Virus record (IMG/VR): IMGVR_UViG_3300034104_004745
Location: 1 to 64,000 of that record
Strand: one strand, 5' to 3'
Length of the DNA stretch: 64,000 bases
Source: a virus
Lineage: Duplodnaviria > Heunggongvirae > Uroviricota > Caudoviricetes
Shown: piece by piece, positions 1 through 64,000 of the stretch
Position numbering within the stretch: position 1 is the first letter of the stretch
How the letters are laid out: each line of letters begins with the position of its first letter
Program-made: the position numbers and the translations under genes
Notes under the pieces: model-generated
Database searches by the model: none
The model's input: the letters and a program-made list of their open reading frames with translations, nothing else
Told to the model about the DNA's origin: nothing

Positions 1-64
1 TATCCTGGGCATATGATACTGTTGCGACCAGAGCTAGAATTGCGATTGTTAAGACCTTTTTCAT
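1..64 (-). CDS. N-terminal fragment (21 aa) of a secreted protein; the gene continues beyond the window start. Sequence is MKKVLTIAILALVATVSYAQD.
   Basis: ATG at 62-64 on the minus strand. A classic Bacteroidetes-style signal peptide ending in AQD, open to the window edge. Confidence 0.4.
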   Translation of the reverse strand, partial: MKKVLTIAILALVATVSYAQD

Positions 65-97
65 GTTTTATTTGTTTTGTGTGTGAATAATAGAATG

Positions 98-105
98 CAA
101 ATATA
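98..105 (-). promoter_or_regulatory. Candidate host-type (Bacteroidetes sigma-A) -7 box, TAtaTTTG in the sense orientation, about 35 nt upstream of the ATG at 64.
   Basis: The plus strand reads CAAATATA, whose reverse complement TATATTTG fits TAnnTTTG. No clear -33 TTTG partner was found. Confidence 0.2.
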
Positions 106-202
106 CTATGATGTTTCTTAATATTCCAACTATTTTATTGATTATTTTAAAAATATTTTTCAGGTATTGATTATCAGTTAGTTATGTTTTCCCCCCGGAA
201 AT

Positions 203-226
203 GAAAAAACCGGCTGGTGTGCCGGC
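203..226 (-). terminator. Rho-independent terminator downstream of CDS 277..1224. Stem CCGGC/GCCGG, then a T-run on the minus strand.
   Basis: AAAAAACCGGCtggtgtGCCGG: a GC stem flanked by an A6 run on the plus strand, which is a T6 run on the minus strand. Confidence 0.5.
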
Positions 227-276
227 TTATCTGACCAGTTAATCTGGTAAGTTCCTAGTCTTATCTGGGGAGTATA

Positions 277-1224
277 TTACACATTATTCTTACATTTAAA
301 ACTACATGCAGTTTTCAAACCTCTATTAAGATCAGTTAGAAAATATACCCTTTCATCTCCGCAATCACATCTAGCAATCATTCTTCTATATGGTTTTCCT
401 GATTTTAGATAGTAAGGTTCCGCATGATCAATAACGGTTAGTTTACCAAATCTATCCCCAGGATTTATATTTACTCTGATGGTATCTTTGGTTGTTGTTT
501 TGTTTTGAGATTGAATTTCAATAGTTGCCCATCTACAATTTTCGGGGCTGTAATCAGCATCGTTATCAATCCTATCTATGGAATGTTGTCTGGATGGTCT
601 TGGTCCCATATCCTCAAAAAAGGTAATAAAAGAATTAACCCATCTATCACATACCTTTATTCCTCTACCACCATATCGATGATACCTATCATTTTTTGGA
701 TTATAACATCTGGACTTCATTGCTGTCCATGTTTGATACTCTACGCTTTTTGTTCTTCCATCGAAAATCCGATCCCTAGATGTGTGACCATGATAACTAA
801 TCTTATTAGTTGGTTTATTTTCCCTTTTTGGTTCTAGACATCCACACGACTTAATTGATCTATTTTTCCTAGTAAATGAAATCAATCTGGTGGCGAATGG
901 ATTATTACAATGAGCACAGATGGCTTCAACATATCTAACAATCGCGCCATTTGGTTGTGTGCGTGTAGGTAGCTCCTTCACAAACTTATGACCATTTGCA
1001 ATAATATCCCCAGGAGAATAACTTAGTTTTTGTTTACAGCCACAATTAACATCTGGCTTATTAAATAATTTTGGTCTAGCTCTTTTAACTATATTCCCAC
1101 AATCACACTTACAAGTATAATAATCATACCTACGATTTCTACCCCCATCATATTTTATGATAGTTTCTGGTCCATCAATAATGGTAAGCATACCAAACTT
1201 ATTTCCAATATATGATTCATTCAT
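277..1224 (-). CDS. Cys-rich modular protein with two zinc-ribbon-like modules (G.KFG.LT.ID ... CKCDCG ... CGC) and a central YxxWxxMxxRC...GGRGIxVCxxW...DMG...SIDRIDN..Y.P.NCRWAT module. Probably a DNA-binding, nuclease-associated (homing-endonuclease-like) protein.
   Basis: 315-aa ORF with an internal duplication of a Cys module. The same module is present in CDS 14369..14923. The family resembles freestanding phage HNH/AP2-like ORFs, but the exact family was not identified. Confidence 0.55.
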
Positions 1225-1315
1225 AGTACTAATATAAGAAATAATCTTTAAATAAAAAAACCGGGATGAAATTATTGATCTTCGTCATATATATAAAAAA
1301 AGACACAATATTACT

Positions 1316-1531
1316 ATGGAGAAATTAATAGGCCACTACAAAGTAATCCTGGAAACCATCTTAGATCCAGAAGGGGAAATAATATACCACAAGGTAAACT
1401 CGCCGATATTCAACGGTAAATCATTAAGGGTAATGAGTGAGGATGAGCTGACGGAAGATATGATTAAGAATCATATACAGGTAACAGATCAATACCATTT
1501 AGATGAATGGTATCCAGATTCCCATATATAG
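1316..1531 (+). CDS. Hypothetical protein (71 aa), the only plus-strand ORF between two minus-strand genes.
   Basis: ATG at 1316. Non-repetitive sequence. The stop runs into a terminator hairpin. Confidence 0.4.
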   Translation: MEKLIGHYKVILETILDPEGEIIYHKVNSPIFNGKSLRVMSEDELTEDMIKNHIQVTDQYHLDEWYPDSHI

Positions 1532-1554
1532 AAAAAAACCGGCTGGCGCCGGCT
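1531..1554 (-). terminator. Rho-independent terminator (AACCGGCtggcGCCGG, then a T-run on the minus strand) downstream of CDS 1566..2357.
   Basis: GC-rich hairpin with A7 on the plus strand (T7 on minus). Same hairpin family as the terminators at 203, 5032, 7918 and 18093. Confidence 0.5.
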
Positions 1555-1565
1555 CTTAAAATAAA

Positions 1566-2357
1566 TTAATTAAATGCGGGTAAATCATCTCCTTCCCAGG
1601 TGGATTCTCCAGATCTTGCCACGAATCCTGCCAACCATTTTGATCCTTCTTCATATCGCTTTACATCTTGATCACTTATATTCAGATAGCCAAGATTATT
1701 CAAGTTCTTCTGTACGCTATATCTAAGTAATTCTGGATTATCACTCATATAGAAATCACAATTAACCTCATAATATTTTCCTTTCTCAGTTAGATATTCA
1801 TATATCTTTGAAACTCTATATCCTTTGGTTTTATATAGATTATACCCTATTACAGAAATTCTGCTACCATCTTCATTATCTACCTTTGATATTAAAAATA
1901 CCACGTTTCTTTTCTTTTCCTTTGTTTCTTTGGATAGTTCAAATTGAGATGAATCTGCTTTTAATGTTACATTGAATCCCAGATTCATTGCATTGATCCT
2001 ATCCATCTCTTCAATGAATCTATAATCATGTCCGGCATTTATATGTTTTTGTAACCAATAGATATGAATCATTTCATGTGCTAATACATTTTTGAAATGT
2101 TTATATGTGATTGCCAAGAATTTGGATATGCTTAGTGATTTAATAACAACTTCACCCGTGCGTCTGAATTTTTGTGCTTTAACTTGTCCGTGGGCTGATC
2201 TTGTCCTATTCCACATCATTTCAATTGGATATAGTTCATTATTAAACAATAGGGCGTTTAATTTATCAAATTCATGCTGAAGATTTATTTCATTAAAATC
2301 CACGATCTCATCATCAGCATATTCCTTAGCCTCATTTATAATATATAATAACTTCAT
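1566..2357 (-). CDS. SprT-like zinc metallopeptidase domain protein (HEMIH motif).
   Basis: LAHEMIHIYW contains HExxH in a SprT-like context. 263 aa. Confidence 0.45.
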   Translation of the reverse strand: MKLLYIINEAKEYADDEIVDFNEINLQHEFDKLNALLFNNELYPIEMMWNRTRSAHGQVKAQKFRRTGEVVIKSLSISKFLAITYKHFKNVLAHEMIHIYWLQKHINAGHDYRFIEEMDRINAMNLGFNVTLKADSSQFELSKETKEKKRNVVFLISKVDNEDGSRISVIGYNLYKTKGYRVSKIYEYLTEKGKYYEVNCDFYMSDNPELLRYSVQKNLNNLGYLNISDQDVKRYEEGSKWLAGFVARSGESTWEGDDLPAFN

Positions 2358-2372
2358 GTATATAAATATTAT
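2358..2372 (-). promoter_or_regulatory. Start-proximal conserved motif, sense ATAATATTTATATAC immediately 5' of the ATG (plus strand gTATATAAATATtat).
   Basis: One instance of the recurring TATAAATAT core found directly upstream of many start codons (see findings). Confidence 0.35.
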
Positions 2373-2830
2373 ACAAACCAGCTTGGGATATCTCTTAACT
2401 TCCAGGATGAGAATGTTCTTTTCTCTCCCATATAGTACTGTCTATAGGATTGGATGGGATTAATAGACTTATACTCGTCCGGCATGGCTAGAGGTGGGGC
2501 AGTGAATCTTATATCCTTTATCTTCGGGTGATTATCACAGCACCATAGAATAACATCATAGGACTTATGGGTCTTTCCATATCTATGCTTATATTCATAA
2601 CATAAATGTATTCCCAGTTCACATAACCAGATATAGTTATGTAGATCTTCCCTGGTCCATTTGGCACTAGGATGGTTTGCATGGGATAGTTTATAAGGGG
2701 CGGTTGATCCTGTCATCCAATGGGCACCACATAGTAACTGGGCGGTCTCCAGAATCATCTTAACCACATGCTTATCATTATGATACTGAGCACATTTGGC
2801 TGGGGATTTGTCCAAATAGAATATGTTCAT
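2369..2830 (-). CDS. Hypothetical protein (153 aa); conserved-looking DKHVVKMILETAQLL block.
   Basis: ATG-initiated ORF that packs tightly against its neighbours. Confidence 0.55.
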   Translation of the reverse strand: MNIFYLDKSPAKCAQYHNDKHVVKMILETAQLLCGAHWMTGSTAPYKLSHANHPSAKWTREDLHNYIWLCELGIHLCYEYKHRYGKTHKSYDVILWCCDNHPKIKDIRFTAPPLAMPDEYKSINPIQSYRQYYMGEKRTFSSWKLRDIPSWFV

Positions 2831-2832
2831 AT

Positions 2833-3234
2833 CTATTTTGTTAAAAGGTGAAAGGTTAAAAACAATTGAGCATAGTGAAGCACCTGGTCAAATCCAATAA
2901 TGGTAAATGCTCCGAAGTTCGGGATTGGTGATCCATAATGGTTATTTGCAAATCTTTTGCTTACAATCCTGCTGGTAATATAATCCGTTGCGAAATGAGC
3001 CACGAATGTGATCAATGTGAATGCTAGTGAATGGATAACATACCACTCAGTTGTTTCTGTTGGTCTTGCATATCCAAGTAATAAACAAGAAGCAAATAAC
3101 CAGAAGGTAGAATATACCCTCACATGGTGGAATAGTGCCATGTTGTTCTTGCTTTTATTGATGGCCCATTCTTCGGCCTGAAAGATGAAATCCGCAATGA
3201 AGTGGATTACAATCATTAAAAATGGTATTAACAT
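2833..3234 (-). CDS. Integral membrane protein (133 aa, 4 predicted TM segments).
   Basis: Several hydrophobic stretches. ATG start. Confidence 0.55.
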   Translation of the reverse strand: MLIPFLMIVIHFIADFIFQAEEWAINKSKNNMALFHHVRVYSTFWLFASCLLLGYARPTETTEWYVIHSLAFTLITFVAHFATDYITSRIVSKRFANNHYGSPIPNFGAFTIIGFDQVLHYAQLFLTFHLLTK

Positions 3235-3244
3235 ATTGTTTTAT

Positions 3245-3556
3245 TTAAATTGCTTCGCTGTATTGTTTATGATCTTCTACCACCTCTTCAATGAACGGCT
3301 GGTTCTCCAATTGCTCAATAACAATATTGATTGCTTCAGGATATTTGGTATGCCCGGATTGGAAATATACGGATGTTAAACCCAATACCTCATTGTTGAT
3401 ATAATGACGGTTCTTACCCTTGGCATTTAATATCTCATGATCCATGGACACGTCATCCCAATCATCAAGCACACATTGGTGCCCACCTTTGATTTTGTGG
3501 TGTAATCTCACAATATTATTGTGAGAAAAATTCTTGATAAATTCTCCTAATTTCAT
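3245..3556 (-). CDS. Hypothetical protein (103 aa).
   Basis: ORF with an ATG start at 3556. Confidence 0.5.
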   Translation of the reverse strand: MKLGEFIKNFSHNNIVRLHHKIKGGHQCVLDDWDDVSMDHEILNAKGKNRHYINNEVLGLTSVYFQSGHTKYPEAINIVIEQLENQPFIEEVVEDHKQYSEAI

Positions 3557-3721
3557 GGTTTTGTTGTTATGAGTTTCATATTATTTTATTTTAATTAAAA
3601 GATTTCCATACGGTATCAGAGATCTCCATACTTAATCCTAGATTATTTGTTATTAAAACCCCAAAATTTGTTTTTATTACTTTGGGATTACCGTTTATGA
3701 TTAACCCATTAGCGAATTTTA

Positions 3722-4141
3722 TCATAACACCTCAGTTAAGATCCTCCATTCCCTTAACAACGTACCATCAAAAGTACATTCAACTGGAACACCTTTAAGT
3801 TTATCAACACTACTTACTTTCGCTTCTTTTAATAACTTCGATAAGAACCTCATGGTTTCATCATAACCTTTTGTTCTATCCTTTTCAGTCCATTTACAAT
3901 TCTCCGTGTGTTTAATAGTTTCGGCATCCCAACTTCCTTTAAAGTCATTTACACCCCAACCATTAGCGGATAACGTGACAGTTAATCCCAACATAGCGTC
4001 TTGATAACCCCCATGTCCGAATCTAACTGATTCGATTTTTCCTAATTTCTTTTCCATATTAATAATTTTTAAGTAACCCAAATAAGAAACTGATTTGAAT
4101 GAATCCTCTTTGTCCCCACTCAATATAAAGTAGACATTCAT
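3722..4141 (-). CDS. Hypothetical protein (139 aa).
   Basis: ORF with an ATG start at 4141. Confidence 0.5.
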   Translation of the reverse strand: MNVYFILSGDKEDSFKSVSYLGYLKIINMEKKLGKIESVRFGHGGYQDAMLGLTVTLSANGWGVNDFKGSWDAETIKHTENCKWTEKDRTKGYDETMRFLSKLLKEAKVSSVDKLKGVPVECTFDGTLLREWRILTEVL

Positions 4142-4219
4142 TGTTATTGATTTCCAATAATGAAAACCATGACCTACCTTTTCTTTCGATGTATATGTCG
4201 AATAGTTCTAAGTTTAATC

Positions 4220-4393
4220 TCATATTAAATTATAATATTTTAAGATGTAAATGATTGAAAGGACAACCCCACCAATACCTGAAAGTCTTGCGAAAATCTT
4301 GTGGACAATGTTGCCGTTATTTACCGAAGCCACGGTGAAGAAAAGTGACGTTGGTAGAGTCACAAATGATAAAATTAATCCGATAATTGCCAT
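4220..4393 (-). CDS. Small membrane protein (57 aa), below the ORF-track size cut-off.
   Basis: ATG at 4391-4393. Two hydrophobic segments. Fills the gap between 4141 and 4398. Confidence 0.3.
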   Translation of the reverse strand: MAIIGLILSFVTLPTSLFFTVASVNNGNIVHKIFARLSGIGGVVLSIIYILKYYNLI

Positions 4394-4397
4394 AATT

Positions 4398-5000
4398 TTA
4401 ATTTATATTTAATGAGTCTGGATAATATAATAATGTTGGATTCTTCTTTTGAATATCAATATCTGGGTATTGTTTTTTGAATTCCATGACATCAAATCGT
4501 TTTGTGATTAGGTGATATCCGTTCTTTGTTGGAATGCACACTTCATTCTTGCTACCTTCAGGTCTTAGTCCATCAATAAACAAAGATACCCTCTGAACTT
4601 CTTCAATACTCTTATCATCAATATCAACAATCCATCTCTTCTCCAGGGTTTTAAGCTGACCAACCACACTATCAAATACATTCTTTTGATTCAACTGTCC
4701 GGATTGGATTCTGGTAACGATCTCCGTGATCATATTCATCCCCACATCCCTATGATTCTGTTTGCTAACATGAATATAAGCGCGAGCTTTGAATACCTCA
4801 CATAACATCTTAACCTCATCATACCTTTTATCAAGATATTCCAATGAGGTTACACAATATGATTTAATGGTTCTAACCGACTGATGATTCGCCTTGTCTG
4901 TTGTCTGGTCCTTCTTTCTTAGTAGAACAAACAACTGATAGAAATCCCCATCGTCAGAGAAATTAAGCAATGGCTTTATGAGATTAATGTTATCAATCAT
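4398..5000 (-). CDS. Hypothetical protein (200 aa).
   Basis: ATG at 5000. No recognisable motifs. Confidence 0.55.
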   Translation of the reverse strand: MIDNINLIKPLLNFSDDGDFYQLFVLLRKKDQTTDKANHQSVRTIKSYCVTSLEYLDKRYDEVKMLCEVFKARAYIHVSKQNHRDVGMNMITEIVTRIQSGQLNQKNVFDSVVGQLKTLEKRWIVDIDDKSIEEVQRVSLFIDGLRPEGSKNEVCIPTKNGYHLITKRFDVMEFKKQYPDIDIQKKNPTLLYYPDSLNIN

Positions 5001-5031
5001 AAAGCAAATGTAGACAATATTTTTAATATTC

Positions 5032-5060
5032 CAAAAAAAAACCGGAAAATCATTCCGGTT
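5032..5060 (-). terminator. Rho-independent terminator (AACCGGAAaatcaTTCCGGTT) with T9 on the minus strand, downstream of CDS 5067..6578.
   Basis: Perfect 8-bp stem plus A9 on the plus strand (T9 on minus). Confidence 0.55.
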
Positions 5061-5066
5061 ATATGT

Positions 5067-6578
5067 TTAGTTTTGATAATTTGCGAATCGATTAAACTCT
5101 TCTGTAATCTTATCTTTAGATTTCTTCGGGGCTTTTGGTGTGGATAATCTACCTATGACTGTAGACTTGAGACCATTATACTCTTCATGCTTCTTAACAT
5201 CAGAGATAAAGGTAAACATATCACCCTTATTATAATCACCATATAATTGTTCTGTACCCTCAGATGTTCTTAGTGCTGTGGATAGTTCACCGAACTTCTT
5301 AATACTATTACCATCTGTATCTTCAAATGACCATATGTTTCCATCACCAAATTGGCTAACGAAACTTCTATGGCTTTTAAGTGTTAGATCCGTGAACAAC
5401 ATCTTCTCACCAACCGTTCCAACAAATTCACTTGGTTTCTTCTCACCCATCGCCAGAACCTCCATATATTTGTGGACAGCATAGATTAATTTGCTACATT
5501 CTAATACTCTAAACTCTCCGGTTTCAAGCATTCTCTTGATTTCTGTTTGGAACATACCAAATCCTGATTCTGGATCTTTAACTTCAACTGAAGCCCAATA
5601 TGCTTTTAGTTTATTTGTAAGATCGTTATCTGGTTGAAAGCTATGAACCCTCTCATCATTAAACATAATCTCTTCACATAAATCGGCAGTTGCTTTACCT
5701 TGATTAGTTCTTATATACTCATAATCCGATCTCCATGCACTTATCTGTGTTTCTTGCTTATATCCCAATTTTTTAACATAACCTCTATCATCCAAAGCAT
5801 ATTTAACAACCGCTACCGCTACTGGTAATGGAATCGCAATCATAAAAGGAGAAACACGTTTCTTTCCACCACCATAAGAATCCTCCTCATCAAAATCACC
5901 AAGAGTGCGGTTCAATAACTCAAAAAAATCTATGGCTTTAATAAACTTTGCTGGATCAATTCCGAATACCTTCTTAACACAATCACCACCAAATCTTTTA
6001 TATTCACCAGTGGATTGCTGTTTAACAACCCAGCTCTTACCTCTATATCTATTAAGATGACAAAGATCACATTCTTGAGAAGGTTGAGTTAATTCTCCTG
6101 GCATTGGTGAATCACCAATTTTTACAGAACCACCACTTACGTTATCCACCACGCCTAATACTTCATAGTCAGGTAGTTGGAACATGTGTTTAACATTAAC
6201 TGTAACCGGAATCAAATCAACATAGTATTTGTACTTACCCCAAATCTCATCATAATGAACCCCTTTCCTTATTTTATCAGAAACAATAATCTCGGGTTCT
6301 GGAATTCTAAATTTTTTACTCATCTTTTTGATGGTCTCGACAGCTTTTTTCAAAGAAAATTCACTAGATACATGAAACTTATATTCCCTGAATATTTGCT
6401 TGGGTAGATCCACACTATCATCATCTTGATTAATATTGTCAGCATCAACCATAGCATCAGCTGTGGCAATAGCTTTCATATCTTCTTCAGAATCAACAGG
6501 TTCGTTAAAATTTTCCTCGTTTTCGGCCAAACGATTCACCAAATCGGTGTCTTCTTTAATAATGTCTAGAAATTTCAT
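5067..6578 (-). CDS. Hypothetical protein (503 aa). The start is re-called to the ATG at 6578; the track start at 6674 overlaps the divergent gene.
   Basis: Long ORF. CDLCH...GGDC Cys motifs. No family recognised. Confidence 0.55.
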   Translation of the reverse strand: MKFLDIIKEDTDLVNRLAENEENFNEPVDSEEDMKAIATADAMVDADNINQDDDSVDLPKQIFREYKFHVSSEFSLKKAVETIKKMSKKFRIPEPEIIVSDKIRKGVHYDEIWGKYKYYVDLIPVTVNVKHMFQLPDYEVLGVVDNVSGGSVKIGDSPMPGELTQPSQECDLCHLNRYRGKSWVVKQQSTGEYKRFGGDCVKKVFGIDPAKFIKAIDFFELLNRTLGDFDEEDSYGGGKKRVSPFMIAIPLPVAVAVVKYALDDRGYVKKLGYKQETQISAWRSDYEYIRTNQGKATADLCEEIMFNDERVHSFQPDNDLTNKLKAYWASVEVKDPESGFGMFQTEIKRMLETGEFRVLECSKLIYAVHKYMEVLAMGEKKPSEFVGTVGEKMLFTDLTLKSHRSFVSQFGDGNIWSFEDTDGNSIKKFGELSTALRTSEGTEQLYGDYNKGDMFTFISDVKKHEEYNGLKSTVIGRLSTPKAPKKSKDKITEEFNRFANYQN

Positions 6579-6696
6579 ACCAATAAATATTTGATGTATA
6601 ATGTTTGCACAAATGTAGAATATATTTTTGATACCACAAAAAAACCGGGTTAATATTTTATATACTTCCAACAATATTCTTCATATATTTATCAGT

Positions 6697-7911
6697 ATGA
6701 GGATATTATTGAACAAAGCACAAGTTAGTAGAATTATTGAAAATTATAATAATTCCAAAAATATAATTAAAGAAGAAACTGGTGGATTTTTTGCGAAACT
6801 ACCCCCAGGCTTCTCACAAGACGACTTTCTAAGTCCAGAACAAGCATGTGGTGCACAAGAAGAAGTTACTGAGGAAAACCAAACCCTAGACGATTTAAAA
6901 TTTGCTGCGCAATCCAGAGTAGACTCATTATTAAAAAGAAGAGCCGCTGGGGAAAAACATAGAAAAGGTGATCCTATTCTTCATTCATCGGTAGTTAGCA
7001 AAGTAGTGGATGAAAATGGTGTAGAAATAGATAAAGAAAAATTAAAAGCATTATTCTCCACAAGACCAGCAAGAATTATTAATGACACCAATAATAAATT
7101 ATTAAAATTAAACACCGTTGCAATAACAATGCCCACTTTCATGGGCTTAATGCATGATGAAACAGAAAATGTCCTAAGAATTGTAAATACCTGTCCCAAC
7201 GCAAAAGATTGCGTATTCAGTTGTTACACATTGAAGGGGCATTATACAATGTACGATGCCTCATCTAAAAAATCTTGTCAATCCCTTACATATCTTTTTA
7301 ACGATTATATGGGTTGGAAAAATCAAGTTCTCAGAGAATTAGAAGAGATACAATATAAAATAGAAAGACCTATATTAAGATGGCATGATGCTGGTGATTT
7401 TATGTCACGTAAGTATCTAGAAATCGCTATAGACATCGCCAAAGCCACTCCTGATGTTCAACACTATGCTTATACAAAAGAAGTGTCCCTTTTAAAATCA
7501 GCTAAATTGCCACCAAATTTCGAAATAACATTTTCGGAGGGAGGTAAAGAAGACATGTTAATAGATAAAACAAAAGAAAGATATTCAACAATTATATACA
7601 ACCAACCAGATAAAAATAAAAAAGCTAAAATCATAATTGATTTTAAAAAATATTATGATCAAAAGAAAATAGGTAGAGATAAAGACACATCCATTATATG
7701 GGTACCAAAGAGTGATGAACATATAATAGAGTTTAAAAAAGAACTATCAAAAGAAGCAGGTTTAGAATTGAGCTCTATTCTAACACTTAGAGAACTATTA
7801 AGAGTACCTGATAAACAAGAACGGATATACAATGTTATTGTTACCCCTAGCGATTCGGATTCTGCTGCAATTAGAAAAGACGTGTTGGGTATATTCTTAC
7901 TATACCATTAA
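6697..7911 (+). CDS. Hypothetical protein (404 aa). The start is re-called to the ATG at 6697 (MRILLNK).
   Basis: Plus-strand ORF divergent from 5067..6578. The upstream sequence carries AATATTTTATATAC and ATATATTTAT motif copies. Confidence 0.55.
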   Translation: MRILLNKAQVSRIIENYNNSKNIIKEETGGFFAKLPPGFSQDDFLSPEQACGAQEEVTEENQTLDDLKFAAQSRVDSLLKRRAAGEKHRKGDPILHSSVVSKVVDENGVEIDKEKLKALFSTRPARIINDTNNKLLKLNTVAITMPTFMGLMHDETENVLRIVNTCPNAKDCVFSCYTLKGHYTMYDASSKKSCQSLTYLFNDYMGWKNQVLRELEEIQYKIERPILRWHDAGDFMSRKYLEIAIDIAKATPDVQHYAYTKEVSLLKSAKLPPNFEITFSEGGKEDMLIDKTKERYSTIIYNQPDKNKKAKIIIDFKKYYDQKKIGRDKDTSIIWVPKSDEHIIEFKKELSKEAGLELSSILTLRELLRVPDKQERIYNVIVTPSDSDSAAIRKDVLGIFLLYH

Positions 7912-7917
7912 TGATAA

Positions 7918-7957
7918 ACAAAAAACCGGATGTTTATTCCGGTTCTAAGCTTTTTTT
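7918..7957. terminator. Bidirectional rho-independent terminator between convergent genes: AACCGGAtgtttatTCCGGTT, with T7 downstream on the plus strand and A5 upstream.
   Basis: 7-bp GC stem with T-runs available on both strands. Confidence 0.5.
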
Positions 7958-8328
7958 AAATTGGTTTTATCAAATATTAGGATATTCAATCCATTTTCAA
8001 ACCCATCATAATCCTTGGACATTAGGAACTTAATTAGTTCGGGGGTTGGTTCATAGATATACTCTTCAGGATCTGTCATAGGATCAAAGGTGTCAATGAG
8101 AGATTCCCATTCAGAATAATCATATACCACATCTACTATCTTAAGATTGGTGGGTATAAGGTATTTTGTAACTTGGCCATACTCAGCAGCAAACTCTTCA
8201 TCTTCACTTACCCATATAGAATCGCCAACATGTTCATGCGTTTCACCTCTATACACTTCGGTATATGACATATCTGGCACATCTTCCAGGTCTTCTAATA
8301 TTGCTTTAAGTATTGTTCTAAACTTCAT
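7945..8328 (-). CDS. Acidic hypothetical protein (127 aa). Its N-terminus MKFRTILKAILED is shared with CDS 9677..11926.
   Basis: ORF. Paralogous N-terminal module (see findings). Confidence 0.5.
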   Translation of the reverse strand: MKFRTILKAILEDLEDVPDMSYTEVYRGETHEHVGDSIWVSEDEEFAAEYGQVTKYLIPTNLKIVDVVYDYSEWESLIDTFDPMTDPEEYIYEPTPELIKFLMSKDYDGFENGLNILIFDKTNLKKA

Positions 8329-8330
8329 CT

Positions 8331-8831
8331 TTATTCATATTGCTTGGAATCAATAAACTTCTGACCTTGGTCAGTGGGTTCATCAAATATAATTTGGTCT
8401 TGTGATATATTAAAATCCTTTCTTAGTTCCTGAATCATGTATGTGTTAATACCTTGTCTTCTCATATTGGGATTAACGGTCATCATATTGATTTGTAATG
8501 TTTTATTCTCCTCATCCCAAAACCCTTCTATAATACCCATTAGATGTTCAATACCTTTTTTGGTTTTTTGAAATTGTTTTGTCCAAATCTTGTTTAATAA
8601 ATCTTGTCCACCTATTTGCATTCCGTCTGGCCTTGGGAAAGTAATAAAACTATATTCACCACTTTGTAATTTGGATAACGCATCAGGGTCATCATATAAC
8701 CACGCGTATACCGTACCTTCTTGTAATATTTCTCTCCTACCTGATAAATGTATTAGTACTTCATTAAATGGGGCTTTATCTTCCACACCCATTACTTCTT
8801 TAATCCTTTGTATGTTCTCTTGTAAGTTCAT
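8331..8831 (-). CDS. Hypothetical protein (166 aa); weak GNAT-like RRQGIN motif.
   Basis: ORF only. The family assignment is weak. Confidence 0.5.
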   Translation of the reverse strand: MNLQENIQRIKEVMGVEDKAPFNEVLIHLSGRREILQEGTVYAWLYDDPDALSKLQSGEYSFITFPRPDGMQIGGQDLLNKIWTKQFQKTKKGIEHLMGIIEGFWDEENKTLQINMMTVNPNMRRQGINTYMIQELRKDFNISQDQIIFDEPTDQGQKFIDSKQYE

Positions 8832-8840
8832 ATTATTATT

Positions 8841-9623
8841 TTAATATATTGAGAATTTATCCTTTAGGTAATCAATCATATCCCCAAATCTTTTAAAGTT
8901 TTGTTTATCTTCATCACCAGTATCATATAATTGAATTTCTAGGTTAAATCCGTAGTCAAAATATATCTCAATATAAACAGCACCATAATCAGCATTTAGA
9001 ATCGCATCGGTATATCCACCCACATGACCTCTTTTGTCAAAATCAAACGTACTCTCCCATCTCCAATAATCATCATCAGCATTTGGATCATTATTAATTT
9101 GTGCTAATAAATCCAACAATATTTCTTTTTCATCTTTATCATTTTCAAATACTTCAGGGTATATACTATTCATAAAAACAAATATTAAACCATCTCTTCC
9201 TTTATCATATTTAACATTTGGATATTTTTTGGTCAGGAATCTGAAGTAAATCTTCATTCTTATGGGGTCGATGAAAATATAATCGCTATCACCTTCACCT
9301 CTTGCACCAGAGAATACTATCTTCTTTATTCTATATTTGGCCACAGCTTCTTTAACAATAGCGTCCACCGTATAAAGAACAGTGTTTAAGTGAGTAACAT
9401 CCTTTCCGGTTCTATATGCCACATTATCTTGACCAACCACACCGAAACCTAATTCAAATAGTTGTCTATCTTCTGTACCAAGTAGTGTTACCACGTACTC
9501 AATGTCATCAATATTAAAACTATATTCAATCCGATTCTCAACTTCCTTTGTTTGTTGGAATGGCATTATCTCATACTCTAATAATAAATTCTTTAACTGA
9601 TTTTCCGTGATTAATATCTTCAT
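8841..9623 (-). CDS. Hypothetical protein (260 aa).
   Basis: ATG at 9623, preceded by the TATATAAATAT motif. Confidence 0.55.
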   Translation of the reverse strand: MKILITENQLKNLLLEYEIMPFQQTKEVENRIEYSFNIDDIEYVVTLLGTEDRQLFELGFGVVGQDNVAYRTGKDVTHLNTVLYTVDAIVKEAVAKYRIKKIVFSGARGEGDSDYIFIDPIRMKIYFRFLTKKYPNVKYDKGRDGLIFVFMNSIYPEVFENDKDEKEILLDLLAQINNDPNADDDYWRWESTFDFDKRGHVGGYTDAILNADYGAVYIEIYFDYGFNLEIQLYDTGDEDKQNFKRFGDMIDYLKDKFSIY

Positions 9624-9676
9624 GTATATAAATATTTTAATTCCAATAACCGTGAGACTTAAGGTAGAAGTCCGGA

Positions 9677-11926
9677 TTATTTCTGTTCAAGTTTCTGTTT
9701 CAATCTAGCTAGAATTGAATCATTCCTATCTCTGAGTAAACTCATTAGTTTATTCCTATCGTTACCAGCATGCTGCATTAACTTCATCCATTTAGGTTTA
9801 AATTCATTACATGAATCAGGTTTAATTGGGCATATCAATCTAATATCCTCATCAAAATATACTTCATTCCATTTAACAAACCCTTCACCTTTATAATAAT
9901 CAATTAATACATTTAAAACAGTACCATCAATATCTTTACTTAATAAGTCATTAAGATGTCTATCTATTTTGCTACCTTCAAATTCAAATATGAATGTATA
10001 TAAGTGGCTTACTTTTCGATTTATATCATCCAAGATTTCATTTATTACCGGATCAAGAATATCTTTCATCTCTTTTGATAACATATTCTTATAATACTTT
10101 GGACCAAATAACTTTAATATTGTCTTTAATATTTTTTCATTATTAAATCCAACTTCCATAAACCTTTTAATAACATCAAAACGATTGTTTTCTATGATAC
10201 CTATTACAACTGTTTCATTTTCCATATAACTTGATAAACTTTTTAGTTTCTCAGTATCATCGTTTTTATAGTCAATTTTCTTATCACCCAAAGCATCTGT
10301 TCTGAATTTTGGTAACCAGGTTCTAACAAAGTTTTTGAATTTATCTGTTGGTGATCCCCAAAAAGCCTCAGTGTTTTCACAATACACTCCCGATGCAAAT
10401 CTTGATATTGGGTCCTTTATATTCCAATCACCGTGCTTAATCAAATAGAATATAATATCCCCGTTTTTAATCATTTGTTTTGGTCTAACACCTTCACCAT
10501 CATAAAACATATTATCCTCATTGCCAGCAAAAATTGTTTGAGATATATCTTTATAATCACTCAAATCCTCACAACTACTAAATCGATAGTACGATCCCAT
10601 AGATGCGATATCGTGAGAGTGTCTTGAAACAACACAATAAAATTTATCATTATCATCCAATCTTTTACTCTTTGCGTCAAGGAATAGATTATATCTATTA
10701 TAGATGTTTTGGTTATAATCTGATATGATCTTTGTTATCTTTACAACCTGATTTGTTTTATTATTGATAGCTCTGTTATTATCAAAGTCCTGGATGGTGT
10801 AGTCTATTTTAGCTAAGAATGATTTTATATCATCATATAATTGATTCTTTATATCCACATCCATTTCTAGCTTTGGCTTCTTAGCGGTCGGCTGTACTTG
10901 TTTACCTGTATTCAAATCATAATATAATCTAAACACATTTACACCGAATATATCCTCCAACCTTTTATCAGCACTGGTCTTCTTTTGAAATTGTCTGATT
11001 TGTTTGGATAAATTAAGATTAATGTTTTCGTTAACACTATCTTCCGGTTCTGAATTACTTAGTTCTTTATATTGTTTTATTTGTTTTGGCCATAATAGTT
11101 GGCTTCTAATATAATCATCTCTCTTAAGGTAATCTAAAACGTCTTTCCAATCATAACCTTTAGCATCTGTTATAGCTTTTAGTTTTTCCATAGAGAAATC
11201 ATCATTAGGTTTAAAGAACTTGTTAGATACTCTGTGGATTTTTTCATTTCCCTTGCTGTCTTTTTCAAGAATATCCCCGTATTTTCTTAAGAATGACTTT
11301 CTATCATATCTCGTCCATGGTTCATTGGTTTTGTTTCTAAAATATCTACCTTCATTAAACCATACCGATTTAATTTCATTTGGGTTTAGGTTACCAATGA
11401 ATAAAGCTTGCTTCTCATAGTTACCATATAAACTATCCCCAAGCTCTGGTCTATCACTCTTAGATATTCTATTGTTATGATAATCTCCCTCTGGATCTTC
11501 TTGTCTATACTTCTCCCTCTTTCTTATTGTCTCTTGATTTCTTTCTTCATCATCCTTAAAGCTTTTGGTATATTGTCCTTGAACAAAGTAAGTATCTTGC
11601 CCAGCCCACACCGGAGCTTCCAGATTTGTTGCACGTGTATCAAATTCTATTATGATCCCAGATCCGGCAAAGTTTTTCTTAACCACATTAAAGTCGGTGG
11701 AAACAAATAAACCCTTTGGGTTATTTCCAGATTCATATGAATATATTCTTGCAGCTCGCATTTCACCAGATAAACCATATGATAAAGTAACAAGAGCATC
11801 TGCTGGACTGTAGAAACCATGATAGACCCTGATCTTATCAGTATCTTTGATTGGTTCTTTGTCCTTGTAGTAATTTAAAACCTTTGTGTCTTCTAGAATT
11901 TGGTGGATTATACTTCTAAACTTCAT
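9677..11926 (-). CDS. Large hypothetical protein (749 aa). Its N-terminal module is shared with CDS 7945..8328 (MKFRSIIHQILED).
   Basis: Long ORF. ATG at 11926, preceded by the TATATAAATAT motif. Confidence 0.6.
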   Translation of the reverse strand: MKFRSIIHQILEDTKVLNYYKDKEPIKDTDKIRVYHGFYSPADALVTLSYGLSGEMRAARIYSYESGNNPKGLFVSTDFNVVKKNFAGSGIIIEFDTRATNLEAPVWAGQDTYFVQGQYTKSFKDDEERNQETIRKREKYRQEDPEGDYHNNRISKSDRPELGDSLYGNYEKQALFIGNLNPNEIKSVWFNEGRYFRNKTNEPWTRYDRKSFLRKYGDILEKDSKGNEKIHRVSNKFFKPNDDFSMEKLKAITDAKGYDWKDVLDYLKRDDYIRSQLLWPKQIKQYKELSNSEPEDSVNENINLNLSKQIRQFQKKTSADKRLEDIFGVNVFRLYYDLNTGKQVQPTAKKPKLEMDVDIKNQLYDDIKSFLAKIDYTIQDFDNNRAINNKTNQVVKITKIISDYNQNIYNRYNLFLDAKSKRLDDNDKFYCVVSRHSHDIASMGSYYRFSSCEDLSDYKDISQTIFAGNEDNMFYDGEGVRPKQMIKNGDIIFYLIKHGDWNIKDPISRFASGVYCENTEAFWGSPTDKFKNFVRTWLPKFRTDALGDKKIDYKNDDTEKLKSLSSYMENETVVIGIIENNRFDVIKRFMEVGFNNEKILKTILKLFGPKYYKNMLSKEMKDILDPVINEILDDINRKVSHLYTFIFEFEGSKIDRHLNDLLSKDIDGTVLNVLIDYYKGEGFVKWNEVYFDEDIRLICPIKPDSCNEFKPKWMKLMQHAGNDRNKLMSLLRDRNDSILARLKQKLEQK

Positions 11927-11937
11927 CTATATAAATA

Positions 11938-12162
11938 TTAGATAATCCTATTATCTGGGTACGATTCAAATATGAATTTCCTATTATATAGGTTGGACCA
12001 ACATCTCCCATCCATTTCAAATATCGCCGCATTATGTGCTGAAGCCAGTGCAGATCTCACATGTCCCTTAGCGAATTCAATCATAATTTCACTCATTGTG
12101 ATGTTCTTATTCTCCGCCATCATTTTCTCCATAAACTCTTGTGCACTTTGTTCCATTGTCAT
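11938..12162 (-). CDS. Hypothetical protein (74 aa). The start is re-called to the MTM ATG at 12162.
   Basis: The track start at 12228 lies inside a terminator hairpin. The ATG at 12162 is preceded by TAAATATAAATATTTTA. Confidence 0.4.
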   Translation of the reverse strand: MTMEQSAQEFMEKMMAENKNITMSEIMIEFAKGHVRSALASAHNAAIFEMDGRCWSNLYNRKFIFESYPDNRII

Positions 12163-12202
12163 TTTTATGTTCGTAAATATAAATATTTTAGCGATATAAA
12201 TA

Positions 12203-12242
12203 AATAAAAAACTAAAATCCCCATCCAATATGGACGGGGATT
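12203..12242 (-). terminator. Rho-independent terminator (11-bp stem AATCCCCATCC/GGACGGGGATT with one mismatch, then a T-run on the minus strand) downstream of CDS 12269..12664.
   Basis: Hairpin followed by a T-rich tract on the minus strand. Confidence 0.5.
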
Positions 12243-12268
12243 ATTACACTAACTAAGTACACAAAACA

Positions 12269-12664
12269 CTATCTTTTAACCAACGCATCAATCTTTTCAT
12301 ACTCTTCCCTAACCAGCAAATTCTCAATTGCTTTCTCTTTAGAGAATTGATATAACGATTTGTTATGGTCAAGATTACCACACATTAAATCTTCATATAA
12401 CTTGTCCGTAGATTCGTCGTCCAATACTTGATTTGGATCGTGACCTTTAGATTTGTTTAACATTTCCATTAAAGACATTACCTTACCAAATGCTATGTTT
12501 TCGTCATTAGTTAAGTTCAACTGTTCGTCAGTATCAAACATTCTTTGCATAACTTTTTTTGCAATTTCCTGTTCCTCTTTACTAACCACACTAAAGATGG
12601 GGTGTTCCATTATTTTAAAGAAGTCTTCGTACATATTAATTTTGTTTTGGTTTTTAAAATACAA
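12269..12664 (-). CDS. Hypothetical protein (131 aa).
   Basis: ORF. Confidence 0.5.
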   Translation of the reverse strand: MYFKNQNKINMYEDFFKIMEHPIFSVVSKEEQEIAKKVMQRMFDTDEQLNLTNDENIAFGKVMSLMEMLNKSKGHDPNQVLDDESTDKLYEDLMCGNLDHNKSLYQFSKEKAIENLLVREEYEKIDALVKR

Positions 12665-12685
12665 ATATAGAATTTTATTTTGATA

Positions 12686-13225
12686 TCACAACTTGATTTT
12701 TGTTTTTGTTCCATCGGGTTGTGAAAACATAATATGACTTGGTGTTGTCATAAATTCATTTGCGCCTTTGTTCTTAAACATTTCCATATACTCTTTTCCT
12801 TTGCCTGGTTTTAAATAAGCAATGGTCATATGTGGATGATAGTCCGGATATGTTTGAGTGTTGGGTAATATCTTTAATTTCTGATTACATTGATGTAATG
12901 AGGAATCCTTATTTGTTTGATAACCAATATCATATTTTAAAACATCAAACTCAGGATTCTCAAACAAAGATGGGTTAAATGCTCTTAAATTAGAAAATTT
13001 AAATTGATTAACAATATTTGTAACTTGATCAAGAGTGACCCCATCATGTAAACCATATAGTAATGTACAATGTGGCTCGTACTCAATACCAGGATCTTGC
13101 AAATCAGCAGGATTAATAGTATCTTGTAGTTTAATAATTTCACCAGGGAAATCACTGTAGAGCATAACGCAACCGTAGTCATAATTCTTCTTTCCTTCTG
13201 TAAGTAAATTACTTAATTTTAACAT
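12686..13225 (-). CDS. 2H phosphoesterase superfamily protein (LigT / 2'-5' RNA ligase-like, cyclic phosphodiesterase).
   Basis: Two H-x-T-x motifs (HCTLLY and HMTIAY) at the spacing expected for the 2H fold. Confidence 0.6.
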   Translation of the reverse strand: MLKLSNLLTEGKKNYDYGCVMLYSDFPGEIIKLQDTINPADLQDPGIEYEPHCTLLYGLHDGVTLDQVTNIVNQFKFSNLRAFNPSLFENPEFDVLKYDIGYQTNKDSSLHQCNQKLKILPNTQTYPDYHPHMTIAYLKPGKGKEYMEMFKNKGANEFMTTPSHIMFSQPDGTKTKIKL

Positions 13226-13231
13226 ATATTT

Positions 13232-13423
13232 TTAATTTTTTATTAAACCATTGGTAATTCCGGATGTTGCTGCGAACGCAAGAATTAAATATAAAGTCTT
13301 GGTCACCCAATGCCAAAGAAATAGATTAGGTTCGGTGGTTATAAACCAAAATATTAGATACCAAAATCCAAATCCAAAAATGATGCCGACTATGGCTAAT
13401 AACATTATTTTTAACGCTTCCAT
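13232..13423 (-). CDS. Small membrane protein (63 aa, 2 TM segments).
   Basis: Hydrophobic ORF. Confidence 0.45.
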   Translation of the reverse strand: MEALKIMLLAIVGIIFGFGFWYLIFWFITTEPNLFLWHWVTKTLYLILAFAATSGITNGLIKN

Positions 13424-13738
13424 TTATATGAAAAAATATTTGGTTTTTAATAAATCTAAATCATTCAATTTAACCCATTCCTCTTTTAGCCCGTGGCCAA
13501 AAGTGTCCACTCCTTCAAATGTCCATACAGGATTATACCATTCTAATGGGCCACCTTGTCTGAATACTTTTCTAAAGTTACCATCATCATATACTGGAAC
13601 ACATTGATCTTCGTAGTATTTGATTAATCTTTCTCTATTATCTGACATAACAGTTATTCTACCTGTTTCGGCTCTATCTGTCACTGGATTCATTACAAGG
13701 TAAAAAATTCTACCTTCCATTACTGTTCTAGTTTCCAT
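13424..13738 (-). CDS. Hypothetical protein (104 aa).
   Basis: ORF. Confidence 0.5.
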   Translation of the reverse strand: METRTVMEGRIFYLVMNPVTDRAETGRITVMSDNRERLIKYYEDQCVPVYDDGNFRKVFRQGGPLEWYNPVWTFEGVDTFGHGLKEEWVKLNDLDLLKTKYFFI

Positions 13739-13741
13739 AAT

Positions 13742-13894
13742 TTAACTTAAGTTGACGTAAAAAAATATTGCATCAAATCTTGAATGAGCAAGAAAGTATG
13801 TCCCATCCTTGCGTCGATACAGATTAACGTCTCTACCATTCACCATATCGGTAAATCGGTATTCAACAAAGGTAGCAAATAATCTACTAATCAT
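13742..13894 (-). CDS. Small hypothetical ORF (50 aa).
   Basis: ATG at 13894. Fills a 158-nt gap. Low information. Confidence 0.2.
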   Translation of the reverse strand: MISRLFATFVEYRFTDMVNGRDVNLYRRKDGTYFLAHSRFDAIFFYVNLS

Positions 13895-13896
13895 AA

Positions 13897-14136
13897 TCAA
13901 TATTTTATATATAAATGCTTTTTATTTTTACGATTCCGATCAGAATCAATTCTTTCTTCCGCCATTGTTAAATTATAAATAATATTTGGCGGCATTTGTT
14001 CCCAAGAAAAAAATCTTCTTTTTTCTGGTTCGTAATATTTCATTGAACCATGTTCAATTACTTTAATCCGATACTTAACACACGACTGTAATGTAAACAC
14101 TCCCATTAACATTACAAAAAATAATTGTTTTTTCAT
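13897..14136 (-). CDS. Small lipoprotein (79 aa): signal peptide with a lipobox-like LQSC.
   Basis: MKKQLFFVMLMGVFTLQSC is a Bacteroidetes-type lipoprotein signal. Confidence 0.5.
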   Translation of the reverse strand: MKKQLFFVMLMGVFTLQSCVKYRIKVIEHGSMKYYEPEKRRFFSWEQMPPNIIYNLTMAEERIDSDRNRKNKKHLYIKY

Positions 14137-14367
14137 TTATGTTGATCGATTCTTTTTATTAAACCTAGCAAAATAAGATGGTGTAGTCATATAATGTTTA
14201 AATGACATAAAATATCTAATATGTTCTCTACTTTGATTAACATATTCAAATGAGTTATTATACATCCTTTTAACAGTACAGTAATCCCCCTTATAAATAA
14301 AAGAGTCACCCGGTCTTAAATAAGGCCAGGTGACTAATGGTGGATTATCCATTGAATATTCTAACAT
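14137..14367 (-). CDS. Hypothetical protein (76 aa). The start is re-called to the ATG at 14367.
   Basis: The track start overlaps the upstream gene by 35 nt. The ATG at 14367 abuts the upstream stop. Confidence 0.4.
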   Translation of the reverse strand: MLEYSMDNPPLVTWPYLRPGDSFIYKGDYCTVKRMYNNSFEYVNQSREHIRYFMSFKHYMTTPSYFARFNKKNRST

Positions 14368-14368
14368 A

Positions 14369-14923
14369 CTACTTCTTGCTCTTTGTTTTCTTATCACAAC
14401 CACAAGATATTTTCAAGCCGTTGTATAAATTTCTGTAAAGATATGCTTTGATGGTTCCACACTTACAAGTTGCTTCAACCCATCTTCCTGGTTTATCAAG
14501 ATCTAATTCTCTAACCAATTTAAGCTTACCATATCTGCCACCTTTAACAAACTTAACAGTTCTACTAGTGTTTCTTGCTTGTTCTTTTGGTGTCGCCCAT
14601 CCACAGTTAGCTGGTGAATAGCCTTTGTTATTGTTGTAGCGTTCTAAACTGTAACCTGGTCCTGGTTTTCTACCTAAATCGTTTAAGAAGTTTATAAACC
14701 CAACACCCTTTGGCTTTCTCCAACGAGCACAGATCGTAATGTTTCTGTTGATATAGGTTTCATTATGGAAGATGTCGAACCTCTGGTAGTTACATCTTTT
14801 ATACATGTTTCTCCATGCATTGTATTCTGGGGTTCTTTTGTTCACATCCCCTAATTTCTTCGCGCTATTTTCGCCGTGGTAATAGCCTAAAGGTTTCTTT
14901 GTTGTTTTTTTTGTATTTTTCAT
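14369..14923 (-). CDS. Cys-rich modular protein, paralog of CDS 277..1224 (Y.AWRNMYKRC module plus a C-terminal G.RYGKL...CKCG...SCGC zinc-ribbon-like module).
   Basis: Shared motifs with 277..1224. 184 aa. Confidence 0.55.
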   Translation of the reverse strand: MKNTKKTTKKPLGYYHGENSAKKLGDVNKRTPEYNAWRNMYKRCNYQRFDIFHNETYINRNITICARWRKPKGVGFINFLNDLGRKPGPGYSLERYNNNKGYSPANCGWATPKEQARNTSRTVKFVKGGRYGKLKLVRELDLDKPGRWVEATCKCGTIKAYLYRNLYNGLKISCGCDKKTKSKK

Positions 14924-15044
14924 TTTATCTTTATTTTAATATAATATAGATAAAAAAAATCAAAAAACAAAATCTGGAGTGCATAAAATAAAAAAAACCT
15001 TAGATAATTCTAAGGTTTTCAATAGGTTATGAGATATTATTTTG

Positions 15045-15344
15045 TTATTTGTTTGGTTTTCTACCCTTTCTTGTAGCCCCGTTAGCAGCTTTTGCTACTT
15101 GTTTTGCCTGTTCGGTTACCTTTTTTGCTGCTTTAACAACATCTTTAGCCTCATCTTTAACTCTTTTAGCCCTTTTAGCCACTTCAACCTTCACTTCTTC
15201 TACTTTCACTTTAACTTCAGCTACTTTCTCTTCAACAGCATCAGGAACACCGTTTTTATCTTCGTCTTTTACGAATCCAAATTTTGTTGCTACTGCCACT
15301 CCGGCTACCACAACTGCAAGAATAATTAAAACTGTAATAAGCAT
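15045..15344 (-). CDS. Membrane-anchored Lys/Ala/Glu/Val-rich protein (99 aa), with an N-terminal TM segment and a charged coiled-coil-like tail.
   Basis: Preferred over the two antisense plus-strand ORFs: it matches the operon strand, has an ATG at 15344 and is preceded by the TATATATAAATATA motif. Confidence 0.5.
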   Translation of the reverse strand: MLITVLIILAVVVAGVAVATKFGFVKDEDKNGVPDAVEEKVAEVKVKVEEVKVEVAKRAKRVKDEAKDVVKAAKKVTEQAKQVAKAANGATRKGRKPNK

Positions 15345-15397
15345 AAATGTTATGTTTTATATATAAATATAATGAAAATTAAGAAAATTTTAAAGTA

Positions 15398-15607
15398 TTA
15401 ATCTGAATATTCTTTAAATGATTTCATGTGTTCAATGTACTCATCACATTGTTTTAGTTTAGTGATAAGTAGCCCTCTCACATACATTCCAAGTAATCTA
15501 TCATCTGTTGTTGATTCTATCAATTCTCTCGAAACCGTGACACTCTTCTTAGACTCTTCACTTAGTTCGATAGCTTGTTTAATATAAGGATTGTATCTTT
15601 TGCTCAT
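15398..15607 (-). CDS. Hypothetical protein (69 aa).
   Basis: ORF with a 1-nt overlap with the upstream gene. Confidence 0.45.
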   Translation of the reverse strand: MSKRYNPYIKQAIELSEESKKSVTVSRELIESTTDDRLLGMYVRGLLITKLKQCDEYIEHMKSFKEYSD

Positions 15608-16545
15608 TATATTTCAAATTTAACTCTAGGTTCAAAATTATCCGGTACTTGATCCCAAAAATCTTTTCCTACCTTCTCAACAAAAGTAACATCTTCATTA
15701 TCTTTCGTAATATTGATTTTTAATATTGGGTTACCCTCTTTAATTAACTTTTTTATTCTTTTCTCTACGTAAGGGATTATATCGTTATAGTAATCAGTAA
15801 ACCATTCTCCCCCAGTATTTCTGTCTTCATAATAATCATGTAGCTCGCTCTCTAAGTTTCTACATAATTTAGTGGGCATATACCAGGCTTTTAATGCTCT
15901 AACATACAATGGTGATAATGTTCCTCCGTGTCTTTTATCTTTGGATAATTCATCCATTCTTCTACCAACAATTTTAGCTATACCTATCTTCTTATCAAAG
16001 TATTTGAACTTAAATTGTTCTGGTCTCTCGTCTTCTTTCTTATCACCAAATTCTGCGATGTATAAAAAATATTTACTAACCGAATCTAATTCACTTTTTT
16101 CCTCTTCATCTTCAACAGATTTAATTGCAAATGTTTTAACACCATTGATGTCAATACTGTAATCTCTGAAATAATCTATTCTAAATTTAGAATGTTGACT
16201 GTAAGAGTTAATTGAATCGTATGTTTTCAAATGTCTTGATAATTCTTTGGCCGATGTGGCTATGATTTTTTCATTAACATTATCAATATCCATCACATCC
16301 ATAATATCAACAGCAAGAGCCTGTATTGATTCTGGAATGTCATATACCTTTGGTTTAATACCGCTAGCATCAACAATTGTTTCATTATTTAATAATTCCT
16401 TCCAGGTGATTTTAGAAAGGAATGTGTAGTCGCATTGAATCTCCTCAATACATTTTAATGTGAAATACCATTCGAAGTAACCCTGCGCTTTTAGATCTGC
16501 ATATATGAATTGTACATCAGCGTCAGTTAGATAAATTAACTTCAT
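15607..16545 (-). CDS. Hypothetical protein (312 aa).
   Basis: ORF with an ATG at 16545. Confidence 0.55.
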   Translation of the reverse strand: MKLIYLTDADVQFIYADLKAQGYFEWYFTLKCIEEIQCDYTFLSKITWKELLNNETIVDASGIKPKVYDIPESIQALAVDIMDVMDIDNVNEKIIATSAKELSRHLKTYDSINSYSQHSKFRIDYFRDYSIDINGVKTFAIKSVEDEEEKSELDSVSKYFLYIAEFGDKKEDERPEQFKFKYFDKKIGIAKIVGRRMDELSKDKRHGGTLSPLYVRALKAWYMPTKLCRNLESELHDYYEDRNTGGEWFTDYYNDIIPYVEKRIKKLIKEGNPILKINITKDNEDVTFVEKVGKDFWDQVPDNFEPRVKFEI

Positions 16546-16602
16546 TAAAAATTAATGTTTAATATAGTTTATTGCTAAGAAAAAATATAAGAAAAAAAAT
16601 CG

Positions 16603-16638
16603 ATAAAAAAAAATCCCCGTAATAAATTACGAGGATTA
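16603..16638 (-). terminator. Rho-independent terminator (12-bp stem AATCCCCGTAAT/ATTACGAGGATT with one mismatch, then T9 on the minus strand).
   Basis: Hairpin plus a T-run on the minus strand. Confidence 0.5.
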
Positions 16639-16660
16639 ATATTGTTACATGTAAGTTTGG

Positions 16661-16798
16661 TTAAAAAACCGCTTCGATTATGGCTTTAGCAAATACAAAT
16701 GCTGTTGTGAATATTAAAATACCAACAGCTGTTGCAATAACGAAGACCGCCACATCAACTAACTTTTCCCAATTAAATTTTTTCATATACTTAAACAT
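16661..16798 (-). CDS. Small membrane protein (45 aa).
   Basis: ATG at 16798. A single TM segment. Lies immediately upstream of the terminator. Confidence 0.3.
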   Translation of the reverse strand: MFKYMKKFNWEKLVDVAVFVIATAVGILIFTTAFVFAKAIIEAVF

Positions 16799-16839
16799 TA
16801 GTATTCCTTAATATAAGGAAACCATTTCTTAAAACAAAA

Positions 16840-18081
16840 TTATTCAGCATCTTTTTCTACTTTATCATCAGACATTGATTCAACACCATCGATAATAAAT
16901 TTAGAACACTTAACAATCACATTTAAATTTACCATAATCTTTTCTTTATTTGCTTTCCATAAAGCTAAGTATGTTGGGTGTTGTGTAACTGGTAATTCAA
17001 AATACTTCATAATAGCATATGATACAGACTCAGCTTGAAGCTCTCTCATCTCTGATGTTTGAGCTGCTGGATCGTCAATGTAGAATGGAGATTTTGTCTT
17101 CCAGTGTAATAATTCGTGAGCAAGCTCGTGAGCAAGTACACTCGCTTCTGCAACACCTTCAACATCAGATGATAAATTAATATGTTCACCAGCACTAAAT
17201 CCTTTTTCCCCACCTTTTGCTGTATCTTTTGTTATTCGTATGTTTAAAGATTCCGCAAACGCTTTTAATCTAGTGGTCAATGCATCAGCAACTTCGCTCT
17301 TTTCATTCTCAGCAAACCATTTAGGTTGTTCTGGTATTTTACCTTCATCATTTAATGGATATGTGTCAGAAATATCATATACCTTACCCATAGAAAATCT
17401 GGTAACAGTTTGACCCTTCTTAACAGCATCGTCAACCTGGCTAAAATCAACACCTGTAGTGTCAACTTCTGCATTTGATTTAACTTGCATTGGGAACCAA
17501 ATCCAAATTGGTGTAGCGCCCTTTACAACCCCTCTATTGGTTTTCTTCCATGTGTTATAACCAGCAACTTTCTTAGCATCTTTCTTTTGTAGATAGATCA
17601 AGAATGAATTGGTTAAACTATAGTTATGGAATCTACTATAGAATGTTAAATAGTTTCTGATAGCAGCATCCATTGCAGCCTGATCTGTAGCATTAGCTAA
17701 GTCGTTAATGTACATATCAAGCTTATCCATGATTAAGTTCTTCTTTGATTGTTCAACATCAGTGTCTTCAATGAAATCCTCAAGCGTTTCTAGATCGTTA
17801 ATGATCTTTCTAAGTTTATTATGACCTTTAATTAAAACATTAATGGCTTCTAACTTATCATAATCACCAACCCAGTGTCCCAGATCTGGTTTCCAATCAA
17901 AGCCTAATTTTCTAAACTCTTTAGATAAACCCATGGTTTCTTTAACCCTGTCTCGCTTATCTTCTTTGTCTGAAAATATAATAATTTTCTTATTGGTATC
18001 GTCTTTTTTAAGGAAAATATCTTCCTTTAAGTTACTTTGTAGCGTTGGCCACTCGGATTCTTTAATTCTAATCTTTTTCAT
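16840..18081 (-). CDS. ArdC-like protein: N-terminal ssDNA-binding ArdC-N (DUF1738) domain plus a C-terminal zincin HExxH metallopeptidase domain.
   Basis: RFHNYSLTNSFLIYLQKKDAKKVAGYNTWKKTNRGVVKG matches the ArdC-N signature. AHELAHELLHW carries HExxH. Confidence 0.55.
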   Translation of the reverse strand: MKKIRIKESEWPTLQSNLKEDIFLKKDDTNKKIIIFSDKEDKRDRVKETMGLSKEFRKLGFDWKPDLGHWVGDYDKLEAINVLIKGHNKLRKIINDLETLEDFIEDTDVEQSKKNLIMDKLDMYINDLANATDQAAMDAAIRNYLTFYSRFHNYSLTNSFLIYLQKKDAKKVAGYNTWKKTNRGVVKGATPIWIWFPMQVKSNAEVDTTGVDFSQVDDAVKKGQTVTRFSMGKVYDISDTYPLNDEGKIPEQPKWFAENEKSEVADALTTRLKAFAESLNIRITKDTAKGGEKGFSAGEHINLSSDVEGVAEASVLAHELAHELLHWKTKSPFYIDDPAAQTSEMRELQAESVSYAIMKYFELPVTQHPTYLALWKANKEKIMVNLNVIVKCSKFIIDGVESMSDDKVEKDAE

Positions 18082-18092
18082 AATATATAAAT

Positions 18093-18117
18093 ATAAAAAA
18101 ACCGGGAAATATCCCGG
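18093..18117 (-). terminator. Rho-independent terminator (CCGGGAaataTCCCGG, then T7 on the minus strand) downstream of CDS 18123..18533.
   Basis: Same AAAAAACCGG hairpin family as the other terminators. Confidence 0.5.
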
Positions 18118-18122
18118 CTATT

Positions 18123-18533
18123 TTACCTATTATCGATAATTTTAATATAATTGTCTTGGAAATCGCTACCAATTTTATTAAGAACTGACTTAGCTTTTAG
18201 TCTAAAATCATCATCATTTTCACAATGATCCTTAAATTTCAGTAACAAATTTCTTATGGTTGTATGGTCCCTATCCTCTAATAATTTACCAATATCGGTT
18301 AGGGTAGCTCTATGTTTTATTTTCAAAGCTGCACACAATATTTTGCGAGCATCAACAATAGTTCTTTTTCTACAATGAGAAATAATTTGTTCTTTGGTAA
18401 CAAAACATTCTTTACATACCACTTCGAAAATTTCTTCTTGATTGACTTGTATGTTTTCGAAATTAACGAAAGGAAACTTTTCTTTTTCCAATAAGGATAT
18501 TTTCAATCCTGGAAAAACATATGGATTCACCAT
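18123..18533 (-). CDS. DnaA domain IV-like DNA-binding protein (136 aa), i.e. the DnaA C-terminal helix-turn-helix domain alone.
   Basis: CRKRTIVDARKILCAALKIKHRATLTDIGKLLEDRDHTTIRNLL aligns with the DnaA C-terminus (..RR.R.V.ARQ.AMYL.KELT..SL.EIG..FGGRDHTTVLHA). Confidence 0.6.
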   Translation of the reverse strand: MVNPYVFPGLKISLLEKEKFPFVNFENIQVNQEEIFEVVCKECFVTKEQIISHCRKRTIVDARKILCAALKIKHRATLTDIGKLLEDRDHTTIRNLLLKFKDHCENDDDFRLKAKSVLNKIGSDFQDNYIKIIDNR

Positions 18534-18587
18534 GTTGAATAATTTTGTAACAAAAATAGTCTAAATTTGTTACAGTGACAAATATTT

Positions 18588-19238
18588 CTAGAACGGCATT
18601 TCATCTAGAACCCCATAGATTTCTGGTTTACTACCAAATCTATTGGTTACAATCTTATATATTGTACGTGTTAATTCAATATCATATTGAGCGTCATGAA
18701 GCTTAGACTCATCAATCTCAATACCTACAGCTGTAGCCACGCTCATCAATTTAAAGTTTGGCATAGCAACTCTTTTCTCTAAAAGATATTCAGATGCTAA
18801 TACCATAACATCCAATGAATTACCCCAGAAGTATGAATTAAAGAAATCATCTTTCTGGTGAATCTCATACCATCTTCTTAAAAATGGATTATCAAAAGAT
18901 GCGTTGTTATAACCAACTAAAAACATCTTATCTGTTTTTTTATACCTGTTGATATATCTATTGATCATCGCCATAAACTTAGCAAACATAGCCTCTGACG
19001 GTTCATAAGTAGCCAGCATTTCCATTGTTACATTAGATACCTCCAATGCTTTAGGTTCAATAACTGCGCCTTCGTATGGTTGCATCTTGAAGTTAAATTC
19101 TTCAACGACAGTTCCATCTATCTCGATACAACCTGAAAATTGATGGATAGCATTTGTGCGATAGTCTAACCCAGTTGTCTCCAGGTCAAAGAAAAGTTTT
19201 TTGATCATGATATTGTTTGTTAATGGTTGATGACCCAA
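18588..19238 (-). CDS. DnaQ-like 3'-5' exonuclease (DEDDh family).
   Basis: Exo I FFDLETTG, Exo II NASFDNPFL, Exo III HDAQYD. An alternative ATG at 19208 (MIKKLFFD) would remove the 19-nt overlap with the upstream gene. Confidence 0.65.
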   Translation of the reverse strand: MGHQPLTNNIMIKKLFFDLETTGLDYRTNAIHQFSGCIEIDGTVVEEFNFKMQPYEGAVIEPKALEVSNVTMEMLATYEPSEAMFAKFMAMINRYINRYKKTDKMFLVGYNNASFDNPFLRRWYEIHQKDDFFNSYFWGNSLDVMVLASEYLLEKRVAMPNFKLMSVATAVGIEIDESKLHDAQYDIELTRTIYKIVTNRFGSKPEIYGVLDEMPF

Positions 19239-19687
19239 ATTCTCAGGTCTGAAAGTTTAGATAAAGTTTTTCTTTTGTTTTTTGGTGAAGATAAGATTAC
19301 AAGATCATCATCTGTTATCTCTGTTAAGATCCATTTAGCCATCGGATTAGCCCAGGATGTTGTATATTCACCACCAATCTCAATCTTATCAGGTATTTTT
19401 TTGGTGTATTGAGTTTCTGAATTTTGTCTCTTCATATCCCAATGAATAAAATCTAGTTTAAAATGCTTACAAAACCTTCTTAGAAGTGTATCCTTCGACT
19501 CTACGGTTGTTTTGTTGGTATTTGTATTCAGGACTTTAAAAACGAAAGGATTGTTCTTAAATGGTAAAAGATCAACAACGTATGTTACTTTTTCGGTATC
19601 AACAGCAATCTGATCTTTAGAGTGTTCTCTAAAGGGTATATTGTATTTTGTGAATAAATCTCGATTTTTTGTTGATTGACCTGCCAT
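19220..19687 (-). CDS. Hypothetical protein (155 aa).
   Basis: ORF. Confidence 0.5.
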   Translation of the reverse strand: MAGQSTKNRDLFTKYNIPFREHSKDQIAVDTEKVTYVVDLLPFKNNPFVFKVLNTNTNKTTVESKDTLLRRFCKHFKLDFIHWDMKRQNSETQYTKKIPDKIEIGGEYTTSWANPMAKWILTEITDDDLVILSSPKNKRKTLSKLSDLRIWVINH

Positions 19688-19731
19688 TGAAACTAATATA
19701 GTGAATTTTGTTTAAAAAAAGAAAATTTGAT

Positions 19732-20208
19732 TTAATTTTCTTTTGATTTGTCCCATTTAGCTTTTCTTGCTTCTGGCGACAATTGAACATGCTCCTCTAT
19801 TGTATGAGGAATGTTAACCCTAACACATGTTTGTTGTAAACGGCAATTCATTAAATAGTTGTTTATATACCCCATCATGTTGGCGCTACCTATAGGATTT
19901 GCTGAATGTACATAAACTTGAGGAATGGGGATTCCTGTCTCAATACTTTTGTTTACTAACCATTTGCAGCAATCATAACCAGTTTTTTCTTGGATATTAG
20001 AATAATCTAATTGATAGTTGTTTCTAACATTTGTATAATATTCAGTCATCGCCTCATCACCTAAATCATGATCTAAAGATATTGTTTCAATATTCTCTAG
20101 ACCATGATACATAATAGTGCTTACAAACGCTTCGTAATCCCTAACTACAGTCCAACCCTCAACAGTAGGGGTTCTTACGTCATCTAAATAAATGCTTATT
20201 CTTTCCAT
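19732..20208 (-). CDS. Hypothetical protein (158 aa) with SLDHDLG and HSANP motifs.
   Basis: ORF. The motifs suggest an enzyme, but no family was identified. Confidence 0.5.
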   Translation of the reverse strand: MERISIYLDDVRTPTVEGWTVVRDYEAFVSTIMYHGLENIETISLDHDLGDEAMTEYYTNVRNNYQLDYSNIQEKTGYDCCKWLVNKSIETGIPIPQVYVHSANPIGSANMMGYINNYLMNCRLQQTCVRVNIPHTIEEHVQLSPEARKAKWDKSKEN

Positions 20209-20350
20209 TATGATTTTTTTCTGTGAAGACCCTTCTGCTGATTAAGCTTTCTGGATTTCTTCGCCATTTGTGCCCTGTTTTTTTGTTTTTTCTCTTTTTT
20301 TGTTAACATTTTAATTGATTTTATATCAATTAAATATGTGTTAACCGCTA

Positions 20351-21280
20351 TTAGTTTACTGGTTTATAGAGCATTGGCGCTGCACCATAAACTGGAAGCT
20401 TACCATCCCACTTGTTAATCCATTCTAATTGTAATAACATTGGGGTGATTGTCTTCTGCTTTAAGCTATTCGCTTCAGCTTCAGCCTTTGCTGATGTTAA
20501 CATAGCTTGAGCATTACCTTGTGCTGTAGCAACTTTGATCTTAGCTTCAGCCTCCGCTTGTTTAACTTTGTTCTCAGCCATCAATGCACCTTGAACAGCA
20601 TTATTCTTAGCTTCAATAGCTTTCTTAAATGTTTCTGGATATAATAGATTAGAAGTGAATTGTGTGATAACAAATCCTTCCTTACCTAATTCACCATCTA
20701 AGATTCTACGGACTTCAATTTCAAACTTCTGACGATTACTAATCAATTCATCGGCAGTATAAACGTTGGTTGCTAATCTGAATGCATCAAACACCGCAGT
20801 CTTTAAAAACCCTTCTTCTATTTGATCTAAACTTCTTCTATACTTCGCAAAGATTTGTGGAACCTTATCTCTCTGTACTGAGTAGTTAATAATCGGAGAC
20901 ACGTGAAACTCACTACCATCTTTACTGTTTACTACGAATGAATTCTCGCCAGTGTATTCTTTATGTTGGATAAATGTAGGGAACTCATAGATACTGTGTG
21001 TAATTGGATTGAAGAATACCATACCGGTTACTTCTACCACATCACTAACACCTTTGTTGTCACCATACTGGTTTACTTTAACACCTACGTGTCCTGCGTC
21101 AATTCTCTCGCAAGAGAAGAATAAAAAAGTTAATGTAAAAAATGCGGCTACGCCGATTAAAATGGTTCTCATAATTTGTTTTTGTTTTATTTGTTTGTTT
21201 AGTTTTTCTTCTTGTTCTTGTTTAGCACGCTCAATTAATCTTTGAGCTCGCTTTTCTTGTTCTTCTTCCCAATATCCCAT
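20351..21280 (-). CDS. SPFH/band-7 (stomatin/prohibitin-like) domain protein with an N-terminal TM anchor.
   Basis: N-terminal TM anchor. The IDAGHVGVKVNQYG...FFNP block is typical of SPFH. Coiled-coil AEAKIKVATAQG C-terminal region. Confidence 0.6.
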   Translation of the reverse strand: MGYWEEEQEKRAQRLIERAKQEQEEKLNKQIKQKQIMRTILIGVAAFFTLTFLFFSCERIDAGHVGVKVNQYGDNKGVSDVVEVTGMVFFNPITHSIYEFPTFIQHKEYTGENSFVVNSKDGSEFHVSPIINYSVQRDKVPQIFAKYRRSLDQIEEGFLKTAVFDAFRLATNVYTADELISNRQKFEIEVRRILDGELGKEGFVITQFTSNLLYPETFKKAIEAKNNAVQGALMAENKVKQAEAEAKIKVATAQGNAQAMLTSAKAEAEANSLKQKTITPMLLQLEWINKWDGKLPVYGAAPMLYKPVN

Positions 21281-21281
21281 A

Positions 21282-21683
21282 TTATTTATTGTTTATTTTT
21301 TTAACTGGATGATGTGGCGGTAAAGGATATTCCGATTTCTTTTTCTTTCTACTTTTTAGAAATGGCTCGTCACTTTTAACACCATCAAATTGTTTTGGAT
21401 TTTTTTTCTTTTTTGGTTTTAATTCTTCCGGGCTAATATAATCCAGTTCAGTTTCACCCGGCTCAACATGCGTGAATGTTTCATATAATTTATCAGCCTT
21501 CAGATAATAAAAAATAAATGTTAGTGTGAACACACCAACCAACGCGGAGATAATGTTTAATATTGTGTTAGCAGCTGTTAGTCCTGGAAACACAATGAAT
21601 GTAAAAATTGCGAATGCTCCGAAGCCAACAAAAACAGGTGATGATGTTTTCTCGGAGAAAACTTTTTTAAATAGTTCTTTCAT
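21282..21683 (-). CDS. Membrane protein (133 aa, 2 TM segments) with a Lys-rich C-terminal tail, overlapping the SPFH gene by 1 nt.
   Basis: ORF translationally coupled to the SPFH gene. Confidence 0.5.
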   Translation of the reverse strand: MKELFKKVFSEKTSSPVFVGFGAFAIFTFIVFPGLTAANTILNIISALVGVFTLTFIFYYLKADKLYETFTHVEPGETELDYISPEELKPKKKKNPKQFDGVKSDEPFLKSRKKKKSEYPLPPHHPVKKINNK

Positions 21684-21775
21684 TTTTTGGGTTTAATTAT
21701 TGTTATTATGGATGGTTGGGTTCAAAGTTTCAATTAAATAAATCTTAAAGGAAGTTTTAAGTTTGAGGAATAAAT

Positions 21776-21805
21776 GTTGATTCGTTGATTGTTAATTGTT
21801 GAATT
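21776..21805. repeat. Four tandem GTTGAWT(T) direct repeats inside a 226-nt intergenic region (GTTGATTcGTTGATTGTTAATTGTTGAATT).
   Basis: Read directly from the sequence. Iteron-like or operator-like. Confidence 0.3.
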
Positions 21806-21909
21806 CATTAACGATATCTATTCATCAGGCTTTGTAGATTAATATGTCAAATGACTTGTGGCCATTCGTCTTAATTTAATTAACATCCACCTATCCCCCA
21901 ACCAATATT

Positions 21910-22362
21910 TTATTCACCAGAACCTAAATCAATTATTGTTACGTGGTTCCAGTGATCTAATTCATCTTGAAGTTGTTCGATTCTTGATTCTAAATTTTTA
22001 ACAATCTTATCTCTCTCAACAACATTGATCTCAGCATGCTTCACTACCGGTTCACCTTCACCCCATCTTCCACCAGCTACCTTACCAGAAGAACAGTTTA
22101 AAGATTTAAGGTGTTTTATTTGATTTTTAAGCTCAGATATTTCAAATATCTTATCATAAACCGGTACATTAGCTTTGTGAATCGCAGTTTTTAAAACGAT
22201 CAAATCGTTTGTTAATTGCATCCATTTACCAATTGCTTCTGTTGCAGAGTATGGACGTGGATTACCTTCATCAACAACATTATATTGTGATGCTTTATGA
22301 AACTCTTCACTAATCATCCCGACTAGTTTGTTTTTCTTTTTAAGTGCTTGTTTGATATTCAT
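21910..22362 (-). CDS. Hypothetical coiled-coil protein (150 aa).
   Basis: ORF. Confidence 0.5.
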   Translation of the reverse strand: MNIKQALKKKNKLVGMISEEFHKASQYNVVDEGNPRPYSATEAIGKWMQLTNDLIVLKTAIHKANVPVYDKIFEISELKNQIKHLKSLNCSSGKVAGGRWGEGEPVVKHAEINVVERDKIVKNLESRIEQLQDELDHWNHVTIIDLGSGE

Positions 22363-22513
22363 ATTGTTTTATTTTAAAATTTACCCCATTGAGATTTATC
22401 TCTGTTTTGTTCTGCGATTTTGAATCCCAACCACACCTCTTTAAAAAATTGTTTGATTGTGTTAATTATCGATTTCATAATCTAATATAGATAAAATTGT
22501 TTAAATAAAAAAA

Positions 22514-23167
22514 TTACCCCTCAATATTTTGAATATCATCTGTGTGATGATCTATCGGCCCCATCTCACTACCAATTTCTTTTTTCTTCAACAACTTAAT
22601 TACTTCGTGTAGATTGTACGGTTCAAAGTCTGGATTACCATCCATACCCACATCCATTCTTCTACCGTTACTAATCTTTTGATTGTGTGGTAAATGACAG
22701 TGCCCATGCAAATGAATGCGACCTTTTCTTAACCCATTCCAACTTGATATCGGATAGTGACAACATTCAATCGTTTCACCCATGTACTCAAACTGATCAA
22801 ACCAATTCACACTTTTAAATAACTTTCTAATATCACCACGATTTCTATCTATGTGATGATCATGATTACCTAATATCAAGTGTATGTTTTTACAAATCAA
22901 TCTGTTATGAAACTCTTCAATATTTTCAAATCCACTAAATGACCAATCACCTAAATGAATCAACACATCGTCTTGACCAACACAAGTGTTTATGTTATTA
23001 ACAATGGTTGCGTTCATTTTTTCTATTGTATCAAATGGTCTGGTCTGCGCTTCTGGTACATCACCATTGGGTAAACGCCACTTAGTCACACCACGACATA
23101 TGTTTTTATGCGAGTAGTGCGTATCGGATGTTATCCAAACTTTTATATTATCATCTAACTTTATCAT
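22514..23167 (-). CDS. Calcineurin-like metallophosphoesterase. The start is re-called to the ATG at 23167; the track begins at a TTG.
   Basis: Motifs SDTHY, GDWSFSG and GNHDHH plus a C-terminal HLHGHCH. The ATG overlaps the upstream stop (TAATG). Confidence 0.65.
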   Translation of the reverse strand: MIKLDDNIKVWITSDTHYSHKNICRGVTKWRLPNGDVPEAQTRPFDTIEKMNATIVNNINTCVGQDDVLIHLGDWSFSGFENIEEFHNRLICKNIHLILGNHDHHIDRNRGDIRKLFKSVNWFDQFEYMGETIECCHYPISSWNGLRKGRIHLHGHCHLPHNQKISNGRRMDVGMDGNPDFEPYNLHEVIKLLKKKEIGSEMGPIDHHTDDIQNIEG

Positions 23168-23670
23168 TAGCAAAAATCTGTTGATGAACTTACACGAAGC
23201 CCATCTATTATTAAATCATCATACTTTTCATCATCGGTCCAGAATGATCCATGTCCTTTGGCTCTTTCTTTTATTCGATATATTTCATTAACAATCAAAC
23301 CATCCGGTTGTCCCCATTCAAGTGCCATTGTTATAAACTCTTCAACATCCTGTTCCTCACCATACTCATCAACAACTCTACCAGAACGAATATATTCTAG
23401 TAAACTTTCTTTATCTGAATAGTATTTTTCTTTATGGAAGTTCCAGCAGAATTTCCACCCCATGCTTCTCTTACCAAGATGGACATTTGTATCTTCTAGG
23501 AACATATCCCATGGTGAAAACCATTCCCAATCTTTTCTTGGGCTAATGATTTTAAATCCACCCTCAATGTTTTCTGGGGATAAGTCAAGGTTAGTCACAA
23601 ACCCAATAAGAGTTTGTTTACGAGCTTCCATCTCCTCTTGTGTTGGTATTCTATAATAATTTGTGCTCAT
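23167..23670 (-). CDS. Hypothetical protein (167 aa).
   Basis: ORF. Confidence 0.5.
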   Translation of the reverse strand: MSTNYYRIPTQEEMEARKQTLIGFVTNLDLSPENIEGGFKIISPRKDWEWFSPWDMFLEDTNVHLGKRSMGWKFCWNFHKEKYYSDKESLLEYIRSGRVVDEYGEEQDVEEFITMALEWGQPDGLIVNEIYRIKERAKGHGSFWTDDEKYDDLIIDGLRVSSSTDFC

Positions 23671-23751
23671 GTAAGTAAATGTTCTTACGCAAATATAGAT
23701 ATTATTTTCATGAAATCAAAAAATATGGATACAGAATCATATATTTTTTCT

Positions 23752-23766
23752 TGATATTTATATTAT
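23752..23766 (+). promoter_or_regulatory. Start-proximal motif GATATTTATATTATT immediately 5' of the ATG at 23768 (sense copy of ATATTTATAT).
   Basis: Same motif family as found upstream of the minus-strand gene starts. Confidence 0.3.
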
Positions 23767-23767
23767 T

Positions 23768-24319
23768 ATGGGGATAAGCATTATTTTAACAGAGGCTCAA
23801 GTAGCTAACCTAGAGAAAAAAGTCGGTAAAATTGACCTAAACGAGTTCAACGTTTCGTTGTCTTGTACGAATATGACCTACGAGGCTTTAACATCTTTCT
23901 TAAACGGAAAAGAACAAAAGAAATTGGGTAACAACACAATAGTTCATATGATTAGAAACTGGGACACTAATGAAGAAGAGGTGGCAGTTAAATACTATGC
24001 CACAGATATTCTTAGTATTAATTCAGAAAATATTGTAACATTAAAAACCAATAACCATAATACAGCAACTACTAAAGCTAGATTAAACCAATTTTTAAGT
24101 TGCAGAGGCACTTACATATATCAAAAAAACCATGAGTGGTATATCAAAAATGAGATAGAAACTGTTGAATTTAGAGATGGTATACAAATTTTACCTGATG
24201 GTCAATTTCATATGCAAGGTCATATAGACCATAACAAAATACAAACGTATTTGGATAGGGCAAAATCATTGGATATTGATCCAAAATACAGAGAACTTTA
24301 TGGTTTATCTGACGATTAA
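23768..24319 (+). CDS. Hypothetical protein (183 aa).
   Basis: Plus-strand ORF in a divergent arrangement. Its 3' end overlaps the 3' end of 24316..27414. Confidence 0.5.
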   Translation: MGISIILTEAQVANLEKKVGKIDLNEFNVSLSCTNMTYEALTSFLNGKEQKKLGNNTIVHMIRNWDTNEEEVAVKYYATDILSINSENIVTLKTNNHNTATTKARLNQFLSCRGTYIYQKNHEWYIKNEIETVEFRDGIQILPDGQFHMQGHIDHNKIQTYLDRAKSLDIDPKYRELYGLSDD

Positions 24320-27300
24320 GATTTCATAGTAAACTTACTGTAATCACCGGTTTGGTGATTGTACTTATAAAATATATCTTGTAAGTTCTTAATGATATAG
24401 GTTTTACCTGAAAGATCTATTTTATTTAAAGTTACACCCTTAAATTGTGGATGTAAAACTACTTCACCATTTTGTTTAATCAACCCCCAAAGATTTTCTT
24501 CAGTTTTAACCGCAATATTACCGTTTTTGTCTATAGGACTATTTTCTACATATCTAGCCAAGAATGGAACAACATCGGTACACGAGAATATGGTTCTTTT
24601 AATACCTTTAGCTGATAATATATCAATGTGTTCTTGTTCACTAAACTTCCTAAACCCATGATCGATATACTCACAGAACATTGTGTAATATTCAAATAGA
24701 TCTTGTGAAATTTCTTTTAGACTATCAGTAAACATTTCTTTCATTTCTTCTTCAGATACATTATCAATTTTTCTGATCAACGCATCATTCATTTTAGAAC
24801 CGAAGAATGACATGAAATTTCTTTTAACATCACCACTAATCCTTCTAAAGTCATTTACAACTTTGAATATGGTTTTGTCATTAAACTTATCAGCGAACTC
24901 TTGACCCTTATCCATATCTGATGCTGTTTTTAATAGTTCAGCCTTGATTTCATTTGAATAGTTATCAAAATTTAATTCCCCACTAAGAATTGCATTAATA
25001 ATTTCTGGCCAACTACCTTTATCATTAATATTAAATCTTAATGCTGGGTTAGCATCATAAACTCTTTGTAAATTCTGTGGAGATAAATCTGATAATTGAA
25101 AATTATCACCATACCTATGAACACCTTGCGATGTTAATTGAGTAACCGGAAATCTAGTATTAATTAAGAAGTCAACAATTTGTGGGTGCAATCTCGATGT
25201 TGGTTTTTTATTACCGTGTCTATGGAAATCACCAAGAACACCACCTGGTCTGTAATCTACCGTTATCAAGGATTCACCTTCACCAAAATCATTTATACCT
25301 CTTAGTGATATTAACTTACTACCTGGTGTATTTGCTCTTGCACAGTGACCCATTCTTTCAGCTTCTTGAGAACAATAGTTTTTATGTAAGTTAACCCAAT
25401 AGTAACCAATACCTTTATCATTTCTATAATCAATAAACACATCACCCTTTTCAGTATAGTTAGATTCCTTTCTTGCTTCTAATGTATCATGCCATTCTTC
25501 TGCTTGAGTGTAAGCATCTTGAAATGACATTTGGCGAATGTTTAATTGCTCTCTTCTAGGCGCTCTAAACCAATGTAAAATATATTCATAGGCGCTCTTA
25601 TATCTTCGGTCCCAAACATTACTTCCCTCAGGCCCATCACTATTTAATAAACCAACAACGTATCTTTCTGGTTCTTCATCACTTGGTATTTGAGTTTCTT
25701 TAATGATTTCTTTTAAGAAACTACCAGCTATCCAAATCGATATCTTCTTACTTAACATATGGAACTCGTTTGCCCATTCATCGTTAAACCCTAAAACGTT
25801 TTTGATTGCTTGTCTCTTATCTGATTCAATTAATAACTCTTCAGCTAATGTGGTTGTTTGATTTCTGGTTTTTAATTGAGCATAGATCGGAGCATTCTTA
25901 TCTCTGATATTTCCAATTAACTTTTTTAAACCAGCTTCATATGTTCCCGCTTCAGCGTACGCATAACCATTTTCGTTTTTAAAATCATTAACCAAATCTG
26001 ATGCTGTTTTACCTTTTACAAGATATTTTCTAGCAATTAAATCATAGTAAAGATTTACACCATCTTTAAAACTTGCTTGTGGATTATCCTTTTTTGCTGT
26101 GTTACCAACATTAAAAGGATTTTTAGTTTTGATTGGTCTATCGTTAGGATTAGTACTAAGACCGCCCTCTAAAGTTAATTGAGCTAATGCCAATTCTGGT
26201 GGTACATATTTTCCATATCTCTTAAATACCCTTTCAGCAGCAACTGCCATCATCTCCCCACTCACTTGAGCACTAGGGTTTCTTAATCGAATAAAGTTGT
26301 CACATATTTTTTTATATGATTCAACACCTTCTCCAGTATTTAAATCTAAATCAGTAAAATCAATCGAACCTCCAGTTGTAACTGCAGGGTCAATATGTTT
26401 TTTAATATCGTCAGATGTAATATTTTTTGATTTTAAATCACTAATCAATTGTTTAACCATTTCTGTAGATATGGTTGCGCCGCCTAAAACAGTTTCAGAA
26501 TTTCCACTATCATAGTAGGTGCCGATAGATGAACCAAAATATTGCATTGGATCAACTCTTTGACCATTTTTCTTAAGTGTTAAGTGTAAGTGAGGTCCTT
26601 TTGAATTTCCTGAACCTCGAGCACCGACAGCACCTCCGGTTAATCCTATCACGTGACCTTGATTAATAACATCTCCAGTCTTTACATTTATACCAGATAA
26701 ATGACAATAACTACTTCTTAAGCCTTCAGCATGTTCGATTGATATACCATCACCACATCTTGAATCTAAAGAACCAGCAGCTATTACTTTACCATCTGCG
26801 ATTGCTTTAATTGGTGTACCAACTTTAGCTCCGATATCTATACCACCATGAATTCTATTTCCTCTTTTTTCATTAAAACCATGTCTAATATCACTTGTAA
26901 TTGGTACTGGTGTTATCAATACCATTTCATTTAGATCGGTAGCATTCGATTGGGCAGCAGCGTTTACTTCTGCTGTATCGTCATCAACAATATCTTTATC
27001 TTGTTTGTATTTGTTTACAGCCGCTGCTGTTTCTGGGCCAAATAATCCGTCAGTACCAAATTTAGGAAAACTGTAACCCAATAATTGTAAACCAATTTGT
27101 ACAGCTTCAACCCCTTGTTGTCTGGTCATTGAACCAAACTTTTGCTGTGTAATTGGAGATTTTATACTATCAAGTACCTTGTAGAAGTCATCAACATTAG
27201 CACTAATAAAATCTGCTTTATCTGCTATATCAGTACTTTTTTTCTCAACTGGAACATCTAATCCTGAAATAAAATCCTTAACTGCGTCAATTCCTTTATT

Positions 27301-27414
27301 TGCGTAATCCGCTCCTTTGGATATTAAATCATCCAAAACGTCTTCATTGATGTTCTCGTTTGAGAGTCTGCGTTTTAACCTTACAATCTGGTCTTCGTTA
27401 AATATAAATCTCAT
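24316..27414 (-). CDS. Multidomain peptidoglycan hydrolase (1032 aa): PG_binding_1-like domain, M23 zinc endopeptidase, a glucosaminidase-like domain and a roughly 500-aa C-terminal region of unknown function. Likely a virion-associated lysin.
   Basis: M23 motifs HGGIDIG...D and GPHLHL. PG-binding block GLFGPETAAAVNKYKQ. Glucosaminidase-like block AQLTLEGGLSTNPND...NPFNVGN. Confidence 0.75.
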   Translation of the reverse strand: MRFIFNEDQIVRLKRRLSNENINEDVLDDLISKGADYANKGIDAVKDFISGLDVPVEKKSTDIADKADFISANVDDFYKVLDSIKSPITQQKFGSMTRQQGVEAVQIGLQLLGYSFPKFGTDGLFGPETAAAVNKYKQDKDIVDDDTAEVNAAAQSNATDLNEMVLITPVPITSDIRHGFNEKRGNRIHGGIDIGAKVGTPIKAIADGKVIAAGSLDSRCGDGISIEHAEGLRSSYCHLSGINVKTGDVINQGHVIGLTGGAVGARGSGNSKGPHLHLTLKKNGQRVDPMQYFGSSIGTYYDSGNSETVLGGATISTEMVKQLISDLKSKNITSDDIKKHIDPAVTTGGSIDFTDLDLNTGEGVESYKKICDNFIRLRNPSAQVSGEMMAVAAERVFKRYGKYVPPELALAQLTLEGGLSTNPNDRPIKTKNPFNVGNTAKKDNPQASFKDGVNLYYDLIARKYLVKGKTASDLVNDFKNENGYAYAEAGTYEAGLKKLIGNIRDKNAPIYAQLKTRNQTTTLAEELLIESDKRQAIKNVLGFNDEWANEFHMLSKKISIWIAGSFLKEIIKETQIPSDEEPERYVVGLLNSDGPEGSNVWDRRYKSAYEYILHWFRAPRREQLNIRQMSFQDAYTQAEEWHDTLEARKESNYTEKGDVFIDYRNDKGIGYYWVNLHKNYCSQEAERMGHCARANTPGSKLISLRGINDFGEGESLITVDYRPGGVLGDFHRHGNKKPTSRLHPQIVDFLINTRFPVTQLTSQGVHRYGDNFQLSDLSPQNLQRVYDANPALRFNINDKGSWPEIINAILSGELNFDNYSNEIKAELLKTASDMDKGQEFADKFNDKTIFKVVNDFRRISGDVKRNFMSFFGSKMNDALIRKIDNVSEEEMKEMFTDSLKEISQDLFEYYTMFCEYIDHGFRKFSEQEHIDILSAKGIKRTIFSCTDVVPFLARYVENSPIDKNGNIAVKTEENLWGLIKQNGEVVLHPQFKGVTLNKIDLSGKTYIIKNLQDIFYKYNHQTGDYSKFTMKS

Positions 27415-27443
27415 AACTTATAAATATCATGTTTAGTTAAGTT

Positions 27444-27611
27444 TTATCCGTTTCCTATTTGATTTTTATCATCTTCATCAAATACACCAAATAAATCATC
27501 CCCTTTGTAATCTGGGTGGTTTTTCATCATATAATCAATTCCAACCACCCATCTCCAGGAGATTAGGCCGACAACGATGAACATTAATCCAAAAACTGGT
27601 AAGTATTCCAT
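27444..27611 (-). CDS. Small membrane protein (55 aa).
   Basis: ATG at 27611. A single TM segment. Fills the gap between neighbouring genes. Confidence 0.3.
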   Translation of the reverse strand: MEYLPVFGLMFIVVGLISWRWVVGIDYMMKNHPDYKGDDLFGVFDEDDKNQIGNG

Positions 27612-27615
27612 ATGC

Positions 27616-27978
27616 TTATTTTTTAGTTTTATTGTGTGGTGTTGGGTTTCCGTGTTCGTCTACCGCAACAAATACTATTTTATCAATAACAGTTATTACT
27701 CGATGCGTATCCTTATTTCTAACAATACATTTTATTGTAATCGATGTTGTTCCTAGAGTAATCATTTCACAACCGATCTCAATTATATCCCCTAGCTTGG
27801 CAGATGCAATGAAATCAATTTCACTCATTACTTTTGTTACCACATTAGGTGTCCCCAATTGGCAAATACAATAGATTGCAGCCTCTTCATCGATCCACTT
27901 TAACAGTTGACCGCCAAATAGTGTACCTCTTGGATTTAGGTCTTCTGGTTTAATTAGTTTCCTTGTCCTGAATATCAT
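27616..27978 (-). CDS. Acyl-CoA thioesterase (hotdog fold, YciA/4HBT-like).
   Basis: The pattern NPRGTLFGGQLLKWIDE...VVTKV...GD.IEI...GTTS aligns with YciA-type thioesterases. Confidence 0.65.
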   Translation of the reverse strand: MIFRTRKLIKPEDLNPRGTLFGGQLLKWIDEEAAIYCICQLGTPNVVTKVMSEIDFIASAKLGDIIEIGCEMITLGTTSITIKCIVRNKDTHRVITVIDKIVFVAVDEHGNPTPHNKTKK

Positions 27979-28573
27979 CAGTTAAAAATTTTAAAATCTT
28001 TTCTTTAATTCCACTTTGTTTTATACCCTCAGATCCACGAGGCGTCTCAACAAAATTATCTAATCCCCAATTATGTACAAATTCCACACTATAATCCATA
28101 CCGGTTTTACCCATCCTTAAATCATCAATTGAAACCCAGTGAGTTATTTCCGGATGATCGTGTAGGTATTGTTTAATCTCAATACATCTGGTTTGTTCTA
28201 AGTCCCATTCGCGAGACCATGGAAATCCAGCTTTATAATCTTCAATATACCAGGTGCAATGACCGAGATTTGGTGTAAATGCTATAGGCTTCTTAATGAT
28301 ACCTTGTTGTTCATAATATTCACCCATCTGTTCAACACTAGCCCATCTCTTCCAATCTGAACTAACAACAATCTCAGCACCAGTTTCTTCTAAAATAGAA
28401 TTCAGTACTTTAATAGATTTGTCATCAAAGTCATCAAAACGATATTCCAAAGGAATTTCGTCATTAGTCATGGACAATTTACGTCCACCCCACTTTGCTT
28501 GTTTTTTAAAACGTCCACCCCAATTATTGGATAAACAAATCACACCATCGTGATCAAGAAATATTACTTTCAT
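27950..28573 (-). CDS. HAD-superfamily hydrolase (putative phosphatase or nucleotidase).
   Basis: Motif I FLDHDGV (DxDxV), motif II VVSSD, motif IV SIDD. Confidence 0.5.
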   Translation of the reverse strand: MKVIFLDHDGVICLSNNWGGRFKKQAKWGGRKLSMTNDEIPLEYRFDDFDDKSIKVLNSILEETGAEIVVSSDWKRWASVEQMGEYYEQQGIIKKPIAFTPNLGHCTWYIEDYKAGFPWSREWDLEQTRCIEIKQYLHDHPEITHWVSIDDLRMGKTGMDYSVEFVHNWGLDNFVETPRGSEGIKQSGIKEKILKFLTDDIQDKETN

Positions 28574-28892
28574 TTTTTCTATTTTTAAGTATTAATCTAA
28601 ATGTACTTAAAATACCTAAAAACATGAATAGTTGAACTGGCCAATATGGAAGATTTTGTAGTTCATGAAGCATCCAAAAGATGTTCATGTTAAGCCATGA
28701 TAAGAGAACTAAATTACTGTCTCTTAATTCTTTCTCCCTTATAAAAATGTATATTGCTAGAAGTAGAGTGGGTAAAACCATCACTGTAGCCATCCATGTC
28801 CATTTCAACGTCCAAAAAACGTCTTTAAGTAGCCACAAAATTACATGGATTTCATGAATATTCAAAATTTTTTTATGAGTTTCTTTCGACAT
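28554..28892 (-). CDS. Membrane protein (112 aa, 3 TM segments).
   Basis: Hydrophobic ORF. Confidence 0.45.
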   Translation of the reverse strand: MSKETHKKILNIHEIHVILWLLKDVFWTLKWTWMATVMVLPTLLLAIYIFIREKELRDSNLVLLSWLNMNIFWMLHELQNLPYWPVQLFMFLGILSTFRLILKNRKNESNIS

Positions 28893-29304
28893 ATTCTAAC
28901 TGAGGTGTCCAAACCCCTTCAGATATAACTTTAGGTGCCCCGTTTCTATCGATCATAACCCATTCATAATTTACAATTCCCCAAGGTTCGAATTGTTCAA
29001 TAACATCCTGAAGGGTAAAACACTTACAAGAATAGATATCAAATTGAGCCATAGCAGGTTCATGATGATCCCAAATATGTATTGAAGAATGTGATGTAGC
29101 TAAGGTAACCGTTCCAGTTAAACCCTCATTACCAGGGTAGTCAACATAAACACTGGTTGGTCCTCCAACCACTTCCATCTTTACTTTGTGAACTAAATCA
29201 ACAAACCATTTATTAAGAACATCCACCTCTTTTGGTGGATTTTTAACCCAGATCTTCATTAGAAGATGTTGATGATACGGAACGAATTCTTCCTGCATTT
29301 GCAT
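28873..29304 (-). CDS. Pyruvoyl-dependent decarboxylase of the S-adenosylmethionine decarboxylase (SpeH/AdoMetDC class 1) family.
   Basis: GTVTLATSHSSIHIWDHHEPAMAQFDIYSCK aligns with bacterial AdoMetDC [27 protein letters not shown], including the self-cleavage Ser. Confidence 0.6.
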   Translation of the reverse strand: MQMQEEFVPYHQHLLMKIWVKNPPKEVDVLNKWFVDLVHKVKMEVVGGPTSVYVDYPGNEGLTGTVTLATSHSSIHIWDHHEPAMAQFDIYSCKCFTLQDVIEQFEPWGIVNYEWVMIDRNGAPKVISEGVWTPQLEYVERNS

Positions 29305-29353
29305 AATTTTTACTATACATATATATCATCAAAATTGTATTTTTCTGGGGTGG

Positions 29354-30046
29354 TTAATTATTATTTTTTTTGTACTTTTTGAAGTTCTTAACGAACTCTT
29401 TTTCATACTTTTTTAGCTCTTTAGTCTCCAATCCATTATATAAACCAGTAGACATAAAAGCTTGGATTTCATCGTCAATTATCTTCTTATCATCAACATA
29501 CCCCATTTTAACAAGCTTCTTTCTTAATTTCTCATAATGAGTTGGTTTAATATTATTGATTAAGTTTTTAACTTCGACTTGATAATCTTTATTAGTATAA
29601 TATAACCCATGTGCTATCTCATGATCCATGGTCTTTAGATCTTTACTGCTAGCACCGATCAAATACCATTTTTTTCTTGTCCCATCATTTTTATTTTGGG
29701 AATCAATCGCACAATAGAAATAAATGTTGTTCATTATTTCATCATACTCAGTTTCTTTGTAGAATACGTTATTTGCTTTCTCAACAATATTAGATGGGAT
29801 GTTATACCCCGCCCAATCTTCTGGGTATGTAAACACGTCTTTCTTCCAGAATTGTTTATAGTGGCGCATATATTCTTCCCAAGAAAAATACTTACCTCTA
29901 AACTTTTTAAATGGAGACTCGTAGAATTCTTGATAACGACAGAACAACATTGCTCTATCATAGTTGTCATCAACAATCACACAATAAATGGATGGATGTA
30001 CCTCTTTTACAACCCCTTTAACTAGAGGGTGTTTAATTTTAATCAT
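29354..30046 (-). CDS. Hypothetical protein (230 aa) with an HEIAH (HExxH) motif.
   Basis: ORF. Possibly a zincin, but weakly supported. Confidence 0.5.
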   Translation of the reverse strand: MIKIKHPLVKGVVKEVHPSIYCVIVDDNYDRAMLFCRYQEFYESPFKKFRGKYFSWEEYMRHYKQFWKKDVFTYPEDWAGYNIPSNIVEKANNVFYKETEYDEIMNNIYFYCAIDSQNKNDGTRKKWYLIGASSKDLKTMDHEIAHGLYYTNKDYQVEVKNLINNIKPTHYEKLRKKLVKMGYVDDKKIIDDEIQAFMSTGLYNGLETKELKKYEKEFVKNFKKYKKNNN

Positions 30047-30324
30047 CTTAAATGTTTAAACCTATCGGCTAAATTATTAATATAGTTTTCTTCATCAACT
30101 GAAAGTAAATCCCTACACTTCGCTAAATGATCAATACTATCCCAAAATCTTTGATCATGAATAGTCGGTCTACTGACACCAGTTCCTTTGTTTTTTTCCG
30201 CTTGAGTTGGTTCAATATCACCATCTTCAATTAACCATTTAATTAATTCTTCTCTTTCTGACTTGCTACATGAATCAAGATATTCACTTGGGTCGATGTC
30301 TACTTCTGCTGTAAATTCTGGCAT
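30043..30324 (-). CDS. Hypothetical protein (93 aa).
   Basis: ORF with a 4-nt overlap with the upstream gene. Confidence 0.45.
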   Translation of the reverse strand: MPEFTAEVDIDPSEYLDSCSKSEREELIKWLIEDGDIEPTQAEKNKGTGVSRPTIHDQRFWDSIDHLAKCRDLLSVDEENYINNLADRFKHLR

Positions 30325-30328
30325 AACT

Positions 30329-30661
30329 TTAAGTTAAATGTTTAATAATAATTGTTAGTGAAATCATTATCCAAATAGTGTTAAATACTATTAATGTTGG
30401 AAGTTCTTTTCTCATACTGGCCCATATTAGTAATGAAGATGTTATCAACGTTAAAAAATGTAAATACCAAATTTCAATACCATATAGTAAACCTGGAACA
30501 ATAATAATCGCTTTAGTCATCCAAGCGGCAAATTCGATTATATTATAATCGGTCCAATAAGATTTATCTTTAAACATTAATAAACGCTTAAAAATCTTTT
30601 CCCACCCAATAAAACTATAAAGGATTGTTATGTAAACAATATAGATTGTTAAATTGAGCAT
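30329..30661 (-). CDS. Membrane protein (110 aa, 3-4 TM segments).
   Basis: Hydrophobic ORF. Confidence 0.5.
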   Translation of the reverse strand: MLNLTIYIVYITILYSFIGWEKIFKRLLMFKDKSYWTDYNIIEFAAWMTKAIIIVPGLLYGIEIWYLHFLTLITSSLLIWASMRKELPTLIVFNTIWIMISLTIIIKHLT

Positions 30662-30696
30662 GTATTAATATAAGAAAAAAAGATGAAATAAAAAAA

Positions 30697-31026
30697 TTAG
30701 AGTGAGAAACTTTCACCACACCCACAAGTTCTGGATGCATTGGGGTTTACCCATTGAAAGCCCTTACCATTCAAACCGCTAGAGTATTGCAGTTCAGTAC
30801 CAAACAAATAAAGAACAGATTTTTTATCAATTACCACTTTAAGTTCTGGTAGATTAATAATCTCATCCATTTCAGTAATGTCTGTATCAAAATCCATAAC
30901 ATATGAAAGACCACTACACCCACCACCTTTAACCCCTACACGCAAAAAATGGGTACCGTTGTCGATACCCTCTTCTTTCATAACGTCTTTGAGATGTGTT
31001 AATGCTGTCTCAGTAATAGTAATCAT
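30697..31026 (-). CDS. A-type iron-sulfur cluster carrier (IscA/HesB/ErpA family).
   Basis: Near full-length alignment to IscA, including GGCSG and the C-terminal CGCGESF Cys ligands. Confidence 0.85.
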   Translation of the reverse strand: MITITETALTHLKDVMKEEGIDNGTHFLRVGVKGGGCSGLSYVMDFDTDITEMDEIINLPELKVVIDKKSVLYLFGTELQYSSGLNGKGFQWVNPNASRTCGCGESFSL

Positions 31027-31028
31027 TG

Positions 31029-31262
31029 TTATTCGTTAGAAATTAACTTACCATCAGGAAAATACTTATGAAGTACTTCCAGTTTATCCTCAGCATCAAC
31101 TAATCTTTGTAATGCTATTTCCGCGTCATTTAGGAAATCATTAGCGGTGTGATCGCCAATACCAACAGCTTTTTCTGTTAATAATTCTAATGACATTAAT
31201 GCGTGTTCTTTTTCTGAAATTGCTTTAGCTACCAGTGCCTTAATAAGTCTTGGATTTGACAT
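31029..31262 (-). CDS. Hypothetical protein (77 aa).
   Basis: ORF. Confidence 0.45.
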   Translation of the reverse strand: MSNPRLIKALVAKAISEKEHALMSLELLTEKAVGIGDHTANDFLNDAEIALQRLVDAEDKLEVLHKYFPDGKLISNE

Positions 31263-31266
31263 TGTT

Positions 31267-31452
31267 TTATTTATTGTTTAGTTTATTTAAAAGCGAGTCT
31301 GTTGTTTTTTTATCAACAGTTATTTCTTTTACCACATGGGTTTCTTTTCTTAATTTAGACAACTCTTTTTGTTGAAAGTAACAAACAAGTAGTAGCACAA
31401 CTGCAGCGCCTTTTGTTATGTTGTCATGGTTTTTTTTAAAGAATTCTATCAT
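31267..31452 (-). CDS. Small membrane-associated protein (61 aa).
   Basis: ORF with a TATAAATAT motif upstream. Confidence 0.4.
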   Translation of the reverse strand: MIEFFKKNHDNITKGAAVVLLLVCYFQQKELSKLRKETHVVKEITVDKKTTDSLLNKLNNK

Positions 31453-31463
31453 AGTTATAAATA

Positions 31464-31709
31464 TTAAGTAATTAATTCATCTGTGTTGATGTTGTTGTCA
31501 TTTAGAATTTCGTATATTTTTTCATATACTAATTCAAGTACATCATATTTGTCCAAGTCTTTACCTTCTAAAGACCACTCTAATCCTTTTTTTGTATTAT
31601 GGGTAATCTCCCATAAAGCCATAGCCATATCTAGAGATTTAACAGCACGCTTGTGTGCAATCACATCATCAGGATCACTTAAATCAAATTTTAATATCGC
31701 CTCCGCCAT
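31464..31709 (-). CDS. Hypothetical protein (81 aa).
   Basis: ORF. Confidence 0.45.
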   Translation of the reverse strand: MAEAILKFDLSDPDDVIAHKRAVKSLDMAMALWEITHNTKKGLEWSLEGKDLDKYDVLELVYEKIYEILNDNNINTDELIT

Positions 31710-31843
31710 AAGTCACTTAGTTTTTTTGCTGGTCTTTTTGTTATTAATTTACCATCTTGGGTCTCCTCCATAAGAGGTGCTCTCCAAATTTCATATGCTG
31801 TCCACAATAATATAATTGCTGGAAGAAAAATTAAGTATTTCAT
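31691..31843 (-). CDS. Small membrane protein (50 aa).
   Basis: ATG at 31843. Fills an otherwise uncovered 145-nt stretch. One TM segment. Confidence 0.25.
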   Translation of the reverse strand: MKYLIFLPAIILLWTAYEIWRAPLMEETQDGKLITKRPAKKLSDLWRRRY

Positions 31844-31854
31844 GTTACTAAATT

Positions 31855-32160
31855 TTATCTAGTGAAGTATTTTGATTTCCAAAACTGCCACCACTTTCGT
31901 TCAACAACTGGCTTACATTCTGAGAAAGGGTTATCACCAAATGACGCTCTGTTTAAATATTTTGAAGATAAAACATTAAAGAAGATCTCATGGTATTTTC
32001 GATCTATCGTTGCAAAATCGGCAGTTACCTCGGTTCTTAATGTTACTGGGCCATCTGGTGTGTATATGACAAACTGTTCATCTAATCTAACCATTGAACT
32101 TGTTTTCATATTAATATAGGAACCATTACCTATATGAAAATCTGTACTTGTTTCACTCAT
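31855..32160 (-). CDS. Hypothetical protein (101 aa).
   Basis: ORF. Confidence 0.45.
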   Translation of the reverse strand: MSETSTDFHIGNGSYINMKTSSMVRLDEQFVIYTPDGPVTLRTEVTADFATIDRKYHEIFFNVLSSKYLNRASFGDNPFSECKPVVERKWWQFWKSKYFTR

Positions 32161-32161
32161 G

Positions 32162-32464
32162 TTACTCGGTTTGATGATTGTAAAAATCCTCGTATTCTTT
32201 TTTTAATTTGGGATATTTGTTTAATATTTCGTCTCTTGTTAGTTCATGTCTACCGGCATCAACTTTTTCAATAAACAGTGCATCATATAAACTATCCGCT
32301 CGATTAGTTAATTGATTTTTTTCAATGTCGCCACCTTGAAAGAATTCATAATCTTCTTTACATTTTTGCAATTCATCTTGCTGTTGAAAATAAAAGAATG
32401 TCATGATTGTTAATCCCAATAAAGACATTGCTATACCTGCTCTAAACTTTGTTTCTCTTGTCAT
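32162..32464 (-). CDS. Membrane-anchored protein (100 aa).
   Basis: N-terminal TM segment. Confidence 0.45.
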   Translation of the reverse strand: MTRETKFRAGIAMSLLGLTIMTFFYFQQQDELQKCKEDYEFFQGGDIEKNQLTNRADSLYDALFIEKVDAGRHELTRDEILNKYPKLKKEYEDFYNHQTE

Positions 32465-32465
32465 C

Positions 32466-32765
32466 TTAATCTAGATTTTTAATATCCATTAATGTTTTTT
32501 CGACTTCTTGTTCTGACAAGTGGCCAAGTACATCGTTTGTAATTGGTGTATCGTATGTTATATGTCCATTCTTACCGAATACCGCAATCTCATATAAACC
32601 ATTTGCGCCACCATAAGTGTTAGGACCTTGTACGATACTAGCCCCGTAGCCATTTGAAAATTGTACGATGCATTGTTTTCCCATTCCGATCGGGTGTGTT
32701 TGGAAATTCAACTCGTTGAATGTCGTCGTGTCCAGGTTGTTTGTGGGTCTTACTGTTTCGTTCAT
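32466..32765 (-). CDS. Hypothetical protein (99 aa).
   Basis: ORF. Confidence 0.45.
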   Translation of the reverse strand: MNETVRPTNNLDTTTFNELNFQTHPIGMGKQCIVQFSNGYGASIVQGPNTYGGANGLYEIAVFGKNGHITYDTPITNDVLGHLSEQEVEKTLMDIKNLD

Positions 32766-32816
32766 GGTGTAATTTTTTTGTGAATGCTCTTAATAAAAAG
32801 AAGTTCATGTTAAAAG

Positions 32817-32981
32817 ATTTCTTCGGCGATGCCTAGCGCCTCAGCTATAATTAATAATGCACCGGCAGACATATAATCACCATACCATAGTGTTATTCCG
32901 GCGCCAATTCTAAAACCAGATTTAACTAAACTGATCCAGAAATGTGTGTTTGATTTCGACTCTTTAGGTTGCATAAATCTA
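32817..32981 (-). CDS. Small hydrophobic peptide (54 aa, GxxxG/AxxxA-rich) encoded in a locally GC-rich patch of the 440-nt intergenic region.
   Basis: ATG at 32981. Sequence MQPKESKSNTHFWISLVKSGFRIGAGITLWYGDYMSAGALLIIAEALGIAEEIF. Confidence 0.25.
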
Positions 32982-33205
32982 ATATAATATATTTTTTTGA
33001 AAATACAAAATCACTTAACAAACATAGAAATTAAAACTAATTTTATGTGTTTAACCCAACCCGAAAAAGTATTTTCTCTTTGGTAGTTTTTGTACTTTTC
33101 TTGATAATACTCTTTGTTATATCGTTTCATGTTAGTGTTGTTTGATTTCAACCGCTAATTTATAAAAAAATAGTTAGAATCAAAAAGTTTTTTTTAATAT
33201 TTTTT

Positions 33206-34603
33206 TTAACTAATTGATTTTGAAGATGTTATAACATCATATTTTTCTTTGATTGGGTTGACATCTTTATATTTTTCCATCTTTTTATTAAAGATATCAA
33301 TAGCTTCAGTGAATTCTTTAGGGGGGTTAGAGTTTGCTTTTCCTCTAAACTGATTTAGATGCCCCTTTCTATATTGAATGTTAACTCTTTTACTACCAAC
33401 AGACATGGAAGCATGAATGTATAAACTACCCACTGGGAACTGCTTTGCCATACAGTTTTTCATTACCATACCCTCAATTTTAAATTGATCTTCCGTTAAA
33501 ATTAATGATGGTTTAAATAGTTTATCACCTATCTCAATAGGCTCTTCAAGATCATTGATCATTTCTTCTGGTAATGAATATTTTAATTTGTAACCAAGTT
33601 TAAAATGTTTCTTGTGAAGTTCCCAGGTGTCCTTTAATGATATCAGATGATGACAGTTGTTTGCTTTTATTTTAACAATTAGGTTTTCCTTTTTTAAGAA
33701 CTCTTTTAATAAAAAAAGATCTTGAATTGTATTAAGAATACCATCGCTAGTTATAACCTCAACCTCAGAATATTTTTTCAAAGACTTTGCTAATGCTCGT
33801 TTTTCGGATTCATCATCACAAACAAAGGTCTTGTTACTCTTAATGTATTCTAAGCAAATGGTTTCCCAATCAAACTCTCTAAGGTAATCAATATAGTTGT
33901 TACCAAACAAAGTACAAAGGAACTTGACTGATTTAAAGTTTATTTTGGGGATGGTTGATTTTCTACTTGATAATGCACCAATTAGATATTTGGTTTTAAT
34001 ACCATATTGATCCAAAATAGCAGGGATGAATTTCCAATCATTTTGTTTTAGGTATTTCTTTTTAGGGTATGCTTCACATATATCCCAATAGATACAGTCA
34101 TGACCTTTAATACCTTTTTTATTTAAATGATATTCTAGAATAAGATCGTACAACGGATTAACATTATGGTCTTTATCTTGTTGTGTTTTTTCTATTTTAA
34201 GATCATCAAGTATTAAGTTATAAACATCAAGACATGCTCTTTTATATTTCACTCCCCAGAAGTTAAAACGTTTTTCACCAGTATAAAATCCTCTGGTAGT
34301 GAATTCCATCAACATATCAAAGTTGTTCTTTTTTGCTCTCATAATATTCCTATGAAGAACGTGGCTATTTTCTTTTTTATTTAATAACCTGTAAATTACA
34401 TTAATATCTCCGGTTGATTTGTTAATAGTTAAACCGTGCTCATATGTTAAATAATTTTTCTTACCCAGTCTTGAATATTCAATATAAAATTCGGAGATTA
34501 ACATAAGAAAATCATTATCTGATGCTAACTTTAACTTACATACATTTCTGTGTGGTTTATTTCTTTCGTATTTTTCTTGTTCGTGATAAAATAAAACTTC
34601 CAT
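33206..34603 (-). CDS. PcfJ-like protein (tentative), paralog of CDS 34655..36568.
   Basis: Shares the YPKKKYLKQNDWKFIPAILDQYGIKTKYLIG block and a C-terminal EGMVMKNCMAKQF motif (PcfJ-like EGxxMxHCV) with 34655..36568. Confidence 0.5.
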   Translation of the reverse strand: MEVLFYHEQEKYERNKPHRNVCKLKLASDNDFLMLISEFYIEYSRLGKKNYLTYEHGLTINKSTGDINVIYRLLNKKENSHVLHRNIMRAKKNNFDMLMEFTTRGFYTGEKRFNFWGVKYKRACLDVYNLILDDLKIEKTQQDKDHNVNPLYDLILEYHLNKKGIKGHDCIYWDICEAYPKKKYLKQNDWKFIPAILDQYGIKTKYLIGALSSRKSTIPKINFKSVKFLCTLFGNNYIDYLREFDWETICLEYIKSNKTFVCDDESEKRALAKSLKKYSEVEVITSDGILNTIQDLFLLKEFLKKENLIVKIKANNCHHLISLKDTWELHKKHFKLGYKLKYSLPEEMINDLEEPIEIGDKLFKPSLILTEDQFKIEGMVMKNCMAKQFPVGSLYIHASMSVGSKRVNIQYRKGHLNQFRGKANSNPPKEFTEAIDIFNKKMEKYKDVNPIKEKYDVITSSKSIS

Positions 34604-34654
34604 CTACATCTTAGTTTACCTAAAATATAGATGGAAATTATATAATAATAAAGT

Positions 34655-36568
34655 CTAAAGAAGTCTTAATAGATCATCATAAAGGTTATCTTCTTTCCCT
34701 TCAATTTGTACACCGTTAATGATTAATGGGATCTTTTCTTTTGCTGTTGATTTGATAGAACCTTTAAAAGATAAAATTCTATCTTGTAGGATGACTAATG
34801 CTGAATCAAATCTTTCCGGTGGTTTAGCATTACAGAAATATTTTTCTTGTACACAACCTCTATCACGAGTGTCATATTCACAGGTTACTCTTTCATTACC
34901 GATAGGGCTATCTTCTCTAAGAGATACAATAATTGATTTTTCTTTATCTGCATACGATGCAACACAATGATGCATATGTTCACCCTCTTCAGTGTATTCA
35001 GCGTCAATCTTCAACAACACAGGATAATATATACCAATAATATCATTATTTTCGGTTTTGATTTTTATTGGGTTTTCAATAAGTTTTATTAATCTATCCT
35101 CGAATATGTATTTGATACTATATCCCTTTTTGATCGCTCTATCTAGTTTCGCTAATTCTAAATGTTCTCTATGGAAATCAGCAAGATTAGTTGCTCGCAT
35201 TTCAATATCAGGTAGATGTTTTCTTATTTTAATTAACATGTCTAAATGATCATTGAACGCACTAAATTGTGAACGAACAAGACTGTTACCAATTGTTACA
35301 GTATTCCTCTCACTATAAAGAGAACCATTATTAATTGTTTCGTTGATAAATTCATTTATTAATTTAAGTAAACAACTTTTTTCTGAATCTTTTATATCAT
35401 AAATGTGTTTATTATCTATTGCGTAATAGATGGGGGTATCATCACCAGGTATGTTTTTTTCTTTTTCTATTAACCAATATTCTTCATTTATGTTATGTAT
35501 GTATTTGTGTAAATCTACATAACCAAAATATCTAGCCAATAATATTAATCTACTAATATCTGTTTTAGGGAATTTATGTAACAATCTAATTGTACTCTTT
35601 GATTTAATACCAATTCTATCTAAGATTGCAGCCACTAATTTATTATCATTCTTTTTTAAGAATTTTTTAGTTGGGTAGGCTTCCATTAATAGGCGTCTAT
35701 ATTCATTTGGTACTTTAATTTTGTTAACCGCTATAAATGTTTCCATAACAATCGATAGTATTTTTTTTCTAGCACTTCCTTCGGTATTGGAAATGATATT
35801 AGCGTTATGTGGAAGTTTAGATAAGATGGTATGAAACAATGTTTTCATGAACTCATCATCATTAAAAATATCACTAGCTTCTTTGTTTACTGGGTGATGA
35901 CTTTCGGAATTATCACCAGAAAAGTGAAGAGTAACAGGCCCTACAGTTCTACCAAAAAATGATTGGAGAACTTGTGAAAAATGCTTGAAATTGTTCTGTC
36001 TTATTTTAGGTTTATCAGCACCTTCATAACTGATAATATTCCCAGTTTTAAAGTTTATTTTAAAACCTAATGCGGTTTTGATCTTCCTGAAAAATTTACT
36101 GTTTACTGTTCTTGTTTTTCTATGAGTATAAAACCTTACTGAAATGGTGTCCTCATCAACAGCAATATTTCTTTCATGTATTTCTACAGAAACTGCACTA
36201 AGTGGTCTACCATAGTGTTTTAATAAATGACGTTCTTTAGTGGTATAAAACGTTGGGTTTCTGTGATTCCAATTATCAAAGTTTAGTATTTCACCATCCG
36301 GTTCCTCACTATAAAAATATTTTGTGTTCTTCTTATTAAGTTTCTTTTTATTCGGAACCATCAATTGAAACATACTCTTTAACCTTGCTGAAGGCTTTCT
36401 ACCATCCTCCCTGTTAAAGAAATCAGCATCTAAAAAATCGACGTTTTCTAACCCAAGCTGAAACTTTTTATGGATTTCTTTTTCCTCCTTACTTTTGATA
36501 GAGGTATAATCTTTGTACGGCTCTATTCCATAGAACTGAAACCGCTGAGCTAATACGATTTTTTTCAT
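34655..36568 (-). CDS. PcfJ-like protein (637 aa; EGEHMHHCVASY motif).
   Basis: The C-terminal motif resembles the PcfJ signature. Paralogous to 33206..34603. Confidence 0.55.
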   Translation of the reverse strand: MKKIVLAQRFQFYGIEPYKDYTSIKSKEEKEIHKKFQLGLENVDFLDADFFNREDGRKPSARLKSMFQLMVPNKKKLNKKNTKYFYSEEPDGEILNFDNWNHRNPTFYTTKERHLLKHYGRPLSAVSVEIHERNIAVDEDTISVRFYTHRKTRTVNSKFFRKIKTALGFKINFKTGNIISYEGADKPKIRQNNFKHFSQVLQSFFGRTVGPVTLHFSGDNSESHHPVNKEASDIFNDDEFMKTLFHTILSKLPHNANIISNTEGSARKKILSIVMETFIAVNKIKVPNEYRRLLMEAYPTKKFLKKNDNKLVAAILDRIGIKSKSTIRLLHKFPKTDISRLILLARYFGYVDLHKYIHNINEEYWLIEKEKNIPGDDTPIYYAIDNKHIYDIKDSEKSCLLKLINEFINETINNGSLYSERNTVTIGNSLVRSQFSAFNDHLDMLIKIRKHLPDIEMRATNLADFHREHLELAKLDRAIKKGYSIKYIFEDRLIKLIENPIKIKTENNDIIGIYYPVLLKIDAEYTEEGEHMHHCVASYADKEKSIIVSLREDSPIGNERVTCEYDTRDRGCVQEKYFCNAKPPERFDSALVILQDRILSFKGSIKSTAKEKIPLIINGVQIEGKEDNLYDDLLRLL

Positions 36569-36640
36569 TTATGATTTTTTTTGTTCCAAGACAAATATAT
36601 AATATTTTTTTGAATAATTATAAAAAATAAAGAAAATATT

Positions 36641-36772
36641 ATGGCAAAAACAAAATCAGCGGGTAGCTCACAAAAGGTGTCTTTCGGGAAAAAAGGTAAA
36701 GGTAAAGCTAAGAAAAAATTCGGACCTAAAGAGCAAAAACCAAAAAGATATAGAGGCCAGGGTAGGGCCTAG
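36641..36772 (+). CDS. Small, very basic peptide (43 aa, MAKTKSAGSSQKVSFGKKGKGKAKKKFGPKEQKPKRYRGQGRA) on the opposite strand from its neighbours.
   Basis: ATG at 36641. The stop overlaps the stop of 36769..37251. Lys/Gly-rich, like nucleic-acid-binding internal proteins. Confidence 0.3.
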   Translation: MAKTKSAGSSQKVSFGKKGKGKAKKKFGPKEQKPKRYRGQGRA

Positions 36773-37251
36773 TCTTTAAGTCTACCAGCGCCTCGATAAG
36801 ATTTCATGTACCTAGGCTCCTTAAGGGAACTCACCTTAACACCCTCAAATTTATTTGCAGCGTGAACAAAATAGGTATTTCCTATGTAAGCCCCACAATG
36901 CCAACCAGATGGTGATTGTCGACTACGGAAGAAGACAATATCCCCAACTTGTAAACTATCACGCTTAATCCTCTGGGTTTGATTCCATTGCTTATATGCC
37001 ACGTTTTCCAACCCTTTACTATAAACATCTTTATACAAACGTTTTGTGAACTGGGAACAATCGATCCCCTTTTCAGTTTTACCACCTAACTTGTAGGGTT
37101 TACCTAACCATTTTAAAATAAAACTATTTAAAACGGAATCTTCAACAAAAACCCCGGAATCAAATTTCTCTAAAGGTACTTGAGCAATTGATGTTGCTGA
37201 TAATAATAGTGATCCAATCACTAAAATTAATTTTAATTTGTTTTTTCTCAT
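36769..37251 (-). CDS. Secreted NlpC/P60 (C40) cell-wall peptidase, a candidate endolysin.
   Basis: Signal peptide MRKNKLKLILVIGSLLLSATSIAQ. Catalytic Cys in GIDCSQF and His in HCGAYIG. Confidence 0.7.
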   Translation of the reverse strand: MRKNKLKLILVIGSLLLSATSIAQVPLEKFDSGVFVEDSVLNSFILKWLGKPYKLGGKTEKGIDCSQFTKRLYKDVYSKGLENVAYKQWNQTQRIKRDSLQVGDIVFFRSRQSPSGWHCGAYIGNTYFVHAANKFEGVKVSSLKEPRYMKSYRGAGRLKD

Positions 37252-37556
37252 ATTAAACTTAATAGATAGTAAGAAAGTTTGTAACCAGTAAATGCACCTA
37301 AAGCAGATGGGATTGGAAATACAATCATCTTACCTAAATCAGTGACATACTTGGGTCTGTTAACAATCTTACCCATAAAAAAATAATAGGTTAAATAACC
37401 TATTATTACTGCGATATCAGTTCTTGTTGCTATGAACACAACTAGGGTTGCACCGATAAATCCAAATGTAAAGTTATCTCGGACCCCTTCCCAAATTTCA
37501 AACCAGGTGGCGTCTTTCCATTCTTTATATATTTTTTTTGATTTATTTTTCACCAT
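37248..37556 (-). CDS. Holin-like membrane protein (about 100 aa, 2-3 TM segments), overlapping the endolysin gene by 4 nt. The ATG start is at 37556; the track starts at a TTG.
   Basis: Position immediately upstream of the endolysin gene, TM segments, and a charged N-terminus. Confidence 0.5.
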   Translation of the reverse strand: MVKNKSKKIYKEWKDATWFEIWEGVRDNFTFGFIGATLVVFIATRTDIAVIIGYLTYYFFMGKIVNRPKYVTDLGKMIVFPIPSALGAFTGYKLSYYLLSLI

Positions 37557-37668
37557 CAAACCTCCCTAACTCTTGTTGTAAAAGTTGTATTCTTAACTTA
37601 TCTTTTTGTGTGATAAGTTTCTTCGATTTTAATTCTAAAATCTCTTTAATGATTTCTTCTTTACTCAT
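37543..37668 (-). CDS. Small hydrophilic ORF (41 aa) upstream of the holin-like gene.
   Basis: ATG at 37668. Overlaps the holin start by 14 nt. Possible antiholin or lysis regulator, but very tentative. Confidence 0.2.
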   Translation of the reverse strand: MSKEEIIKEILELKSKKLITQKDKLRIQLLQQELGRFDGEK

Positions 37669-37671
37669 GGT

Positions 37672-37920
37672 TTAATTACTTAACGGTATTTTTATTTTTA
37701 TAGTGATACCCGCACTACCTGCTGAAACATCATATGTGTTCTGTCTGTTATCGTTTATCCAACCATACTTATTAAATCTGAATATGATTACCAATTTACC
37801 TTCAAAAACAGCATAAATTGCGTTGTCTGCGTAATCTATTGATGGATGAATAATGTGTCCTAATTTCCAGGACTCTCTAAACTCTTCTTCTAATTCGTCG
37901 GGTGTTATGTGGATAAACAT
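37672..37920 (-). CDS. Hypothetical protein (82 aa).
   Basis: ORF. Confidence 0.45.
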   Translation of the reverse strand: MFIHITPDELEEEFRESWKLGHIIHPSIDYADNAIYAVFEGKLVIIFRFNKYGWINDNRQNTYDVSAGSAGITIKIKIPLSN

Positions 37921-37921
37921 G

Positions 37922-39052
37922 TTAATTGCTTAATGGCGCTTTTATTGCTGGATGTGATTGATAGTTTTCTAATATTACATCCTTATCACCAAATGAAAAT
38001 ATACCATCCATAACATATACTGTTGGTAGATCAAATGGTTCTCTTTTTATTTGTTCTTTGGCTTGTTCAATATGATTTTTATATAGATGAACATCCCCTA
38101 AGTTACCAATTAATTCATCAGGAACCATGTTCATTTCATCTGCAATCATTTTTAATAGTAAACCATATGATGCAATATTAAAAGGTAGTCCCAAGAATGT
38201 GTCCACAGATCTTTGGTTCCACATCAATGAGATAGCTCTTGTTGGTATATTGTGTTTAATCATTTCATCTTCAGTATAATATTGCGGAAGATTTTCCGTT
38301 AGACCTAATTTTTTATCCATTAAAAGAACTCTTTCAGTTTCATCTAAAACTCTTGTATAAACTTGAAATCCATAATGACAAGGAGGTAAAACCATTTGGT
38401 CTAATTCACCTACATTCCAAGCAGATACCATTAACCTTCTGCTATCAGGATTTGTTTTAAGCTCGTCGATTAGATTTTGAATTTGGTCAATAGTTTTATC
38501 ACCTTCAACGTATGTATCGTTTCCAGTTAATGGGTCTTTCAGTGTGGTTTTAATTAAAGTTTTGGTGTGCCATCCTCTCCATTGTGAACCATATATTGGG
38601 CCTAGCTCTCCCCACTCTTCTGCAAACCCATCATCAGTTTTAATTAGGTTGATAAATTCTTCTTGTGTTAACGGTTCTAAATCGTCTGGATTACTAAATA
38701 ACTTTTCAGTGTCATTATCCATACCCAATATATCTCCACACATATATCCATCAATAATTTCATTTATATATTTGGTATAGTTTTTATACGCGTCACCATT
38801 CCAAATGTTACATCCATTCATCACCAGATACTTGATGTTGGTGCTACCGCTTAAGAACCATATCAACTCAGTTACCATTGTCTTCCAAGCCATCTTCTTA
38901 GTTGTAAGTAATGGAAACCCTTGTGACATTTTATGACGAATTTGTCTACCGAAAACTGAAATAGTTCCAGTACCGGTTCTATCTGTTTTAACAACACCGT
39001 TATCTAAAATGTCCTGTAATAAATCTTGGTATTTACTATCTAATGTGTTCAT
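37922..39052 (-). CDS. thyA: Thymidylate synthase (ThyA family) with two lineage-specific insertions. The start is re-called to the ATG at 39052 (MNTLDSKYQDLLQDILDNG), which aligns with the ThyA N-terminus.
   Basis: The following motifs are present: TDRTGTGT.SVFG, ELIWFLSG.TN, LPPCH (catalytic Cys), LPFNIASY (Asn implies dUMP specificity), GDVHLYKNH and a C-terminal HPAIKAP. There are insertions of about 65 aa and about 30 aa relative to E. coli ThyA. Confidence 0.85.
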   Translation of the reverse strand: MNTLDSKYQDLLQDILDNGVVKTDRTGTGTISVFGRQIRHKMSQGFPLLTTKKMAWKTMVTELIWFLSGSTNIKYLVMNGCNIWNGDAYKNYTKYINEIIDGYMCGDILGMDNDTEKLFSNPDDLEPLTQEEFINLIKTDDGFAEEWGELGPIYGSQWRGWHTKTLIKTTLKDPLTGNDTYVEGDKTIDQIQNLIDELKTNPDSRRLMVSAWNVGELDQMVLPPCHYGFQVYTRVLDETERVLLMDKKLGLTENLPQYYTEDEMIKHNIPTRAISLMWNQRSVDTFLGLPFNIASYGLLLKMIADEMNMVPDELIGNLGDVHLYKNHIEQAKEQIKREPFDLPTVYVMDGIFSFGDKDVILENYQSHPAIKAPLSN

Positions 39053-39407
39053 ATAATCTTTTTTTATTTTCCCTTTCAGTATCGTGTGAGAATATTTCTT
39101 TATATCCAATAATTCGGTGAAATTCTTTGTATGCTTCAGGATGATAATTTTTTAAATGATCTAAACCATATTCATATTCAAATAAGGTTTGCTCATATCT
39201 TTTTTCTTTACTATCCCAACCATCTTCCTCATGTTCTTTATCAATAATTAATTGATTGATAAGATTTTGTAATGAATCTTCTTTACATGTGTTAATTGGA
39301 AGTGGTGGTGCAACCATATTGTCCGGTTTTCTAATTGCAACAAATGTTAAGACTATTATGATGAACGAACCAATAATAAGTCTAATAGCTGTGTCCTTAT
39401 TTTCCAT
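39036..39407 (-). CDS. Membrane-anchored hypothetical protein. The start is re-called to the ATG at 39407 (MENKDTAIRL).
   Basis: ORF with a TM segment. The track start at 39446 is upstream. Confidence 0.4.
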   Translation of the reverse strand: MENKDTAIRLIIGSFIIIVLTFVAIRKPDNMVAPPLPINTCKEDSLQNLINQLIIDKEHEEDGWDSKEKRYEQTLFEYEYGLDHLKNYHPEAYKEFHRIIGYKEIFSHDTERENKKRLYEHIR

Positions 39408-39612
39408 TTTTATAATAAATGTTTTTTTGAATCTGTATACCCGCAAAGAATGTCAACCACCTAAAAGATAACCCAATAGCTGGTGATGAAATTCCCGTTT
39501 CAAAAAACACATCTTCTCTGTAAAAGAAAACTATCGTTGGTATAATAAACCAATGAAATTTCTTTTTATAGATAAAGAAGTCAGTCAAGTATTTTGGTTC
39601 TTTAGTCGTCAT
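39397..39612 (-). CDS. Small membrane protein (71 aa).
   Basis: ORF. Confidence 0.4.
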   Translation of the reverse strand: MTTKEPKYLTDFFIYKKKFHWFIIPTIVFFYREDVFFETGISSPAIGLSFRWLTFFAGIQIQKNIYYKNGK

Positions 39613-39892
39613 AATTCCCAGTTGTTCTTCTTAATAAACGATCTACATCGTCCTCTCTTTCTTTTAATTCGATAATCCGAATGTAATATCCATTAGGATT
39701 TGCATCAGAGTTTTCTGATTTTACATTCTTCTCAAACCATTTACTAAACCATTTACCTTTGTAAGCTAAAACCTGGCATCTTTCGGAAAACTCCTCTGAA
39801 TCAGATTGGTCTAATAGACCCTCACTTACCAATTTGTTTAGTACAATGTCTTTAACCTTGTTGTAATTCTCCATTTCCGCCGTTAAGTCCAT
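39602..39892 (-). CDS. Hypothetical acidic protein (96 aa).
   Basis: ORF. Confidence 0.45.
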   Translation of the reverse strand: MDLTAEMENYNKVKDIVLNKLVSEGLLDQSDSEEFSERCQVLAYKGKWFSKWFEKNVKSENSDANPNGYYIRIIELKEREDDVDRLLRRTTGNYDD

Positions 39893-40082
39893 CTTCTTTT
39901 TGTTTTAAATTTTTTAAACATTTGTATATAACATGACTTTCAATGATTGAAAATCTATCATTGCAACTATCTAATGCTATTTCTAATAGCTTGATAGCCA
40001 ATGTTTTATCCATTTTGTCTAATAGAGAATCTAGATCGTTTTCATCTCTAAATTCCAATAAATCGTTAAATATTGCTGGCAT
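39852..40082 (-). CDS. Hypothetical protein (76 aa).
   Basis: ORF. Confidence 0.45.
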   Translation of the reverse strand: MPAIFNDLLEFRDENDLDSLLDKMDKTLAIKLLEIALDSCNDRFSIIESHVIYKCLKNLKQKEDGLNGGNGELQQG

Positions 40083-40134
40083 AAGGCTAAGATAAGTAAA
40101 AAAAATTAAAAAACCAAAGATAGTATTTATTATT

Positions 40135-40491
40135 ATGCAATTAAGTGTTAATGGTCAAAAGTTTCCAGTTGAGTTAATGTCTTCTCCAGAAGATATCCAA
40201 AAGGGTATGCAAGGTAGAGATAATCTTGATGGTTGTATGGGGTTTAAATTAAAAAAGGGGCACCATACTTTCTGGATGAAAGACTGTTTAATACCGTTGG
40301 ATATTGTATTTGTTTTAAACGGGAGAATCAGTAAAATACATAGGGATTGTCAACCATGCTCTGGTGATGAATGTCAAAGATATCACGGAGCAGCTGATCA
40401 CGTTTTCGAATTCCCATCCGGTGATTGTGAAAGTTTTAAAGAAGGTGATCAAGCTAATCTTTATTTAGGTACAAAATTTAATCCAGCTTAA
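40135..40491 (+). CDS. DUF192 domain protein.
   Basis: GCMGFKLKKGHHTFWMKDCLIPLDIVFV matches the DUF192 core (GLM.R......GMLF....WM.n..ipLDi.F). Confidence 0.55.
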   Translation: MQLSVNGQKFPVELMSSPEDIQKGMQGRDNLDGCMGFKLKKGHHTFWMKDCLIPLDIVFVLNGRISKIHRDCQPCSGDECQRYHGAADHVFEFPSGDCESFKEGDQANLYLGTKFNPA

Positions 40492-40558
40492 GCTTCAACT
40501 TTTAATTTTTTTTCCTTATATTTCTATATAATAAACTATTTATTTAAAAAGAAATACT

Positions 40559-40732
40559 ATGGGATGCGGCTGCAAAAAAAAGAACAATGAACCCCAACAA
40601 ACTACAGAGGGGCAAGCTACAGCAACAGTTGTAACAGATAATCAAACACAACAACAACAACAACAAACACAAGAGCAAGTTGTACAGGTAGCTGTGGCTC
40701 TTCGTGAGATGATTGAAAATAAAGAACTTTAA
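40559..40732 (+). CDS. Small ORF (57 aa) beginning MGCGCKKKN and carrying a poly-Gln tract.
   Basis: ATG at 40559. N-terminal Gly-Cys-Gly-Cys, reminiscent of lipidation or metal-binding motifs. Followed by a weak hairpin and a T-rich tract. Confidence 0.3.
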   Translation: MGCGCKKKNNEPQQTTEGQATATVVTDNQTQQQQQQTQEQVVQVAVALREMIENKEL

Positions 40733-40808
40733 TATATAACGGGCGCCTTTTGGGTTGTCCGTTTATTTTCTTTATTTAAACATATATATAAATAAATAAA
40801 TATTTAAA

Positions 40809-41006
40809 ATGAAAAATAATACTAAACTAACGAGTGTCACCGTAGTGGATGACGTTTACAAAAAATTCAAATTAAAAACTATAGATGGATCTATTAACTT
40901 TCAAAAATTAGTTAACAGAGCAATGGATCTCTATAATAAGGATGACAATTTTCAAGAGAAAATAAATAATCACACTGGGTTATCAAACACCGGATCAAAG
41001 TTTTAA
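40809..41006 (+). CDS. Hypothetical protein (65 aa).
   Basis: ORF at the head of the glycosyltransferase operon. Confidence 0.4.
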   Translation: MKNNTKLTSVTVVDDVYKKFKLKTIDGSINFQKLVNRAMDLYNKDDNFQEKINNHTGLSNTGSKF

Positions 41007-41010
41007 TTTA

Positions 41011-42369
41011 ATGAAGAAAAAAATATTATTGTTATCTGATGATTTAAGAATGTCATCGGGTATCGCTACTATGTCGAAAGAGATTGTGATGGGTACCATT
41101 CACAAATATGATTGGGTGCAGCTTGGCGCCGCAATTAAACATCCTGAGTTCGGTAAAATTGTTGACATAAACGATGATATCCGTAAGAGAACAGGTGTTA
41201 AAAACGCTAATTTAAAAATAATCCCTTACAATGGTTATGGTGATATTGGGGTTTTAAGAAAACTAATTAAGGAAGAAAAACCAGACGCTATTCTCCATTT
41301 CACCGACCCACATTATTGGCAGTGGTTATATGACAATGAGCATGAGATTAGACAACAAGTTCCATTATTGTTTTATCACATATGGGATGATTTGCCAGAT
41401 CCATTATATAATAGAAACTATTATGAAAGTTGTGATTGGTTAGGTTGTATATCTAAACAAACATATGGTATTGTTCATAGAGTTGGTAAATTAGAAAATG
41501 GTTCCACATGGAAACCTTTAGAAAATTGGCAGATCAAATATGTACCTCATGGTATTAACCCAGAAACATTTAAACCATTAGATAAAGTTTCAGATGAGAT
41601 AACACAACTTGTACACGGAGATAAGAAGTATGATTTTGTTCTTTTCTATAATAATAGAAATATCAGAAGGAAACAACCATCAGATGTTATCTATTCCTTT
41701 AAATTGTTTTGTGATAAACTACCAAAAGAAAAAGCTGATAAGTGTTTGTTATTAATGCACACAGCAGCTGTAGATGAAAATGGTACAGACTTACCTGCTG
41801 TTATTGAGGCGCTATGCCCATATGATGTTAAATTCACTGGATTAAAGTTAGAGCAAGATAAGTTAAACGAAATCTATAATCTTGTTGATTGTACAATTAA
41901 CATTGCTAATAACGAGGGATTTGGTTTAACTACTGCAGAATCGTTAATGTCTGGCACACCAATCATCGCTAATGTTACAGGTGGCTTACAAGATCAAATG
42001 GGTTTTGATTTCAGTGAAGATGATTATATTACAATTGGTTCATTACACCACAAGGGGAAATCTAGAAGTTTAGTTCAAGAGGGTGAATGGGTTGAAGCAG
42101 TTTGGCCTGCAGCAATTAATCTAAACGGATCTGTACCAACACCATACATTTTTGATGATCGAGTTAATGATGATGATGTTGCTGACGCTATTATGAAATT
42201 ATATAAAAGCGGAAGAAAGAAAAGAAAAGCAAAAGGATTAAAAGGTAGAGAGTTCATGATGAATAACCTATCAAATAAAATAATGTGTGATAAAATGATT
42301 GAGGGTATTGAAGATACACTTAAGAATTGGGAACCTAAAAAAAGATTTGATTTATATAAAATAGTATGA
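41011..42369 (+). CDS. Glycosyltransferase, family 4-like (GT-B fold).
   Basis: C-terminal NNEGFGLTTAESLMSGTPIIA matches the GT4 E-x7-E region. Confidence 0.7.
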   Translation: MKKKILLLSDDLRMSSGIATMSKEIVMGTIHKYDWVQLGAAIKHPEFGKIVDINDDIRKRTGVKNANLKIIPYNGYGDIGVLRKLIKEEKPDAILHFTDPHYWQWLYDNEHEIRQQVPLLFYHIWDDLPDPLYNRNYYESCDWLGCISKQTYGIVHRVGKLENGSTWKPLENWQIKYVPHGINPETFKPLDKVSDEITQLVHGDKKYDFVLFYNNRNIRRKQPSDVIYSFKLFCDKLPKEKADKCLLLMHTAAVDENGTDLPAVIEALCPYDVKFTGLKLEQDKLNEIYNLVDCTINIANNEGFGLTTAESLMSGTPIIANVTGGLQDQMGFDFSEDDYITIGSLHHKGKSRSLVQEGEWVEAVWPAAINLNGSVPTPYIFDDRVNDDDVADAIMKLYKSGRKKRKAKGLKGREFMMNNLSNKIMCDKMIEGIEDTLKNWEPKKRFDLYKIV

Positions 42370-43625
42370 GTAAACCGTTTTTATTATTTAGAGGGCCGGT
42401 ACAAACTAGAAGTGGGTATGGCGCGCATTCAAGAGACCTTTTACAGGCATTGTATGAAATGAATTCATACGATATTAAAATTGATAGTTGTTCTTGGGGG
42501 TCAACACCACTGACAGCATTAGAGAAAGATAATGTTTTTCATAAGTGGATTGAATCAAATATCATTTCATCATTAGCAATACAACCAGATGTGTATGTTC
42601 AAGTAACCGTACCAAACGAATTTCAAAGAGTTGGTAAGATTAACATCGGAATAACTGCTGGAATTGAAACAACTGTCGCACCTAAATCTTGGGTTGATGG
42701 TTGTAATAAAATGGATATGATTATTACTACATCACAATTTTCAAGTGAGGTATTAATGAGTACTGTTTACAATGAGACAGATAATGTTACAGGTAAATTG
42801 ATCAAACAACATAAGATTGAAAAACCTATAAAGGTTCTTTTTGAAGGTGTTCATAATGACATATTCAATAATGAATATAATGATATTGATTTGAATATCA
42901 ATGAAGATTTCGCATACCTTTTTGTTGGCCATTGGTTGAAAGGTAATTTAGGCCAGGACAGAAAAGATGTGGGTATGTTAATTAAATGTTTTGTTGAAGC
43001 ATTTAAAAATGAAGAAGATAAACCAGCATTGATTCTTAAGACTTCATCAGCAACTTTCTCAATAAAACAAAGAGAAGACTTTGCTAAAAAGATAAAAGAG
43101 CTTGTTGGAAACATTGAGAACCCTCCATCGATTTATCTATTGTTTGGTGAATTAACAGATAAAGAAATGAACAATCTTTACAATCACCCTAAAATTAAAG
43201 CAATGATTAGTCTCACCAAAGGTGAGGGATTCGGTAGACCTTTATTAGAATTTACTATGACTGGTAAGCCTGTGATCGCATCTAACTGGTCGGGGCACAA
43301 AGACTTCTTACCAATGGATAAAGGGATTATGATTGGTGGTAAACTAAATGAGGTAGATGAAAGCGCTATTGACGACTTTATTTTAAAGGGTTCAAAATGG
43401 TTTACAGCAAATTATAATGAAGCCGCTGAAGTTATGAAGATTGTGAAGAGCGACTATCAAAAGTTTTTAGATCGTGCTGAAAATCTGAGAATAGAGAATT
43501 CAACTAAGTTTAGTTTTCAGAGAATGATTGAAGAATTTGAAAAGTTATTACCTAAAACAGTTTCACAAGAAGAATCACCAAAACAAAAACCAATTAATTT
43601 ACCTAAATTAAATAAAATAAAATAG
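42366..43625 (+). CDS. Glycosyltransferase, family 4-like (GT-B fold).
   Basis: KGEGFGRPLLEFTMTGKPVIASNWSG GT4 motif. 4-nt overlap with the upstream GT. Confidence 0.7.
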   Translation: MSKPFLLFRGPVQTRSGYGAHSRDLLQALYEMNSYDIKIDSCSWGSTPLTALEKDNVFHKWIESNIISSLAIQPDVYVQVTVPNEFQRVGKINIGITAGIETTVAPKSWVDGCNKMDMIITTSQFSSEVLMSTVYNETDNVTGKLIKQHKIEKPIKVLFEGVHNDIFNNEYNDIDLNINEDFAYLFVGHWLKGNLGQDRKDVGMLIKCFVEAFKNEEDKPALILKTSSATFSIKQREDFAKKIKELVGNIENPPSIYLLFGELTDKEMNNLYNHPKIKAMISLTKGEGFGRPLLEFTMTGKPVIASNWSGHKDFLPMDKGIMIGGKLNEVDESAIDDFILKGSKWFTANYNEAAEVMKIVKSDYQKFLDRAENLRIENSTKFSFQRMIEEFEKLLPKTVSQEESPKQKPINLPKLNKIK

Positions 43626-43626
43626 A

Positions 43627-43923
43627 ATGGCTAAGAGTAAAACAAAAAAACCGTGGGTGGTTGACTCTATGTTTAGATTAGAAGCACCACAAAGTGCTAG
43701 TTTCATAAGCATACCAAATAATGGAACCTTTAAAGATTGTGAATGGTGTTTTCAATTTGATGATAGTGACCCATTTGTATTCGCATCAACAAAACCTTTT
43801 TATGATGGGAAAGACGCTAAAATAAGTTTCACACTTACAAACCAAACAAACACAAATTTGGTCTTTAAAGACTCTAATACCGGCAAAGAATTTAAAATAT
43901 TCGCAAGAGAAAAACAGTTATGA
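43627..43923 (+). CDS. Hypothetical protein (98 aa) within the glycan operon.
   Basis: ORF with tight coupling (1-nt gap upstream, 4-nt overlap downstream). Confidence 0.45.
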   Translation: MAKSKTKKPWVVDSMFRLEAPQSASFISIPNNGTFKDCEWCFQFDDSDPFVFASTKPFYDGKDAKISFTLTNQTNTNLVFKDSNTGKEFKIFAREKQL

Positions 43924-44543
43924 AAATCAGTTTCGCAATCACAGTATGTAATGAATTAGAAGAAATTAAAAAGTTGGTTCCCTTCTTAATAGAAAACAAG
44001 AGAGCCAATGATGAAGTTGTTATTTTATTTGATAGTAAAAATGGTGATGACCAAGTCATAGATTATTTGTTGCAGTTTAATAAATTACCAAATGTACAAA
44101 CCTGGAAAGGATTTGATTTCAATAACGATTTTGCGGAATGGAAAAATAAGTTAAATGAATATTGTACTGGTGATTATATTTTTCAATTAGATGCTGACGA
44201 ATTAATAAATGAGTATATGGTTAAAAATCTACATGAAATTATCGAATCAAATGAAGAGATCGATTTATTCTTTTTACCTAGAATCAATACAGTAAAAGGA
44301 ATAACCGAAGAGCACATAAGAAGATGGAGATGGAATGTGGATGATAATGGCAGAGTTAACTTCCCTGATTACCAGGGTAGAATATATAAATCTAATTTAA
44401 AATGGGGCGGTAAAGTGCATGAAAGAATTGTAGGTGCTAAGTTTTATTCTTTGTTACCAACAGAAGAAATCTATTCGCTATCACACCATAAAACAATTAG
44501 TAGACAAGAAAAACAAAATGATTATTATGAAAACATTAAATGA
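43920..44543 (+). CDS. Glycosyltransferase-like protein (GT-A/GT2-like, DxD motif DADE).
   Basis: N-terminal FAITVCNE and QLDADE resemble GT2. Weakly supported. Confidence 0.4.
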   Translation: MKISFAITVCNELEEIKKLVPFLIENKRANDEVVILFDSKNGDDQVIDYLLQFNKLPNVQTWKGFDFNNDFAEWKNKLNEYCTGDYIFQLDADELINEYMVKNLHEIIESNEEIDLFFLPRINTVKGITEEHIRRWRWNVDDNGRVNFPDYQGRIYKSNLKWGGKVHERIVGAKFYSLLPTEEIYSLSHHKTISRQEKQNDYYENIK

Positions 44544-45069
44544 GATTTATGAAAAGTATCAATCACCGGAAGGTCATGGTGATAAAGGAACAGCACACAC
44601 ATACATAGATGAGTATGAAAGATTGTTAGCCCCATATAGAAAAAACTCAATCGTTCTTGAAATAGGTTTGTGTGAGGGTGAGTCGATGAGAATGTGGGAA
44701 GAATATTTTATCGATTCAAAAGTTATTGGTGTTGATATCGATAGTAGATACTTGATTAGTTTAATTAACGAGCCTGGACATAATATTATTATTGCTGACG
44801 CAACTAAAAATGATATTGTAGATAAGATTGATGAAAAAATGTTTGATGTTTTAATTGATGATGGTAGTCATAGATTAGCTGATCAGTTAAGCACATTTCA
44901 AATTTTTAAAAATCGAATTAAACCTGGTGGTATCTACATTATAGAAGATGTTGTCGAATTAGATCGAGTAAAAAATATCTTCTTAGGACTTCACAATAAC
45001 GTAGAAATTATCGATAATAGACATATAAAAGATAGACACGATGATGTGTTAATAGTATATAAATTTTAA
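44518..45069 (+). CDS. Class I SAM-dependent methyltransferase (Methyltransf_24/CmcI-like sugar O-methyltransferase family).
   Basis: DKGTAHTY...SIVLEIGLCEGESMRMW (motif I), then VIGVDID. The start is re-called to an ATG at 44518 or 44527. Confidence 0.6.
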   Translation: MIIMKTLNEIYEKYQSPEGHGDKGTAHTYIDEYERLLAPYRKNSIVLEIGLCEGESMRMWEEYFIDSKVIGVDIDSRYLISLINEPGHNIIIADATKNDIVDKIDEKMFDVLIDDGSHRLADQLSTFQIFKNRIKPGGIYIIEDVVELDRVKNIFLGLHNNVEIIDNRHIKDRHDDVLIVYKF

Positions 45070-45072
45070 ATT

Positions 45073-46068
45073 ATGAAAGTATTAATTACAGGTATTGCTG
45101 GACTACTAGGTTCCAGATTAGCAGATTACATCGTTGAAAATCATCCGGACGTTCATATAGTTGGTATTGATGATTTGAGTGGTGGGTATTATGAAAACAT
45201 TAACCCTAAGGTTCCGGAATTTAGAAAATTAAATTTAGTTACAGGTGATTTAGAAAGTTGCTTTGAGGAACATAAATTTGATTACGTCTATCATTTTGCA
45301 GCATATGCTGCTGAAGGGTTGTCACCATTTATTAGACAATACAATTATGAGAATAATTTGGTTGCTACAGCTAGAATAATTAACCAGTGTATTAAACACG
45401 AAGTAAAAAGATTAGTTTTTACTTCAACAATGGCGGTATATGGTCATGGTAATGGTAATATATTTGATGAATCTCAAATACCTCAACCGATAGATCCATA
45501 TGGTATTGCGAAATATGCGTGTGAAATGGATATTCAAGTTGCTGGTGAACAGCATGGGTTAGATTGGTGTATCATTCGTCCACATAATGTTTATGGTATT
45601 AAACAAAACATCTGGGATAAATACAGAAATGTGTTAGGTATTTGGATGTATCAACATATGAATGGCGAGCCAATGACAATCTTTGGTGATGGTGAACAAA
45701 AAAGAGCATTCAGTTATATTGATGATTGTTTAGATGGTTTGTGGAAAGCTTCTCAATTGCCACAATGCTCAAAGGAAGTTATTAATCTTGGTGGAACAAA
45801 ACATTACACGATCAATGAAGCTAACGCAGTATTAAAGCAAGTAATCAAAGATGGTGAAACTGTTTATAAAGAACAAAGACACGAAGTTAAAGCTGCCATA
45901 CCAACTTGGGCGAAATCTGTTGAGCTACTTGGTTATGAAGACAAGACATCTTTATATGATGGTTTAAAAACCATGTGGGAGTGGGCACAGAAACAACCTA
46001 ACAGAGAAAGATTTGTATGGGAATCATATGAATTAGATAAAGGAATTTATAGCTTTTGGAAAAAATAA
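45073..46068 (+). CDS. NAD-dependent nucleotide-sugar epimerase/dehydratase (extended SDR).
   Basis: Rossmann GIAGLLGSRL (GxxGxxG) and catalytic YGIAK (YxxxK). Confidence 0.8.
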   Translation: MKVLITGIAGLLGSRLADYIVENHPDVHIVGIDDLSGGYYENINPKVPEFRKLNLVTGDLESCFEEHKFDYVYHFAAYAAEGLSPFIRQYNYENNLVATARIINQCIKHEVKRLVFTSTMAVYGHGNGNIFDESQIPQPIDPYGIAKYACEMDIQVAGEQHGLDWCIIRPHNVYGIKQNIWDKYRNVLGIWMYQHMNGEPMTIFGDGEQKRAFSYIDDCLDGLWKASQLPQCSKEVINLGGTKHYTINEANAVLKQVIKDGETVYKEQRHEVKAAIPTWAKSVELLGYEDKTSLYDGLKTMWEWAQKQPNRERFVWESYELDKGIYSFWKK

Positions 46069-46072
46069 GAAT

Positions 46073-46654
46073 ATGAAAAAAATAGAATTTATTATCCCAA
46101 CGTATAATAGACCAGATAAATTAATGGTTATGTTATCATCAATAAAAGCACAATCTGTTGATTTATGGAAAGTGCATGTTGTTGCTGATGCTGTATATGA
46201 TGGGTATCAAGAAATAAAAGATTACTTTAAAAATGATGAGAGATTTATATTCTCTGAATTAAATGGCCCACACAAAGATTGGGGGCACACAGCTAGAAAC
46301 TATGGCTTAGAAAGAGCAGAAGAAGACTGGGTGGTGATGTCTGGTGACGATAACTATTATGTACCAATTTTCGTTGAGGCTTTTTTAGAATCGATTAAAT
46401 ATAGAAAAGATGTTAACTTTGTTCATTGTAACTTAGTACACAATTGGATTAACAATGAATACATCGGGTTATTATCAAGACCTCAAGTAAATGGTATTGA
46501 TATTGGTAACTTTATGACTAAAACAAAATTTGCGAAACAGATGAGATTAGATGTTACTAAAGTAAACGCTGACGGTATCTTTGTAGAAGAATACCTAGAA
46601 AAATTTAAGGGTAACATTATTCACATTCAAAAAATATTATATGTCCATAACTAA
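46073..46654 (+). CDS. Glycosyltransferase family 2 (GT-A fold).
   Basis: N-terminal EFIIPTYNRPDKL is the canonical GT2 start. SGDDNYY region. Confidence 0.6.
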   Translation: MKKIEFIIPTYNRPDKLMVMLSSIKAQSVDLWKVHVVADAVYDGYQEIKDYFKNDERFIFSELNGPHKDWGHTARNYGLERAEEDWVVMSGDDNYYVPIFVEAFLESIKYRKDVNFVHCNLVHNWINNEYIGLLSRPQVNGIDIGNFMTKTKFAKQMRLDVTKVNADGIFVEEYLEKFKGNIIHIQKILYVHN

Positions 46655-47762
46655 CATAACATTCGTTCTTGCTGTACTTGATAAATTAGATTTAACTAAG
46701 AACTGTTATTCTAGAATACGAGATCTATATCCCACCACACCATTTGTTATAAGTAGTGGTGGTTCAAGTGATGGTACAAAAGAATGGTTGTTAGAAATGT
46801 CCGAGAAAGATGAGAACCTAACAATTTTTCATGATGATGATAGGTTAGCATTTTCAGAAACTTACAACTCAGGAATCAAAATGGTCGATACCGAAAAATT
46901 AGTTTTGATTCACAATGATATGGTTATTGGTGAGGGGTTTTTAGAAGCTATAGAAAGGTTATTAAAACCAAATATGATGTTATCCTATACAACAATAGAA
47001 CCACCAATTTTTAAAGGACATCAAAGACCCGGAAAGGTATTAATTGATTTAGGTTCATCGTTTGATGATTTTGATTATTTTAATTTCAATGCGTATGTTA
47101 GTACACATAACAATAACGATGTTCTATATGATGGCGCAGTTTTCTTTATGAGTGGTTACAAAAAGATGTTTGAAGATGTTGGTTTTTTTGATGGGTTTAG
47201 CTTTGTACCTTGTTTCTGTGAAGATGATGATTTCATAATCAGGGCTAAGTTAAAAGGATATGAATTAAAAACTTGTGAGTCCGCGATCGTATATCATTTT
47301 GTTTCCCAAACGTCTAGATTTAGCGAAGAGTTTAAGAAAAATAGAGTTACCCATGAGGTTTCATCTATTAGAAACTTCGTAAGAAAATGGGGGATAACTA
47401 TAACTGTCTTTAATGAGCTACGCTACTGGGAAGAAAAAGAATTTAAGTATAAAACATTTTCAATGGGATTAATTACAAGAAACAAAAAAAGATTAATGGA
47501 TCTTGAACCGTTTTTTGATAAGATTGATCTGGGTGAAATACCTGAAGAATATATTGAGAATGAGCAAAAAAGAACTAGATACGATATTAGATCTAAATTT
47601 ACATTAACAGATACTGTGGATGTTGTTATAACTGAGGTTGATGAATTTACTGATGAAGATCTACAGACATTACGTAGACTAAGATTATCTATACCATATT
47701 ATGAACCAGGTGAATACCAAATAGGTAATATGTTGATACAAATAAAAAAGGAGCTTAATTAG
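46641..47762 (+). CDS. Glycosyltransferase family 2-like protein (373 aa).
   Basis: FVLAVLDK...YNSGIK...LIHNDMV architecture like GT2. Weaker match than 46073..46654. Confidence 0.45.
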   Translation: MSITNITFVLAVLDKLDLTKNCYSRIRDLYPTTPFVISSGGSSDGTKEWLLEMSEKDENLTIFHDDDRLAFSETYNSGIKMVDTEKLVLIHNDMVIGEGFLEAIERLLKPNMMLSYTTIEPPIFKGHQRPGKVLIDLGSSFDDFDYFNFNAYVSTHNNNDVLYDGAVFFMSGYKKMFEDVGFFDGFSFVPCFCEDDDFIIRAKLKGYELKTCESAIVYHFVSQTSRFSEEFKKNRVTHEVSSIRNFVRKWGITITVFNELRYWEEKEFKYKTFSMGLITRNKKRLMDLEPFFDKIDLGEIPEEYIENEQKRTRYDIRSKFTLTDTVDVVITEVDEFTDEDLQTLRRLRLSIPYYEPGEYQIGNMLIQIKKELN

Positions 47763-47776
47763 CTCCTTCTTTTTTT
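47748..47776. terminator. Bidirectional rho-independent terminator AAGGAGCTtaattAGCTCCTT plus T7. It is embedded in the overlapping 3' ends of the convergent genes 46641..47762 and 47755..48237.
   Basis: Perfect 8-bp stem. T-run on the plus strand and A-run (T on the minus strand) on the other side. Both stop codons lie inside the hairpin. Confidence 0.6.
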
Positions 47777-48237
47777 ACTTCTTTTTTAATCAGTTTAAAT
47801 AGTACCTGATATTTGTCTTTAGACTTACCAGCCTCTTTTAAATCTTCCTTAGTGATTTCAGGATACTCTAATTCAATTTCTTGATTTAAAAGTGTACCAT
47901 ATTCTTTATCAAATTCTATATATTTTGGATTGTACTCACCACCGATAACATTATCATTCTCGTCTTTAATTTCTTTAAGGTACATTTTAACCATGATGCC
48001 ACCCTTACCGTCATCTTCACCATGCTTCTTGATTAAATCGTCTCTTAGACCATCAACCTTAGTTCTTTCACCTTTAAGAACTGATGAGAAATCACTTAAT
48101 TCATATTTTAAAATGATTGATAGGTTTTGTTTGGTAAATCCTTCGAAAATCACTTCACCGTTTTTTGGGTCAACATATCCATTAATTTCGGTTTCTAATT
48201 GTAAAACTTCTCCTAATTTCAATTTAATTTTTTCCAT
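47755..48237 (-). CDS. Hypothetical Lys/Glu-rich protein (160 aa).
   Basis: ORF with TATATTATATAC upstream. Confidence 0.5.
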   Translation of the reverse strand: MEKIKLKLGEVLQLETEINGYVDPKNGEVIFEGFTKQNLSIILKYELSDFSSVLKGERTKVDGLRDDLIKKHGEDDGKGGIMVKMYLKEIKDENDNVIGGEYNPKYIEFDKEYGTLLNQEIELEYPEITKEDLKEAGKSKDKYQVLFKLIKKEVKKEGAN

Positions 48238-48290
48238 AATTTTGCAATTGTTTGTATATAATATATATCTTATTTTTTAAAAAGTCAAGT

Positions 48291-49298
48291 TTATAAAACC
48301 GTCAAAATAGCATAAGTTAACATAAAAGATATCCATATAACTAAAGCTTTTAGATAAGTTAAAAATCCAGTATGAAAGTACTTTTGACCTATCGGTAAAC
48401 ACTTATGTGATGGTGAAATTAGATATGCTGAATACTCTAATGTAAAGAATAAAACAAAGTACTGCATACCAAACACACTAGTTAATAAACTAACAATACC
48501 TGCATATTTTGCTGATGATCCAAGTAAGAATGATGCTACGAATCCTAACACAGAAACAATAAGAATATTTGACGGTGTACTATACTGTTTGATTATTAAT
48601 TCAATTTGTGAATAATATGATCCAACTAGGTTACCAAGAATGATTACTAAAGCAACTATCCAAATCAATTCCCAGTTAACATAGCCCATCAACTTACCCC
48701 AACTCTTAGAGTGATATACCAACCATAGTGTGAACCCAGTAAAGAATCCAAAATAATAATCAGTAAAGAAAACACACATCATGATGGTAACCAAGAATGG
48801 TATAACCACAAGATATATGTTCTTCCAATTAATTGGATCATCTTTAACTTCAATATCGATCTCATCATCATCTAATGATAGTATATAATAACTGATATAT
48901 AATCCTGAGATTAATAACAACGGCCAGATATATGACATAAACTGCACGTAAGTTAAACTTAGTACAGCCATTGGTATAATAACTGTTTTCTCTAACGGTG
49001 ACCATAGATAATAATGATGTGTTGCAAGGTAATCAATGATACCAAACTTCTTACGTTTCTTATTATCGACTGGTGCAATACTATTCAGCATAGATGCTGA
49101 CAATGCTACACGACCAGGTATAGGTAGAATACCACCGAATAGTGATACTAAGAATACCACCATCTTTTTAGATTTAACTTTTTGTTTAAGTAATCTAAAG
49201 ATGTCCATAAGGTACCCTCTTTCTTTGAGGATACCGGTTACGAACATAATGAATATTAAGTAGACAAGAAACTCTTGTCCTTTGATTAAAATCTCCAT
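48291..49298 (-). CDS. Polytopic inner-membrane protein (335 aa, about 9-10 TM segments); Wzy/EpsG-like polymerase or transporter candidate.
   Basis: Multiple hydrophobic segments. Overlaps the start of the OMP gene by 13 nt. Confidence 0.55.
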   Translation of the reverse strand: MEILIKGQEFLVYLIFIMFVTGILKERGYLMDIFRLLKQKVKSKKMVVFLVSLFGGILPIPGRVALSASMLNSIAPVDNKKRKKFGIIDYLATHHYYLWSPLEKTVIIPMAVLSLTYVQFMSYIWPLLLISGLYISYYILSLDDDEIDIEVKDDPINWKNIYLVVIPFLVTIMMCVFFTDYYFGFFTGFTLWLVYHSKSWGKLMGYVNWELIWIVALVIILGNLVGSYYSQIELIIKQYSTPSNILIVSVLGFVASFLLGSSAKYAGIVSLLTSVFGMQYFVLFFTLEYSAYLISPSHKCLPIGQKYFHTGFLTYLKALVIWISFMLTYAILTVL

Positions 49299-50170
49299 GC
49301 AAATATAATTGTGGTTCTAGATAATTTTGCGTCTTGATTAAGTCCTGGCATGTGTTCAATATTTAAATAACCTTTGTTACTAAAACGATATTGAACTAGA
49401 GGACCAAGATACCATTCTTGTGAACCACCATCAAAGTCGTTGTATCTAAACATATGTGAAACACCTAATGTTAAATCATTATTAATGATGTTAGCATATG
49501 ATGCGGTGTATGCATATTCATCTTCACGAAGTTCTTTGTTTCTAGATAAATTACCTTCATAGATTGCGTTGAAGCCCCATATACCACTTTTACCAATTCT
49601 ATCACCTAATAATAATTTAGGTTCAATACCCCAGTGACCGTCTAACATTTTGGTTTCCCAATACAATGTAGGATTACCCCATAGTTTGCCCCAATCAGCT
49701 AAAGCGTATCGAAACTCCCAGGAGAATCCTCTCCATTTAAATTGTTTATCACCATTGTAACCATCATACACAGTGTGTGAATATAAATCTAATTGCAATC
49801 GTTTACCTAAACCAAATGTAAACTCATCTCTCATTCTTATTTGAGCTGGACCATTTCTTCTTTGTCTAATATCAAACCACTTCTCATACATTGCTGTACC
49901 TGGAGGATTCATTACGTAAACTCTTGTAGATGCAAACATTCTCATTGTAGTCCAAAGTGGTTGACCATAAGGACCGACTTTGGTCATCAATGGTACTTTC
50001 TTTGCTGTAACAACGATCTCTTGTAATTGATTAGGGACACTGTCCGTTTGAACTTTTAAGGATTGTTCTGAACCTTTCTGAATTGCGCTACTACTATACT
50101 GTCCAAATGACATAGTGGTAGTCAACAATGACACTAACATTAGCGATAGTGTTTGAATTGTTTTTCTCAT
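49286..50170 (-). CDS. Outer-membrane beta-barrel protein with a signal peptide (294 aa).
   Basis: MRKTIQTLSLMLVSLLTTTMSFGQ signal. EIVVTAKK plug-like motif. Alternating amphipathic beta strands. C-terminal ...IFAWRF ending in an aromatic residue. Confidence 0.55.
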   Translation of the reverse strand: MRKTIQTLSLMLVSLLTTTMSFGQYSSSAIQKGSEQSLKVQTDSVPNQLQEIVVTAKKVPLMTKVGPYGQPLWTTMRMFASTRVYVMNPPGTAMYEKWFDIRQRRNGPAQIRMRDEFTFGLGKRLQLDLYSHTVYDGYNGDKQFKWRGFSWEFRYALADWGKLWGNPTLYWETKMLDGHWGIEPKLLLGDRIGKSGIWGFNAIYEGNLSRNKELREDEYAYTASYANIINNDLTLGVSHMFRYNDFDGGSQEWYLGPLVQYRFSNKGYLNIEHMPGLNQDAKLSRTTIIFAWRF

Positions 50171-50237
50171 TTTGTTTTTTGTTTAAGAAAAGTTTATTAT
50201 TGAATCTAATATAAACAAAAACACCCAAAAAGACAAC

Positions 50238-50903
50238 TTATTTACCAATTAAAAATATACCTAAACCATTCCAAAAATCATCTGGATCTTCACCAGATGT
50301 GAACAGTTGTCTTGAGTGTAAAATGAATAAATTATTTTCCTCAACAAACTTTTCAAACGCACCACTATCCCAGTTCCAATCATCCATTATTATGATTGTT
50401 TCTTTTGATATGATTGGTAGAATGTTTTTTAAAGCAATGTATTGATCATGAAATTTAGTTTCACCATCATAAAAAATAATGTCGGGATTTGGTAGTGTTT
50501 TAAAATCAAACAATTGATAGTCGGTTTTATAAACAGATATCTTATCAACGTCTCCAAATTTTTTTACGTTAGATAAAAATTCTTCTTGTGGTAACACATC
50601 GATATTGTGTTTATAGTAGTTCCCCATTTTTTGACTAACCCCGCGTGGTGTTAGATTGGGTGACATAAAATTATCAATTGCTATTGAGTAGATATCATTA
50701 CCATATATTGCAGAACAAAATGTTGCGCCACGAAAAACACCTATCTCTAGATAGGTTGCACCATCAATGTCACAAATATTATTTAGAAACGATCTAACTT
50801 TATTACTGGTGATTCCATGAATATCCAAAATGTCTTGAGTTAATTTTGATACTTCAAGTTTACCCCATTCAATTGAATCGTCTATATGTTTAACTAAGTC
50901 CAT
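50238..50903 (-). CDS. Class I SAM-dependent methyltransferase (Methyltransf_24/CmcI-like), paralogous in fold to 44518..45069. The start is re-called to the ATG at 50903; the track starts at a GTG.
   Basis: GATYLEIGVFRGATFCSAIYGNDIYSIAIDNF motif I region. Confidence 0.55.
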   Translation of the reverse strand: MDLVKHIDDSIEWGKLEVSKLTQDILDIHGITSNKVRSFLNNICDIDGATYLEIGVFRGATFCSAIYGNDIYSIAIDNFMSPNLTPRGVSQKMGNYYKHNIDVLPQEEFLSNVKKFGDVDKISVYKTDYQLFDFKTLPNPDIIFYDGETKFHDQYIALKNILPIISKETIIIMDDWNWDSGAFEKFVEENNLFILHSRQLFTSGEDPDDFWNGLGIFLIGK

Positions 50904-51927
50904 ATGATTTTTTCTTATGATCTGCAACAATATCACAGTAATTACAATCCCAACATTGGAATTTACATTTCTTTATTTTATTTCTCCAACCCTTAAGTTC
51001 TTCGTGTGGTATACCATCCAAATATATCTCAGATGTTTTAGATAAAACACTTTTACCCGCAGCGTACGAATCAACAATCTCCATAGTTTCATCTAATCGA
51101 TTGAAGCTATCTCTACCATGCATTTTGAATACATCAATATATTCTAAGAATTCGTCAAACTCTTCTTTGAATGGTGGTATAGTTCCTGTCTTAAAAAAGA
51201 AAGCATTAATATCTTTCTCCCATTTGTGTTCACAAGTTACTTTAGAGATCTCGTGATGAAAGTATGGTAACTCATTATTAGTTCTAAGATTGTTATATGA
51301 ATAATGTTCATCCATGACTGGGCACCTTCCTAAACAACCTTCATTAACTAGTAATGATATTTTTACATATCTACCTTTCTCTTCGTAATATTTTAACTGA
51401 GCTCTTTTGATATTTTTTAATTCTTCAACATCTCTCATTAAAATCCTATCAAGATTAATGTAATCAAATCCTTGATCGGCGTTATACCAAAAGTCTTGTC
51501 CAGTTGCCACTTTTCTTAATATGGTATTTTTAATTTCCATCTCTGGAAAATGTTTCTTCAATCCCATTGCAACCCAATGACCATGTGGAATAGTTATACA
51601 TCTTAAACCCTTTTCGTATAAAGGTTTTAGATTATCAATAAACAATTTATAGTTATCGAATCTAGGAGAAACGTTTATGTTGTTGAATGTTGCACTGATG
51701 GAGATACCTAATGCTTTTTGAATGATCATTGCATTATCAAACACAATGTCTCTGTCTTCATCTCTGAACACCGCACCCATCGCATCTTGTGTAAATGGTG
51801 GGACTCTACAGGTAAAATAAATGTCATATATCCATTCCTTATTTCTTTCTAAGAACGGATAAAATTTATTCATGAACATATCTTCCGACATCATCGGATT
51901 AAGTGGTATAGAGAATATCTTTTTCAT
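50890..51927 (-). CDS. Cys-rich protein (345 aa) with a C-terminal CKFQCWDCNYC cluster; possible Fe-S or zinc partner of the adjacent radical SAM enzyme.
   Basis: EGCLGRCP and CKFQCWDCNYCD motifs. 1-nt overlap with the radical SAM gene. No canonical CxxxCxxC. Confidence 0.5.
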   Translation of the reverse strand: MKKIFSIPLNPMMSEDMFMNKFYPFLERNKEWIYDIYFTCRVPPFTQDAMGAVFRDEDRDIVFDNAMIIQKALGISISATFNNINVSPRFDNYKLFIDNLKPLYEKGLRCITIPHGHWVAMGLKKHFPEMEIKNTILRKVATGQDFWYNADQGFDYINLDRILMRDVEELKNIKRAQLKYYEEKGRYVKISLLVNEGCLGRCPVMDEHYSYNNLRTNNELPYFHHEISKVTCEHKWEKDINAFFFKTGTIPPFKEEFDEFLEYIDVFKMHGRDSFNRLDETMEIVDSYAAGKSVLSKTSEIYLDGIPHEELKGWRNKIKKCKFQCWDCNYCDIVADHKKKSYGLS

Positions 51928-52928
51928 TATTTGTTACCTTCTAGACATCCACCACATATACCATTACAATCGCTCTTATAAAAGACACAATCTAAACAGT
52001 CTTGCGGTATAGTATAATTTTTATGATTATCGGTGTAAAGTTTATCAAACTCATCCCTTAAATCTAATATACCACTTTTAGCTGATATTTCCAAAACATT
52101 ATCAATCTTTACCTTATCTTGTAGTGGATAACAATGAATTGAACTTCCATCCGGGAAGACATCCAGTGGCATAAATCCACATATAGTATCATATTCAGGG
52201 ATTTTAAATGTTGCAAAGTTCAAAGAATTTTCTAAAACAGCTTTCTTTGTTTTACCCTCCCATAAACATGGCGGAACTTGACAATCTGAAGTGATCTTAA
52301 TACCGTTATATAAGCCGAATTTAAGGATCTTAGTAATCTCTGCACCCATTTCCCTATTATTGATAAGATAGGTCCCTGTGAGGTCTAATCCGACCCTTAT
52401 TGCGTTTATTTTACCATCAAGCTCGTGGTATAACCATTTGATGTATTCATAGAAGTTTCTATCCTTCCAATCTTTGGACATCGTTACAGCTAAATAAAGT
52501 CTAGGATTAGTATCAAACCCCCAGGTATTGGCATATGCTTTGTAAATTTCTAGGTAGTTCTTTTTAAATAAAACTATTCTATTTTTTTCATTAAGCTCTG
52601 CAGCATTAGGAAACACCCAGCGGATATTTTTGATATTTTCTATTAGATAATCTCTTGTTGTTTTACTAAACAAAAAATTACTAACAAGATTCACCTTAAT
52701 ATTTTTAGAAAAGAGGTGATCCAAAATACCAATAAAATTTGAATGCTGTGTTGGTTCCCCACCTAGAATTGTTATTTCTTCTTGGGGTGATTGTAAATTA
52801 TAATGGTTGATAAGTTTATCAACCATTTCTATTGACATTTCGCCTAAGGTATGTTTTAGTCTTGCGTCTTCTTTGGTGAAGCAGAATGAACATCCTTTAG
52901 CACATGTACCATTAATTGCTAAATTCAT
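51927..52928 (-). CDS. Radical SAM enzyme with a C-terminal SPASM-like Cys-rich domain.
   Basis: CAKGCSFC (C-x3-C-x2-C), the GGEPT SAM-binding motif, and C-terminal CLDCVFYKSDCNGICGGC. Confidence 0.75.
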   Translation of the reverse strand: MNLAINGTCAKGCSFCFTKEDARLKHTLGEMSIEMVDKLINHYNLQSPQEEITILGGEPTQHSNFIGILDHLFSKNIKVNLVSNFLFSKTTRDYLIENIKNIRWVFPNAAELNEKNRIVLFKKNYLEIYKAYANTWGFDTNPRLYLAVTMSKDWKDRNFYEYIKWLYHELDGKINAIRVGLDLTGTYLINNREMGAEITKILKFGLYNGIKITSDCQVPPCLWEGKTKKAVLENSLNFATFKIPEYDTICGFMPLDVFPDGSSIHCYPLQDKVKIDNVLEISAKSGILDLRDEFDKLYTDNHKNYTIPQDCLDCVFYKSDCNGICGGCLEGNK

Positions 52929-52938
52929 TAAAAAGCTT

Positions 52939-53679
52939 TTAGAAATCCATTCTCAATGTAAGAGGCGTTGTTGAAACGTTCTCGTCCTCTTTTTGTTGTT
53001 TACTCATTGCTACACCAAACTTCTCGTGTTTCAGTCTATGACAATCAGCGATAGTTTGACAAGCTTTAATTCTTTCTTCTAATAATTGTTGTTCCAATAG
53101 TAAGTTAGCTAACTTGGTATTGTAGTCTGTCACATTATTAATAATTTTTTGAACGAACGTGGCTTTATCTATCCCTCTACCTGTTGATAATATATCGATG
53201 ATTGGTGTTTGATAATCACTATCAGCAACCCAACCAAACGCTTCTCTCTTTTGTTCTTCCCATGTATCTTTTTCTAACATAGAAGCATCTACCATTAATT
53301 CTCTATATCTTTCAGAAAATCTATCAGCAACAAGTTTCTTCATAACCGCTTTATTAAAAGCAACACCGGCCGCTCTGTCTTCATCAGTCAAATAATGTTT
53401 AACTTTTTCTTCATCTGTTTCGCCAGATTCAGCTAACTGAGGAATCTCATCCATGATGTGTGAATTGGTTCTAACACTAATATAATCTTTGTAGATATCA
53501 GCGAATACAAAACCTTTAGCCACTTCTTCTGGAATAACAGCAGCGCCAAGTCGATTAAGTTCAACTCTCATATCATTATATTCATCAGCGATTTTACCAT
53601 AGTTGTAATTTAAATACATTCCTACAATTTGAATGTAGCCTGGTACGTTACCCTGTAGTTTAAAAATTATATGTGTCAT
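52939..53679 (-). CDS. Hypothetical protein (246 aa) in the tail-fibre module.
   Basis: ORF. Confidence 0.5.
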   Translation of the reverse strand: MTHIIFKLQGNVPGYIQIVGMYLNYNYGKIADEYNDMRVELNRLGAAVIPEEVAKGFVFADIYKDYISVRTNSHIMDEIPQLAESGETDEEKVKHYLTDEDRAAGVAFNKAVMKKLVADRFSERYRELMVDASMLEKDTWEEQKREAFGWVADSDYQTPIIDILSTGRGIDKATFVQKIINNVTDYNTKLANLLLEQQLLEERIKACQTIADCHRLKHEKFGVAMSKQQKEDENVSTTPLTLRMDF

Positions 53680-54440
53680 TATAATAGTTTTTCAGTTTCA
53701 ATATTATTTGAATTATCTAATCTTAATTGATTTTTTAATGATTCTTCAATTGAGAAATTATTTGTTGTTGCTTGTGTCATCAAGTGATTGATGTTTCTAT
53801 CAATTGATATTGTATATGCAGATGCTAAACTTAAAACTTGTTTCTGTTGTTCTGGATCCATCATAAGAATCGAATCTAAGTTACCTGTTCCAATTCTACC
53901 ATATGAAATCATATCAAGCATAGCTTGTTTAGCCATACGAACTGTCCAATACTCATGCTCAAATTTTTCTTCTAGTTCTGGATTACCAAACACATCAATT
54001 AATTTTGTCCCATCCGGAAGAATTGCTGCTTCTGTTTCTAAAAATTCTTTAATTAAATCAATAAACCCTTGTCTTTCTCTGTATGCGTCTTTTAGATTTC
54101 TCTTAAACTTTCTTAAGTCAATAAGTTTATCAGCAACAGTTAAATCAACCATTTCTTTTCTTTTTGGGTCAGTAATAAATTCTTTACTTTCCTCATCCAT
54201 TTGAATTTCAAGTTCAGCTTTTCTTACTGTATATTCAAGGTGTTCAACAGCGTCCTCTCTACCTCTTAATTCCAATAACCACTGTTTTAATTTAGCATAT
54301 GACGTTATTTGTGCTCCACCAACGAAATTATATGCTTTGTACTTTGGTAGTGCAAAAGACATACTTTCTGAAATCTTCATTAATTTTTCATCAAACGGGT
54401 TGTTTAAATTTTGTTCTCTGTCATATTTGTAACCTTCCAT
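53679..54440 (-). CDS. Hypothetical protein (253 aa). The start is re-called to the ATG at 54440; the track start at 54488 is a TTG.
   Basis: The ATG at 54440 is preceded by TATATTATACAAAAAC, a copy of the start-proximal motif. Confidence 0.5.
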   Translation of the reverse strand: MEGYKYDREQNLNNPFDEKLMKISESMSFALPKYKAYNFVGGAQITSYAKLKQWLLELRGREDAVEHLEYTVRKAELEIQMDEESKEFITDPKRKEMVDLTVADKLIDLRKFKRNLKDAYRERQGFIDLIKEFLETEAAILPDGTKLIDVFGNPELEEKFEHEYWTVRMAKQAMLDMISYGRIGTGNLDSILMMDPEQQKQVLSLASAYTISIDRNINHLMTQATTNNFSIEESLKNQLRLDNSNNIETEKLL

Positions 54441-54488
54441 AAATAAATTGTTTTTGTATAATATAAGTAAAATATTTCGTATTGTCAA

Positions 54489-55604
54489 CTATTGCCTCCA
54501 ACCACAGTGCCCTGAAGATGTTCCAGCGTTAACTGCTGGATTTAACCCAGTCACACTAGAAGTACCGGTATCCGCAGCATAGTAGAACTTCCAACTAACA
54601 TTGTTTTGACCACCCCCATCATAACAACCCAACATATACTGCCAATCTTGTCCCAACGTAAAGTTTTCTTCACCACAGTTAGGATGAGGTTTAGATACAT
54701 TCCCAATATTAGTATCGTTAGCATTGCTCCATCTTCTTAAATTATATCCTCCATTATAACTTCCCTCATTACCACAATATCCCTTTCCATGTTTGGAACT
54801 AATACCTTTTTGTTGTGCATGCGCACCCCATTGAGTAGATGATGTTGGGGTTTCATTTGAAAAATTAAATTTTATTCCAGCAGATGTTGTCCACGCATAC
54901 CCAAAATTTTCATCGAAAAATGCACCACCACCATCAGAACCATTAATTGATGTTACACCAAACCCACTTACATAACTTTCATTTGTAAGATTAAATTTTT
55001 CTATTGTGGTCGATCCTCCCGAAATTAGATAAGCCATTTCAGTTTCTTTTTGCATGGTTGCAACGTCACTTCTAGCAATACCCGTATTGAATTTTGTTTG
55101 ATGTGCATAATTTGTATCTGTCATCATATTAATTGCTGATGTCCTTGTACCATGAACACTATCGGGGCCCTTCCACGCACCATCATCATTAACCGACCAT
55201 TGAAAGAAAATATTTTTACTACAAGCACCAGATGTATATGATATAGGGTAATCTAATATTTCACCAATATGGGTTGTTTGATCAATAAGATTCACTGTTT
55301 TGTGTACGTTTTTCCATGGTGAAGCGTCTTTATAACCGCCAGCTAAATAAGAATAATTAATCACTTGTCTATATCTGAAAGCTGTTGGTTGTGTTTCTTG
55401 GGCAGCGATTCTTTCCCAACCGTTATCAATATTTGATACACCAGTATAAAGCATTAAATAACTACTTCCACTAGTTGATGTTTCAAGGTATAATGAACCT
55501 GAACGAGGGTTTGATGGTCTGTTAGCTCTAGTACCTCTAGGAGGTCTATTAACAACTCTATCTGACCTTAAACTACCGCTTACTTCTAAATTCTCGTATA
55601 ACAT
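54489..55604 (-). CDS. Adhesin-like tail-fibre tip protein, paralog 1 of 3 (371 aa; conserved N-terminus SGSL...PRG.R.NRPS.P..GSLYLE and C-terminus GHCGWRQ).
   Basis: About 60-70% identity to the two downstream paralogs. Sits directly 3' of the long tail-fibre gene. Gly-rich, with many N-x-S/T sites. Confidence 0.65.
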   Translation of the reverse strand: MLYENLEVSGSLRSDRVVNRPPRGTRANRPSNPRSGSLYLETSTSGSSYLMLYTGVSNIDNGWERIAAQETQPTAFRYRQVINYSYLAGGYKDASPWKNVHKTVNLIDQTTHIGEILDYPISYTSGACSKNIFFQWSVNDDGAWKGPDSVHGTRTSAINMMTDTNYAHQTKFNTGIARSDVATMQKETEMAYLISGGSTTIEKFNLTNESYVSGFGVTSINGSDGGGAFFDENFGYAWTTSAGIKFNFSNETPTSSTQWGAHAQQKGISSKHGKGYCGNEGSYNGGYNLRRWSNANDTNIGNVSKPHPNCGEENFTLGQDWQYMLGCYDGGGQNNVSWKFYYAADTGTSSVTGLNPAVNAGTSSGHCGWRQ

Positions 55605-55618
55605 ATTATATTTTTATT

Positions 55619-56725
55619 TTATGATCTCCAACCACAATGGCCTGATGATGTTCCTCCATTTACTCCCGGCGCTAATCCGCTTACACTAGTAGTTCCAGTA
55701 TCAGTTGTGTAAGAAAACTTCCAACTTGTATTATTTTGTGCGCCATCATAATTTCCTAACATATATTGATGATCTTGCCCCATGGTAAAATTTTCTTCTC
55801 CACAGTTTGGATGTGGTTTTGAAACATTACCAATGTTAGTATCATTCGCGTTGCTCCATCTTCTTAGATTGTAACCCCCAGCATAACTACCCTCATTACC
55901 TGCATATCCTTTACCAACCTTAGAACTAATACCCTTTTGTTGAGAATGTGCTCCCCACATTCCAGTTGATGTAAATGTTTCGGAAGCAAAACTAAATTTT
56001 ATACCTGCCGCAGACGTCCACCCATAACCAAAATTTTCGTCAGAAAATGCCGAACCACCATCAGAACCATCAATTGTTGTTAAGTTGAACCCAGTCATTA
56101 TCGTTTCATTACTTAAATCAAACTTCTCAACAGTTGAGCTACCTCCAGTAAACATATATGCAAATTCTGTTTCTTTATGCATTGTACCTAAATCACTTCT
56201 ATTAGACGTGGTATTGAATCTAGCACTGTGAGCATAATTTGTGTCATTAGCCATATTAACCGCCGATGTTCTACTACTATGTACATCTCCGGGACCTTTG
56301 AATGTGTTGTCAGTGTTAACTGACCACACAAAGAAAATATATCTACTACAAGCTCCCGATGTATAAGATGCTGGATAATCCAATAACTCACCAATGTGTG
56401 ATGTTTGGTCTGTGGAATTTATTGTTTTATGTACGTTTTTCCATGGAGAAGAATTCTTATATCCACCAGCAAGATATGAAACAGCAATAATTTGTCTAAA
56501 CTTAAAACCAACATTAGAATTAACTTGTGAGGAAACTCTAACCCAACCATCGTCACCATTACTTAGTCCAGTATAGACCATAAGAAAACTACCACTAGCC
56601 GCTTCTTCAAGATACAAAGATCCTGTGACGGGGCTTGATGGCCTATTCCCTCTTGATCCTCTTGGTGGTTTCGATACACCTTGAACTCTTAAGGAACCAC
56701 TAATTTCTATATTATCGTGACGCAT
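55619..56725 (-). CDS. Adhesin-like tail-fibre tip protein, paralog 2 of 3 (368 aa; ...GHCGWRS).
   Basis: Tandem paralog. Confidence 0.65.
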   Translation of the reverse strand: MRHDNIEISGSLRVQGVSKPPRGSRGNRPSSPVTGSLYLEEAASGSFLMVYTGLSNGDDGWVRVSSQVNSNVGFKFRQIIAVSYLAGGYKNSSPWKNVHKTINSTDQTSHIGELLDYPASYTSGACSRYIFFVWSVNTDNTFKGPGDVHSSRTSAVNMANDTNYAHSARFNTTSNRSDLGTMHKETEFAYMFTGGSSTVEKFDLSNETIMTGFNLTTIDGSDGGSAFSDENFGYGWTSAAGIKFSFASETFTSTGMWGAHSQQKGISSKVGKGYAGNEGSYAGGYNLRRWSNANDTNIGNVSKPHPNCGEENFTMGQDHQYMLGNYDGAQNNTSWKFSYTTDTGTTSVSGLAPGVNGGTSSGHCGWRS

Positions 56726-56743
56726 ATTTTATAAATACTATTT

Positions 56744-57877
56744 TTAATTTCTCCAACCACAATGGCCTGATGATGTTCCCCCATTTACCCCAGGAGCTAA
56801 TCCAGAAGGATTAACAACACCTGTATCTGTTGCGTAAACAAATTTCCAGCTTGTGTTATTTTGTAAACCATCATAATTTCCTAACATATATTGGTGGTCT
56901 TGTCCCATAGTAAAGTTTTCTTCCCCACAGTTTCCATGTGGCTTTGCTACGTTACCAATATTGGTTTCATTAAACACATTCCATCTTCTCAAATTATAAC
57001 CACCATTATAATTCCCCTCATTTCCAGCATATCCTTTACCCCATTTGGAACTAATACCTTTTTGTTGACCGCTAGCACCCCACTGTTGGTTATTTGTAAA
57101 TGTGTCTGTTGCAAAATATAATTTGTTACCACTTTCCGACCCGTAACCATATCCATAATTTTCGTCTGAAAATCCAGAAGCACCTAATGAACTGGTAATA
57201 GATGTTTTTAATGTTAAGTATGGTTGCATATTAGGATAATATACACTATACATAACTTCATTAGTTAAATTGAATTTTTCAACTGTGGCCACACCACCAC
57301 CAAATACCCACGCAAATTCTGTCTCTTGAAATAATGTTCCAAGGTCATCCCTAGCGTTTGCTAAATCCCATTTTGATTGGTGCGCATATGCGGTTTCATT
57401 AACCATATGAACCCCAGTTGTCCAAGTTGAATGTATTTGTGTTGCCGATTTCCATGCGCCATCCGTATTAGTTGACCAAACAAATAATATAGATTTACTA
57501 CAAGCTCCGGATGTATACGATGCTGGATAATCCATTAATTCACCTAAGTGAACTGTTTGATCTGTCGCGTTAGTTGTTCTATGAACATTTTTCCAAGGAG
57601 AAGAATCTTTATAACCGCCAGCCAAGTATGAAAAGTTAATAATTTGTCTATATAAAAAACCAATTCTATCTGTATTTTGTGAGCCAACAGGTTCCCATCC
57701 ATCATCTCTATTTGATGCGGCTGTGTATGTAACAACAAAACTTCCACTGCTAGATTCTTCAAGATAAAGAGACCCTATTTCTGGGCTAGATGGTCTATTA
57801 GCTCTTGGCCCTCTAGGTATTATATATTGTCCACTAACATCTAAAGAGCCACTAACAATTACATTTTCTCTTAACAT
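56744..57877 (-). CDS. Adhesin-like tail-fibre tip protein, paralog 3 of 3 (377 aa; ...GHCGWRN).
   Basis: Tandem paralog with a divergent middle segment (VMYSVYYPNMQPYLTLKTSITSS). Confidence 0.65.
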   Translation of the reverse strand: MLRENVIVSGSLDVSGQYIIPRGPRANRPSSPEIGSLYLEESSSGSFVVTYTAASNRDDGWEPVGSQNTDRIGFLYRQIINFSYLAGGYKDSSPWKNVHRTTNATDQTVHLGELMDYPASYTSGACSKSILFVWSTNTDGAWKSATQIHSTWTTGVHMVNETAYAHQSKWDLANARDDLGTLFQETEFAWVFGGGVATVEKFNLTNEVMYSVYYPNMQPYLTLKTSITSSLGASGFSDENYGYGYGSESGNKLYFATDTFTNNQQWGASGQQKGISSKWGKGYAGNEGNYNGGYNLRRWNVFNETNIGNVAKPHGNCGEENFTMGQDHQYMLGNYDGLQNNTSWKFVYATDTGVVNPSGLAPGVNGGTSSGHCGWRN

Positions 57878-57894
57878 ACTTTAATATACGTATT

Positions 57895-60800
57895 TTATCC
57901 GGTAACAACAAGTCTTCCTGTTCTATTTGCAGCAAAAGTTACTGTAACAGTTGTTGATGTTATGTTTATTTCAGAAGGGAAGAACATATTATCACTACTA
58001 TCAAATACTTGGGCAGTTAAATTCGCTGTTCCTAAATTATGTGTAAAGCTAACGCTCGATACGTTTGAGAAAGTTGTTGAATTACTCATTGCCACTCTCT
58101 TCCATGATGCCCAGGTTCCATTGTTTTTCCCTCTAACATACATTATACCAGTTCTATAATCGCCATAAATTTGATGTTGCCAACTTGAACTATATATTTG
58201 TGAATATAATGCACCGTCTGTTGAGTTACCTGTTAAATTAGTTGAACTACCGTCAACGTTAGTTACATACGTTGTACCATTAGAATCTAACGTATTGGCA
58301 TTTACACCGGAAGTATTAGTATTTCTAAACCCAATACTATCAATTTGATCTGCGGTTGTTGCGCTTGTTGCGTTACCTGAAAATGTTGTTGCTGTTATAG
58401 TTCCGCCAGCAACTGTTAAATTACCCGCAATCCATACATTTCCTGTATTTCCATGTACCGCCATGTTTGTGGATCCATTACCTACAAAGACGTATTCATT
58501 TGGGTTAGTACTATTTGACCAAATATTACCTGGGCCACCAGTACCGTTGGTTCCATATTGAGCACCACTATTTCCAGCCCAAAATAATCCCCAACCATTA
58601 TTACTACCAGGTGTACCGGCCACATTCACCATCCATCCAGAATAATCTTGACTAAATCTAAATGGTGCAAAATTATCGCCACTACCGGTACTACCTACAT
58701 ATCCACTTATATACCCCGCGGACATTAATAAGTTACCACTAAATGTTTTATTTCCTCCGATTGTTTGGTCACCAGTTGTATAAACACCATTTGTTACTGT
58801 GGACGCATTACCAGAAAGTGCTCCCGAAAACGTTGGGGCAGTTACAGTACCAGGGAAAGATGTGTTACCACTAGCATCTAATAATGTTGCGGTTCTTGTT
58901 AAAGTAGAGAACGTTCCAGAATATTGTCTAACATGTATTGGTTCAGTAGCATCATCGGCTGTTGCGATTTCAACAAATCCAGAGTTTGATGCACCACCAA
59001 CTCTAATTCTAAAGAAGTCGTTGTCTGCTATTGTAGAATATAATAAATTAGCTTCACTACCTGCAGATACTGTTCTAATAACTTCGGTTGCGGTTGCAGC
59101 ATTACCAGTTGTATTCTGATTACCCGCGGTGTTTACCCCTGGTAAATCAATATTTGCTGAACCATTAAATGAAACACCACCTATGTTTCTTGCTGTGGCT
59201 AATATTGTTGCGGTTGCGGCGTTACCTGTTGTGCTTTGGTTCCATGTTGGAATATTACCCGCGTGATAAACCACGTTACCACCATATGTTAATGCGCCTG
59301 TACTTGCTCTACCTAAAGCTGTTGTATCACCATTACCAAAAACAATATAACCATTAGCAGCATTTTGCACACCCTGTATTCTAAATGTGTTGGCTGCATT
59401 TATATCTCCAATCCAAACATCATCACCAATTCTAAAGTTGGTACCATTACCATTATTACTTGTAATAACTTGATCAAATGTTGGGGCAGCAGTTGTAGCT
59501 ACTGATTGACCTATTGAAACTGTAACTGAACCGGTTGTTGTATCAACACCAACACCAGTTCCTGCGTTAACTGCAGTTACTTTCGCTGCGGTATATGCTG
59601 TACCAATAGATGAACCATTCCAAGTTCCAGAACTAATTGTTCCAGAAGAAACTGTTAATCCATTTATTGTACCTGTAACAACTAAGTTACCTGTGGCACT
59701 TTGTAGTGTCATTAATTCAACAGAACCGTTGGAATACCAGCCAAATTTAGGTGTGTTTCCAGTATTTGAATAAGCAGCCAAATTTGGTATATGCATCGAT
59801 AACGTTCTATTCGCAATATCGGAAGCTAATCCCATACCGTATGCTCCTGAACTTGCACCTCTCGCACCGAAACCGTACATGTACCAATCGGCAGTTGCAC
59901 TATTAATTATATTAGCACTAAATGTTTTTGTTCCACCAATTGTTTGATCACCGGTTGTATAAACACCATTTGTTACTGTACCCGCATTACCATCAACAGA
60001 AACACCTGTTAAAGTTTGAGATGCTGATGCTCTACCTAATGATATTGACGTTGTACCAATATTAAAAGATGAGTTTGCTAATTTAGTATTACTAACTGAC
60101 CCATCTACTAATTGAGATGCGTTAATTGTTTTGTTTGTTAACGTTTGGCTTGCGGTTCTTAATACAATATCATCTTCAGAGCCTAATGGGCCTGCGATCC
60201 ATTTATCATTAGAAGTGTCCCACAATAAAGATCCTGAAGTTAATGTTGACGCTGTTGCATCTCTAACAACAAGACCTGCATTTGTTGCGCCAGTACCATT
60301 TAATTGAATAATATTATCTGCAATATTAACAGTTGTCGAGTTTACGGTTGTTGTTGTTCCAGAAACTGTAAAGTTTCCTCTAACTGTAACATCTGCACCA
60401 CTTAAACTAAACGCACTATTAAATGAACTAGTAAATGTATTTAAACTACTTGTTGCTGTATTAATAGCATTGATAGCTGTTGTGTTAGAACTAGTGTAAC
60501 TATTTAAACTACTTGTTGCAGTATGAATTGCATTTATATTTGTAGTGTTACTACTTGTGTAACTGTTTAAACTTGCAGTTGCTGTATGAATTGCATTGAT
60601 ATTAGTTGTATTAGAACTAGTATATGAATTCAATGATGCTGTAGTGGATTCAATTGCACTTAATCTTCCACTTGCACTACTTGTAAATGTATTTAATGAA
60701 CCAGTACTTGTTTCAATTAAACCTAATCTAGTATTTTGAGTTGAATTGGTTGTGTTATTAGAACTTGTATATGAATTAAAATCTGTTCTAATTGATCCAC

Positions 60801-63800
60801 TAGCACTTTCAAGAGAATTTAATCTACTATTTGCACTTGATGTAAATGTATTTAAACTTCCAGTGCTTGTTTCGATTGAACCTAATCTGTTATTTGTACT
60901 TGATGTATAAGTGTTTAAAGAAGACGTTGTTGATTCAATAACACCAAGTCTTGTGTTTGTGCTTGAAGTATAACTGTTTAAAGAACCTGTTGATGTTTCA
61001 ACATTTCCTATTCTTGTAACAGCGTTATTGAATTCAGTTTCTCTAACAATTCTTTGCTCAGATCCTAGCTGACCCGCAATCCAATAATCATTACTTGCAT
61101 CCCATAATAATGAACCAGATACTTGATTTGGGCCTGTAGTATCTTTAACTCTTAAACCAGCATTGGTTGCACCAGTACCGTTAAGATTAATTAAATTGTT
61201 GTCAACATCTAATGTTGTTACATTAACGTTTGTTGTTGTTCCTTTAACTAATAAGTTACCTTTAACTGTTAAATTAGAACCAGTTAATTCTATTGCTGTT
61301 AATACCGAAGAAGAGAAGTTATTTAAGCTTCCTGTTGCAATTTGAATTGCCGTTATATTTGGACTTGATATGTTTTGAGTAACAGCAAGTGTTCCTGTAA
61401 TTTCAGTATTTGAATTAATTGAAACTTTAGTTCCTGTATCAGTTATATTACTATCACCAACGTGTTCATCGATAGTTGATTTAACTAATCTATTATTTGT
61501 TAAATGAATTTCATTACCAATATCATTGTAGGTTTCGGGACCCATTATTAATAATGCCGATGTTACAGATGATTGATTTTGATGAACAAATATCCATTCG
61601 TTCTCGGTAGCATCAAATAATAATGAACCGGACACTTGTGGACTAGAACCACTATCGATAACAGCAAGCCCACCGAATCTTACTGCCGGATTTTGTGCGT
61701 TTACTGTAATGATGTTATCTGCAATATTAACTACTGACGAACTAATGTGCTGTATCGATGATGAACCAGCAACTATTAAATCCTGTGAAATATATAATGA
61801 TCCTGTTATTGTTTGATTACCAATAAAAATATTTGATCCAGTTGTTGCGTAGCTTCCGGTTTTTCCTTCAATAGAACTAAGTCTATTGTCTTGTCCAGCA
61901 TCTGTTGTTGCTAAAGAAGAACTAAATGTTGAATAACCTGTTGTATTTGATAATGTAACTTGTGCAGAACCAGAAATAATATTCTCAGCATTCAATCTAT
62001 CCTTAATTGTTGTGTTAATTGAATTTGTGAAAGAATTTAATGATGCTGTTGTAGACTCAATTGTATTGAATCTTGTATTTGCACTACTAGTATATGTGTT
62101 TAATGAACCTGTTGTCGATTCTATAGTACCTAATCTAGTATTGTTACTACTTGTATAAGAATTAAGACTACTAGTAGATGTATGAATAGCATTTATAGTA
62201 CTATTTGTACTAGATGTATATGAATTAAAGTCGGTTCTAATACTACCACTAGCCGATTCTAAAGAATTTAATTTACTATTCGCACTAGATGTGAATGTAT
62301 TTAAACTACCAGTTGTTGATTCTATAGTACCTAATCTAGTACTATTGCTGGATGTATATGAATTAAAGTCGGTTCTAATACTTGAGCTAGCAGATTCTAA
62401 AGAATTTAATCTACTATTCGCACTGCTTGTAAACGAATTTAAAGAACCTGTTGTAGATTCTATTATACCTAATCTACTATTATTTGAAGATGTATAACTG
62501 TTTAATGAACTTGTAGTAGATTCTATTACACCTAACCTACTATTATTAGATGATGTGTAACCGTTAAAATCACTTATAATACTTGAACTAGCAGATTCTA
62601 AAGAATTTAATTTACTATTTGTACTAGACGTAAAACTGTTTAAACTACCAGTTGTAGTTTCAATAACACCTAATCTTGTATTATTACTAGCTGTATATGA
62701 ATTTAAACTAGCGGTTGCTGTTTGAATACTAGATGCTCTGGAATCTATTGAAGTTGAAAACGTATTGTATTCATTAACTAATATAATTCTTTCTTCGCTA
62801 CCTAATTTACCAGCTTTCCAATTATCTGTTGCACTATCCCAAAGTAATGATCCGGAAATAATACTAGCACCACTAGCATCTTGAACAACAAGGCCGGCAT
62901 TACTTGCTGCTGTTCCATTTAATTGAATAATATTATCACCAATATTAAGTGTTGTTGAATCAATTTGTGTTGTTGTTCCTTTAACTAATAAGTTACCTTT
63001 AACTGTTAGATTAGATCCAGTAATTTCTACCGCGCCTAATACTGAAGAACTAAATGTATTTAAACTACTTGTTGCAATATGAATTGCATTTATATTAGCT
63101 ATATTTGAACTGGTGTAAGAATTAATACTACCAGATGTGGTTTCTAACGCACTTAACTTATCATTTTGTGTTGTATTTGTTGTAGCATTACTAGATGTAT
63201 ATGAATTAAAGTCAGTTCTAATACTACCACTAGCACCTTCAAGAGAACTCAATCTACTATTTTGGGTAGTATTTGTTGAATCGTTTGAAGAAGTATAACT
63301 ATTGAAATCTGTTCTTATACTACCACTGGCACTTTCTAGAGAGCTTAATATACTATTCGCACTACTAGTAAAACTATATAGTGACGATGTTGAAGATTCT
63401 AATGAATTTAATTTTCCATTAACACTACCGGTAAATTGCTCGATTGAACTTGTAAAAACATTTAAAGATCCACTACTTGTTTCTAAAGCGGAAACTTTAT
63501 TGTCGTTTGAAGATGTATATGTATTGAATACTGTTTCATCTAATTTACCTGTCCCAATTGGTTGTCCATTTAAAGACATTGATCCTGTTATATCAACAGA
63601 ACCTGTAACAGATAATGAACCACTTATTGTTTGTAAACCAGTAAGTGAATTAGATCCAGTTGTCGCTATTCTAGCTGGATCAATGTAAACCACACCTCTG
63701 TCAGCTTCAAGATTTAATATGTCAGAAACTACAGAGATACTACTACCCATACCAGGATGAGCAGTACAATAATAATATAGGGTTGATGGTGTACTATCAG

Positions 63801-64000
63801 TAACCTCAATTTGAATATAATTCGGTGTTGCACCAGTAGTTACTCCCGTAGAATATATTGTACCTCCATTATGTGACCCATCATTTGTTGTTGAAAACCT
63901 AAAAGGGTGAGACCCTATATTTGCATATAAAAATCTATATGTAAACCCTTTAACTAATGTTAATTGAGGGTTTCTTACATTATCAATAAAATATTTACCT
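57895..64000 (-). CDS. Long tail fibre protein. It is 5'-partial: the reading frame stays open past the ATG at 63750 up to the window edge. At least 2034 codons are visible. The protein is Ser/Thr/Asn-rich with a modular repeat architecture and the lambda-Stf/T4-type side-tail-fibre repeat.
   Basis: NAATATILATARNIGGVSFNGSANI motif near 59050-59200. Four copies of a roughly 95-aa module (VKGNLLVKGTTT...NAGL.V.D...SGSLLWD...W.AG.LGSE). Long runs of roughly 22-aa SLNSYTSSNxTRLGxIESTTG repeats. No stop codon in frame between 63751 and 64000. Confidence 0.8.
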   Translation of the reverse strand, partial: GKYFIDNVRNPQLTLVKGFTYRFLYANIGSHPFRFSTTNDGSHNGGTIYSTGVTTGATPNYIQIEVTDSTPSTLYYYCTAHPGMGSSISVVSDILNLEADRGVVYIDPARIATTGSNSLTGLQTISGSLSVTGSVDITGSMSLNGQPIGTGKLDETVFNTYTSSNDNKVSALETSSGSLNVFTSSIEQFTGSVNGKLNSLESSTSSLYSFTSSANSILSSLESASGSIRTDFNSYTSSNDSTNTTQNSRLSSLEGASGSIRTDFNSYTSSNATTNTTQNDKLSALETTSGSINSYTSSNIANINAIHIATSSLNTFSSSVLGAVEITGSNLTVKGNLLVKGTTTQIDSTTLNIGDNIIQLNGTAASNAGLVVQDASGASIISGSLLWDSATDNWKAGKLGSEERIILVNEYNTFSTSIDSRASSIQTATASLNSYTASNNTRLGVIETTTGSLNSFTSSTNSKLNSLESASSSIISDFNGYTSSNNSRLGVIESTTSSLNSYTSSNNSRLGIIESTTGSLNSFTSSANSRLNSLESASSSIRTDFNSYTSSNSTRLGTIESTTGSLNTFTSSANSKLNSLESASGSIRTDFNSYTSSTNSTINAIHTSTSSLNSYTSSNNTRLGTIESTTGSLNTYTSSANTRFNTIESTTASLNSFTNSINTTIKDRLNAENIISGSAQVTLSNTTGYSTFSSSLATTDAGQDNRLSSIEGKTGSYATTGSNIFIGNQTITGSLYISQDLIVAGSSSIQHISSSVVNIADNIITVNAQNPAVRFGGLAVIDSGSSPQVSGSLLFDATENEWIFVHQNQSSVTSALLIMGPETYNDIGNEIHLTNNRLVKSTIDEHVGDSNITDTGTKVSINSNTEITGTLAVTQNISSPNITAIQIATGSLNNFSSSVLTAIELTGSNLTVKGNLLVKGTTTNVNVTTLDVDNNLINLNGTGATNAGLRVKDTTGPNQVSGSLLWDASNDYWIAGQLGSEQRIVRETEFNNAVTRIGNVETSTGSLNSYTSSTNTRLGVIESTTSSLNTYTSSTNNRLGSIETSTGSLNTFTSSANSRLNSLESASGSIRTDFNSYTSSNNTTNSTQNTRLGLIETSTGSLNTFTSSASGRLSAIESTTASLNSYTSSNTTNINAIHTATASLNSYTSSNTTNINAIHTATSSLNSYTSSNTTAINAINTATSSLNTFTSSFNSAFSLSGADVTVRGNFTVSGTTTTVNSTTVNIADNIIQLNGTGATNAGLVVRDATASTLTSGSLLWDTSNDKWIAGPLGSEDDIVLRTASQTLTNKTINASQLVDGSVSNTKLANSSFNIGTTSISLGRASASQTLTGVSVDGNAGTVTNGVYTTGDQTIGGTKTFSANIINSATADWYMYGFGARGASSGAYGMGLASDIANRTLSMHIPNLAAYSNTGNTPKFGWYSNGSVELMTLQSATGNLVVTGTINGLTVSSGTISSGTWNGSSIGTAYTAAKVTAVNAGTGVGVDTTTGSVTVSIGQSVATTAAPTFDQVITSNNGNGTNFRIGDDVWIGDINAANTFRIQGVQNAANGYIVFGNGDTTALGRASTGALTYGGNVVYHAGNIPTWNQSTTGNAATATILATARNIGGVSFNGSANIDLPGVNTAGNQNTTGNAATATEVIRTVSAGSEANLLYSTIADNDFFRIRVGGASNSGFVEIATADDATEPIHVRQYSGTFSTLTRTATLLDASGNTSFPGTVTAPTFSGALSGNASTVTNGVYTTGDQTIGGNKTFSGNLLMSAGYISGYVGSTGSGDNFAPFRFSQDYSGWMVNVAGTPGSNNGWGLFWAGNSGAQYGTNGTGGPGNIWSNSTNPNEYVFVGNGSTNMAVHGNTGNVWIAGNLTVAGGTITATTFSGNATSATTADQIDSIGFRNTNTSGVNANTLDSNGTTYVTNVDGSSTNLTGNSTDGALYSQIYSSSWQHQIYGDYRTGIMYVRGKNNGTWASWKRVAMSNSTTFSNVSSVSFTHNLGTANLTAQVFDSSDNMFFPSEINITSTTVTVTFAANRTGRLVVTG

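Follow-up and report, generated by a model that had tools for sequence, protein, structure and literature searches.

SpeD, the S-adenosylmethionine (SAM) decarboxylase (AdoMetDC), has homologs that have acquired new functions. These include an arginine decarboxylase (SpeDA type) from pelagiphage HTVC201P and the ornithine decarboxylases of phages, bacteria, and archaea (SpeDC) (PMC9992855, PNAS 2023; PMC10407285, JBC 2023). The HTVC201P enzyme, which carries the motifs Glu-Thr-Ser-His and Trp-Asp, has been proven to decarboxylate arginine and lacks AdoMetDC activity, and freshwater phage homologs resembling it are ornithine decarboxylases (PMC9992855). Li et al. 2023 place the phage ornithine decarboxylases in a clade defined by Thr-Ser-His and His-x-Trp-Asp (PMC9992855). 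In the Thermotoga maritima AdoMetDC, S63, H68, and C83 are needed (PMC10407285). Two glutamates contact the adenine (the one before the Ser) and the ribose (the one four residues after the His) of SAM (PMC1282579); these roles are inferred for class 1b enzymes by alignment. Standalone Swiss-army-knife HAD proteins of jumbo phages have been assigned, as a prediction, to RNA repair (Iyer et al. 2021; PMC7824862). Phage polyamine enzymes are already well documented, and the original prediction for the DNA analyzed here is out of date in calling such synthesis rare among phages (PMC9992855, PMC10407285).

We analyzed a window of 64 kb (the whole stretch of phage DNA available to us, from a genome of ~300 kb) and focused on ~3.4 kb, from 27616 to 31026, in which every gene is on the minus strand and closely packed with or overlapping its neighbors. 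The lineage is from freshwater (sample 3300020161; PMC7527133), comprises hundreds of protein clusters, and has related contigs of up to 333 kb. There was no match to near-identical DNA among deposited phages, and a tRNA scan found none. The genes are:

27616 to 27978, minus strand: hotdog-fold acyl-CoA thioesterase, YciA/ACOT type, 120 aa (PF03061)
27950 to 28573, minus strand: standalone Swiss-army-knife HAD phosphatase, 207 aa (PF18143 HAD_SAK_2)
28554 to 28892, minus strand: conserved small membrane protein, 112 aa (hydropathy; no Pfam match)
28873 to 29304, minus strand: predicted SpeD-derived pyruvoyl-dependent decarboxylase proenzyme, 143 aa (PF02675)
29354 to 30046, minus strand: conserved protein with an H142-E-I-A-H146 motif, 230 aa (orf230)
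30043 to 30324, minus strand: acidic protein, 93 aa (open reading frame; no family match)
30329 to 30661, minus strand: multi-pass membrane protein, 110 aa (mem110), a rare accessory gene (hydropathy profile)
30697 to 31026, minus strand: A-type iron-sulfur cluster carrier of the IscA/ErpA/SufA family, 109 aa (PF01521, TIGR00049)

The best overall explanation, which we hold with moderate confidence, is that the block is a stretch of variable accessory genes in the genome of an uncultured jumbo phage from freshwater, with independent genes for a probable ornithine or arginine decarboxylase, a predicted RNA-repair-type HAD protein, a thioesterase, and an Fe-S carrier. These are accessory genes of known kinds. 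The four families named in the original prediction were correct, all scoring above curated cut-offs (PF03061, PF18143 for the HAD protein, PF02675, and PF01521), and all four proteins retain their catalytic or ligand residues. The small membrane proteins reported between these genes are also there, as the hydrophobic open reading frames at 28554-28892 and 30329-30661. That prediction was open to refutation by hits below profile thresholds or by loss of the self-processing Ser of the decarboxylase; because the families are correct and the Ser is present (Ser71, below), neither applies.

The SpeD-like protein belongs to the AdoMetDC superfamily and has the class 1b alpha-beta-beta-alpha sandwich fold. 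It matched PF02675 with 40.8 bits (E 3e-10; cut-off 25), and its AlphaFold model (pLDDT 90) had the T. maritima AdoMetDC (1tmi/1tlu) as its top Foldseek matches (TM 0.75, E ~7e-5). Residues T70, S71, H72, H76, W78, D79, Q87, F88, D89, Y91, and C93 were invariant in 26 homologs, and S71, H76, and C93 were also invariant in 42 distant homologs. From these residues, we predict that the proenzyme would cleave itself between Thr70 and Ser71 to give an N-terminal pyruvoyl group, and that this group would act with His76 and Cys93 in catalysis. Relatives begin at the second Met, and therefore the true start may be at 29298. The only fusion partners of SpeD-like proteins were GIY-YIG homing endonucleases or unassigned tails.

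The SpeD-like protein is affiliated with the characterized neofunctionalized homologs and is a member of the Thr-Ser-His / His-x-Trp-Asp clade, as judged from sequence. It matched the HTVC201P arginine decarboxylase with 94 bits (38% identity over 110 residues, gapless), compared to only 35 bits for cyanophage SpeD. Pelagiphage homologs were its sole matches among deposited phages, a collection that contains none of the characterized ornithine decarboxylases (ATV46410, QMP83838, CAB5221556, CAB4131572, CAB4162964, WP_011448617, and others), and in a scan of genome contigs all hits were in MAGs of Pelagibacterales, HIMB59, Hyphomicrobium, and similar. Among 118 SpeD-like representatives (50% identity), 111 had Thr before the Ser and 82 had Asp in place of the AdoMetDC Pro. 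Between the His and the Cys, the clade has two residues more than validated AdoMetDCs do. Four residues (Gln, Thr, Phe, and Tyr) are diagnostic of ornithine decarboxylases (Fig. 8 of PMC10407285), and the SpeD-like protein has residues of these types in Thr70, Gln87, Phe88, and Tyr91, at positions that may or may not correspond.

In common with the SpeDA and SpeDC enzymes, the protein has the class 1b fold, the Ser/His/Cys catalytic set, the Thr-Ser-His cleavage motif, His-x-Trp-Asp, and the longer loop before the Cys, and, like them, is phage-encoded and aquatic. It differs from them in length (143 aa, compared to 117-122 aa), with a C-terminal extension (a strand at 125-132 and a helix), and in the residue two positions before the Ser, which is Ala instead of Glu. 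Its gene is carried by a jumbo phage, and in many cases a membrane protein gene specific to this lineage comes next. It also has His at position 80, where most relatives have Glu. The subfamily is 33-38% identical to the closest characterized enzyme.

Based on these comparisons, we believe that the product of the SpeD-like protein is likely putrescine or agmatine, rather than decarboxylated SAM. The enzyme would decarboxylate a basic amino acid, most likely L-ornithine (to putrescine) or L-arginine (to agmatine). Host enzymes could then convert the product to spermidine or homospermidine, resulting in more polyamine during infection. There was no match to spermidine synthase, agmatinase, or homospermidine synthase among the open reading frames of at least 200 aa in the window, which covers 64 kb of the genome. 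This reading would add a widespread lineage of freshwater jumbo phages to the carriers of the recently discovered ornithine and arginine decarboxylases derived from SpeD, and supports the notion that the step of polyamine synthesis enhanced by phages is the first one, not the one supplying the aminopropyl donor.

A conserved membrane protein is exclusively linked to this decarboxylase gene, a small new point. The gene at 28554-28892 overlaps the stop codon of the SpeD-like gene by 20 nt. Wherever it was found, it came immediately after a SpeD-like gene, and the genes beyond it fell into four different contexts. Its product had 50 homolog clusters (each with at least 57% identity), no match in a Pfam search, a single strong hydrophobic segment (residues 31-53), and seven invariant residues (K23, D24, K30, N60, N70, H76, and E77). 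One explanation, which we consider unlikely, is that the enzyme and the membrane protein form a new two-component module with an activity undescribed for the AdoMetDC fold; variants include a different amino-acid substrate, a non-polyamine product, tethering, and membrane-coupled production or export of an amine. Several features fit such a module: the pair remains intact across the four contexts and its stop and start codons overlap, polar residues within hydrophobic segments of the membrane protein are invariant, and the SpeD-like subfamily has its C-terminal extension and unusual His80. However, the membrane gene was in 17 of 34 distinct related loci, and because the other half of the related phages keep an intact and equally conserved SpeD-like gene, the enzyme does not need the membrane protein. 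The linkage could be plain co-inheritance of a small moron, and the Pfam search showed no transporter family. The exclusive linkage of membrane protein and decarboxylase is nonetheless a cheap lead that is open to test.

It is very unlikely that the SpeD-like protein is a genuine AdoMetDC providing spermidine-type polyamines with their aminopropyl donor, and the original prediction of decarboxylated SAM as its product is probably wrong. The PF02675 match, the fold, and the presence of the Ser, His, and Cys are all compatible with AdoMetDC activity, many phages encode a bona fide SpeD, and the ornithine decarboxylase clade itself includes one bona fide AdoMetDC, so clade membership does not strictly preclude that activity. 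In contrast, the protein scored 30.8 bits against the AdoMetDC equivalog TIGR03330, below the cut-off of 75.65, and the better match was to the HTVC201P enzyme. Both glutamates at the SAM-contacting positions are absent: the residue before the Ser is Thr70, and the residue four after the catalytic His is His80, at a position that varies in the family. In phages S-PM2 and phiYS40, whose AdoMetDCs are validated, Glu-Ser-His and an acidic residue after the Trp are retained. The phiYS40 enzyme shows that the 'invariant' Pro is not absolute. Compared to these and the T. maritima enzyme (1tlu/1vr7), with which it shares the fold (TM 0.75) and the Ser, His, and Cys, the SpeD-like protein has Thr-Ser for Glu-Ser and Trp-Asp plus a variable residue for the Trp-Pro-Glu of the His-Thr-Trp-Pro-Glu motif, and only 20-23% identity. 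Furthermore, all tested HTVC201P-like phage homologs failed to complement ΔspeD (PMC9992855), and the partner gene speE was not found among the open reading frames of at least 200 aa in the window, although a host enzyme could serve. Not every match to PF02675 should be taken as an AdoMetDC.

We also considered a role for the decarboxylase in thymidine hypermodification, sculpting amino acids on DNA, and rejected it: there were no matches of the 5-hmdU kinase or pyrophosphorylase type among the open reading frames scanned.

The HAD protein is predicted to be an RNA-end or nucleotide phosphatase of the standalone Swiss-army-knife type. It matched PF18143 with 69.9 bits (E 3.6e-19; cut-off 27.5), and motifs I (DxD, D7-x-D9), II (S71/S72/D73), and IV (D150/D151) were invariant in 30 distinct homologs. 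All 29 of the distinct related loci counted for this gene had it. It shares with the jumbo-phage proteins the Pfam family, the standalone architecture, the genomic setting, and the DxD, Ser, and DD motifs. The window also encodes cREC_REC, 2H, Metallophos, and RNase_T proteins; a further likeness is that its genome, too, carries cREC, 2H, and calcineurin-like phosphoesterases. In contrast to that setting, the window showed neither an RNA ligase nor a polynucleotide kinase. The protein would strip terminal phosphates, probably as part of a phage RNA-repair or counter-defense set. The family assignment stands, but the metabolic role first proposed gives way to predicted RNA repair (PMC7824862).

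The thioesterase matched PF03061 (4HBT) with 61.4 bits (E 1.1e-16; cut-off 20.6). The label YciA-like holds for the hotdog superfamily and not for YciA itself, as the YciA equivalog NF007970 gave 33.6 bits, far below its cut-off of 162, and the phage protein is a single 120-aa domain. The closest solved relatives are acyl-CoA hydrolases (1vpm, ACOT12, and YciA HI0827), and homologs with 58-60% identity, among them thioesterases of Xanthomonas and Stenotrophomonas jumbo phages, are in jumbo phages XacN1, Xoo-sp13, CM1, and RAS14. Conserved residues are D13, G18, F21-G22-G23, and D30, and the 4HBT domain and the conserved Asp/Asn/Gly-Phe-Gly-Gly motif region are common to YciA/ACOT-type (TE6) thioesterases and XacN1 ORF409. 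The protein probably hydrolyzes some acyl-CoA thioester.

The Fe-S carrier is an A-type protein. It matched PF01521 (E 1.7e-15), TIGR00049 (111 bits; cut-off 58.8), and Aquifex IscA 1nwb (E 3e-21), but fell below the equivalog cut-offs for IscA, ErpA, and SufA, with ErpA the nearest (99.7 vs 117). It shares the three Cys ligands of these carriers (Cys37, Cys101, and Cys103, all conserved) and is 40-57% identical to bacterial and huge-phage homologs; in contrast to the IscA, ErpA, and SufA systems, it is phage-encoded and has no adjoining gene for an Fe-S enzyme or scaffold. The carrier may hand Fe-S clusters to apo-proteins of phage or host. A link to the radical SAM enzyme encoded at 51927-52928 (PF04055), 21 kb from the block, is plausible.

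The block is a mosaic of loosely linked accessory genes and not an operon-like pathway. We counted gene presence across 41 distinct related loci, with denominators that vary by gene: the thioesterase was in 8 of 29, the IscA-type carrier in 29 of 39, the 93-aa gene in 34 of 39, and mem110 in 6 of 39. The four genes form no fixed unit. That they encode one biosynthetic pathway from one operon is very unlikely: the genes are co-directional and overlapping or close, no internal promoter or terminator was convincing (promoter-like sites were fewer than expected by chance), and orf230, the SpeD-like gene, and the HAD gene are always adjacent in this lineage, but gene presence is patchy, small genes are gained and lost between orf230 and the SpeD-like gene, loci L055 and L113/L114 have the SpeD-like gene without the HAD, thioesterase, and carrier genes, the XacN1 homologs of the thioesterase and orf230 are 10 kb apart with no SpeD, and the four activities are combined in no known pathway. 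Rather, we believe that these independent accessory genes are probably co-transcribed and that their products act separately. Adjoining phage genes that look metabolic need not be a pathway.

The open reading frames at 29354-30046 and 30043-30324 were not in the original list of genes. The first, orf230, invariably precedes the SpeD-like gene in this lineage and is possibly zincin-like. Just outside the block, there is another small hydrophobic protein at 27444-27611.

The block contains new members of already known families. The window is AT-rich (G+C ~32%) with coding chiefly on the minus strand, and the eight genes of the block run from 31026 down to 27616 in the direction of transcription, with overlaps of 4-29 nt between several of them:

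30697-31026, minus: A-type Fe-S carrier (IscA), first gene of the block
30329-30661, minus: membrane protein, 110 aa
30043-30324, minus: protein of 93 aa
29354-30046, minus: protein of 230 aa with an HEIAH motif
28873-29304, minus: S-adenosylmethionine decarboxylase (AdoMetDC)-fold protein, here called SpeD-like
28554-28892, minus: membrane protein, 112 aa
27950-28573, minus: HAD
27616-27978, minus: hotdog thioesterase, last gene of the block

All four families named in the original prediction were borne out, each above its curated Pfam cut-off (4HBT, 61.4 bits; HAD_SAK_2, 69.9; AdoMet_dc, 40.8; Fe-S_biosyn, 57.6), and the small membrane proteins said to be interspersed are the 110-aa and 112-aa products. 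The observation therefore stands, but its interpretation survives only in part: AdoMetDC activity is improbable, and a metabolic role of the HAD is less well supported than one in RNA-end processing.

The block is a mosaic of accessory genes, each gained or lost independently, on a conserved backbone, and is not a pathway operon. We compared gene presence over 41 distinct related loci, with denominators that differ by gene. The genes for the 230-aa protein (40/40) and the HAD (29/29) were always present, followed by those for the 93-aa protein (34/39), IscA (29/39), the 112-aa membrane protein (17/34), the thioesterase (8/29) and the 110-aa membrane protein (6/39). In addition to this patchy presence, the spacing between the genes for the 230-aa and SpeD-like proteins varied from 720 to 1309 nt among related loci, and the surroundings of the SpeD-like gene were quite different in more distant phages.

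The SpeD-like protein has the fold and catalytic residues of a pyruvoyl-dependent decarboxylase. The closest structures to its AlphaFold model (pLDDT 90, built on 26 homologs) were those of Thermotoga maritima AdoMetDC (TM 0.75), in which self-processing and catalysis need S63, H68 and C83 (PMC10407285). These correspond to S71, H76 and C93, which are invariant across close and distant homologs; the self-processing Ser, on which the proposed decarboxylase depended, is thus in place.

Contrary to the original prediction, the substrate is unlikely to be AdoMet. The protein scored 30.8 bits against the AdoMetDC equivalog TIGR03330, below the cut-off of 75.65. AdoMetDC has two Glu residues that touch its substrate: one, just ahead of the cleaved Ser, contacts the adenine, and the other, a little beyond the catalytic His, binds the ribose hydroxyls (PMC1282579). 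Both are replaced, by Thr70 and His80, and position 80 is freely variable among relatives (H, Q, N, S, R, D or A). Phages S-PM2 and phiYS40 have validated AdoMetDCs, and these retain Glu-Ser-His and an acidic residue after Trp. When 1.84 billion representative proteins were searched, 562 relatives emerged, and the motif was recognisable in 118 of the best 150. Among these 118, Thr preceded Ser in 111, Tyr lay two residues before Cys in 101, and the His-to-Cys stretch was 2 residues longer than that of AdoMetDC in 110; Asp occupied the AdoMetDC Pro position in 82, a Pro that is not absolute, phiYS40 being an exception that tempers the case against AdoMetDC.

Among deposited phages, significant matches were found only in pelagiphages. 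The homolog from pelagiphage HTVC201P aligned without gaps at 38% identity (94 bits), in contrast to only 35 bits for a cyanophage SpeD. The HTVC201P enzyme is an L-arginine decarboxylase without AdoMetDC activity, and freshwater phage homologs "similar to HTVC201P" are L-ornithine decarboxylases (PMC9992855); a bona fide AdoMetDC of phage phiN3 is reported inside the ODC clade, a caveat to any clade-based reading. Based on the TIGR03330 score, the replaced Glu residues, the motif features of the relatives and the HTVC201P match, we conclude that the SpeD-like protein is a predicted pyruvoyl-dependent enzyme, derived from SpeD, that would decarboxylate a basic amino acid. We give ornithine roughly even chances of being the substrate; arginine is possible but clearly less probable, some other substrate is somewhat less probable again, and AdoMet is improbable.

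Among window ORFs of at least 200 aa, neither a spermidine synthase nor any other polyamine enzyme was detected. Polyamine synthesis by a phage had been called rare; polyamine enzymes encoded by phages have already been well documented. A 166-aa protein (8331-8831, minus) weakly resembles acetyltransferases (PF13880, 29 bits), and because spermidine N-acetyltransferases exist in phages, a polyamine link is conceivable. Six metagenomic SpeD-like proteins (P0284, P0289, P0308, P0323, P0376 and P0389) continued, by fusion or readthrough, into GIY-YIG/SegE-like homing endonucleases, which suggests that homing endonuclease genes are often neighbours of phage speD-like genes.

Linkage to the gene for the 112-aa membrane protein is one new detail of the block. 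Homologs of this protein (50 clusters) were confined to this phage group, with no family match. Its gene was directly downstream of the SpeD-like gene and overlapped it in every case examined, and the contexts downstream of the pair were of four different kinds. The pair was a plus-strand cassette amid minus-strand genes in L055 (membrane gene 8387-8704), and was followed by glycosyltransferases in L113 (membrane gene 855-1178) and L114, and by the HAD in L115 (membrane gene 6001-6315). K23, D24, K30, N60, N70, H76 and E77 are its invariant polar residues. The SpeD-like enzyme does not require this protein, because half of the related phages lack it; a putative functional connection is worth testing.

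A role of the HAD in RNA-end processing is better supported than the metabolic role first assigned to it. The protein's Pfam family is PF18143, a HAD type named for "Swiss-army-knife RNA repair", and its DxD, Ser and DD motifs do not vary among 30 homologs. Iyer et al. described exactly this standalone family from jumbo phages and proposed that it is a phosphatase clearing linear terminal phosphates in RNA repair (PMC7824862). Four domains of RNA-repair or cyclic-phosphate-processing type are scattered across the window, consistent with such a HAD:

12686-13225, minus: 2H phosphoesterase, domain match
18588-19238, minus: RNase T-like exonuclease, domain match
19732-20208, minus: cREC_REC domain protein, domain match
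22514-23173, minus: calcineurin-like phosphoesterase, domain match

The 64-kb window showed no RNA ligase. It is the proposal of Iyer et al. together with these four genes that favours the predicted function in RNA-end processing.

The thioesterase resembles YciA/ACOT-type acyl-CoA hydrolases, as predicted, yet is far below the YciA equivalog cut-off. The A-type carrier scored above the TIGR00049 cut-off, and its three Cys ligands are all present. The radical SAM enzyme that it was suggested to serve is real (51927-52928; CAKGCSFC motif, PF04055), but its gene is 21 kb from the block. This enzyme, which also has a C-terminal Cys cluster, adjoins a 345-aa protein (together 50890-52928, minus) with ~47% identity to T4-like cyanophages P-RSM1, Syn19 and S-RIM14.

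The window is from an uncultured freshwater jumbo-phage lineage. Near-identical DNA was absent from 50,697 deposited phage records. Searching with the SpeD-like protein identified 57 IMG/VR contigs (73-93% identity) of up to 333 kb, and the identical protein is present in several JGI metagenomes. Large genomes of the lineage include IMGVR_UViG_3300027804_000001 (333 kb) and 3300032313_000682 (316 kb). One of the source samples, 3300020161, is a metagenome from a freshwater lake (PMC7527133), and the best cultured-phage homologs of the thioesterase and the 230-aa protein were in the Xanthomonas/Stenotrophomonas jumbo phages XacN1, Xoo-sp13, CM1 and RAS14. The assignment follows from the size of the relatives, the lake sample and the jumbo-phage homologs.

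Other genes in the window include:

1566-2357, minus: SprT-like protein
16840-18081, minus: ArdC-like anti-restriction N-domain protein
24316-27414, minus: 1032-aa protein with an M23 peptidase domain
34655-36568, minus: PcfJ-like protein

A thymidylate synthase homolog (37922-39109, minus; 395 aa) has a ~105-residue insertion relative to the Pfam profile, its residues 26-394 spanning profile positions 2-265. In the sole plus-strand island (40135-47762), where GC skew is reversed, glycosyltransferase genes (two GT4, three GT2) lie together with genes for DUF192, an NAD-dependent sugar epimerase and a methyltransferase; the island is probably a sugar-modification cassette. A 1951-aa ORF (57895-63750, minus), which has matches to coiled coils and carries a lower-baseplate motif at its N terminus, probably encodes a large virion or tail-fibre protein.

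Follow-up and report, generated by a model that had tools for sequence, protein, structure and literature searches.

The gene analysed here, on a 64-kb window (the whole stretch of DNA examined, taken from a contig that is at least 199 kb long), very probably encodes a functional, homodimeric, folate-dependent thymidylate synthase (TS) of the ThyA type that belongs to a phage-borne clade and carries inserts that most likely leave the chemistry unaltered. Judged from its sequence, it is a predicted plain dTMP synthase of a widespread phage lineage, with three extra surface segments, and nothing points to the production of a modified base by the enzyme. For annotation, a long, insert-bearing phage TS of this kind is to be read as a dTMP synthase rather than as a marker of hmdU- or hmC-containing DNA.

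The open reading frame is real and uninterrupted (Table 1), and Pfam and NCBIfam searches bear out an earlier, sequence-only reading of this DNA, which had described a 376-residue ThyA-family enzyme. An alternative upstream TTG at position 39109 would extend the protein to 395 residues; the ATG at 39052 was preferred because most homologues begin with MNTLD or MNxxD. The G+C content of the window is ~32% (the genome is described as 68% A+T), the gene order around the TS gene is kept in four related contigs, and the host of the phage is probably a member of the Bacteroidota (Flavobacteriaceae). An intron or RNA origin of the additional sequence was rejected: no Rfam model reached its gathering score anywhere in the window, and no credible match was obtained along the TS gene; the group I intron found in the T4 TS gene (td) is absent here.

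Table 1. Position of the TS gene, its key codons and inserts, and two distant genes in the window
Feature	Coordinates	Strand	Basis
TS coding sequence, 376 aa (ATG at 39052, stop at 37922-37924)	37922..39052	minus	ORF list
Catalytic Cys225 codon (= E. coli C146), then His226 (= H147)	38378..38380	minus	alignment, key-residue table
Asn292 codon (= E. coli N177), pyrimidine-specificity residue	38177..38179	minus	alignment
Insert A, +56 aa versus E. coli, residues ~85-148, after NIW	38609..38800	minus	MAFFT versus E. coli and S. aureus TS
Insert B, +19 aa, residues 164-186	38495..38563	minus	alignment and AF2
Insert C, +36 aa, residues 234-273, after PCHYGFQVYT	38234..38353	minus	alignment and AF2
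Radical-SAM gene	51927..52928		
Acetyltransferase gene	8331..8831		

Profile searches assigned the protein to TS along its full length. PF00303 matched at 1.1e-95 and was covered from position 2 to 265 of 266 (Pfam). NCBIfam cutoffs were chosen as the discriminator between TSs and hydroxymethylases: the protein scored 314.8 bits against TIGR03284 (cutoff 108.35, exceeded ~threefold) and 331 bits against NF002496, the model of L. casei-type long TSs (cutoff 325). Control TSs passed TIGR03284 (E. coli ThyA, 455 bits; SPN3US, 360 bits; Flavobacterium phage vB_FspM_immuto, hereafter immuto, 312 bits), and the hydroxymethylases SPO1 gp29 (58.2 bits), Det7 gp108 (37.1 bits) and T4 gp42 (30.6 bits) failed it. 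This equivalog cutoff, together with the residues at positions 147 and 177 (E. coli numbering), cleanly parts TSs from hydroxymethylases. The comparison with ThyA, T4 gp42 and SPO1 gp29 that the sequence-only reading had proposed did not favour a hydroxymethylase: by BLASTP, the phage TS is close to E. coli ThyA (4e-70), whereas gp29 (0.004) and gp42 (3e-4) are remote from it. PHROG families cannot separate TSs from T4 gp42 because both belong to phrog_160, but gp29 is placed in another family, phrog_5131, to which the phage TS gave a local match of only 33 bits (gp29, 456 bits). The phage TS thus falls outside the gp29-like group of validated or likely dUMP hydroxymethylases, which comprises SPO1 gp29, ViI-like Det7, S118, PhiSH19 and several Pseudomonas phages of ~62 kb.

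SPO1 gp29 and T4 gp42 are nevertheless members of the same superfamily, with a PF00303-like fold, and share the catalytic Cys and the R-S-x-D and H-x-Y motifs with the phage TS. They differ from it in that only their central parts align with TS profiles and in that they have no TS C-terminal tail; in gp42, Asp179 occupies the N177 position, where the phage TS has Asn292. The earlier reading had counted dUMP and dCMP hydroxymethylases among the insert-bearing TS paralogues of phages, a weak premise. T4 gp42 has only 246 residues, and although SPO1 gp29 is also long (383 residues), it aligns to TS-type profiles only over residues ~6–230, which puts most of the additional length at the C terminus and not at the sites of the inserts described here.

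The residues required for TS chemistry are retained. All 33 key positions checked against E. coli ThyA are identical or conservatively replaced, save E82G and W83D; three of the conservative changes are in the C-terminal tail, which is KAPLSN in the phage TS and KAPVAI in E. coli and is of equal length in both. The ThyA motifs named earlier are all present and align with their E. coli counterparts—Cys225 in PPCH, Asn292 in LPFNIASY, and His322 and Tyr324 (H207 and Y209) in GDVHLY. The phosphate site is complete, with R25, R205, R206 and R281 (R21, R126', R127' and R166 in E. coli), S282 (S167) and H322/Y324, as is the folate-binding and closure set of E62, I83, W84, Y154, L222, D284, L287, G288 and F291 (E58, I79, W80, Y94, L143, D169, L172, G173 and F176). 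The position of E. coli W83 is Asp here and Asn in T4 TS, and this Asp and the LSN end of the tail (VAI in E. coli) contact the folate/closure region. T4 TS (td; 1TIS), a validated phage TS, shares with the phage TS not only a non-Trp residue at this position but also ELIWFLSGSTN and the W-x-QRSVD interface strand; it differs in having no insert at the hairpin that carries insert C. Positions 177 and 147 have roles in pyrimidine specificity, the Asn177 and His147 states being linked to unmodified DNA and Asp177 being carried by cytosine-modifying homologues (PMC8670742). Retention of Asn292, now joined by His226 at the His147 position, indicates dUMP as the probable substrate, in support of what had been argued from the Asn alone.

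On the basis of these conserved residues and established TS chemistry, we propose that Cys225 would attack C6 of dUMP, held by Arg25, Arg205' and Arg206' of the partner subunit, Arg281, Ser282, Asn292, His322 and Tyr324. The resulting enolate would attack 5,10-methylene-THF, bound by Ile83/Trp84, Asp284, Leu287/Gly288/Phe291 and the C-terminal KAPLSN tail. Glu62, Tyr154 and His226 would help in proton abstraction, and hydride transfer from the cofactor would yield dTMP and dihydrofolate, the dTMP presumably being supplied for replication of the 68% A+T genome.

The genes around the TS gene suggest a glycan locus rather than a DNA-base pathway. A sugar-related cluster of seven genes, five of them encoding glycosyltransferases, lies 2–9 kb away on the opposite strand; it contains GT4 and GT2 types, an NAD epimerase/dehydratase (nucleotide-sugar epimerase) and a methyltransferase, and its counterpart in a related phage also includes a UDP-galactopyranose-mutase-like gene. 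Such a gene in a cluster of this kind is typical of glycan synthesis. From its gene content, the cluster is a predicted sugar-nucleotide/glycan cluster. A Pfam scan of ~50 ORFs in the window placed none in DNA-base-modification families (5-HMUDK, aGPT-Pplase and others) and found no dTTPase, dTMPase, dCMP deaminase, DHFR or dUTPase; with no DHFR, dCMP deaminase or dUTPase there, the surrounding nucleotide pathway is not visible in the window. The suggestion of a 5-hmdU pathway, made from the presence of glycosyltransferases, therefore finds no support in an opposite-strand glycan cluster and a window devoid of hmdU-pathway genes (companion gene set from PMC8989533).

This setting bears on two other possible activities. 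The first, methylation or hydroxymethylation of dCMP in the manner of T4 gp42, feeding a glycosylated-hmC pathway through the nearby glycosyltransferases, would have a precedent in T4, which couples gp42 with a β-glucosyltransferase, and five such enzymes are indeed close by. We consider it extremely improbable, given the Asn177 and His147 states, the marginal BLASTP match to gp42 and the company that the GT4/GT2 genes keep in both phages. The second, a dUMP hydroxymethylase, would hydrate the exocyclic methylene instead of reducing it and would open a route to 5-hmdU or hypermodified T, with the inserts reshaping the folate site. Asn292 would keep dUMP as the substrate of such an enzyme, insert A lies in a domain that helps to form the cofactor site (PMC6479881), and the window encodes a radical-SAM enzyme and an acetyltransferase, types that are present in some T-hypermodification clusters (PMC8989533). 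These two genes are ~13 kb and ~30 kb, respectively, from the TS gene, and no 5-HMUDK, aGPT-Pplase, dTTPase, dTMPase or dCMP deaminase accompanies them in the window; the protein stands apart from the validated or likely hydroxymethylases in phrog_5131, and it exceeds a TS cutoff that gp29 and Det7 gp108 fail. Elements of hydride transfer and closure (W84, L222, Y154 and the full-length C-terminal tail) are also kept, making a hydroxymethylase very improbable.

The preferred reading of the protein, as a TS, extends to its fold. An AF2 model built from an alignment of 136 sequences reached a pLDDT of 96 and a pTM of 0.93, with inserts A, B and C all ordered and of high confidence (an earlier, shallow alignment of 45 sequences at least 77% identical gave a pLDDT of 57). 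Foldseek matched the model to solved TSs at E values of ~1e-34 and TM scores of 0.84–0.92 (normalized by target length), the best matches being the TSs of E. faecalis, L. casei and S. aureus. The long ThyAs of these three species (315–321 residues; 3UWL, 1LCA and 4DQ1) were also the best sequence matches of solved structure (1e-70 to 1e-73), and they have in common with the phage TS a helical small-domain insert after NIW and all catalytic and binding residues.

Comparison with E. coli ThyA (264 residues) shows three inserts in the phage TS (Table 1). Two had been described earlier, insert B being overlooked; those after NIW and after PCHxxFQVY were correctly located, but alignment revises their sizes from ~65 and ~30 residues to +56 and +36, respectively. 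Insert A, whose boundary is ambiguous by ~7 residues in the MAFFT alignment, is modelled as helices at 85–104, 113–116, 130–139 and 141–147. It aligns with the ~50-residue small-domain insert of 4dq1, 3uwl and 1lca, and by this alignment it corresponds to the small domain of L. casei-type TSs, which is known to vary; it is ~6 residues longer in the phage TS and not unusual, so that compared with an established TS type only ~55–60 residues are additional. The small domain contributes to the cofactor site (PMC6479881), and insert A would enlarge this cap over the folate site. Insert B extends a β-hairpin (modelled strands 161–172 and 179–188) and would form a longer β-ribbon. Insert C, with a helix at 238–248, a loop and a helix at 261–266, separates the strand of the catalytic Cys from the QRS strand and would be a helical module on the hairpin after the former, which TS topology would place at a sheet end far from the active site. 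No aligned solved TS has the hairpin extension or the helical module, and none aligns across residues 234–273. The earlier proposal that the inserts could alter folate or nucleophile chemistry is unsupported, A being a known small domain and B and C elaborations of two hairpins; most likely the inserts serve stability or phage-specific protein contacts, with unchanged chemistry.

Insert C is widespread. Of the 150 cluster representatives most similar to the phage TS, 121 have it at a length of at least 15 residues; it is also found in the TSs of cultured phages, immuto and the SPN3US-like jumbo phages, which are annotated as thymidylate synthases and have it in the same hairpin with YTRELxxxER ... 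IPxR flanks. Across the wider clade the flanks read YTRELS/TxxER ... (I/V)P(K/T)R (here YTRVLDETER ... IPTR), and the middle of the insert is hypervariable. The immuto TS (423 residues, 55% identical to the phage TS) also has insert A; it differs in a longer, 'PFGGGLSE' allele of insert C and a fourth insert of 45 residues at a site termed D, and a thymidylate kinase gene lies within ~8 kb of its TS gene. SPN3US-like TSs (338–369 residues) differ in an E. coli-like core, the lack of insert A and another insert B. A literature search on jumbo-phage or SPN3US TSs found neither a description of these inserts nor a biochemical characterization of the enzymes. Canonical T is expected in the DNA of immuto and of Salmonella phage SPN3US; from its queuosine/DpdA genes, immuto is predicted to contain 7-deazaguanine.

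The inserts evolve under purifying selection. For the core, dN/dS was 0.03–0.08 at a dS of ~1; for the inserts it was 0.01–0.14, with 0.013–0.136 for insert A and, within one allele, 0.012–0.060 for insert B and 0.041–0.094 for insert C. A set of 121 close relatives carries 17 unrelated alleles of insert B, of 6–44 residues (in the shortest, the insert is effectively missing), and two main alleles of insert C, which are combined in 29 ways, among them all four B0/B5 × C0/C1 types; along one gene pair, identity at third codon positions runs from 0.20 to 0.95. In these relatives, the inserts act like recombining cassettes, and some proteins have C-type modules at a second loop. Families of this ~45-residue module are shared by the two TS loops (E values of ~1e-18 and 1e-12, obtained with a small database; z = 19.7 in a shuffling test).

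Selfish, in-frame mobile elements in the style of the Rickettsia palindromic element, tolerated in surface loops, might leave such a pattern. The same module families do recur at two TS loops, insert C of the window gene is bordered by a direct repeat of 6 nt (ACAAGA), and in a relative the TS gene is interrupted by ~1 kb that holds an ORF resembling a GIY-YIG endonuclease, showing that the locus attracts mobile DNA. However, the 64-kb window holds no further copy of the inserts as DNA or peptide, and a tblastn search with the three modules against 50,697 phage records returned only TS genes (immuto TS) or nothing. The G+C content of the inserts equals that of the core, the flanking repeat is short and its encoded residue (T or K) varies among relatives, and the strong selection and ordered models described above also speak against mobile-element footprints. 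A mobile-repeat origin is thus not supported, and we regard it as improbable. When a collection of 5.8 billion proteins was searched for the modules by word index, only one fragment of 64 residues was returned.

A further explanation departs from the preferred one, a TS of ordinary chemistry, solely on the role of the inserts: B and C would be selected interaction cassettes for putative phage partners or for escape from a host factor, and discrete alleles would be kept and shuffled for that reason. As long as one allele is considered, the inserts change no faster than the core (dN/dS 0.01–0.09 at dS 0.8–1.8), they are modelled as ordered, and the allele combinations, the mosaic gene pair and the C-type modules at a second loop of other proteins are consistent with such a role. 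The hypervariable middle of insert C would equally suit a mainly structural excursion, and recombination among diverged lineages could by itself explain the allele mosaics; interaction cassettes are possible, though on balance unlikely.

The significance for protein evolution, although modest, lies in a strongly constrained core enzyme that bears discrete, individually conserved and freely recombining surface cassettes at either of two loops. Solved TS structures have neither insert B nor insert C, and the cassette findings leave the expected chemistry unchanged. A more specific proposal, which we hold as doubtful, is that the helical C module of ~40–50 residues is an autonomous, selected cassette that on two or more occasions changed place between two surface loops of phage TSs, the loop that precedes EPFxLP and the hairpin that follows the catalytic strand. 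Together with the hypervariable hairpin insert B, it would be exchanged among phages by recombination, probably for a phage-specific interaction and not for catalysis. If so, the module might dock the enzyme to a complex of nucleotide synthesis or replication, or help it to escape a host factor.

The thymidylate synthase (TS) gene of the window is an uninterrupted frame whose ATG at 39052 yields a 376-aa product, as the sequence-only reading had stated; this is the likely start because MNTLD or MNxxD opens the majority of homologues. The first 17 nt of TS are shared with the end of ORF 39036–39407 upstream, and ORF 37672–37920 begins 1 base past the stop, placing TS within a tightly packed minus-strand run. 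An Rfam search of the gene and its surroundings detected no family, intron or other RNA.

Profile searches and active-site residues bore out the earlier identification of a ThyA-family enzyme that uses dUMP. PF00303 covers the protein end to end (1.1e-95; profile positions 2–265/266), and the cutoffs of the NCBIfam equivalog TIGR03284 (314.8 bits; cutoff, 108.35) and of NF002496 (318-aa 'long' type; 331 bits; cutoff, 325) were both passed. We checked with known proteins that the TIGR03284 cutoff separates true TS from hydroxymethylases: the positive control, E. coli ThyA, scored 455, and SPO1 dUMP hydroxymethylase gp29 (58), T4 dCMP hydroxymethylase gp42 (31) and the gp29-like enzyme of phage Det7 (37) fell below it. 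Pairwise BLASTP gave 4e-70 with E. coli ThyA, 0.004 with gp29 and 3e-4 with gp42. A profile alignment showed conservation of all the key E. coli ThyA residues checked, namely R21, E58, I79, W80, Y94, R126, R127, L143, C146, H147, Q165, R166, S167, D169, L172, G173, F176, N177, H207 and Y209, including the catalytic residues of the motifs recognized previously (C146, N177 and H207/Y209). The C-terminal tail is of canonical length (KAPLSN; KAPVAI in E. coli). The single notable change is that Asp replaces W83, next to a Gly in place of E82; a direct reading of td exon 1 shows that T4 TS, a validated enzyme, carries Asn at W83. We therefore consider the protein very probably a canonical homodimeric TS that converts dUMP and methylene-THF to dTMP and dihydrofolate, supporting replication of a 68% A+T genome; it is an ordinary predicted enzyme of a common phage variant of TS.

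The sequence-only reading had also raised a 5-hmdU-type pathway, given the large insertions and the glycosyltransferases in the window. A dUMP hydroxymethylase is highly improbable, as gp29, gp42 and the Det7 enzyme fail TIGR03284, which the window TS passes. Unlike the homologue of the ViI-like phage Det7, the window TS is not gp29-like; gp29-like homologues occur in Det7, S118, PhiSH19 and several ~62-kb Pseudomonas phages, relatives of known hmdU-derived hypermodifiers. Still more remote is a dCMP hydroxymethylase: in a metagenome association study, positions 177 and 147 mark out cytosine-modifying TS homologues, and unmodified DNA goes with Asn and His at these positions (PMC8670742), the residues found here. 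Nor did a Pfam scan of about 50 window ORFs reveal companion genes (the set expected for thymidine hypermodification is listed in PMC8989533): neither the 5-HMUDK nor the aGPT-Pplase family was matched, and the scan turned up no dTTPase, dTMPase, dCMP deaminase or dUTPase. The closest cultured carrier, Flavobacterium phage vB_FspM_immuto, has 7-deazaguanine genes (QueC/D/E/F and DpdA) and a thymidylate kinase gene at most about 8 kb from its TS gene, and no thymidine-modification genes in that interval. The glycosyltransferases are present (two GT4-type and three GT2-type), but they lie in a sugar-nucleotide/glycan cluster transcribed divergently from the TS run, and the proposed link to a DNA base pathway is not supported. 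The order of glycosyltransferase cluster, DUF192, small ORFs, TS, small ORFs, NlpC/P60 and PcfJ-like genes is kept in relatives, one of which adds a UDP-galactopyranose-mutase-like gene to the cluster. GC skew is positive at 40–48 kb (switches at ~40100 and ~47800) and negative elsewhere in the window, changing sign exactly over the plus-strand cluster and matching the switch in transcribed strand.

Insertions are indeed present, but alignment to E. coli ThyA shows three (A, B and C) rather than the two proposed earlier. Insert A is the TS 'small domain', aligning with an insert of ~50 aa in TS from S. aureus, E. faecalis and L. casei; the extent and structure of this domain are described as highly variable, and it contributes to the cofactor site (PMC6479881). 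Insert C lies in the hairpin joining the strand that the catalytic Cys initiates and the strand ending Q-R-S, and none of the solved TS structures aligns across it. The TS strand order presumably puts the tip of this hairpin at the sheet end opposite the active site. An AlphaFold2 model built on a 136-sequence alignment (pLDDT 96, pTM 0.93) renders insert A as four helices, insert B as a long two-stranded ribbon (161–172 and 179–188) and insert C as a helix (238–248), a loop and a helix (261–266). Its top structural matches are the E. faecalis, L. casei and S. aureus enzymes (TM 0.84–0.92, normalised by target length), and other long TS exist among viral predicted structures, such as a 457-aa protein of phage 201phi2-1. 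The inserts are most likely surface elaborations that leave the product chemistry unaltered.

Features of the window and of the immuto TS locus (L001)
Feature	Position	Strand	Basis or remark
TS open frame, uninterrupted	37922–39109	minus	ORF list
Insert A	TS residues ~85–148	minus	+56 aa; alignment to E. coli ThyA
Insert B	TS residues 164–186	minus	+19 aa, longer beta-hairpin; alignment to E. coli ThyA
Insert C	TS residues 234–273	minus	+36 aa; alignment to E. coli ThyA
Sugar/glycan block with glycosyltransferases	41011–47762	plus	Pfam
SAM methyltransferase	44518–45069	plus	in sugar/glycan block
NAD-dependent nucleotide-sugar epimerase/dehydratase	45073–46068	plus	in sugar/glycan block
GNAT/ESCO-like acetyltransferase	8331–8831	minus	auxiliary metabolic gene
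2H-phosphoesterase/Acb1-like	12686–13225	minus	
ArdC-N + M78 peptidase	16840–18081	minus	
cREC_REC cyclic-phosphate receiver	19732–20208	minus	
1032-aa protein, M23 peptidase + peptidoglycan-binding domain	24316–27414	minus	
HAD_SAK_2	27950–28573	minus	
S-adenosylmethionine decarboxylase-like	28873–29304	minus	auxiliary metabolic gene
Extremely basic 43-aa ORF, MAKTKSAGSSQKVSFGKKGKGKAKKKFGPKEQKPKRYRGQGRA	36641–36772	plus	
Radical-SAM protein	51927–52928	minus	auxiliary metabolic gene
1951-aa coiled-coil protein, BppL_N-like motif	57895–63750	minus	
immuto TS, module-bearing	L001:7992–9263		

More than 120 metagenomic proteins (356–441 aa) are 72–100% identical to the window TS, with PF00303 as sole Pfam domain, some of them from contigs as long as about 320 kb. 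Among the best 150 representatives of 50%-identity clusters, insert A occurs in 139, insert C (≥15 aa) in 121 and insert B in 51, and 14 have a fourth insert in a loop flanked by EQIGR and EPFxLP (site D). Conserved flanks (YTRELS/TxxER ... (I/V)P(K/T)R) enclose a hypervariable middle in insert C, which is also borne by the immuto TS (55% identical) and by the TS of cultured SPN3US-like jumbo phages, an enzyme with an otherwise E. coli-like core. Across 185,579 species-representative bacterial and archaeal genomes, long relatives lie on only a handful of MAG/SAG contigs and the remaining cellular matches are ≤43% identical and 260–306 aa long; the insert-bearing clade thus looks phage-borne. 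One such contig, a 248-kb 'Flavobacteriaceae' sequence, looks like binned phage because its neighbouring genes match those of the window. Insert-bearing TS genes occur on GTDB MAG contigs L013 (254 kb) and L015 (248 kb), binned as Bacteroidetes or Flavobacteriaceae; these are probably genomes of jumbo phages that were binned together with the host. The window's DUF192 gene and 465-aa ORF also have homologues on L015. The host of the window phage is probably in Bacteroidota.

Comparison with three relatives gave dN/dS of 0.026–0.081 for the TS core (dS about 1–1.3) and, within the same allele, 0.013–0.136 for insert A, 0.012–0.060 for insert B and 0.041–0.094 for insert C, indicating that the inserts are translated, constrained protein and not drifting loops. 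Although the cores of 121 close relatives are 84–96% identical, their inserts come as discrete alleles: six versions of insert A, 17 unrelated versions of insert B (6–44 aa) and two main versions of insert C (37 aa, as in the window, in 14 proteins; 45 aa, 'PFGGGLSE', in 105), in 29 combinations that include all four of B0/B5 × C0/C1. In one gene pair, third-codon-position identity is 0.40–0.50 in the core, where the protein sequences are 100% identical, 0.85–0.95 over insert A and the C terminus, and 0.20 in insert C; such unevenness marks these genes as recombination mosaics. The hypervariable insert B span in relatives P0001–P0120 corresponds to window residues 162–187 (nt 38492–38569), and the window's insert B allele is 96% identical even where the core is only 84% identical.

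Site D is a second loop that holds C-type modules. An 'NYETGME' module occupies site D in P0124, P0183 and P0247 and site C in P0128, P0265 and P0141 (best pairs, 61–64% identity over 44 aa; E about 1e-18, small database), and the 'PFGGGLSE' module occupies site D in P0012 and site C in the immuto TS and the window's family (50–52% identity over 40 aa; shuffle z = 19.7). This may reflect a docking function workable from either loop, or plain duplication. In some TS proteins both loops are occupied, by different modules of ~45-aa helical families. A selfish-repeat origin of the inserts was not supported. On a Saprospirales-binned contig, a related TS gene (L027:2007–4220) is interrupted downstream of ...NAWNVADLP by about 1 kb holding a 296-aa ORF (2729–3619), by eye GIY-YIG homing endonuclease-like; this points to a mobile intron, like that of T4 td but placed differently.

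Elsewhere in the window, the Acb1-like, ArdC-N + M78, cREC_REC and HAD_SAK_2 genes have a counter-defence/RNA-repair flavour, and none of the three auxiliary metabolic genes adjoins TS. The 1951-aa coiled-coil protein is probably a fibre or baseplate component. The basic 43-aa ORF sits between the NlpC/P60 and PcfJ-like genes on the opposite strand, and three related contigs (L007, L009 and L011) each have a gene of 42–44 aa called at the matching location and in the same direction.

Follow-up and report, generated by a model that had tools for sequence, protein, structure and literature searches.

Phage virion glycosylation has precedents, which are cited in PMC12619734. In mycobacteriophages, phage-encoded soluble glycosyltransferases modify capsid and tail-tube subunits in the cytoplasm with no lipid carrier (Freeman et al. 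2023, cited in PMC12619734), and these acceptors were proven by mass spectrometry, whereas those of the system analysed here are putative. In chloroviruses, a conserved core glycan built by universally present glycosyltransferases is combined with outer sugars that vary and with O-methylation (PMC7826918, PMC5408694). The chlorovirus capsid glycosylation enzymes used for comparison were A546L/B736L (GT4), A111/114R and A064R, whose genes are scattered, with no operon, and serve viruses of a eukaryotic host. As for the fibril glycosylation clusters of the Megavirinae, they are virus-encoded, produce rare bacterial-like sugars and have a clade-specific content (PMC10117803); it is by this content that they resemble the lineage-specific cassettes described below, although they belong to giant eukaryotic viruses and conserved framing glycosyltransferases are undescribed there.

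Closer to the present locus are phage immuto, a cultured relative with a homologous operon, and the moraphages, a group of jumbo phages from freshwater for which Flavobacteriia are the predicted hosts and whose core includes four glycosyltransferase orthogroups. Immuto shares the order leader ORF, GT4, GT4, small ORF, GT2, tailoring genes, epimerase and closing GT2, with identities to the window of 47%, 44%, 51% and 26%, but its cassette is bigger and differs in content, with two aminotransferases, an acetyltransferase-like 'pilin glycosylation protein' and a mannosyltransferase. The locus analysed here lies in a stretch of 64,000 nucleotides (positions 1 to 64,000 of IMG/VR record IMGVR_UViG_3300034104_004745, hereafter the window) from a large, uncultured phage of Flavobacteria-type, freshwater hosts.

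Operon layout and gene content

Nine tightly coupled genes (40809-47762, plus strand), flanked by two terminator hairpins, code for a 65-aa leader ORF, two GT4 and three GT2 glycosyltransferases, a 98-aa ORF, a SAM methyltransferase and a GalE-like SDR epimerase. The surroundings of this block are otherwise on the minus strand. With overlaps of 4-29 nt or gaps of 1-4 nt at their junctions, the nine genes are translationally coupled. Mycobacteriophage virion glycosylation operons are reportedly smaller, with 2-4 genes. The features are as follows, the counts referring to a comparison set of 62 complete related loci.

40738..40763 (+), terminator-like hairpin (-12.4 kcal/mol, z -2.5), ending the upstream small-ORF transcript and marking the operon's 5' border
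40764..40808 (+), short A+T-rich leader, putative location of the promoter/operator
40809..41006 (+), 65-aa leader ORF, core (61/62 loci; immuto gp182)
41011..42369 (+), GT4-1, retaining GT-B glycosyltransferase, core (PF00534, 33.4 bits, cut-off 26.4)
42366..43625 (+), GT4-2, retaining GT-B glycosyltransferase, core (PF00534, 32.8 bits, cut-off 26.4)
43627..43923 (+), 98-aa ORF h98, accessory, with a conserved C-E-W-C-F-Q-F-D core (43/62 loci)
43920..44543 (+), GT2a, GT-A glycosyltransferase, core (PF00535, 38.2 bits, cut-off 23.3)
44515..45069 (+), SAM-dependent methyltransferase, accessory (PF13578, 27.6 bits, cut-off 26.3; phrog_21658, E 6e-24; 11/62 loci)
45073..46068 (+), NAD-dependent SDR, GalE-like nucleotide-sugar 4-epimerase, accessory (PF01370, 150 bits)
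46073..46654 (+), GT2b, GT-A glycosyltransferase, accessory (PF00535, 55.4 bits, cut-off 23.3; 24/62 loci)
46641..47762 (+), GT2c, GT-A glycosyltransferase, core, last operon gene (PF00535, 28.2 bits, cut-off 23.3; 62/62 loci)
47744..47772 (both strands; hairpin 47748-47768), bidirectional intrinsic terminator (-12 kcal/mol, z -3.7) with T-runs on both strands

The initial annotation had described a single plus-strand operon closed by a strong hairpin, with two GT4 enzymes, two to three GT2-like enzymes and an NAD-dependent epimerase/dehydratase. This description was upheld, the GT2 enzymes numbering three and every enzyme call lying above its Pfam threshold. Concerning the methyltransferase, said to be of CmcI/Methyltransf_24 type, the Methyltransf_24 assignment stood, barely over the cut-off, while a search for CmcI/RMNT (PF04989) gave no match. 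Its start ATG at 44515 fits the length of its homologues (179-184 aa), and from the gene context we infer sugar O-methylation. The epimerase shows the GxxGxxG and YxxxK motifs and has the T. maritima UDP-hexose 4-epimerase 4zrm as best PDB match (E 1e-48), but it misses the GalE equivalog cut-off (110.9 vs 262.3).

GT4-1 has at least 8000 homologues and 430 IMG/VR matches, and its E302-x7-E310 motif is invariant across relatives. GT4-2 is a distant paralogue (25% identity over the C-terminal domain), in which E287 is invariant and E295 almost so. For both, the best match among solved structures is chlorovirus B736L (NY-2A; PBCV-1 A546L GT4), at E 3.5e-11 for GT4-1, where only the C-terminal nucleotide-sugar domain is similar. 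In GT2c, D93 and E194-D195-x-D197 are invariant and a C-terminal extension of ~140 aa is conserved. Among the small ORFs, a ribbon-helix-helix identity for the leader ORF was unsupported, as Pfam and PDB searches gave no match, and the AF2 model of h98, a four-strand sheet, is poor (pLDDT 63.6). The 31 homologue clusters of h98 consist solely of small, stand-alone proteins.

At the 5' border, a hairpin with a T-run occupies the equivalent position in most related loci. The leader of the relatives contains a palindromic TATATA-N4-8-TATATA, of which the window has a degenerate version; in the complete-operon loci, 78/88 matches lie directly upstream of the leader ORF, against 0 matches across 0.71 Mb of fibre loci. 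Being operon-specific and missing near the fibre genes, this palindrome counts against simple co-regulation with them. The 3' terminator is common to the operon and the convergent minus-strand gene 47755-48237, and overlaps both stops.

Core and exchanged genes among relatives

Across the 62 loci, the core consists of the leader ORF, GT4-1, GT4-2, GT2a and GT2c, between which ~43 accessory gene clusters are exchanged. GT4-1 and GT4-2 are each present in 62/62 loci and GT2a in 59/62, as well as in immuto (gp178, 51% identity) and Mel-JY01. In total, 34 architectures were found, ranging from 4.35 to 10.2 kb and from 0 to 9 accessory genes, the latter including UDP-galactopyranose mutase, CmcI/RMNT-type and other methyltransferases, a DegT aminotransferase and further glycosyltransferases. 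The minimal operon (locus L071) has five genes. The core enzymes are 70-97% identical among relatives. At ≥90% GT4-1 identity the cassettes are identical within a lineage, and at 80-90% the mean Jaccard similarity drops to 0.28.

None of the 62 operons contains a flippase, polymerase, priming phosphoglycosyltransferase, ligase or ABC transporter, and a polytopic membrane protein is encoded by none of 53 gene clusters, namely the 10 represented in the window's operon and 43 others. For the core proteins, the maximum KD19 is at most 1.42, vs 2.54 for a DUF401 control. The initial annotation's 'complete-looking' operon is complete for a soluble-acceptor pathway only; nucleotide-sugar synthase, priming transferase, flippase and polymerase are all missing.

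In 27/62 relatives, the operon includes a minigene with homology to the T4-type major capsid protein (residues ~296-351); the window lacks this minigene. Its occurrence was counted in favour of a virion acceptor, and its absence from the window against.

The GT4-1 family is phage-only: in cellular genome bins it occurs only on phage-syntenic contigs, i.e. mis-binned phage. Phages of three host phyla (hosts Flavobacterium, Microcystis and Rhodothermus) have all retained the GT4 pair, and this distribution points to a phage-intrinsic acceptor.

Candidate acceptors

The preferred reading, to which we give a little under an even chance, is a phage-encoded, cytoplasmic and lipid-carrier-independent glycosylation of a phage-made acceptor, probably virion proteins, with a conserved inner and a lineage-specific outer glycan. 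Counted for a virion-protein acceptor were the Pfam-passing enzymes, the invariant catalytic motifs, the core-plus-variable layout with its lineage-specific cassettes, the sugar-tailoring accessory genes, the lack of a polytopic membrane protein, the precedents in other phages and the low likelihood of DNA as acceptor. On the other side stand the generic GT4 matches and the non-structural gene neighbours in immuto, Mel-JY01 and RM378, where the homologous glycosyltransferase genes lie amid replication, lysis and nucleotide-metabolism genes. The B736L match carries little weight here, because B736L's own acceptor is not known (PMC5408694).

Proximity to the fibre genes had been an argument for virion glycosylation. 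The Ser/Thr/Asn-rich fibre and three adhesin paralogues were indeed recovered, as a 1951-aa protein (16.4% Ser, 15.2% Thr, 11.0% Asn) with fibre-like repeats and three proteins of 368-377 aa (phrog_1417). Ser/Thr/Asn richness is a normal tail-fibre trait. The operon does not, however, abut this module: six minus-strand non-structural genes (47755-52928; a hypothetical, a DUF401 membrane protein, a second hypothetical, a split Methyltransf_24 protein and a radical-SAM protein) lie between, and the distance from the operon is 5.2 kb for the first fibre-region candidate, 6.7 kb for the first paralogue and 10.1 kb for the 1951-aa gene. With 5-10 kb between them, the adjacency argument is weak. In immuto, too, the operon is not near fibre genes.

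Remodelling of the host envelope appears unlikely. Here, peripheral glycosyltransferases would act on host undecaprenyl-linked or lipid-A-core intermediates and alter LPS or capsule during infection, with export by the host flippase and ligase; superinfection might thereby be blocked, for instance, or progeny kept from adsorbing to debris. GT4, GT2, GalE-like SDR, Glf, DegT and O-methyltransferases are indeed the standard toolkit of O-antigen/CPS loci, which typically also have conserved ends and a hypervariable middle; source annotations read 'involved in cell wall biosynthesis', and the sole PDB match of GT2c, a weak one, is the O-polysaccharide fucosyltransferase WrtF. Peripheral glycosyltransferases can moreover work without a membrane segment, as do GT4 and GT2 enzymes of LPS/CPS pathways. 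Unlike those loci, the 62 phage operons lack the priming transferase, Wzx, Wzy, WaaL and ABC transporter, and the family is restricted to phages, mis-binned contigs aside. Bacteroidota, Cyanobacteria and Rhodothermus also have different envelope glycans, yet their phages share the GT4 pair, and core enzymes so alike are better explained by a conserved acceptor than by varied glycans of the hosts.

Less probable still is a soluble product or a non-virion acceptor, that is, a free methylated oligosaccharide or glycoside, or a glycosylated non-structural phage or host protein, with the small operon-encoded proteins h98 and c8 as candidates. The top structural neighbours of GT4-1 use small, soluble acceptors (maltose-1-P, sucrose-P, trehalose-P, inositol-P and malate); small conserved ORFs directly follow the GT4 pair, the SunS peptide S-glycosyltransferase family matches GT2a weakly and below threshold, and the operon has a cis element of its own. 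The GT4 fold and sequence matches (GlgM, PimB', SPS, OtsA, MshA, BshA) are nevertheless generic, most of these enzymes using small-molecule or lipid-linked-sugar acceptors, and the operon has no exporter. Missing from 19/62 (h98) and 35/62 (c8) loci, and both from L071, neither candidate is an obligatory acceptor.

DNA glycosylation is unlikely, in agreement with the initial annotation, because the ThyA encoded nearby is a genuine thymidylate synthase and immuto virion DNA is sugar-free. The corresponding hypothesis, in which glycosyltransferases would decorate a hydroxymethylated or activated base against restriction and the cassette would vary through an arms race with type IV restriction, draws on known DNA-glycosylation clusters (T4 alpha/beta-GT; MT-5mYOX-GT, Pyle et al.). 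Phage clusters of one to three glycosyltransferases, sometimes with an epimerase, place mono- to trisaccharides on 5hmC, and their GT-B members are frequently close to thymidylate-synthase homologues (bioRxiv 10.1101/2023.12.21.572611). Similarly, nearly all relatives have kept a ThyA homologue at 1.7-3 kb upstream of the operon, and the glycosyltransferases of distant relatives lie among replication genes. Yet this ThyA exceeds the thymidylate synthase equivalog cut-offs (NF002496, 330.6 vs 325; TIGR03284, 314 vs 108), shares ~50% identity with cellular ThyA and retains the Asn of the conserved PFNIASY motif as well as the C-terminus. No C5-methyltransferase, TET/JBP dioxygenase or hydroxymethylase was recognised among the scanned window ORFs of ≥150 aa (Pfam, PHROGs or NCBIfam), and T4 beta-GT is not in the top 50 fold matches. 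By LC-UV-MS, immuto virion DNA contains canonical dA, dC and dT, with fdPreQ1, a sugar-free deazaguanine, for dG and no sugar adduct (PMC10516641). Finally, at least five glycosyltransferases with O-methylation, Galf and amino-sugar genes go beyond the DNA glycans of bioRxiv 10.1101/2023.12.21.572611, and we regard this hypothesis as very improbable.

In the preferred reading, glycosylation of a phage-made acceptor, the donors would be host UDP-sugars, from which the GalE-like epimerase may provide a second hexose epimer. The retaining GT4 pair, its E-x7-E intact, would put the first alpha-linked sugars on a conserved acceptor that is synthesised during infection; GT2a, GT2b and GT2c would extend the chain, presumably by beta-linkages as with inverting GT-A enzymes, and the methyltransferase would cap a sugar. 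The product could be a pentasaccharide or longer, or several shorter glycans, and the acceptor is most likely at least one virion protein, glycosylated before or during assembly.

In this family, conserved core enzymes frame lineage-swapped middle genes within a phage glycan operon, a core-plus-variable architecture undescribed in the immuto and moraphage sources. In the preferred reading, the outcome would be a particle surface with a conserved inner and a lineage-specific outer glycan.

Layout and enzymes of the operon

The segment 40135-47762 is the sole plus-strand block within a minus-strand stretch, and the GC skew changes sign there. The single plus-strand operon proposed in the initial annotation was recovered as nine tightly spaced ORFs between 40809 and 47762, whose neighbours overlap by 4 to 29 nt or sit 1 to 4 nt apart, and the strong hairpin reported at its end was confirmed.

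Operon genes and flanking hairpins, with Pfam bit scores and gathering cut-offs
40738-40763 (+), second hairpin, closing the preceding small gene
40809-41006 (+), leader ORF (65 aa)
41011-42369 (+), glycosyltransferase GT4-1; PF00534, 33.4 bits (cut-off 26.4)
42366-43625 (+), glycosyltransferase GT4-2; PF00534, 32.8 bits (cut-off 26.4)
43627-43923 (+), h98 (98-aa ORF)
43920-44543 (+), glycosyltransferase GT2a; PF00535, 38.2 bits (cut-off 23.3)
44515-45069 (+), methyltransferase; PF13578, 27.6 bits (cut-off 26.3, barely passed)
45073-46068 (+), SDR epimerase/dehydratase; PF01370, 150 bits (cut-off 20.9)
46073-46654 (+), glycosyltransferase GT2b; PF00535, 55.4 bits (cut-off 23.3)
46641-47762 (+), glycosyltransferase GT2c; PF00535, 28.2 bits (cut-off 23.3)
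47744-47772 (bidirectional), 3' hairpin; -12 kcal/mol, z -3.7

All the enzymes called from the sequence exceed their Pfam gathering thresholds, with PHROGs in agreement. The exception in detail is the methyltransferase, which had been described as CmcI-type: the enzyme of the window has no PF04989 (CmcI / rhamnosyl O-methyltransferase) match and hits generic class-I models only, PF04989 being matched by accessory methyltransferases of relatives. As for the GT4 pair, both glutamates of the E-x7-E motif (E302 and E310) are invariant in GT4-1 (16 sequences), and in GT4-2 E287 is invariant and E295 at least 90% conserved. An AF2 model of moderate quality (pLDDT 64.7, pTM 0.65) predicts a two-Rossmann-domain GT-B fold for GT4-1, with GT-B matches at E-values down to 5e-12 and a TM-score of about 0.55; these were generic retaining GT-B enzymes only, giving no clue to the acceptor. 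The best solved relative of both GT4-1 (E 3.5e-11) and GT4-2 (E 2.5e-5) is the chlorovirus GT4 B736L, whose own acceptor is unknown (PMC5408694). GtfA/GtfB, which glycosylate serine-rich-repeat adhesins, appeared neither among the sequence and profile matches of the pair in the PDB nor among the top 50 fold matches. A sub-threshold match to GT4-conflict (PF20706) lies beneath the stronger PF00534 match and adds nothing.

GT2c has an acidic motif with invariant D93 and E194-D195-x-D197, and DxD-type motifs were read in GT2a (LDADE) and GT2b (GDDN). The epimerase belongs to the extended SDRs of the epimerase/dehydratase family (PF01370) and has a predicted nucleotide-sugar role; it resembles UDP-hexose 4-epimerases (4zrm, E 1e-48) and does not reach the GalE equivalog TIGR01179 (110.9 bits, cut-off 262.3). 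Neither the 65-aa nor the 98-aa ORF was assigned to a family. The structure model of h98 (pLDDT 63.6) was too poor for a fold search, and a PDB profile search with the leader ORF gave no match. A ribbon-helix-helix repressor was considered for the latter and dropped, as no Pfam match appeared even at E-values up to 5.

Because the 40738-40763 hairpin closes the preceding gene, the operon promoter has to be within the 45 nt preceding the first ATG, unless the operon depends on read-through. Located between DUF192 and the operon and closed by its own terminator hairpin, the preceding gene, a 57-aa ORF (40559-40732, +) starting MGCGCKKK and having a Gln/Thr-rich middle, is kept in 32 of the 62 related loci. 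In relatives, the leader ORF follows a palindromic TATATA-N4-8-TATATA element, itself preceded by a hairpin; 78 of the 88 occurrences in complete-operon loci are at this spot, none was found in 0.71 Mb of fibre-region loci, and the element is degenerate in the window. Since the palindrome is absent from the fibre loci, the operon has its own cis element and no promoter type in common with the fibre genes.

The octamer TATAAATA occurs 14 nt upstream of the leader ORF. It has 14 occurrences in the window, about what we estimate from base composition, with a strong strand bias: 13 of them are on the plus strand and one on the minus strand. A T4-type late promoter was rejected, the octamer being elsewhere reversed and directly before start codons; it is uninformative on timing. 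Seven copies, at 2361, 9627, 11930, 18086, 27419 and 56730 (+ strand) and 23755 (- strand), are placed 3 to 5 nt before the start codon of ORFs of at least 150 aa, so that the coding strand reads TATTTATA-N3-5-ATG; the phage may use it as an element for translation initiation or as part of a promoter. Matches in a sigma-70 promoter scan were as numerous as expected from shuffled sequence.

Core genes, variable cassette and distribution

Plus-strand ORFs were called and clustered in 62 loci with a complete operon. The core consists of the leader ORF, GT4-1, GT4-2 and GT2c, present in all or all but one of the loci, and GT2a (59/62). The SDR epimerase (49/62), h98 (43/62), GT2b (24/62) and the methyltransferase of the window (11/62) are accessory, as are about 43 further clusters, nearly all located between GT4-2 and GT2c. 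Thirty-four architectures were distinguished, from a minimum of five genes in 4.35 kb (locus L071) to a maximum of 14 genes in 10.2 kb (L027 and L043). The accessory clusters scanned are sugar-tailoring enzymes, including UDP-galactopyranose mutase, DegT aminotransferase and several methyltransferases (several of Methyltransf_24/CmcI-RMNT type, plus other types); TOD1/MUCI70-like and GT2_4 transferases and DUF3431 were also found.

At 90% or more GT4-1 identity the cassette is identical in 88-95% of pairs, and at 80-90% identity its mean Jaccard similarity is 0.28, a sharp divergence between lineages. Conserved enzymes framing a lineage-specific tailoring cassette typify a surface structure on which diversifying selection acts. 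O-antigen and capsule loci share this layout, stable within lineages and divergent between them; the clade-specific glycosylation clusters of Megavirinae are laid out alike (PMC10117803), and the architecture recalls chlorovirus glycans with their conserved core and variable periphery (PMC7826918). The genes themselves are already known, being annotated in the cultured Flavobacterium phage immuto and noted as core in the moraphages. The literature searched did not describe the core-plus-variable architecture, the phage-only family, the capsid-fragment minigene treated below or the inteins. To our knowledge, the operon exceeds in size any phage glycosylation operon.

GT4-1 abounds in metagenomes, with at least 8000 homologous proteins at an E-value of 1e-10 or better; the best 120 of these are 79-97% identical, on contigs of up to about 320 kb. 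At 1e-30 or better, 274 clusters (50% identity) were obtained, and IMG/VR gave 430 matches. In a set of 185,579 species genomes, GT4-1 is confined to five contigs. As these are so few and all from MAGs, and every one long enough to judge has the same phage synteny, the family is phage-restricted. Two of the MAG contigs hold the operon with its flanks: L167 (CBFHJJ010000001.1, 248 kb), binned as 'Flavobacteriaceae bacterium', which may reflect the host, and L169 (PAYZ01000021.1), in a 'Methanobacteriota archaeon' MAG, probably a binning error. A Flavobacteria-type bacterium is the probable host. Among cultured phages immuto is the closest, its GT4-1 being 47% identical. The moraphages, freshwater jumbo phages predicted to infect Flavobacteriia, possess four core glycosyltransferase orthogroups with no assigned role and may be of the same or a related lineage.

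Concerning the long GT4-1 homologues (785-888 aa), GT4-1/GT4-2 fusions were considered and rejected, since these are intein-containing GT4-1 proteins. P0346, P0378 and P0314 carry inteins with LAGLIDADG-type endonuclease motifs at two different insertion sites (EGFGL, intein C...VHN, then T/S; and NIS, intein C...VHN, then CNEGFG), both in or beside the catalytic E-x7-E. Inteins are unusual in a glycosyltransferase, and they suggest a highly conserved, important gene.

Neighbourhood and fibre region

The operon had been placed directly next to a tail-fibre module, which overstates the proximity: six opposite-strand genes lie between.

Intervening genes, all on the minus strand
160-aa hypothetical protein
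DUF401 polytopic membrane protein
294-aa hypothetical protein
Methyltransf_24 family, in two ORFs
radical-SAM protein

Beyond the radical-SAM gene come two proteins of unknown function, three paralogues of 368-377 aa (phrog_1417) and then a 1951-aa protein. From the end of the operon, the first fibre-region candidate is 5.2 kb away, the first paralogue 6.7 kb and the 1951-aa gene 10.1 kb. The composition claimed for the large fibre holds (31.6% Ser+Thr, 11% Asn); the protein also has long runs of a "SLNSYTSSNNTRLGxIESTTG"-type repeat, typical of fibres. The three paralogues, putative adhesins, exist as well.

On the 11 contigs carrying both features, the spacing between GT4-1 and the paralogues is 15.7-23.3 kb and rises with operon length, and synteny is therefore conserved within the clade of the window. 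The expected synteny with the fibre region fails in the three distant cultured relatives immuto, Mel-JY01 and RM378, where the homologous glycosyltransferases lie away from structural genes. In immuto they are flanked to one side by lysis genes, DNA polymerase A and a PD-(D/E)XK nuclease, and to the other by small hypothetical genes and an HNH endonuclease; in Mel-JY01 their neighbours are PolB, clamp loader and GuaB, and in RM378 a PolI-like gene and ribonucleotide reductase enclose them.

At 50238-52928 (-), as well as in relatives, a family that forms a single 519-position profile in PHROGs (phrog_1458) is divided between two overlapping ORFs, one of 345 aa and a Methyltransf_24 ORF of 232 aa. 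The adjoining radical-SAM protein (333 aa) is weakly similar to viperin and NrdG-type activases, and together these genes could form a second modification module. Elsewhere, weak sub-threshold matches to 2'-5' RNA ligase / Acb1 (anti-CBASS) and to a pyrimidine-dimer DNA glycosylase, and a match to phrog_7245, annotated in PHROGs as an anti-restriction protein, make 12686-13225 (-), 2369-2830 (-) and 16840-18081 (-) candidate counter-defence and repair genes.

The acceptor of the glycan

Our best explanation, put forward tentatively, is a soluble, lipid-carrier-independent pathway building a glycan with a conserved inner and a lineage-specific outer part; the acceptor would be phage-made, with virion proteins the likeliest candidates. 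Soluble phage-encoded glycosyltransferases free of lipid-carrier machinery, as found here, characterise mycobacteriophage-type virion glycosylation. An Und-P-dependent O-antigen/CPS locus of Wzx/Wzy or ABC type would include a priming phosphoglycosyltransferase, a flippase or ABC transporter, and a polymerase or ligase. None of the 53 gene clusters from the 62 operons is a polytopic membrane protein, the maximum 19-residue hydropathy of the core proteins is at most 1.42 vs. 2.54 for DUF401, and none of these transferases, transporters, polymerases or ligases was found among the clusters scanned with Pfam, which were all but about 20 rare ones. Moreover, phages of Flavobacterium, Microcystis and Rhodothermus have the GT4 pair in common, an argument for an acceptor that the phage itself supplies. 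Since peripheral glycosyltransferases could act on host intermediates, host-envelope remodelling is only weakened, and we regard it as unlikely. A soluble product or another non-virion acceptor is, in our estimate, improbable.

DNA glycosylation deserves attention, as 5hmC is glycosylated by phage clusters that contain one to three glycosyltransferases and in some cases an epimerase, their GT-B members often being near thymidylate-synthase homologues (bioRxiv 10.1101/2023.12.21.572611), and a ThyA homologue is kept just upstream of the operon. This homologue, however, exceeds the thymidylate synthase equivalog cut-offs (330.6 vs. 325; 314 vs. 108), on which ground a hydroxymethylase was rejected, and shares about 50% identity with cellular ThyA as far as the C-terminus. 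No recognisable C5-methyltransferase, dioxygenase or hydroxymethylase was found by Pfam, PHROGs or NCBIfam among the scanned ORFs of at least 150 aa in the 64 kb. Furthermore, LC-UV-MS of virion DNA from immuto, a distant relative (GT4-1 47% identical), gave canonical dA, dC and dT together with complete substitution of dG by fdPreQ1, which carries no sugar (PMC10516641). A DNA acceptor is thus very unlikely, in line with the original view that the operon does not serve DNA sugar-hypermodification. With 395 aa the thymidylate synthase (37922-39109, -) is long: compared with cellular ThyA it has about 40 extra residues at about 253-292 and a shorter insertion near 180-205, and still passes the cut-offs.

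The only hint towards virion proteins, an indirect one, comes from the operons of relatives, 27 of 62 of which contain a putative capsid-fragment minigene, c8, of 69-142 aa in the small-ORF stretch behind GT4-2, usually directly after h98; c8 is absent from the window.

Examples of c8 in related loci
L004, 12860-13069
L060, 6850-7278
L031, 12875-13126
24 other related loci

It matches Pfam Gp23 (E 6e-11) and is homologous to T4-type major capsid proteins: it is 35-48% identical to residues 296-351 or so of that of immuto and also aligns with those of Mel-JY01 and XacN1. From its sequence pattern, we take the matching segment to be the strand-plus-spine-helix of HK97-type capsid proteins. Many c8 copies end in '...INGG..RA', and an N-terminal 'M-x-FKFF-x-G' motif is common to c8 and many h98-family proteins. 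Of the 80 major-capsid loci returned when a comparison with c8 was sought, none was on the same contig as an operon locus, and immuto gp179, gp176, gp174 and gp168 are unrelated to h98, c8 or the capsid protein.

A fuller scheme of virion glycosylation, which we consider doubtful as a whole, would give a worldwide abundant lineage of large freshwater phages, infecting Flavobacteria-type hosts, glycan-coated virions whose inner glycan is made by the four core enzymes and whose outer part forms a lineage-specific 'glycan code', set by the swappable cassette as a phage counterpart of bacterial serotypes. In many lineages, small operon-encoded spine-helix mimics would dock enzymes or glycan onto the capsid. 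Such a glycan might tune adsorption, e.g. through capture by glycan-binding uptake systems of Bacteroidota hosts, or alternatively shield the particle.

Virion glycosylation by virus-encoded enzymes is established in chloroviruses, mimiviruses and, since 2023, some mycobacteriophages; we know of no case in aquatic phages or Bacteroidota phages. With immuto and its host Flavobacterium sp. LMO8 in culture and the chemistry of immuto DNA known, the acceptor question is directly testable on immuto virions. The operon is a core feature of a very common group of uncultured phages, and if the acceptor is the virion, it would mean serotype-like glycan diversity in phages, with a bearing on host range, particle stability, and grazing or immune recognition.
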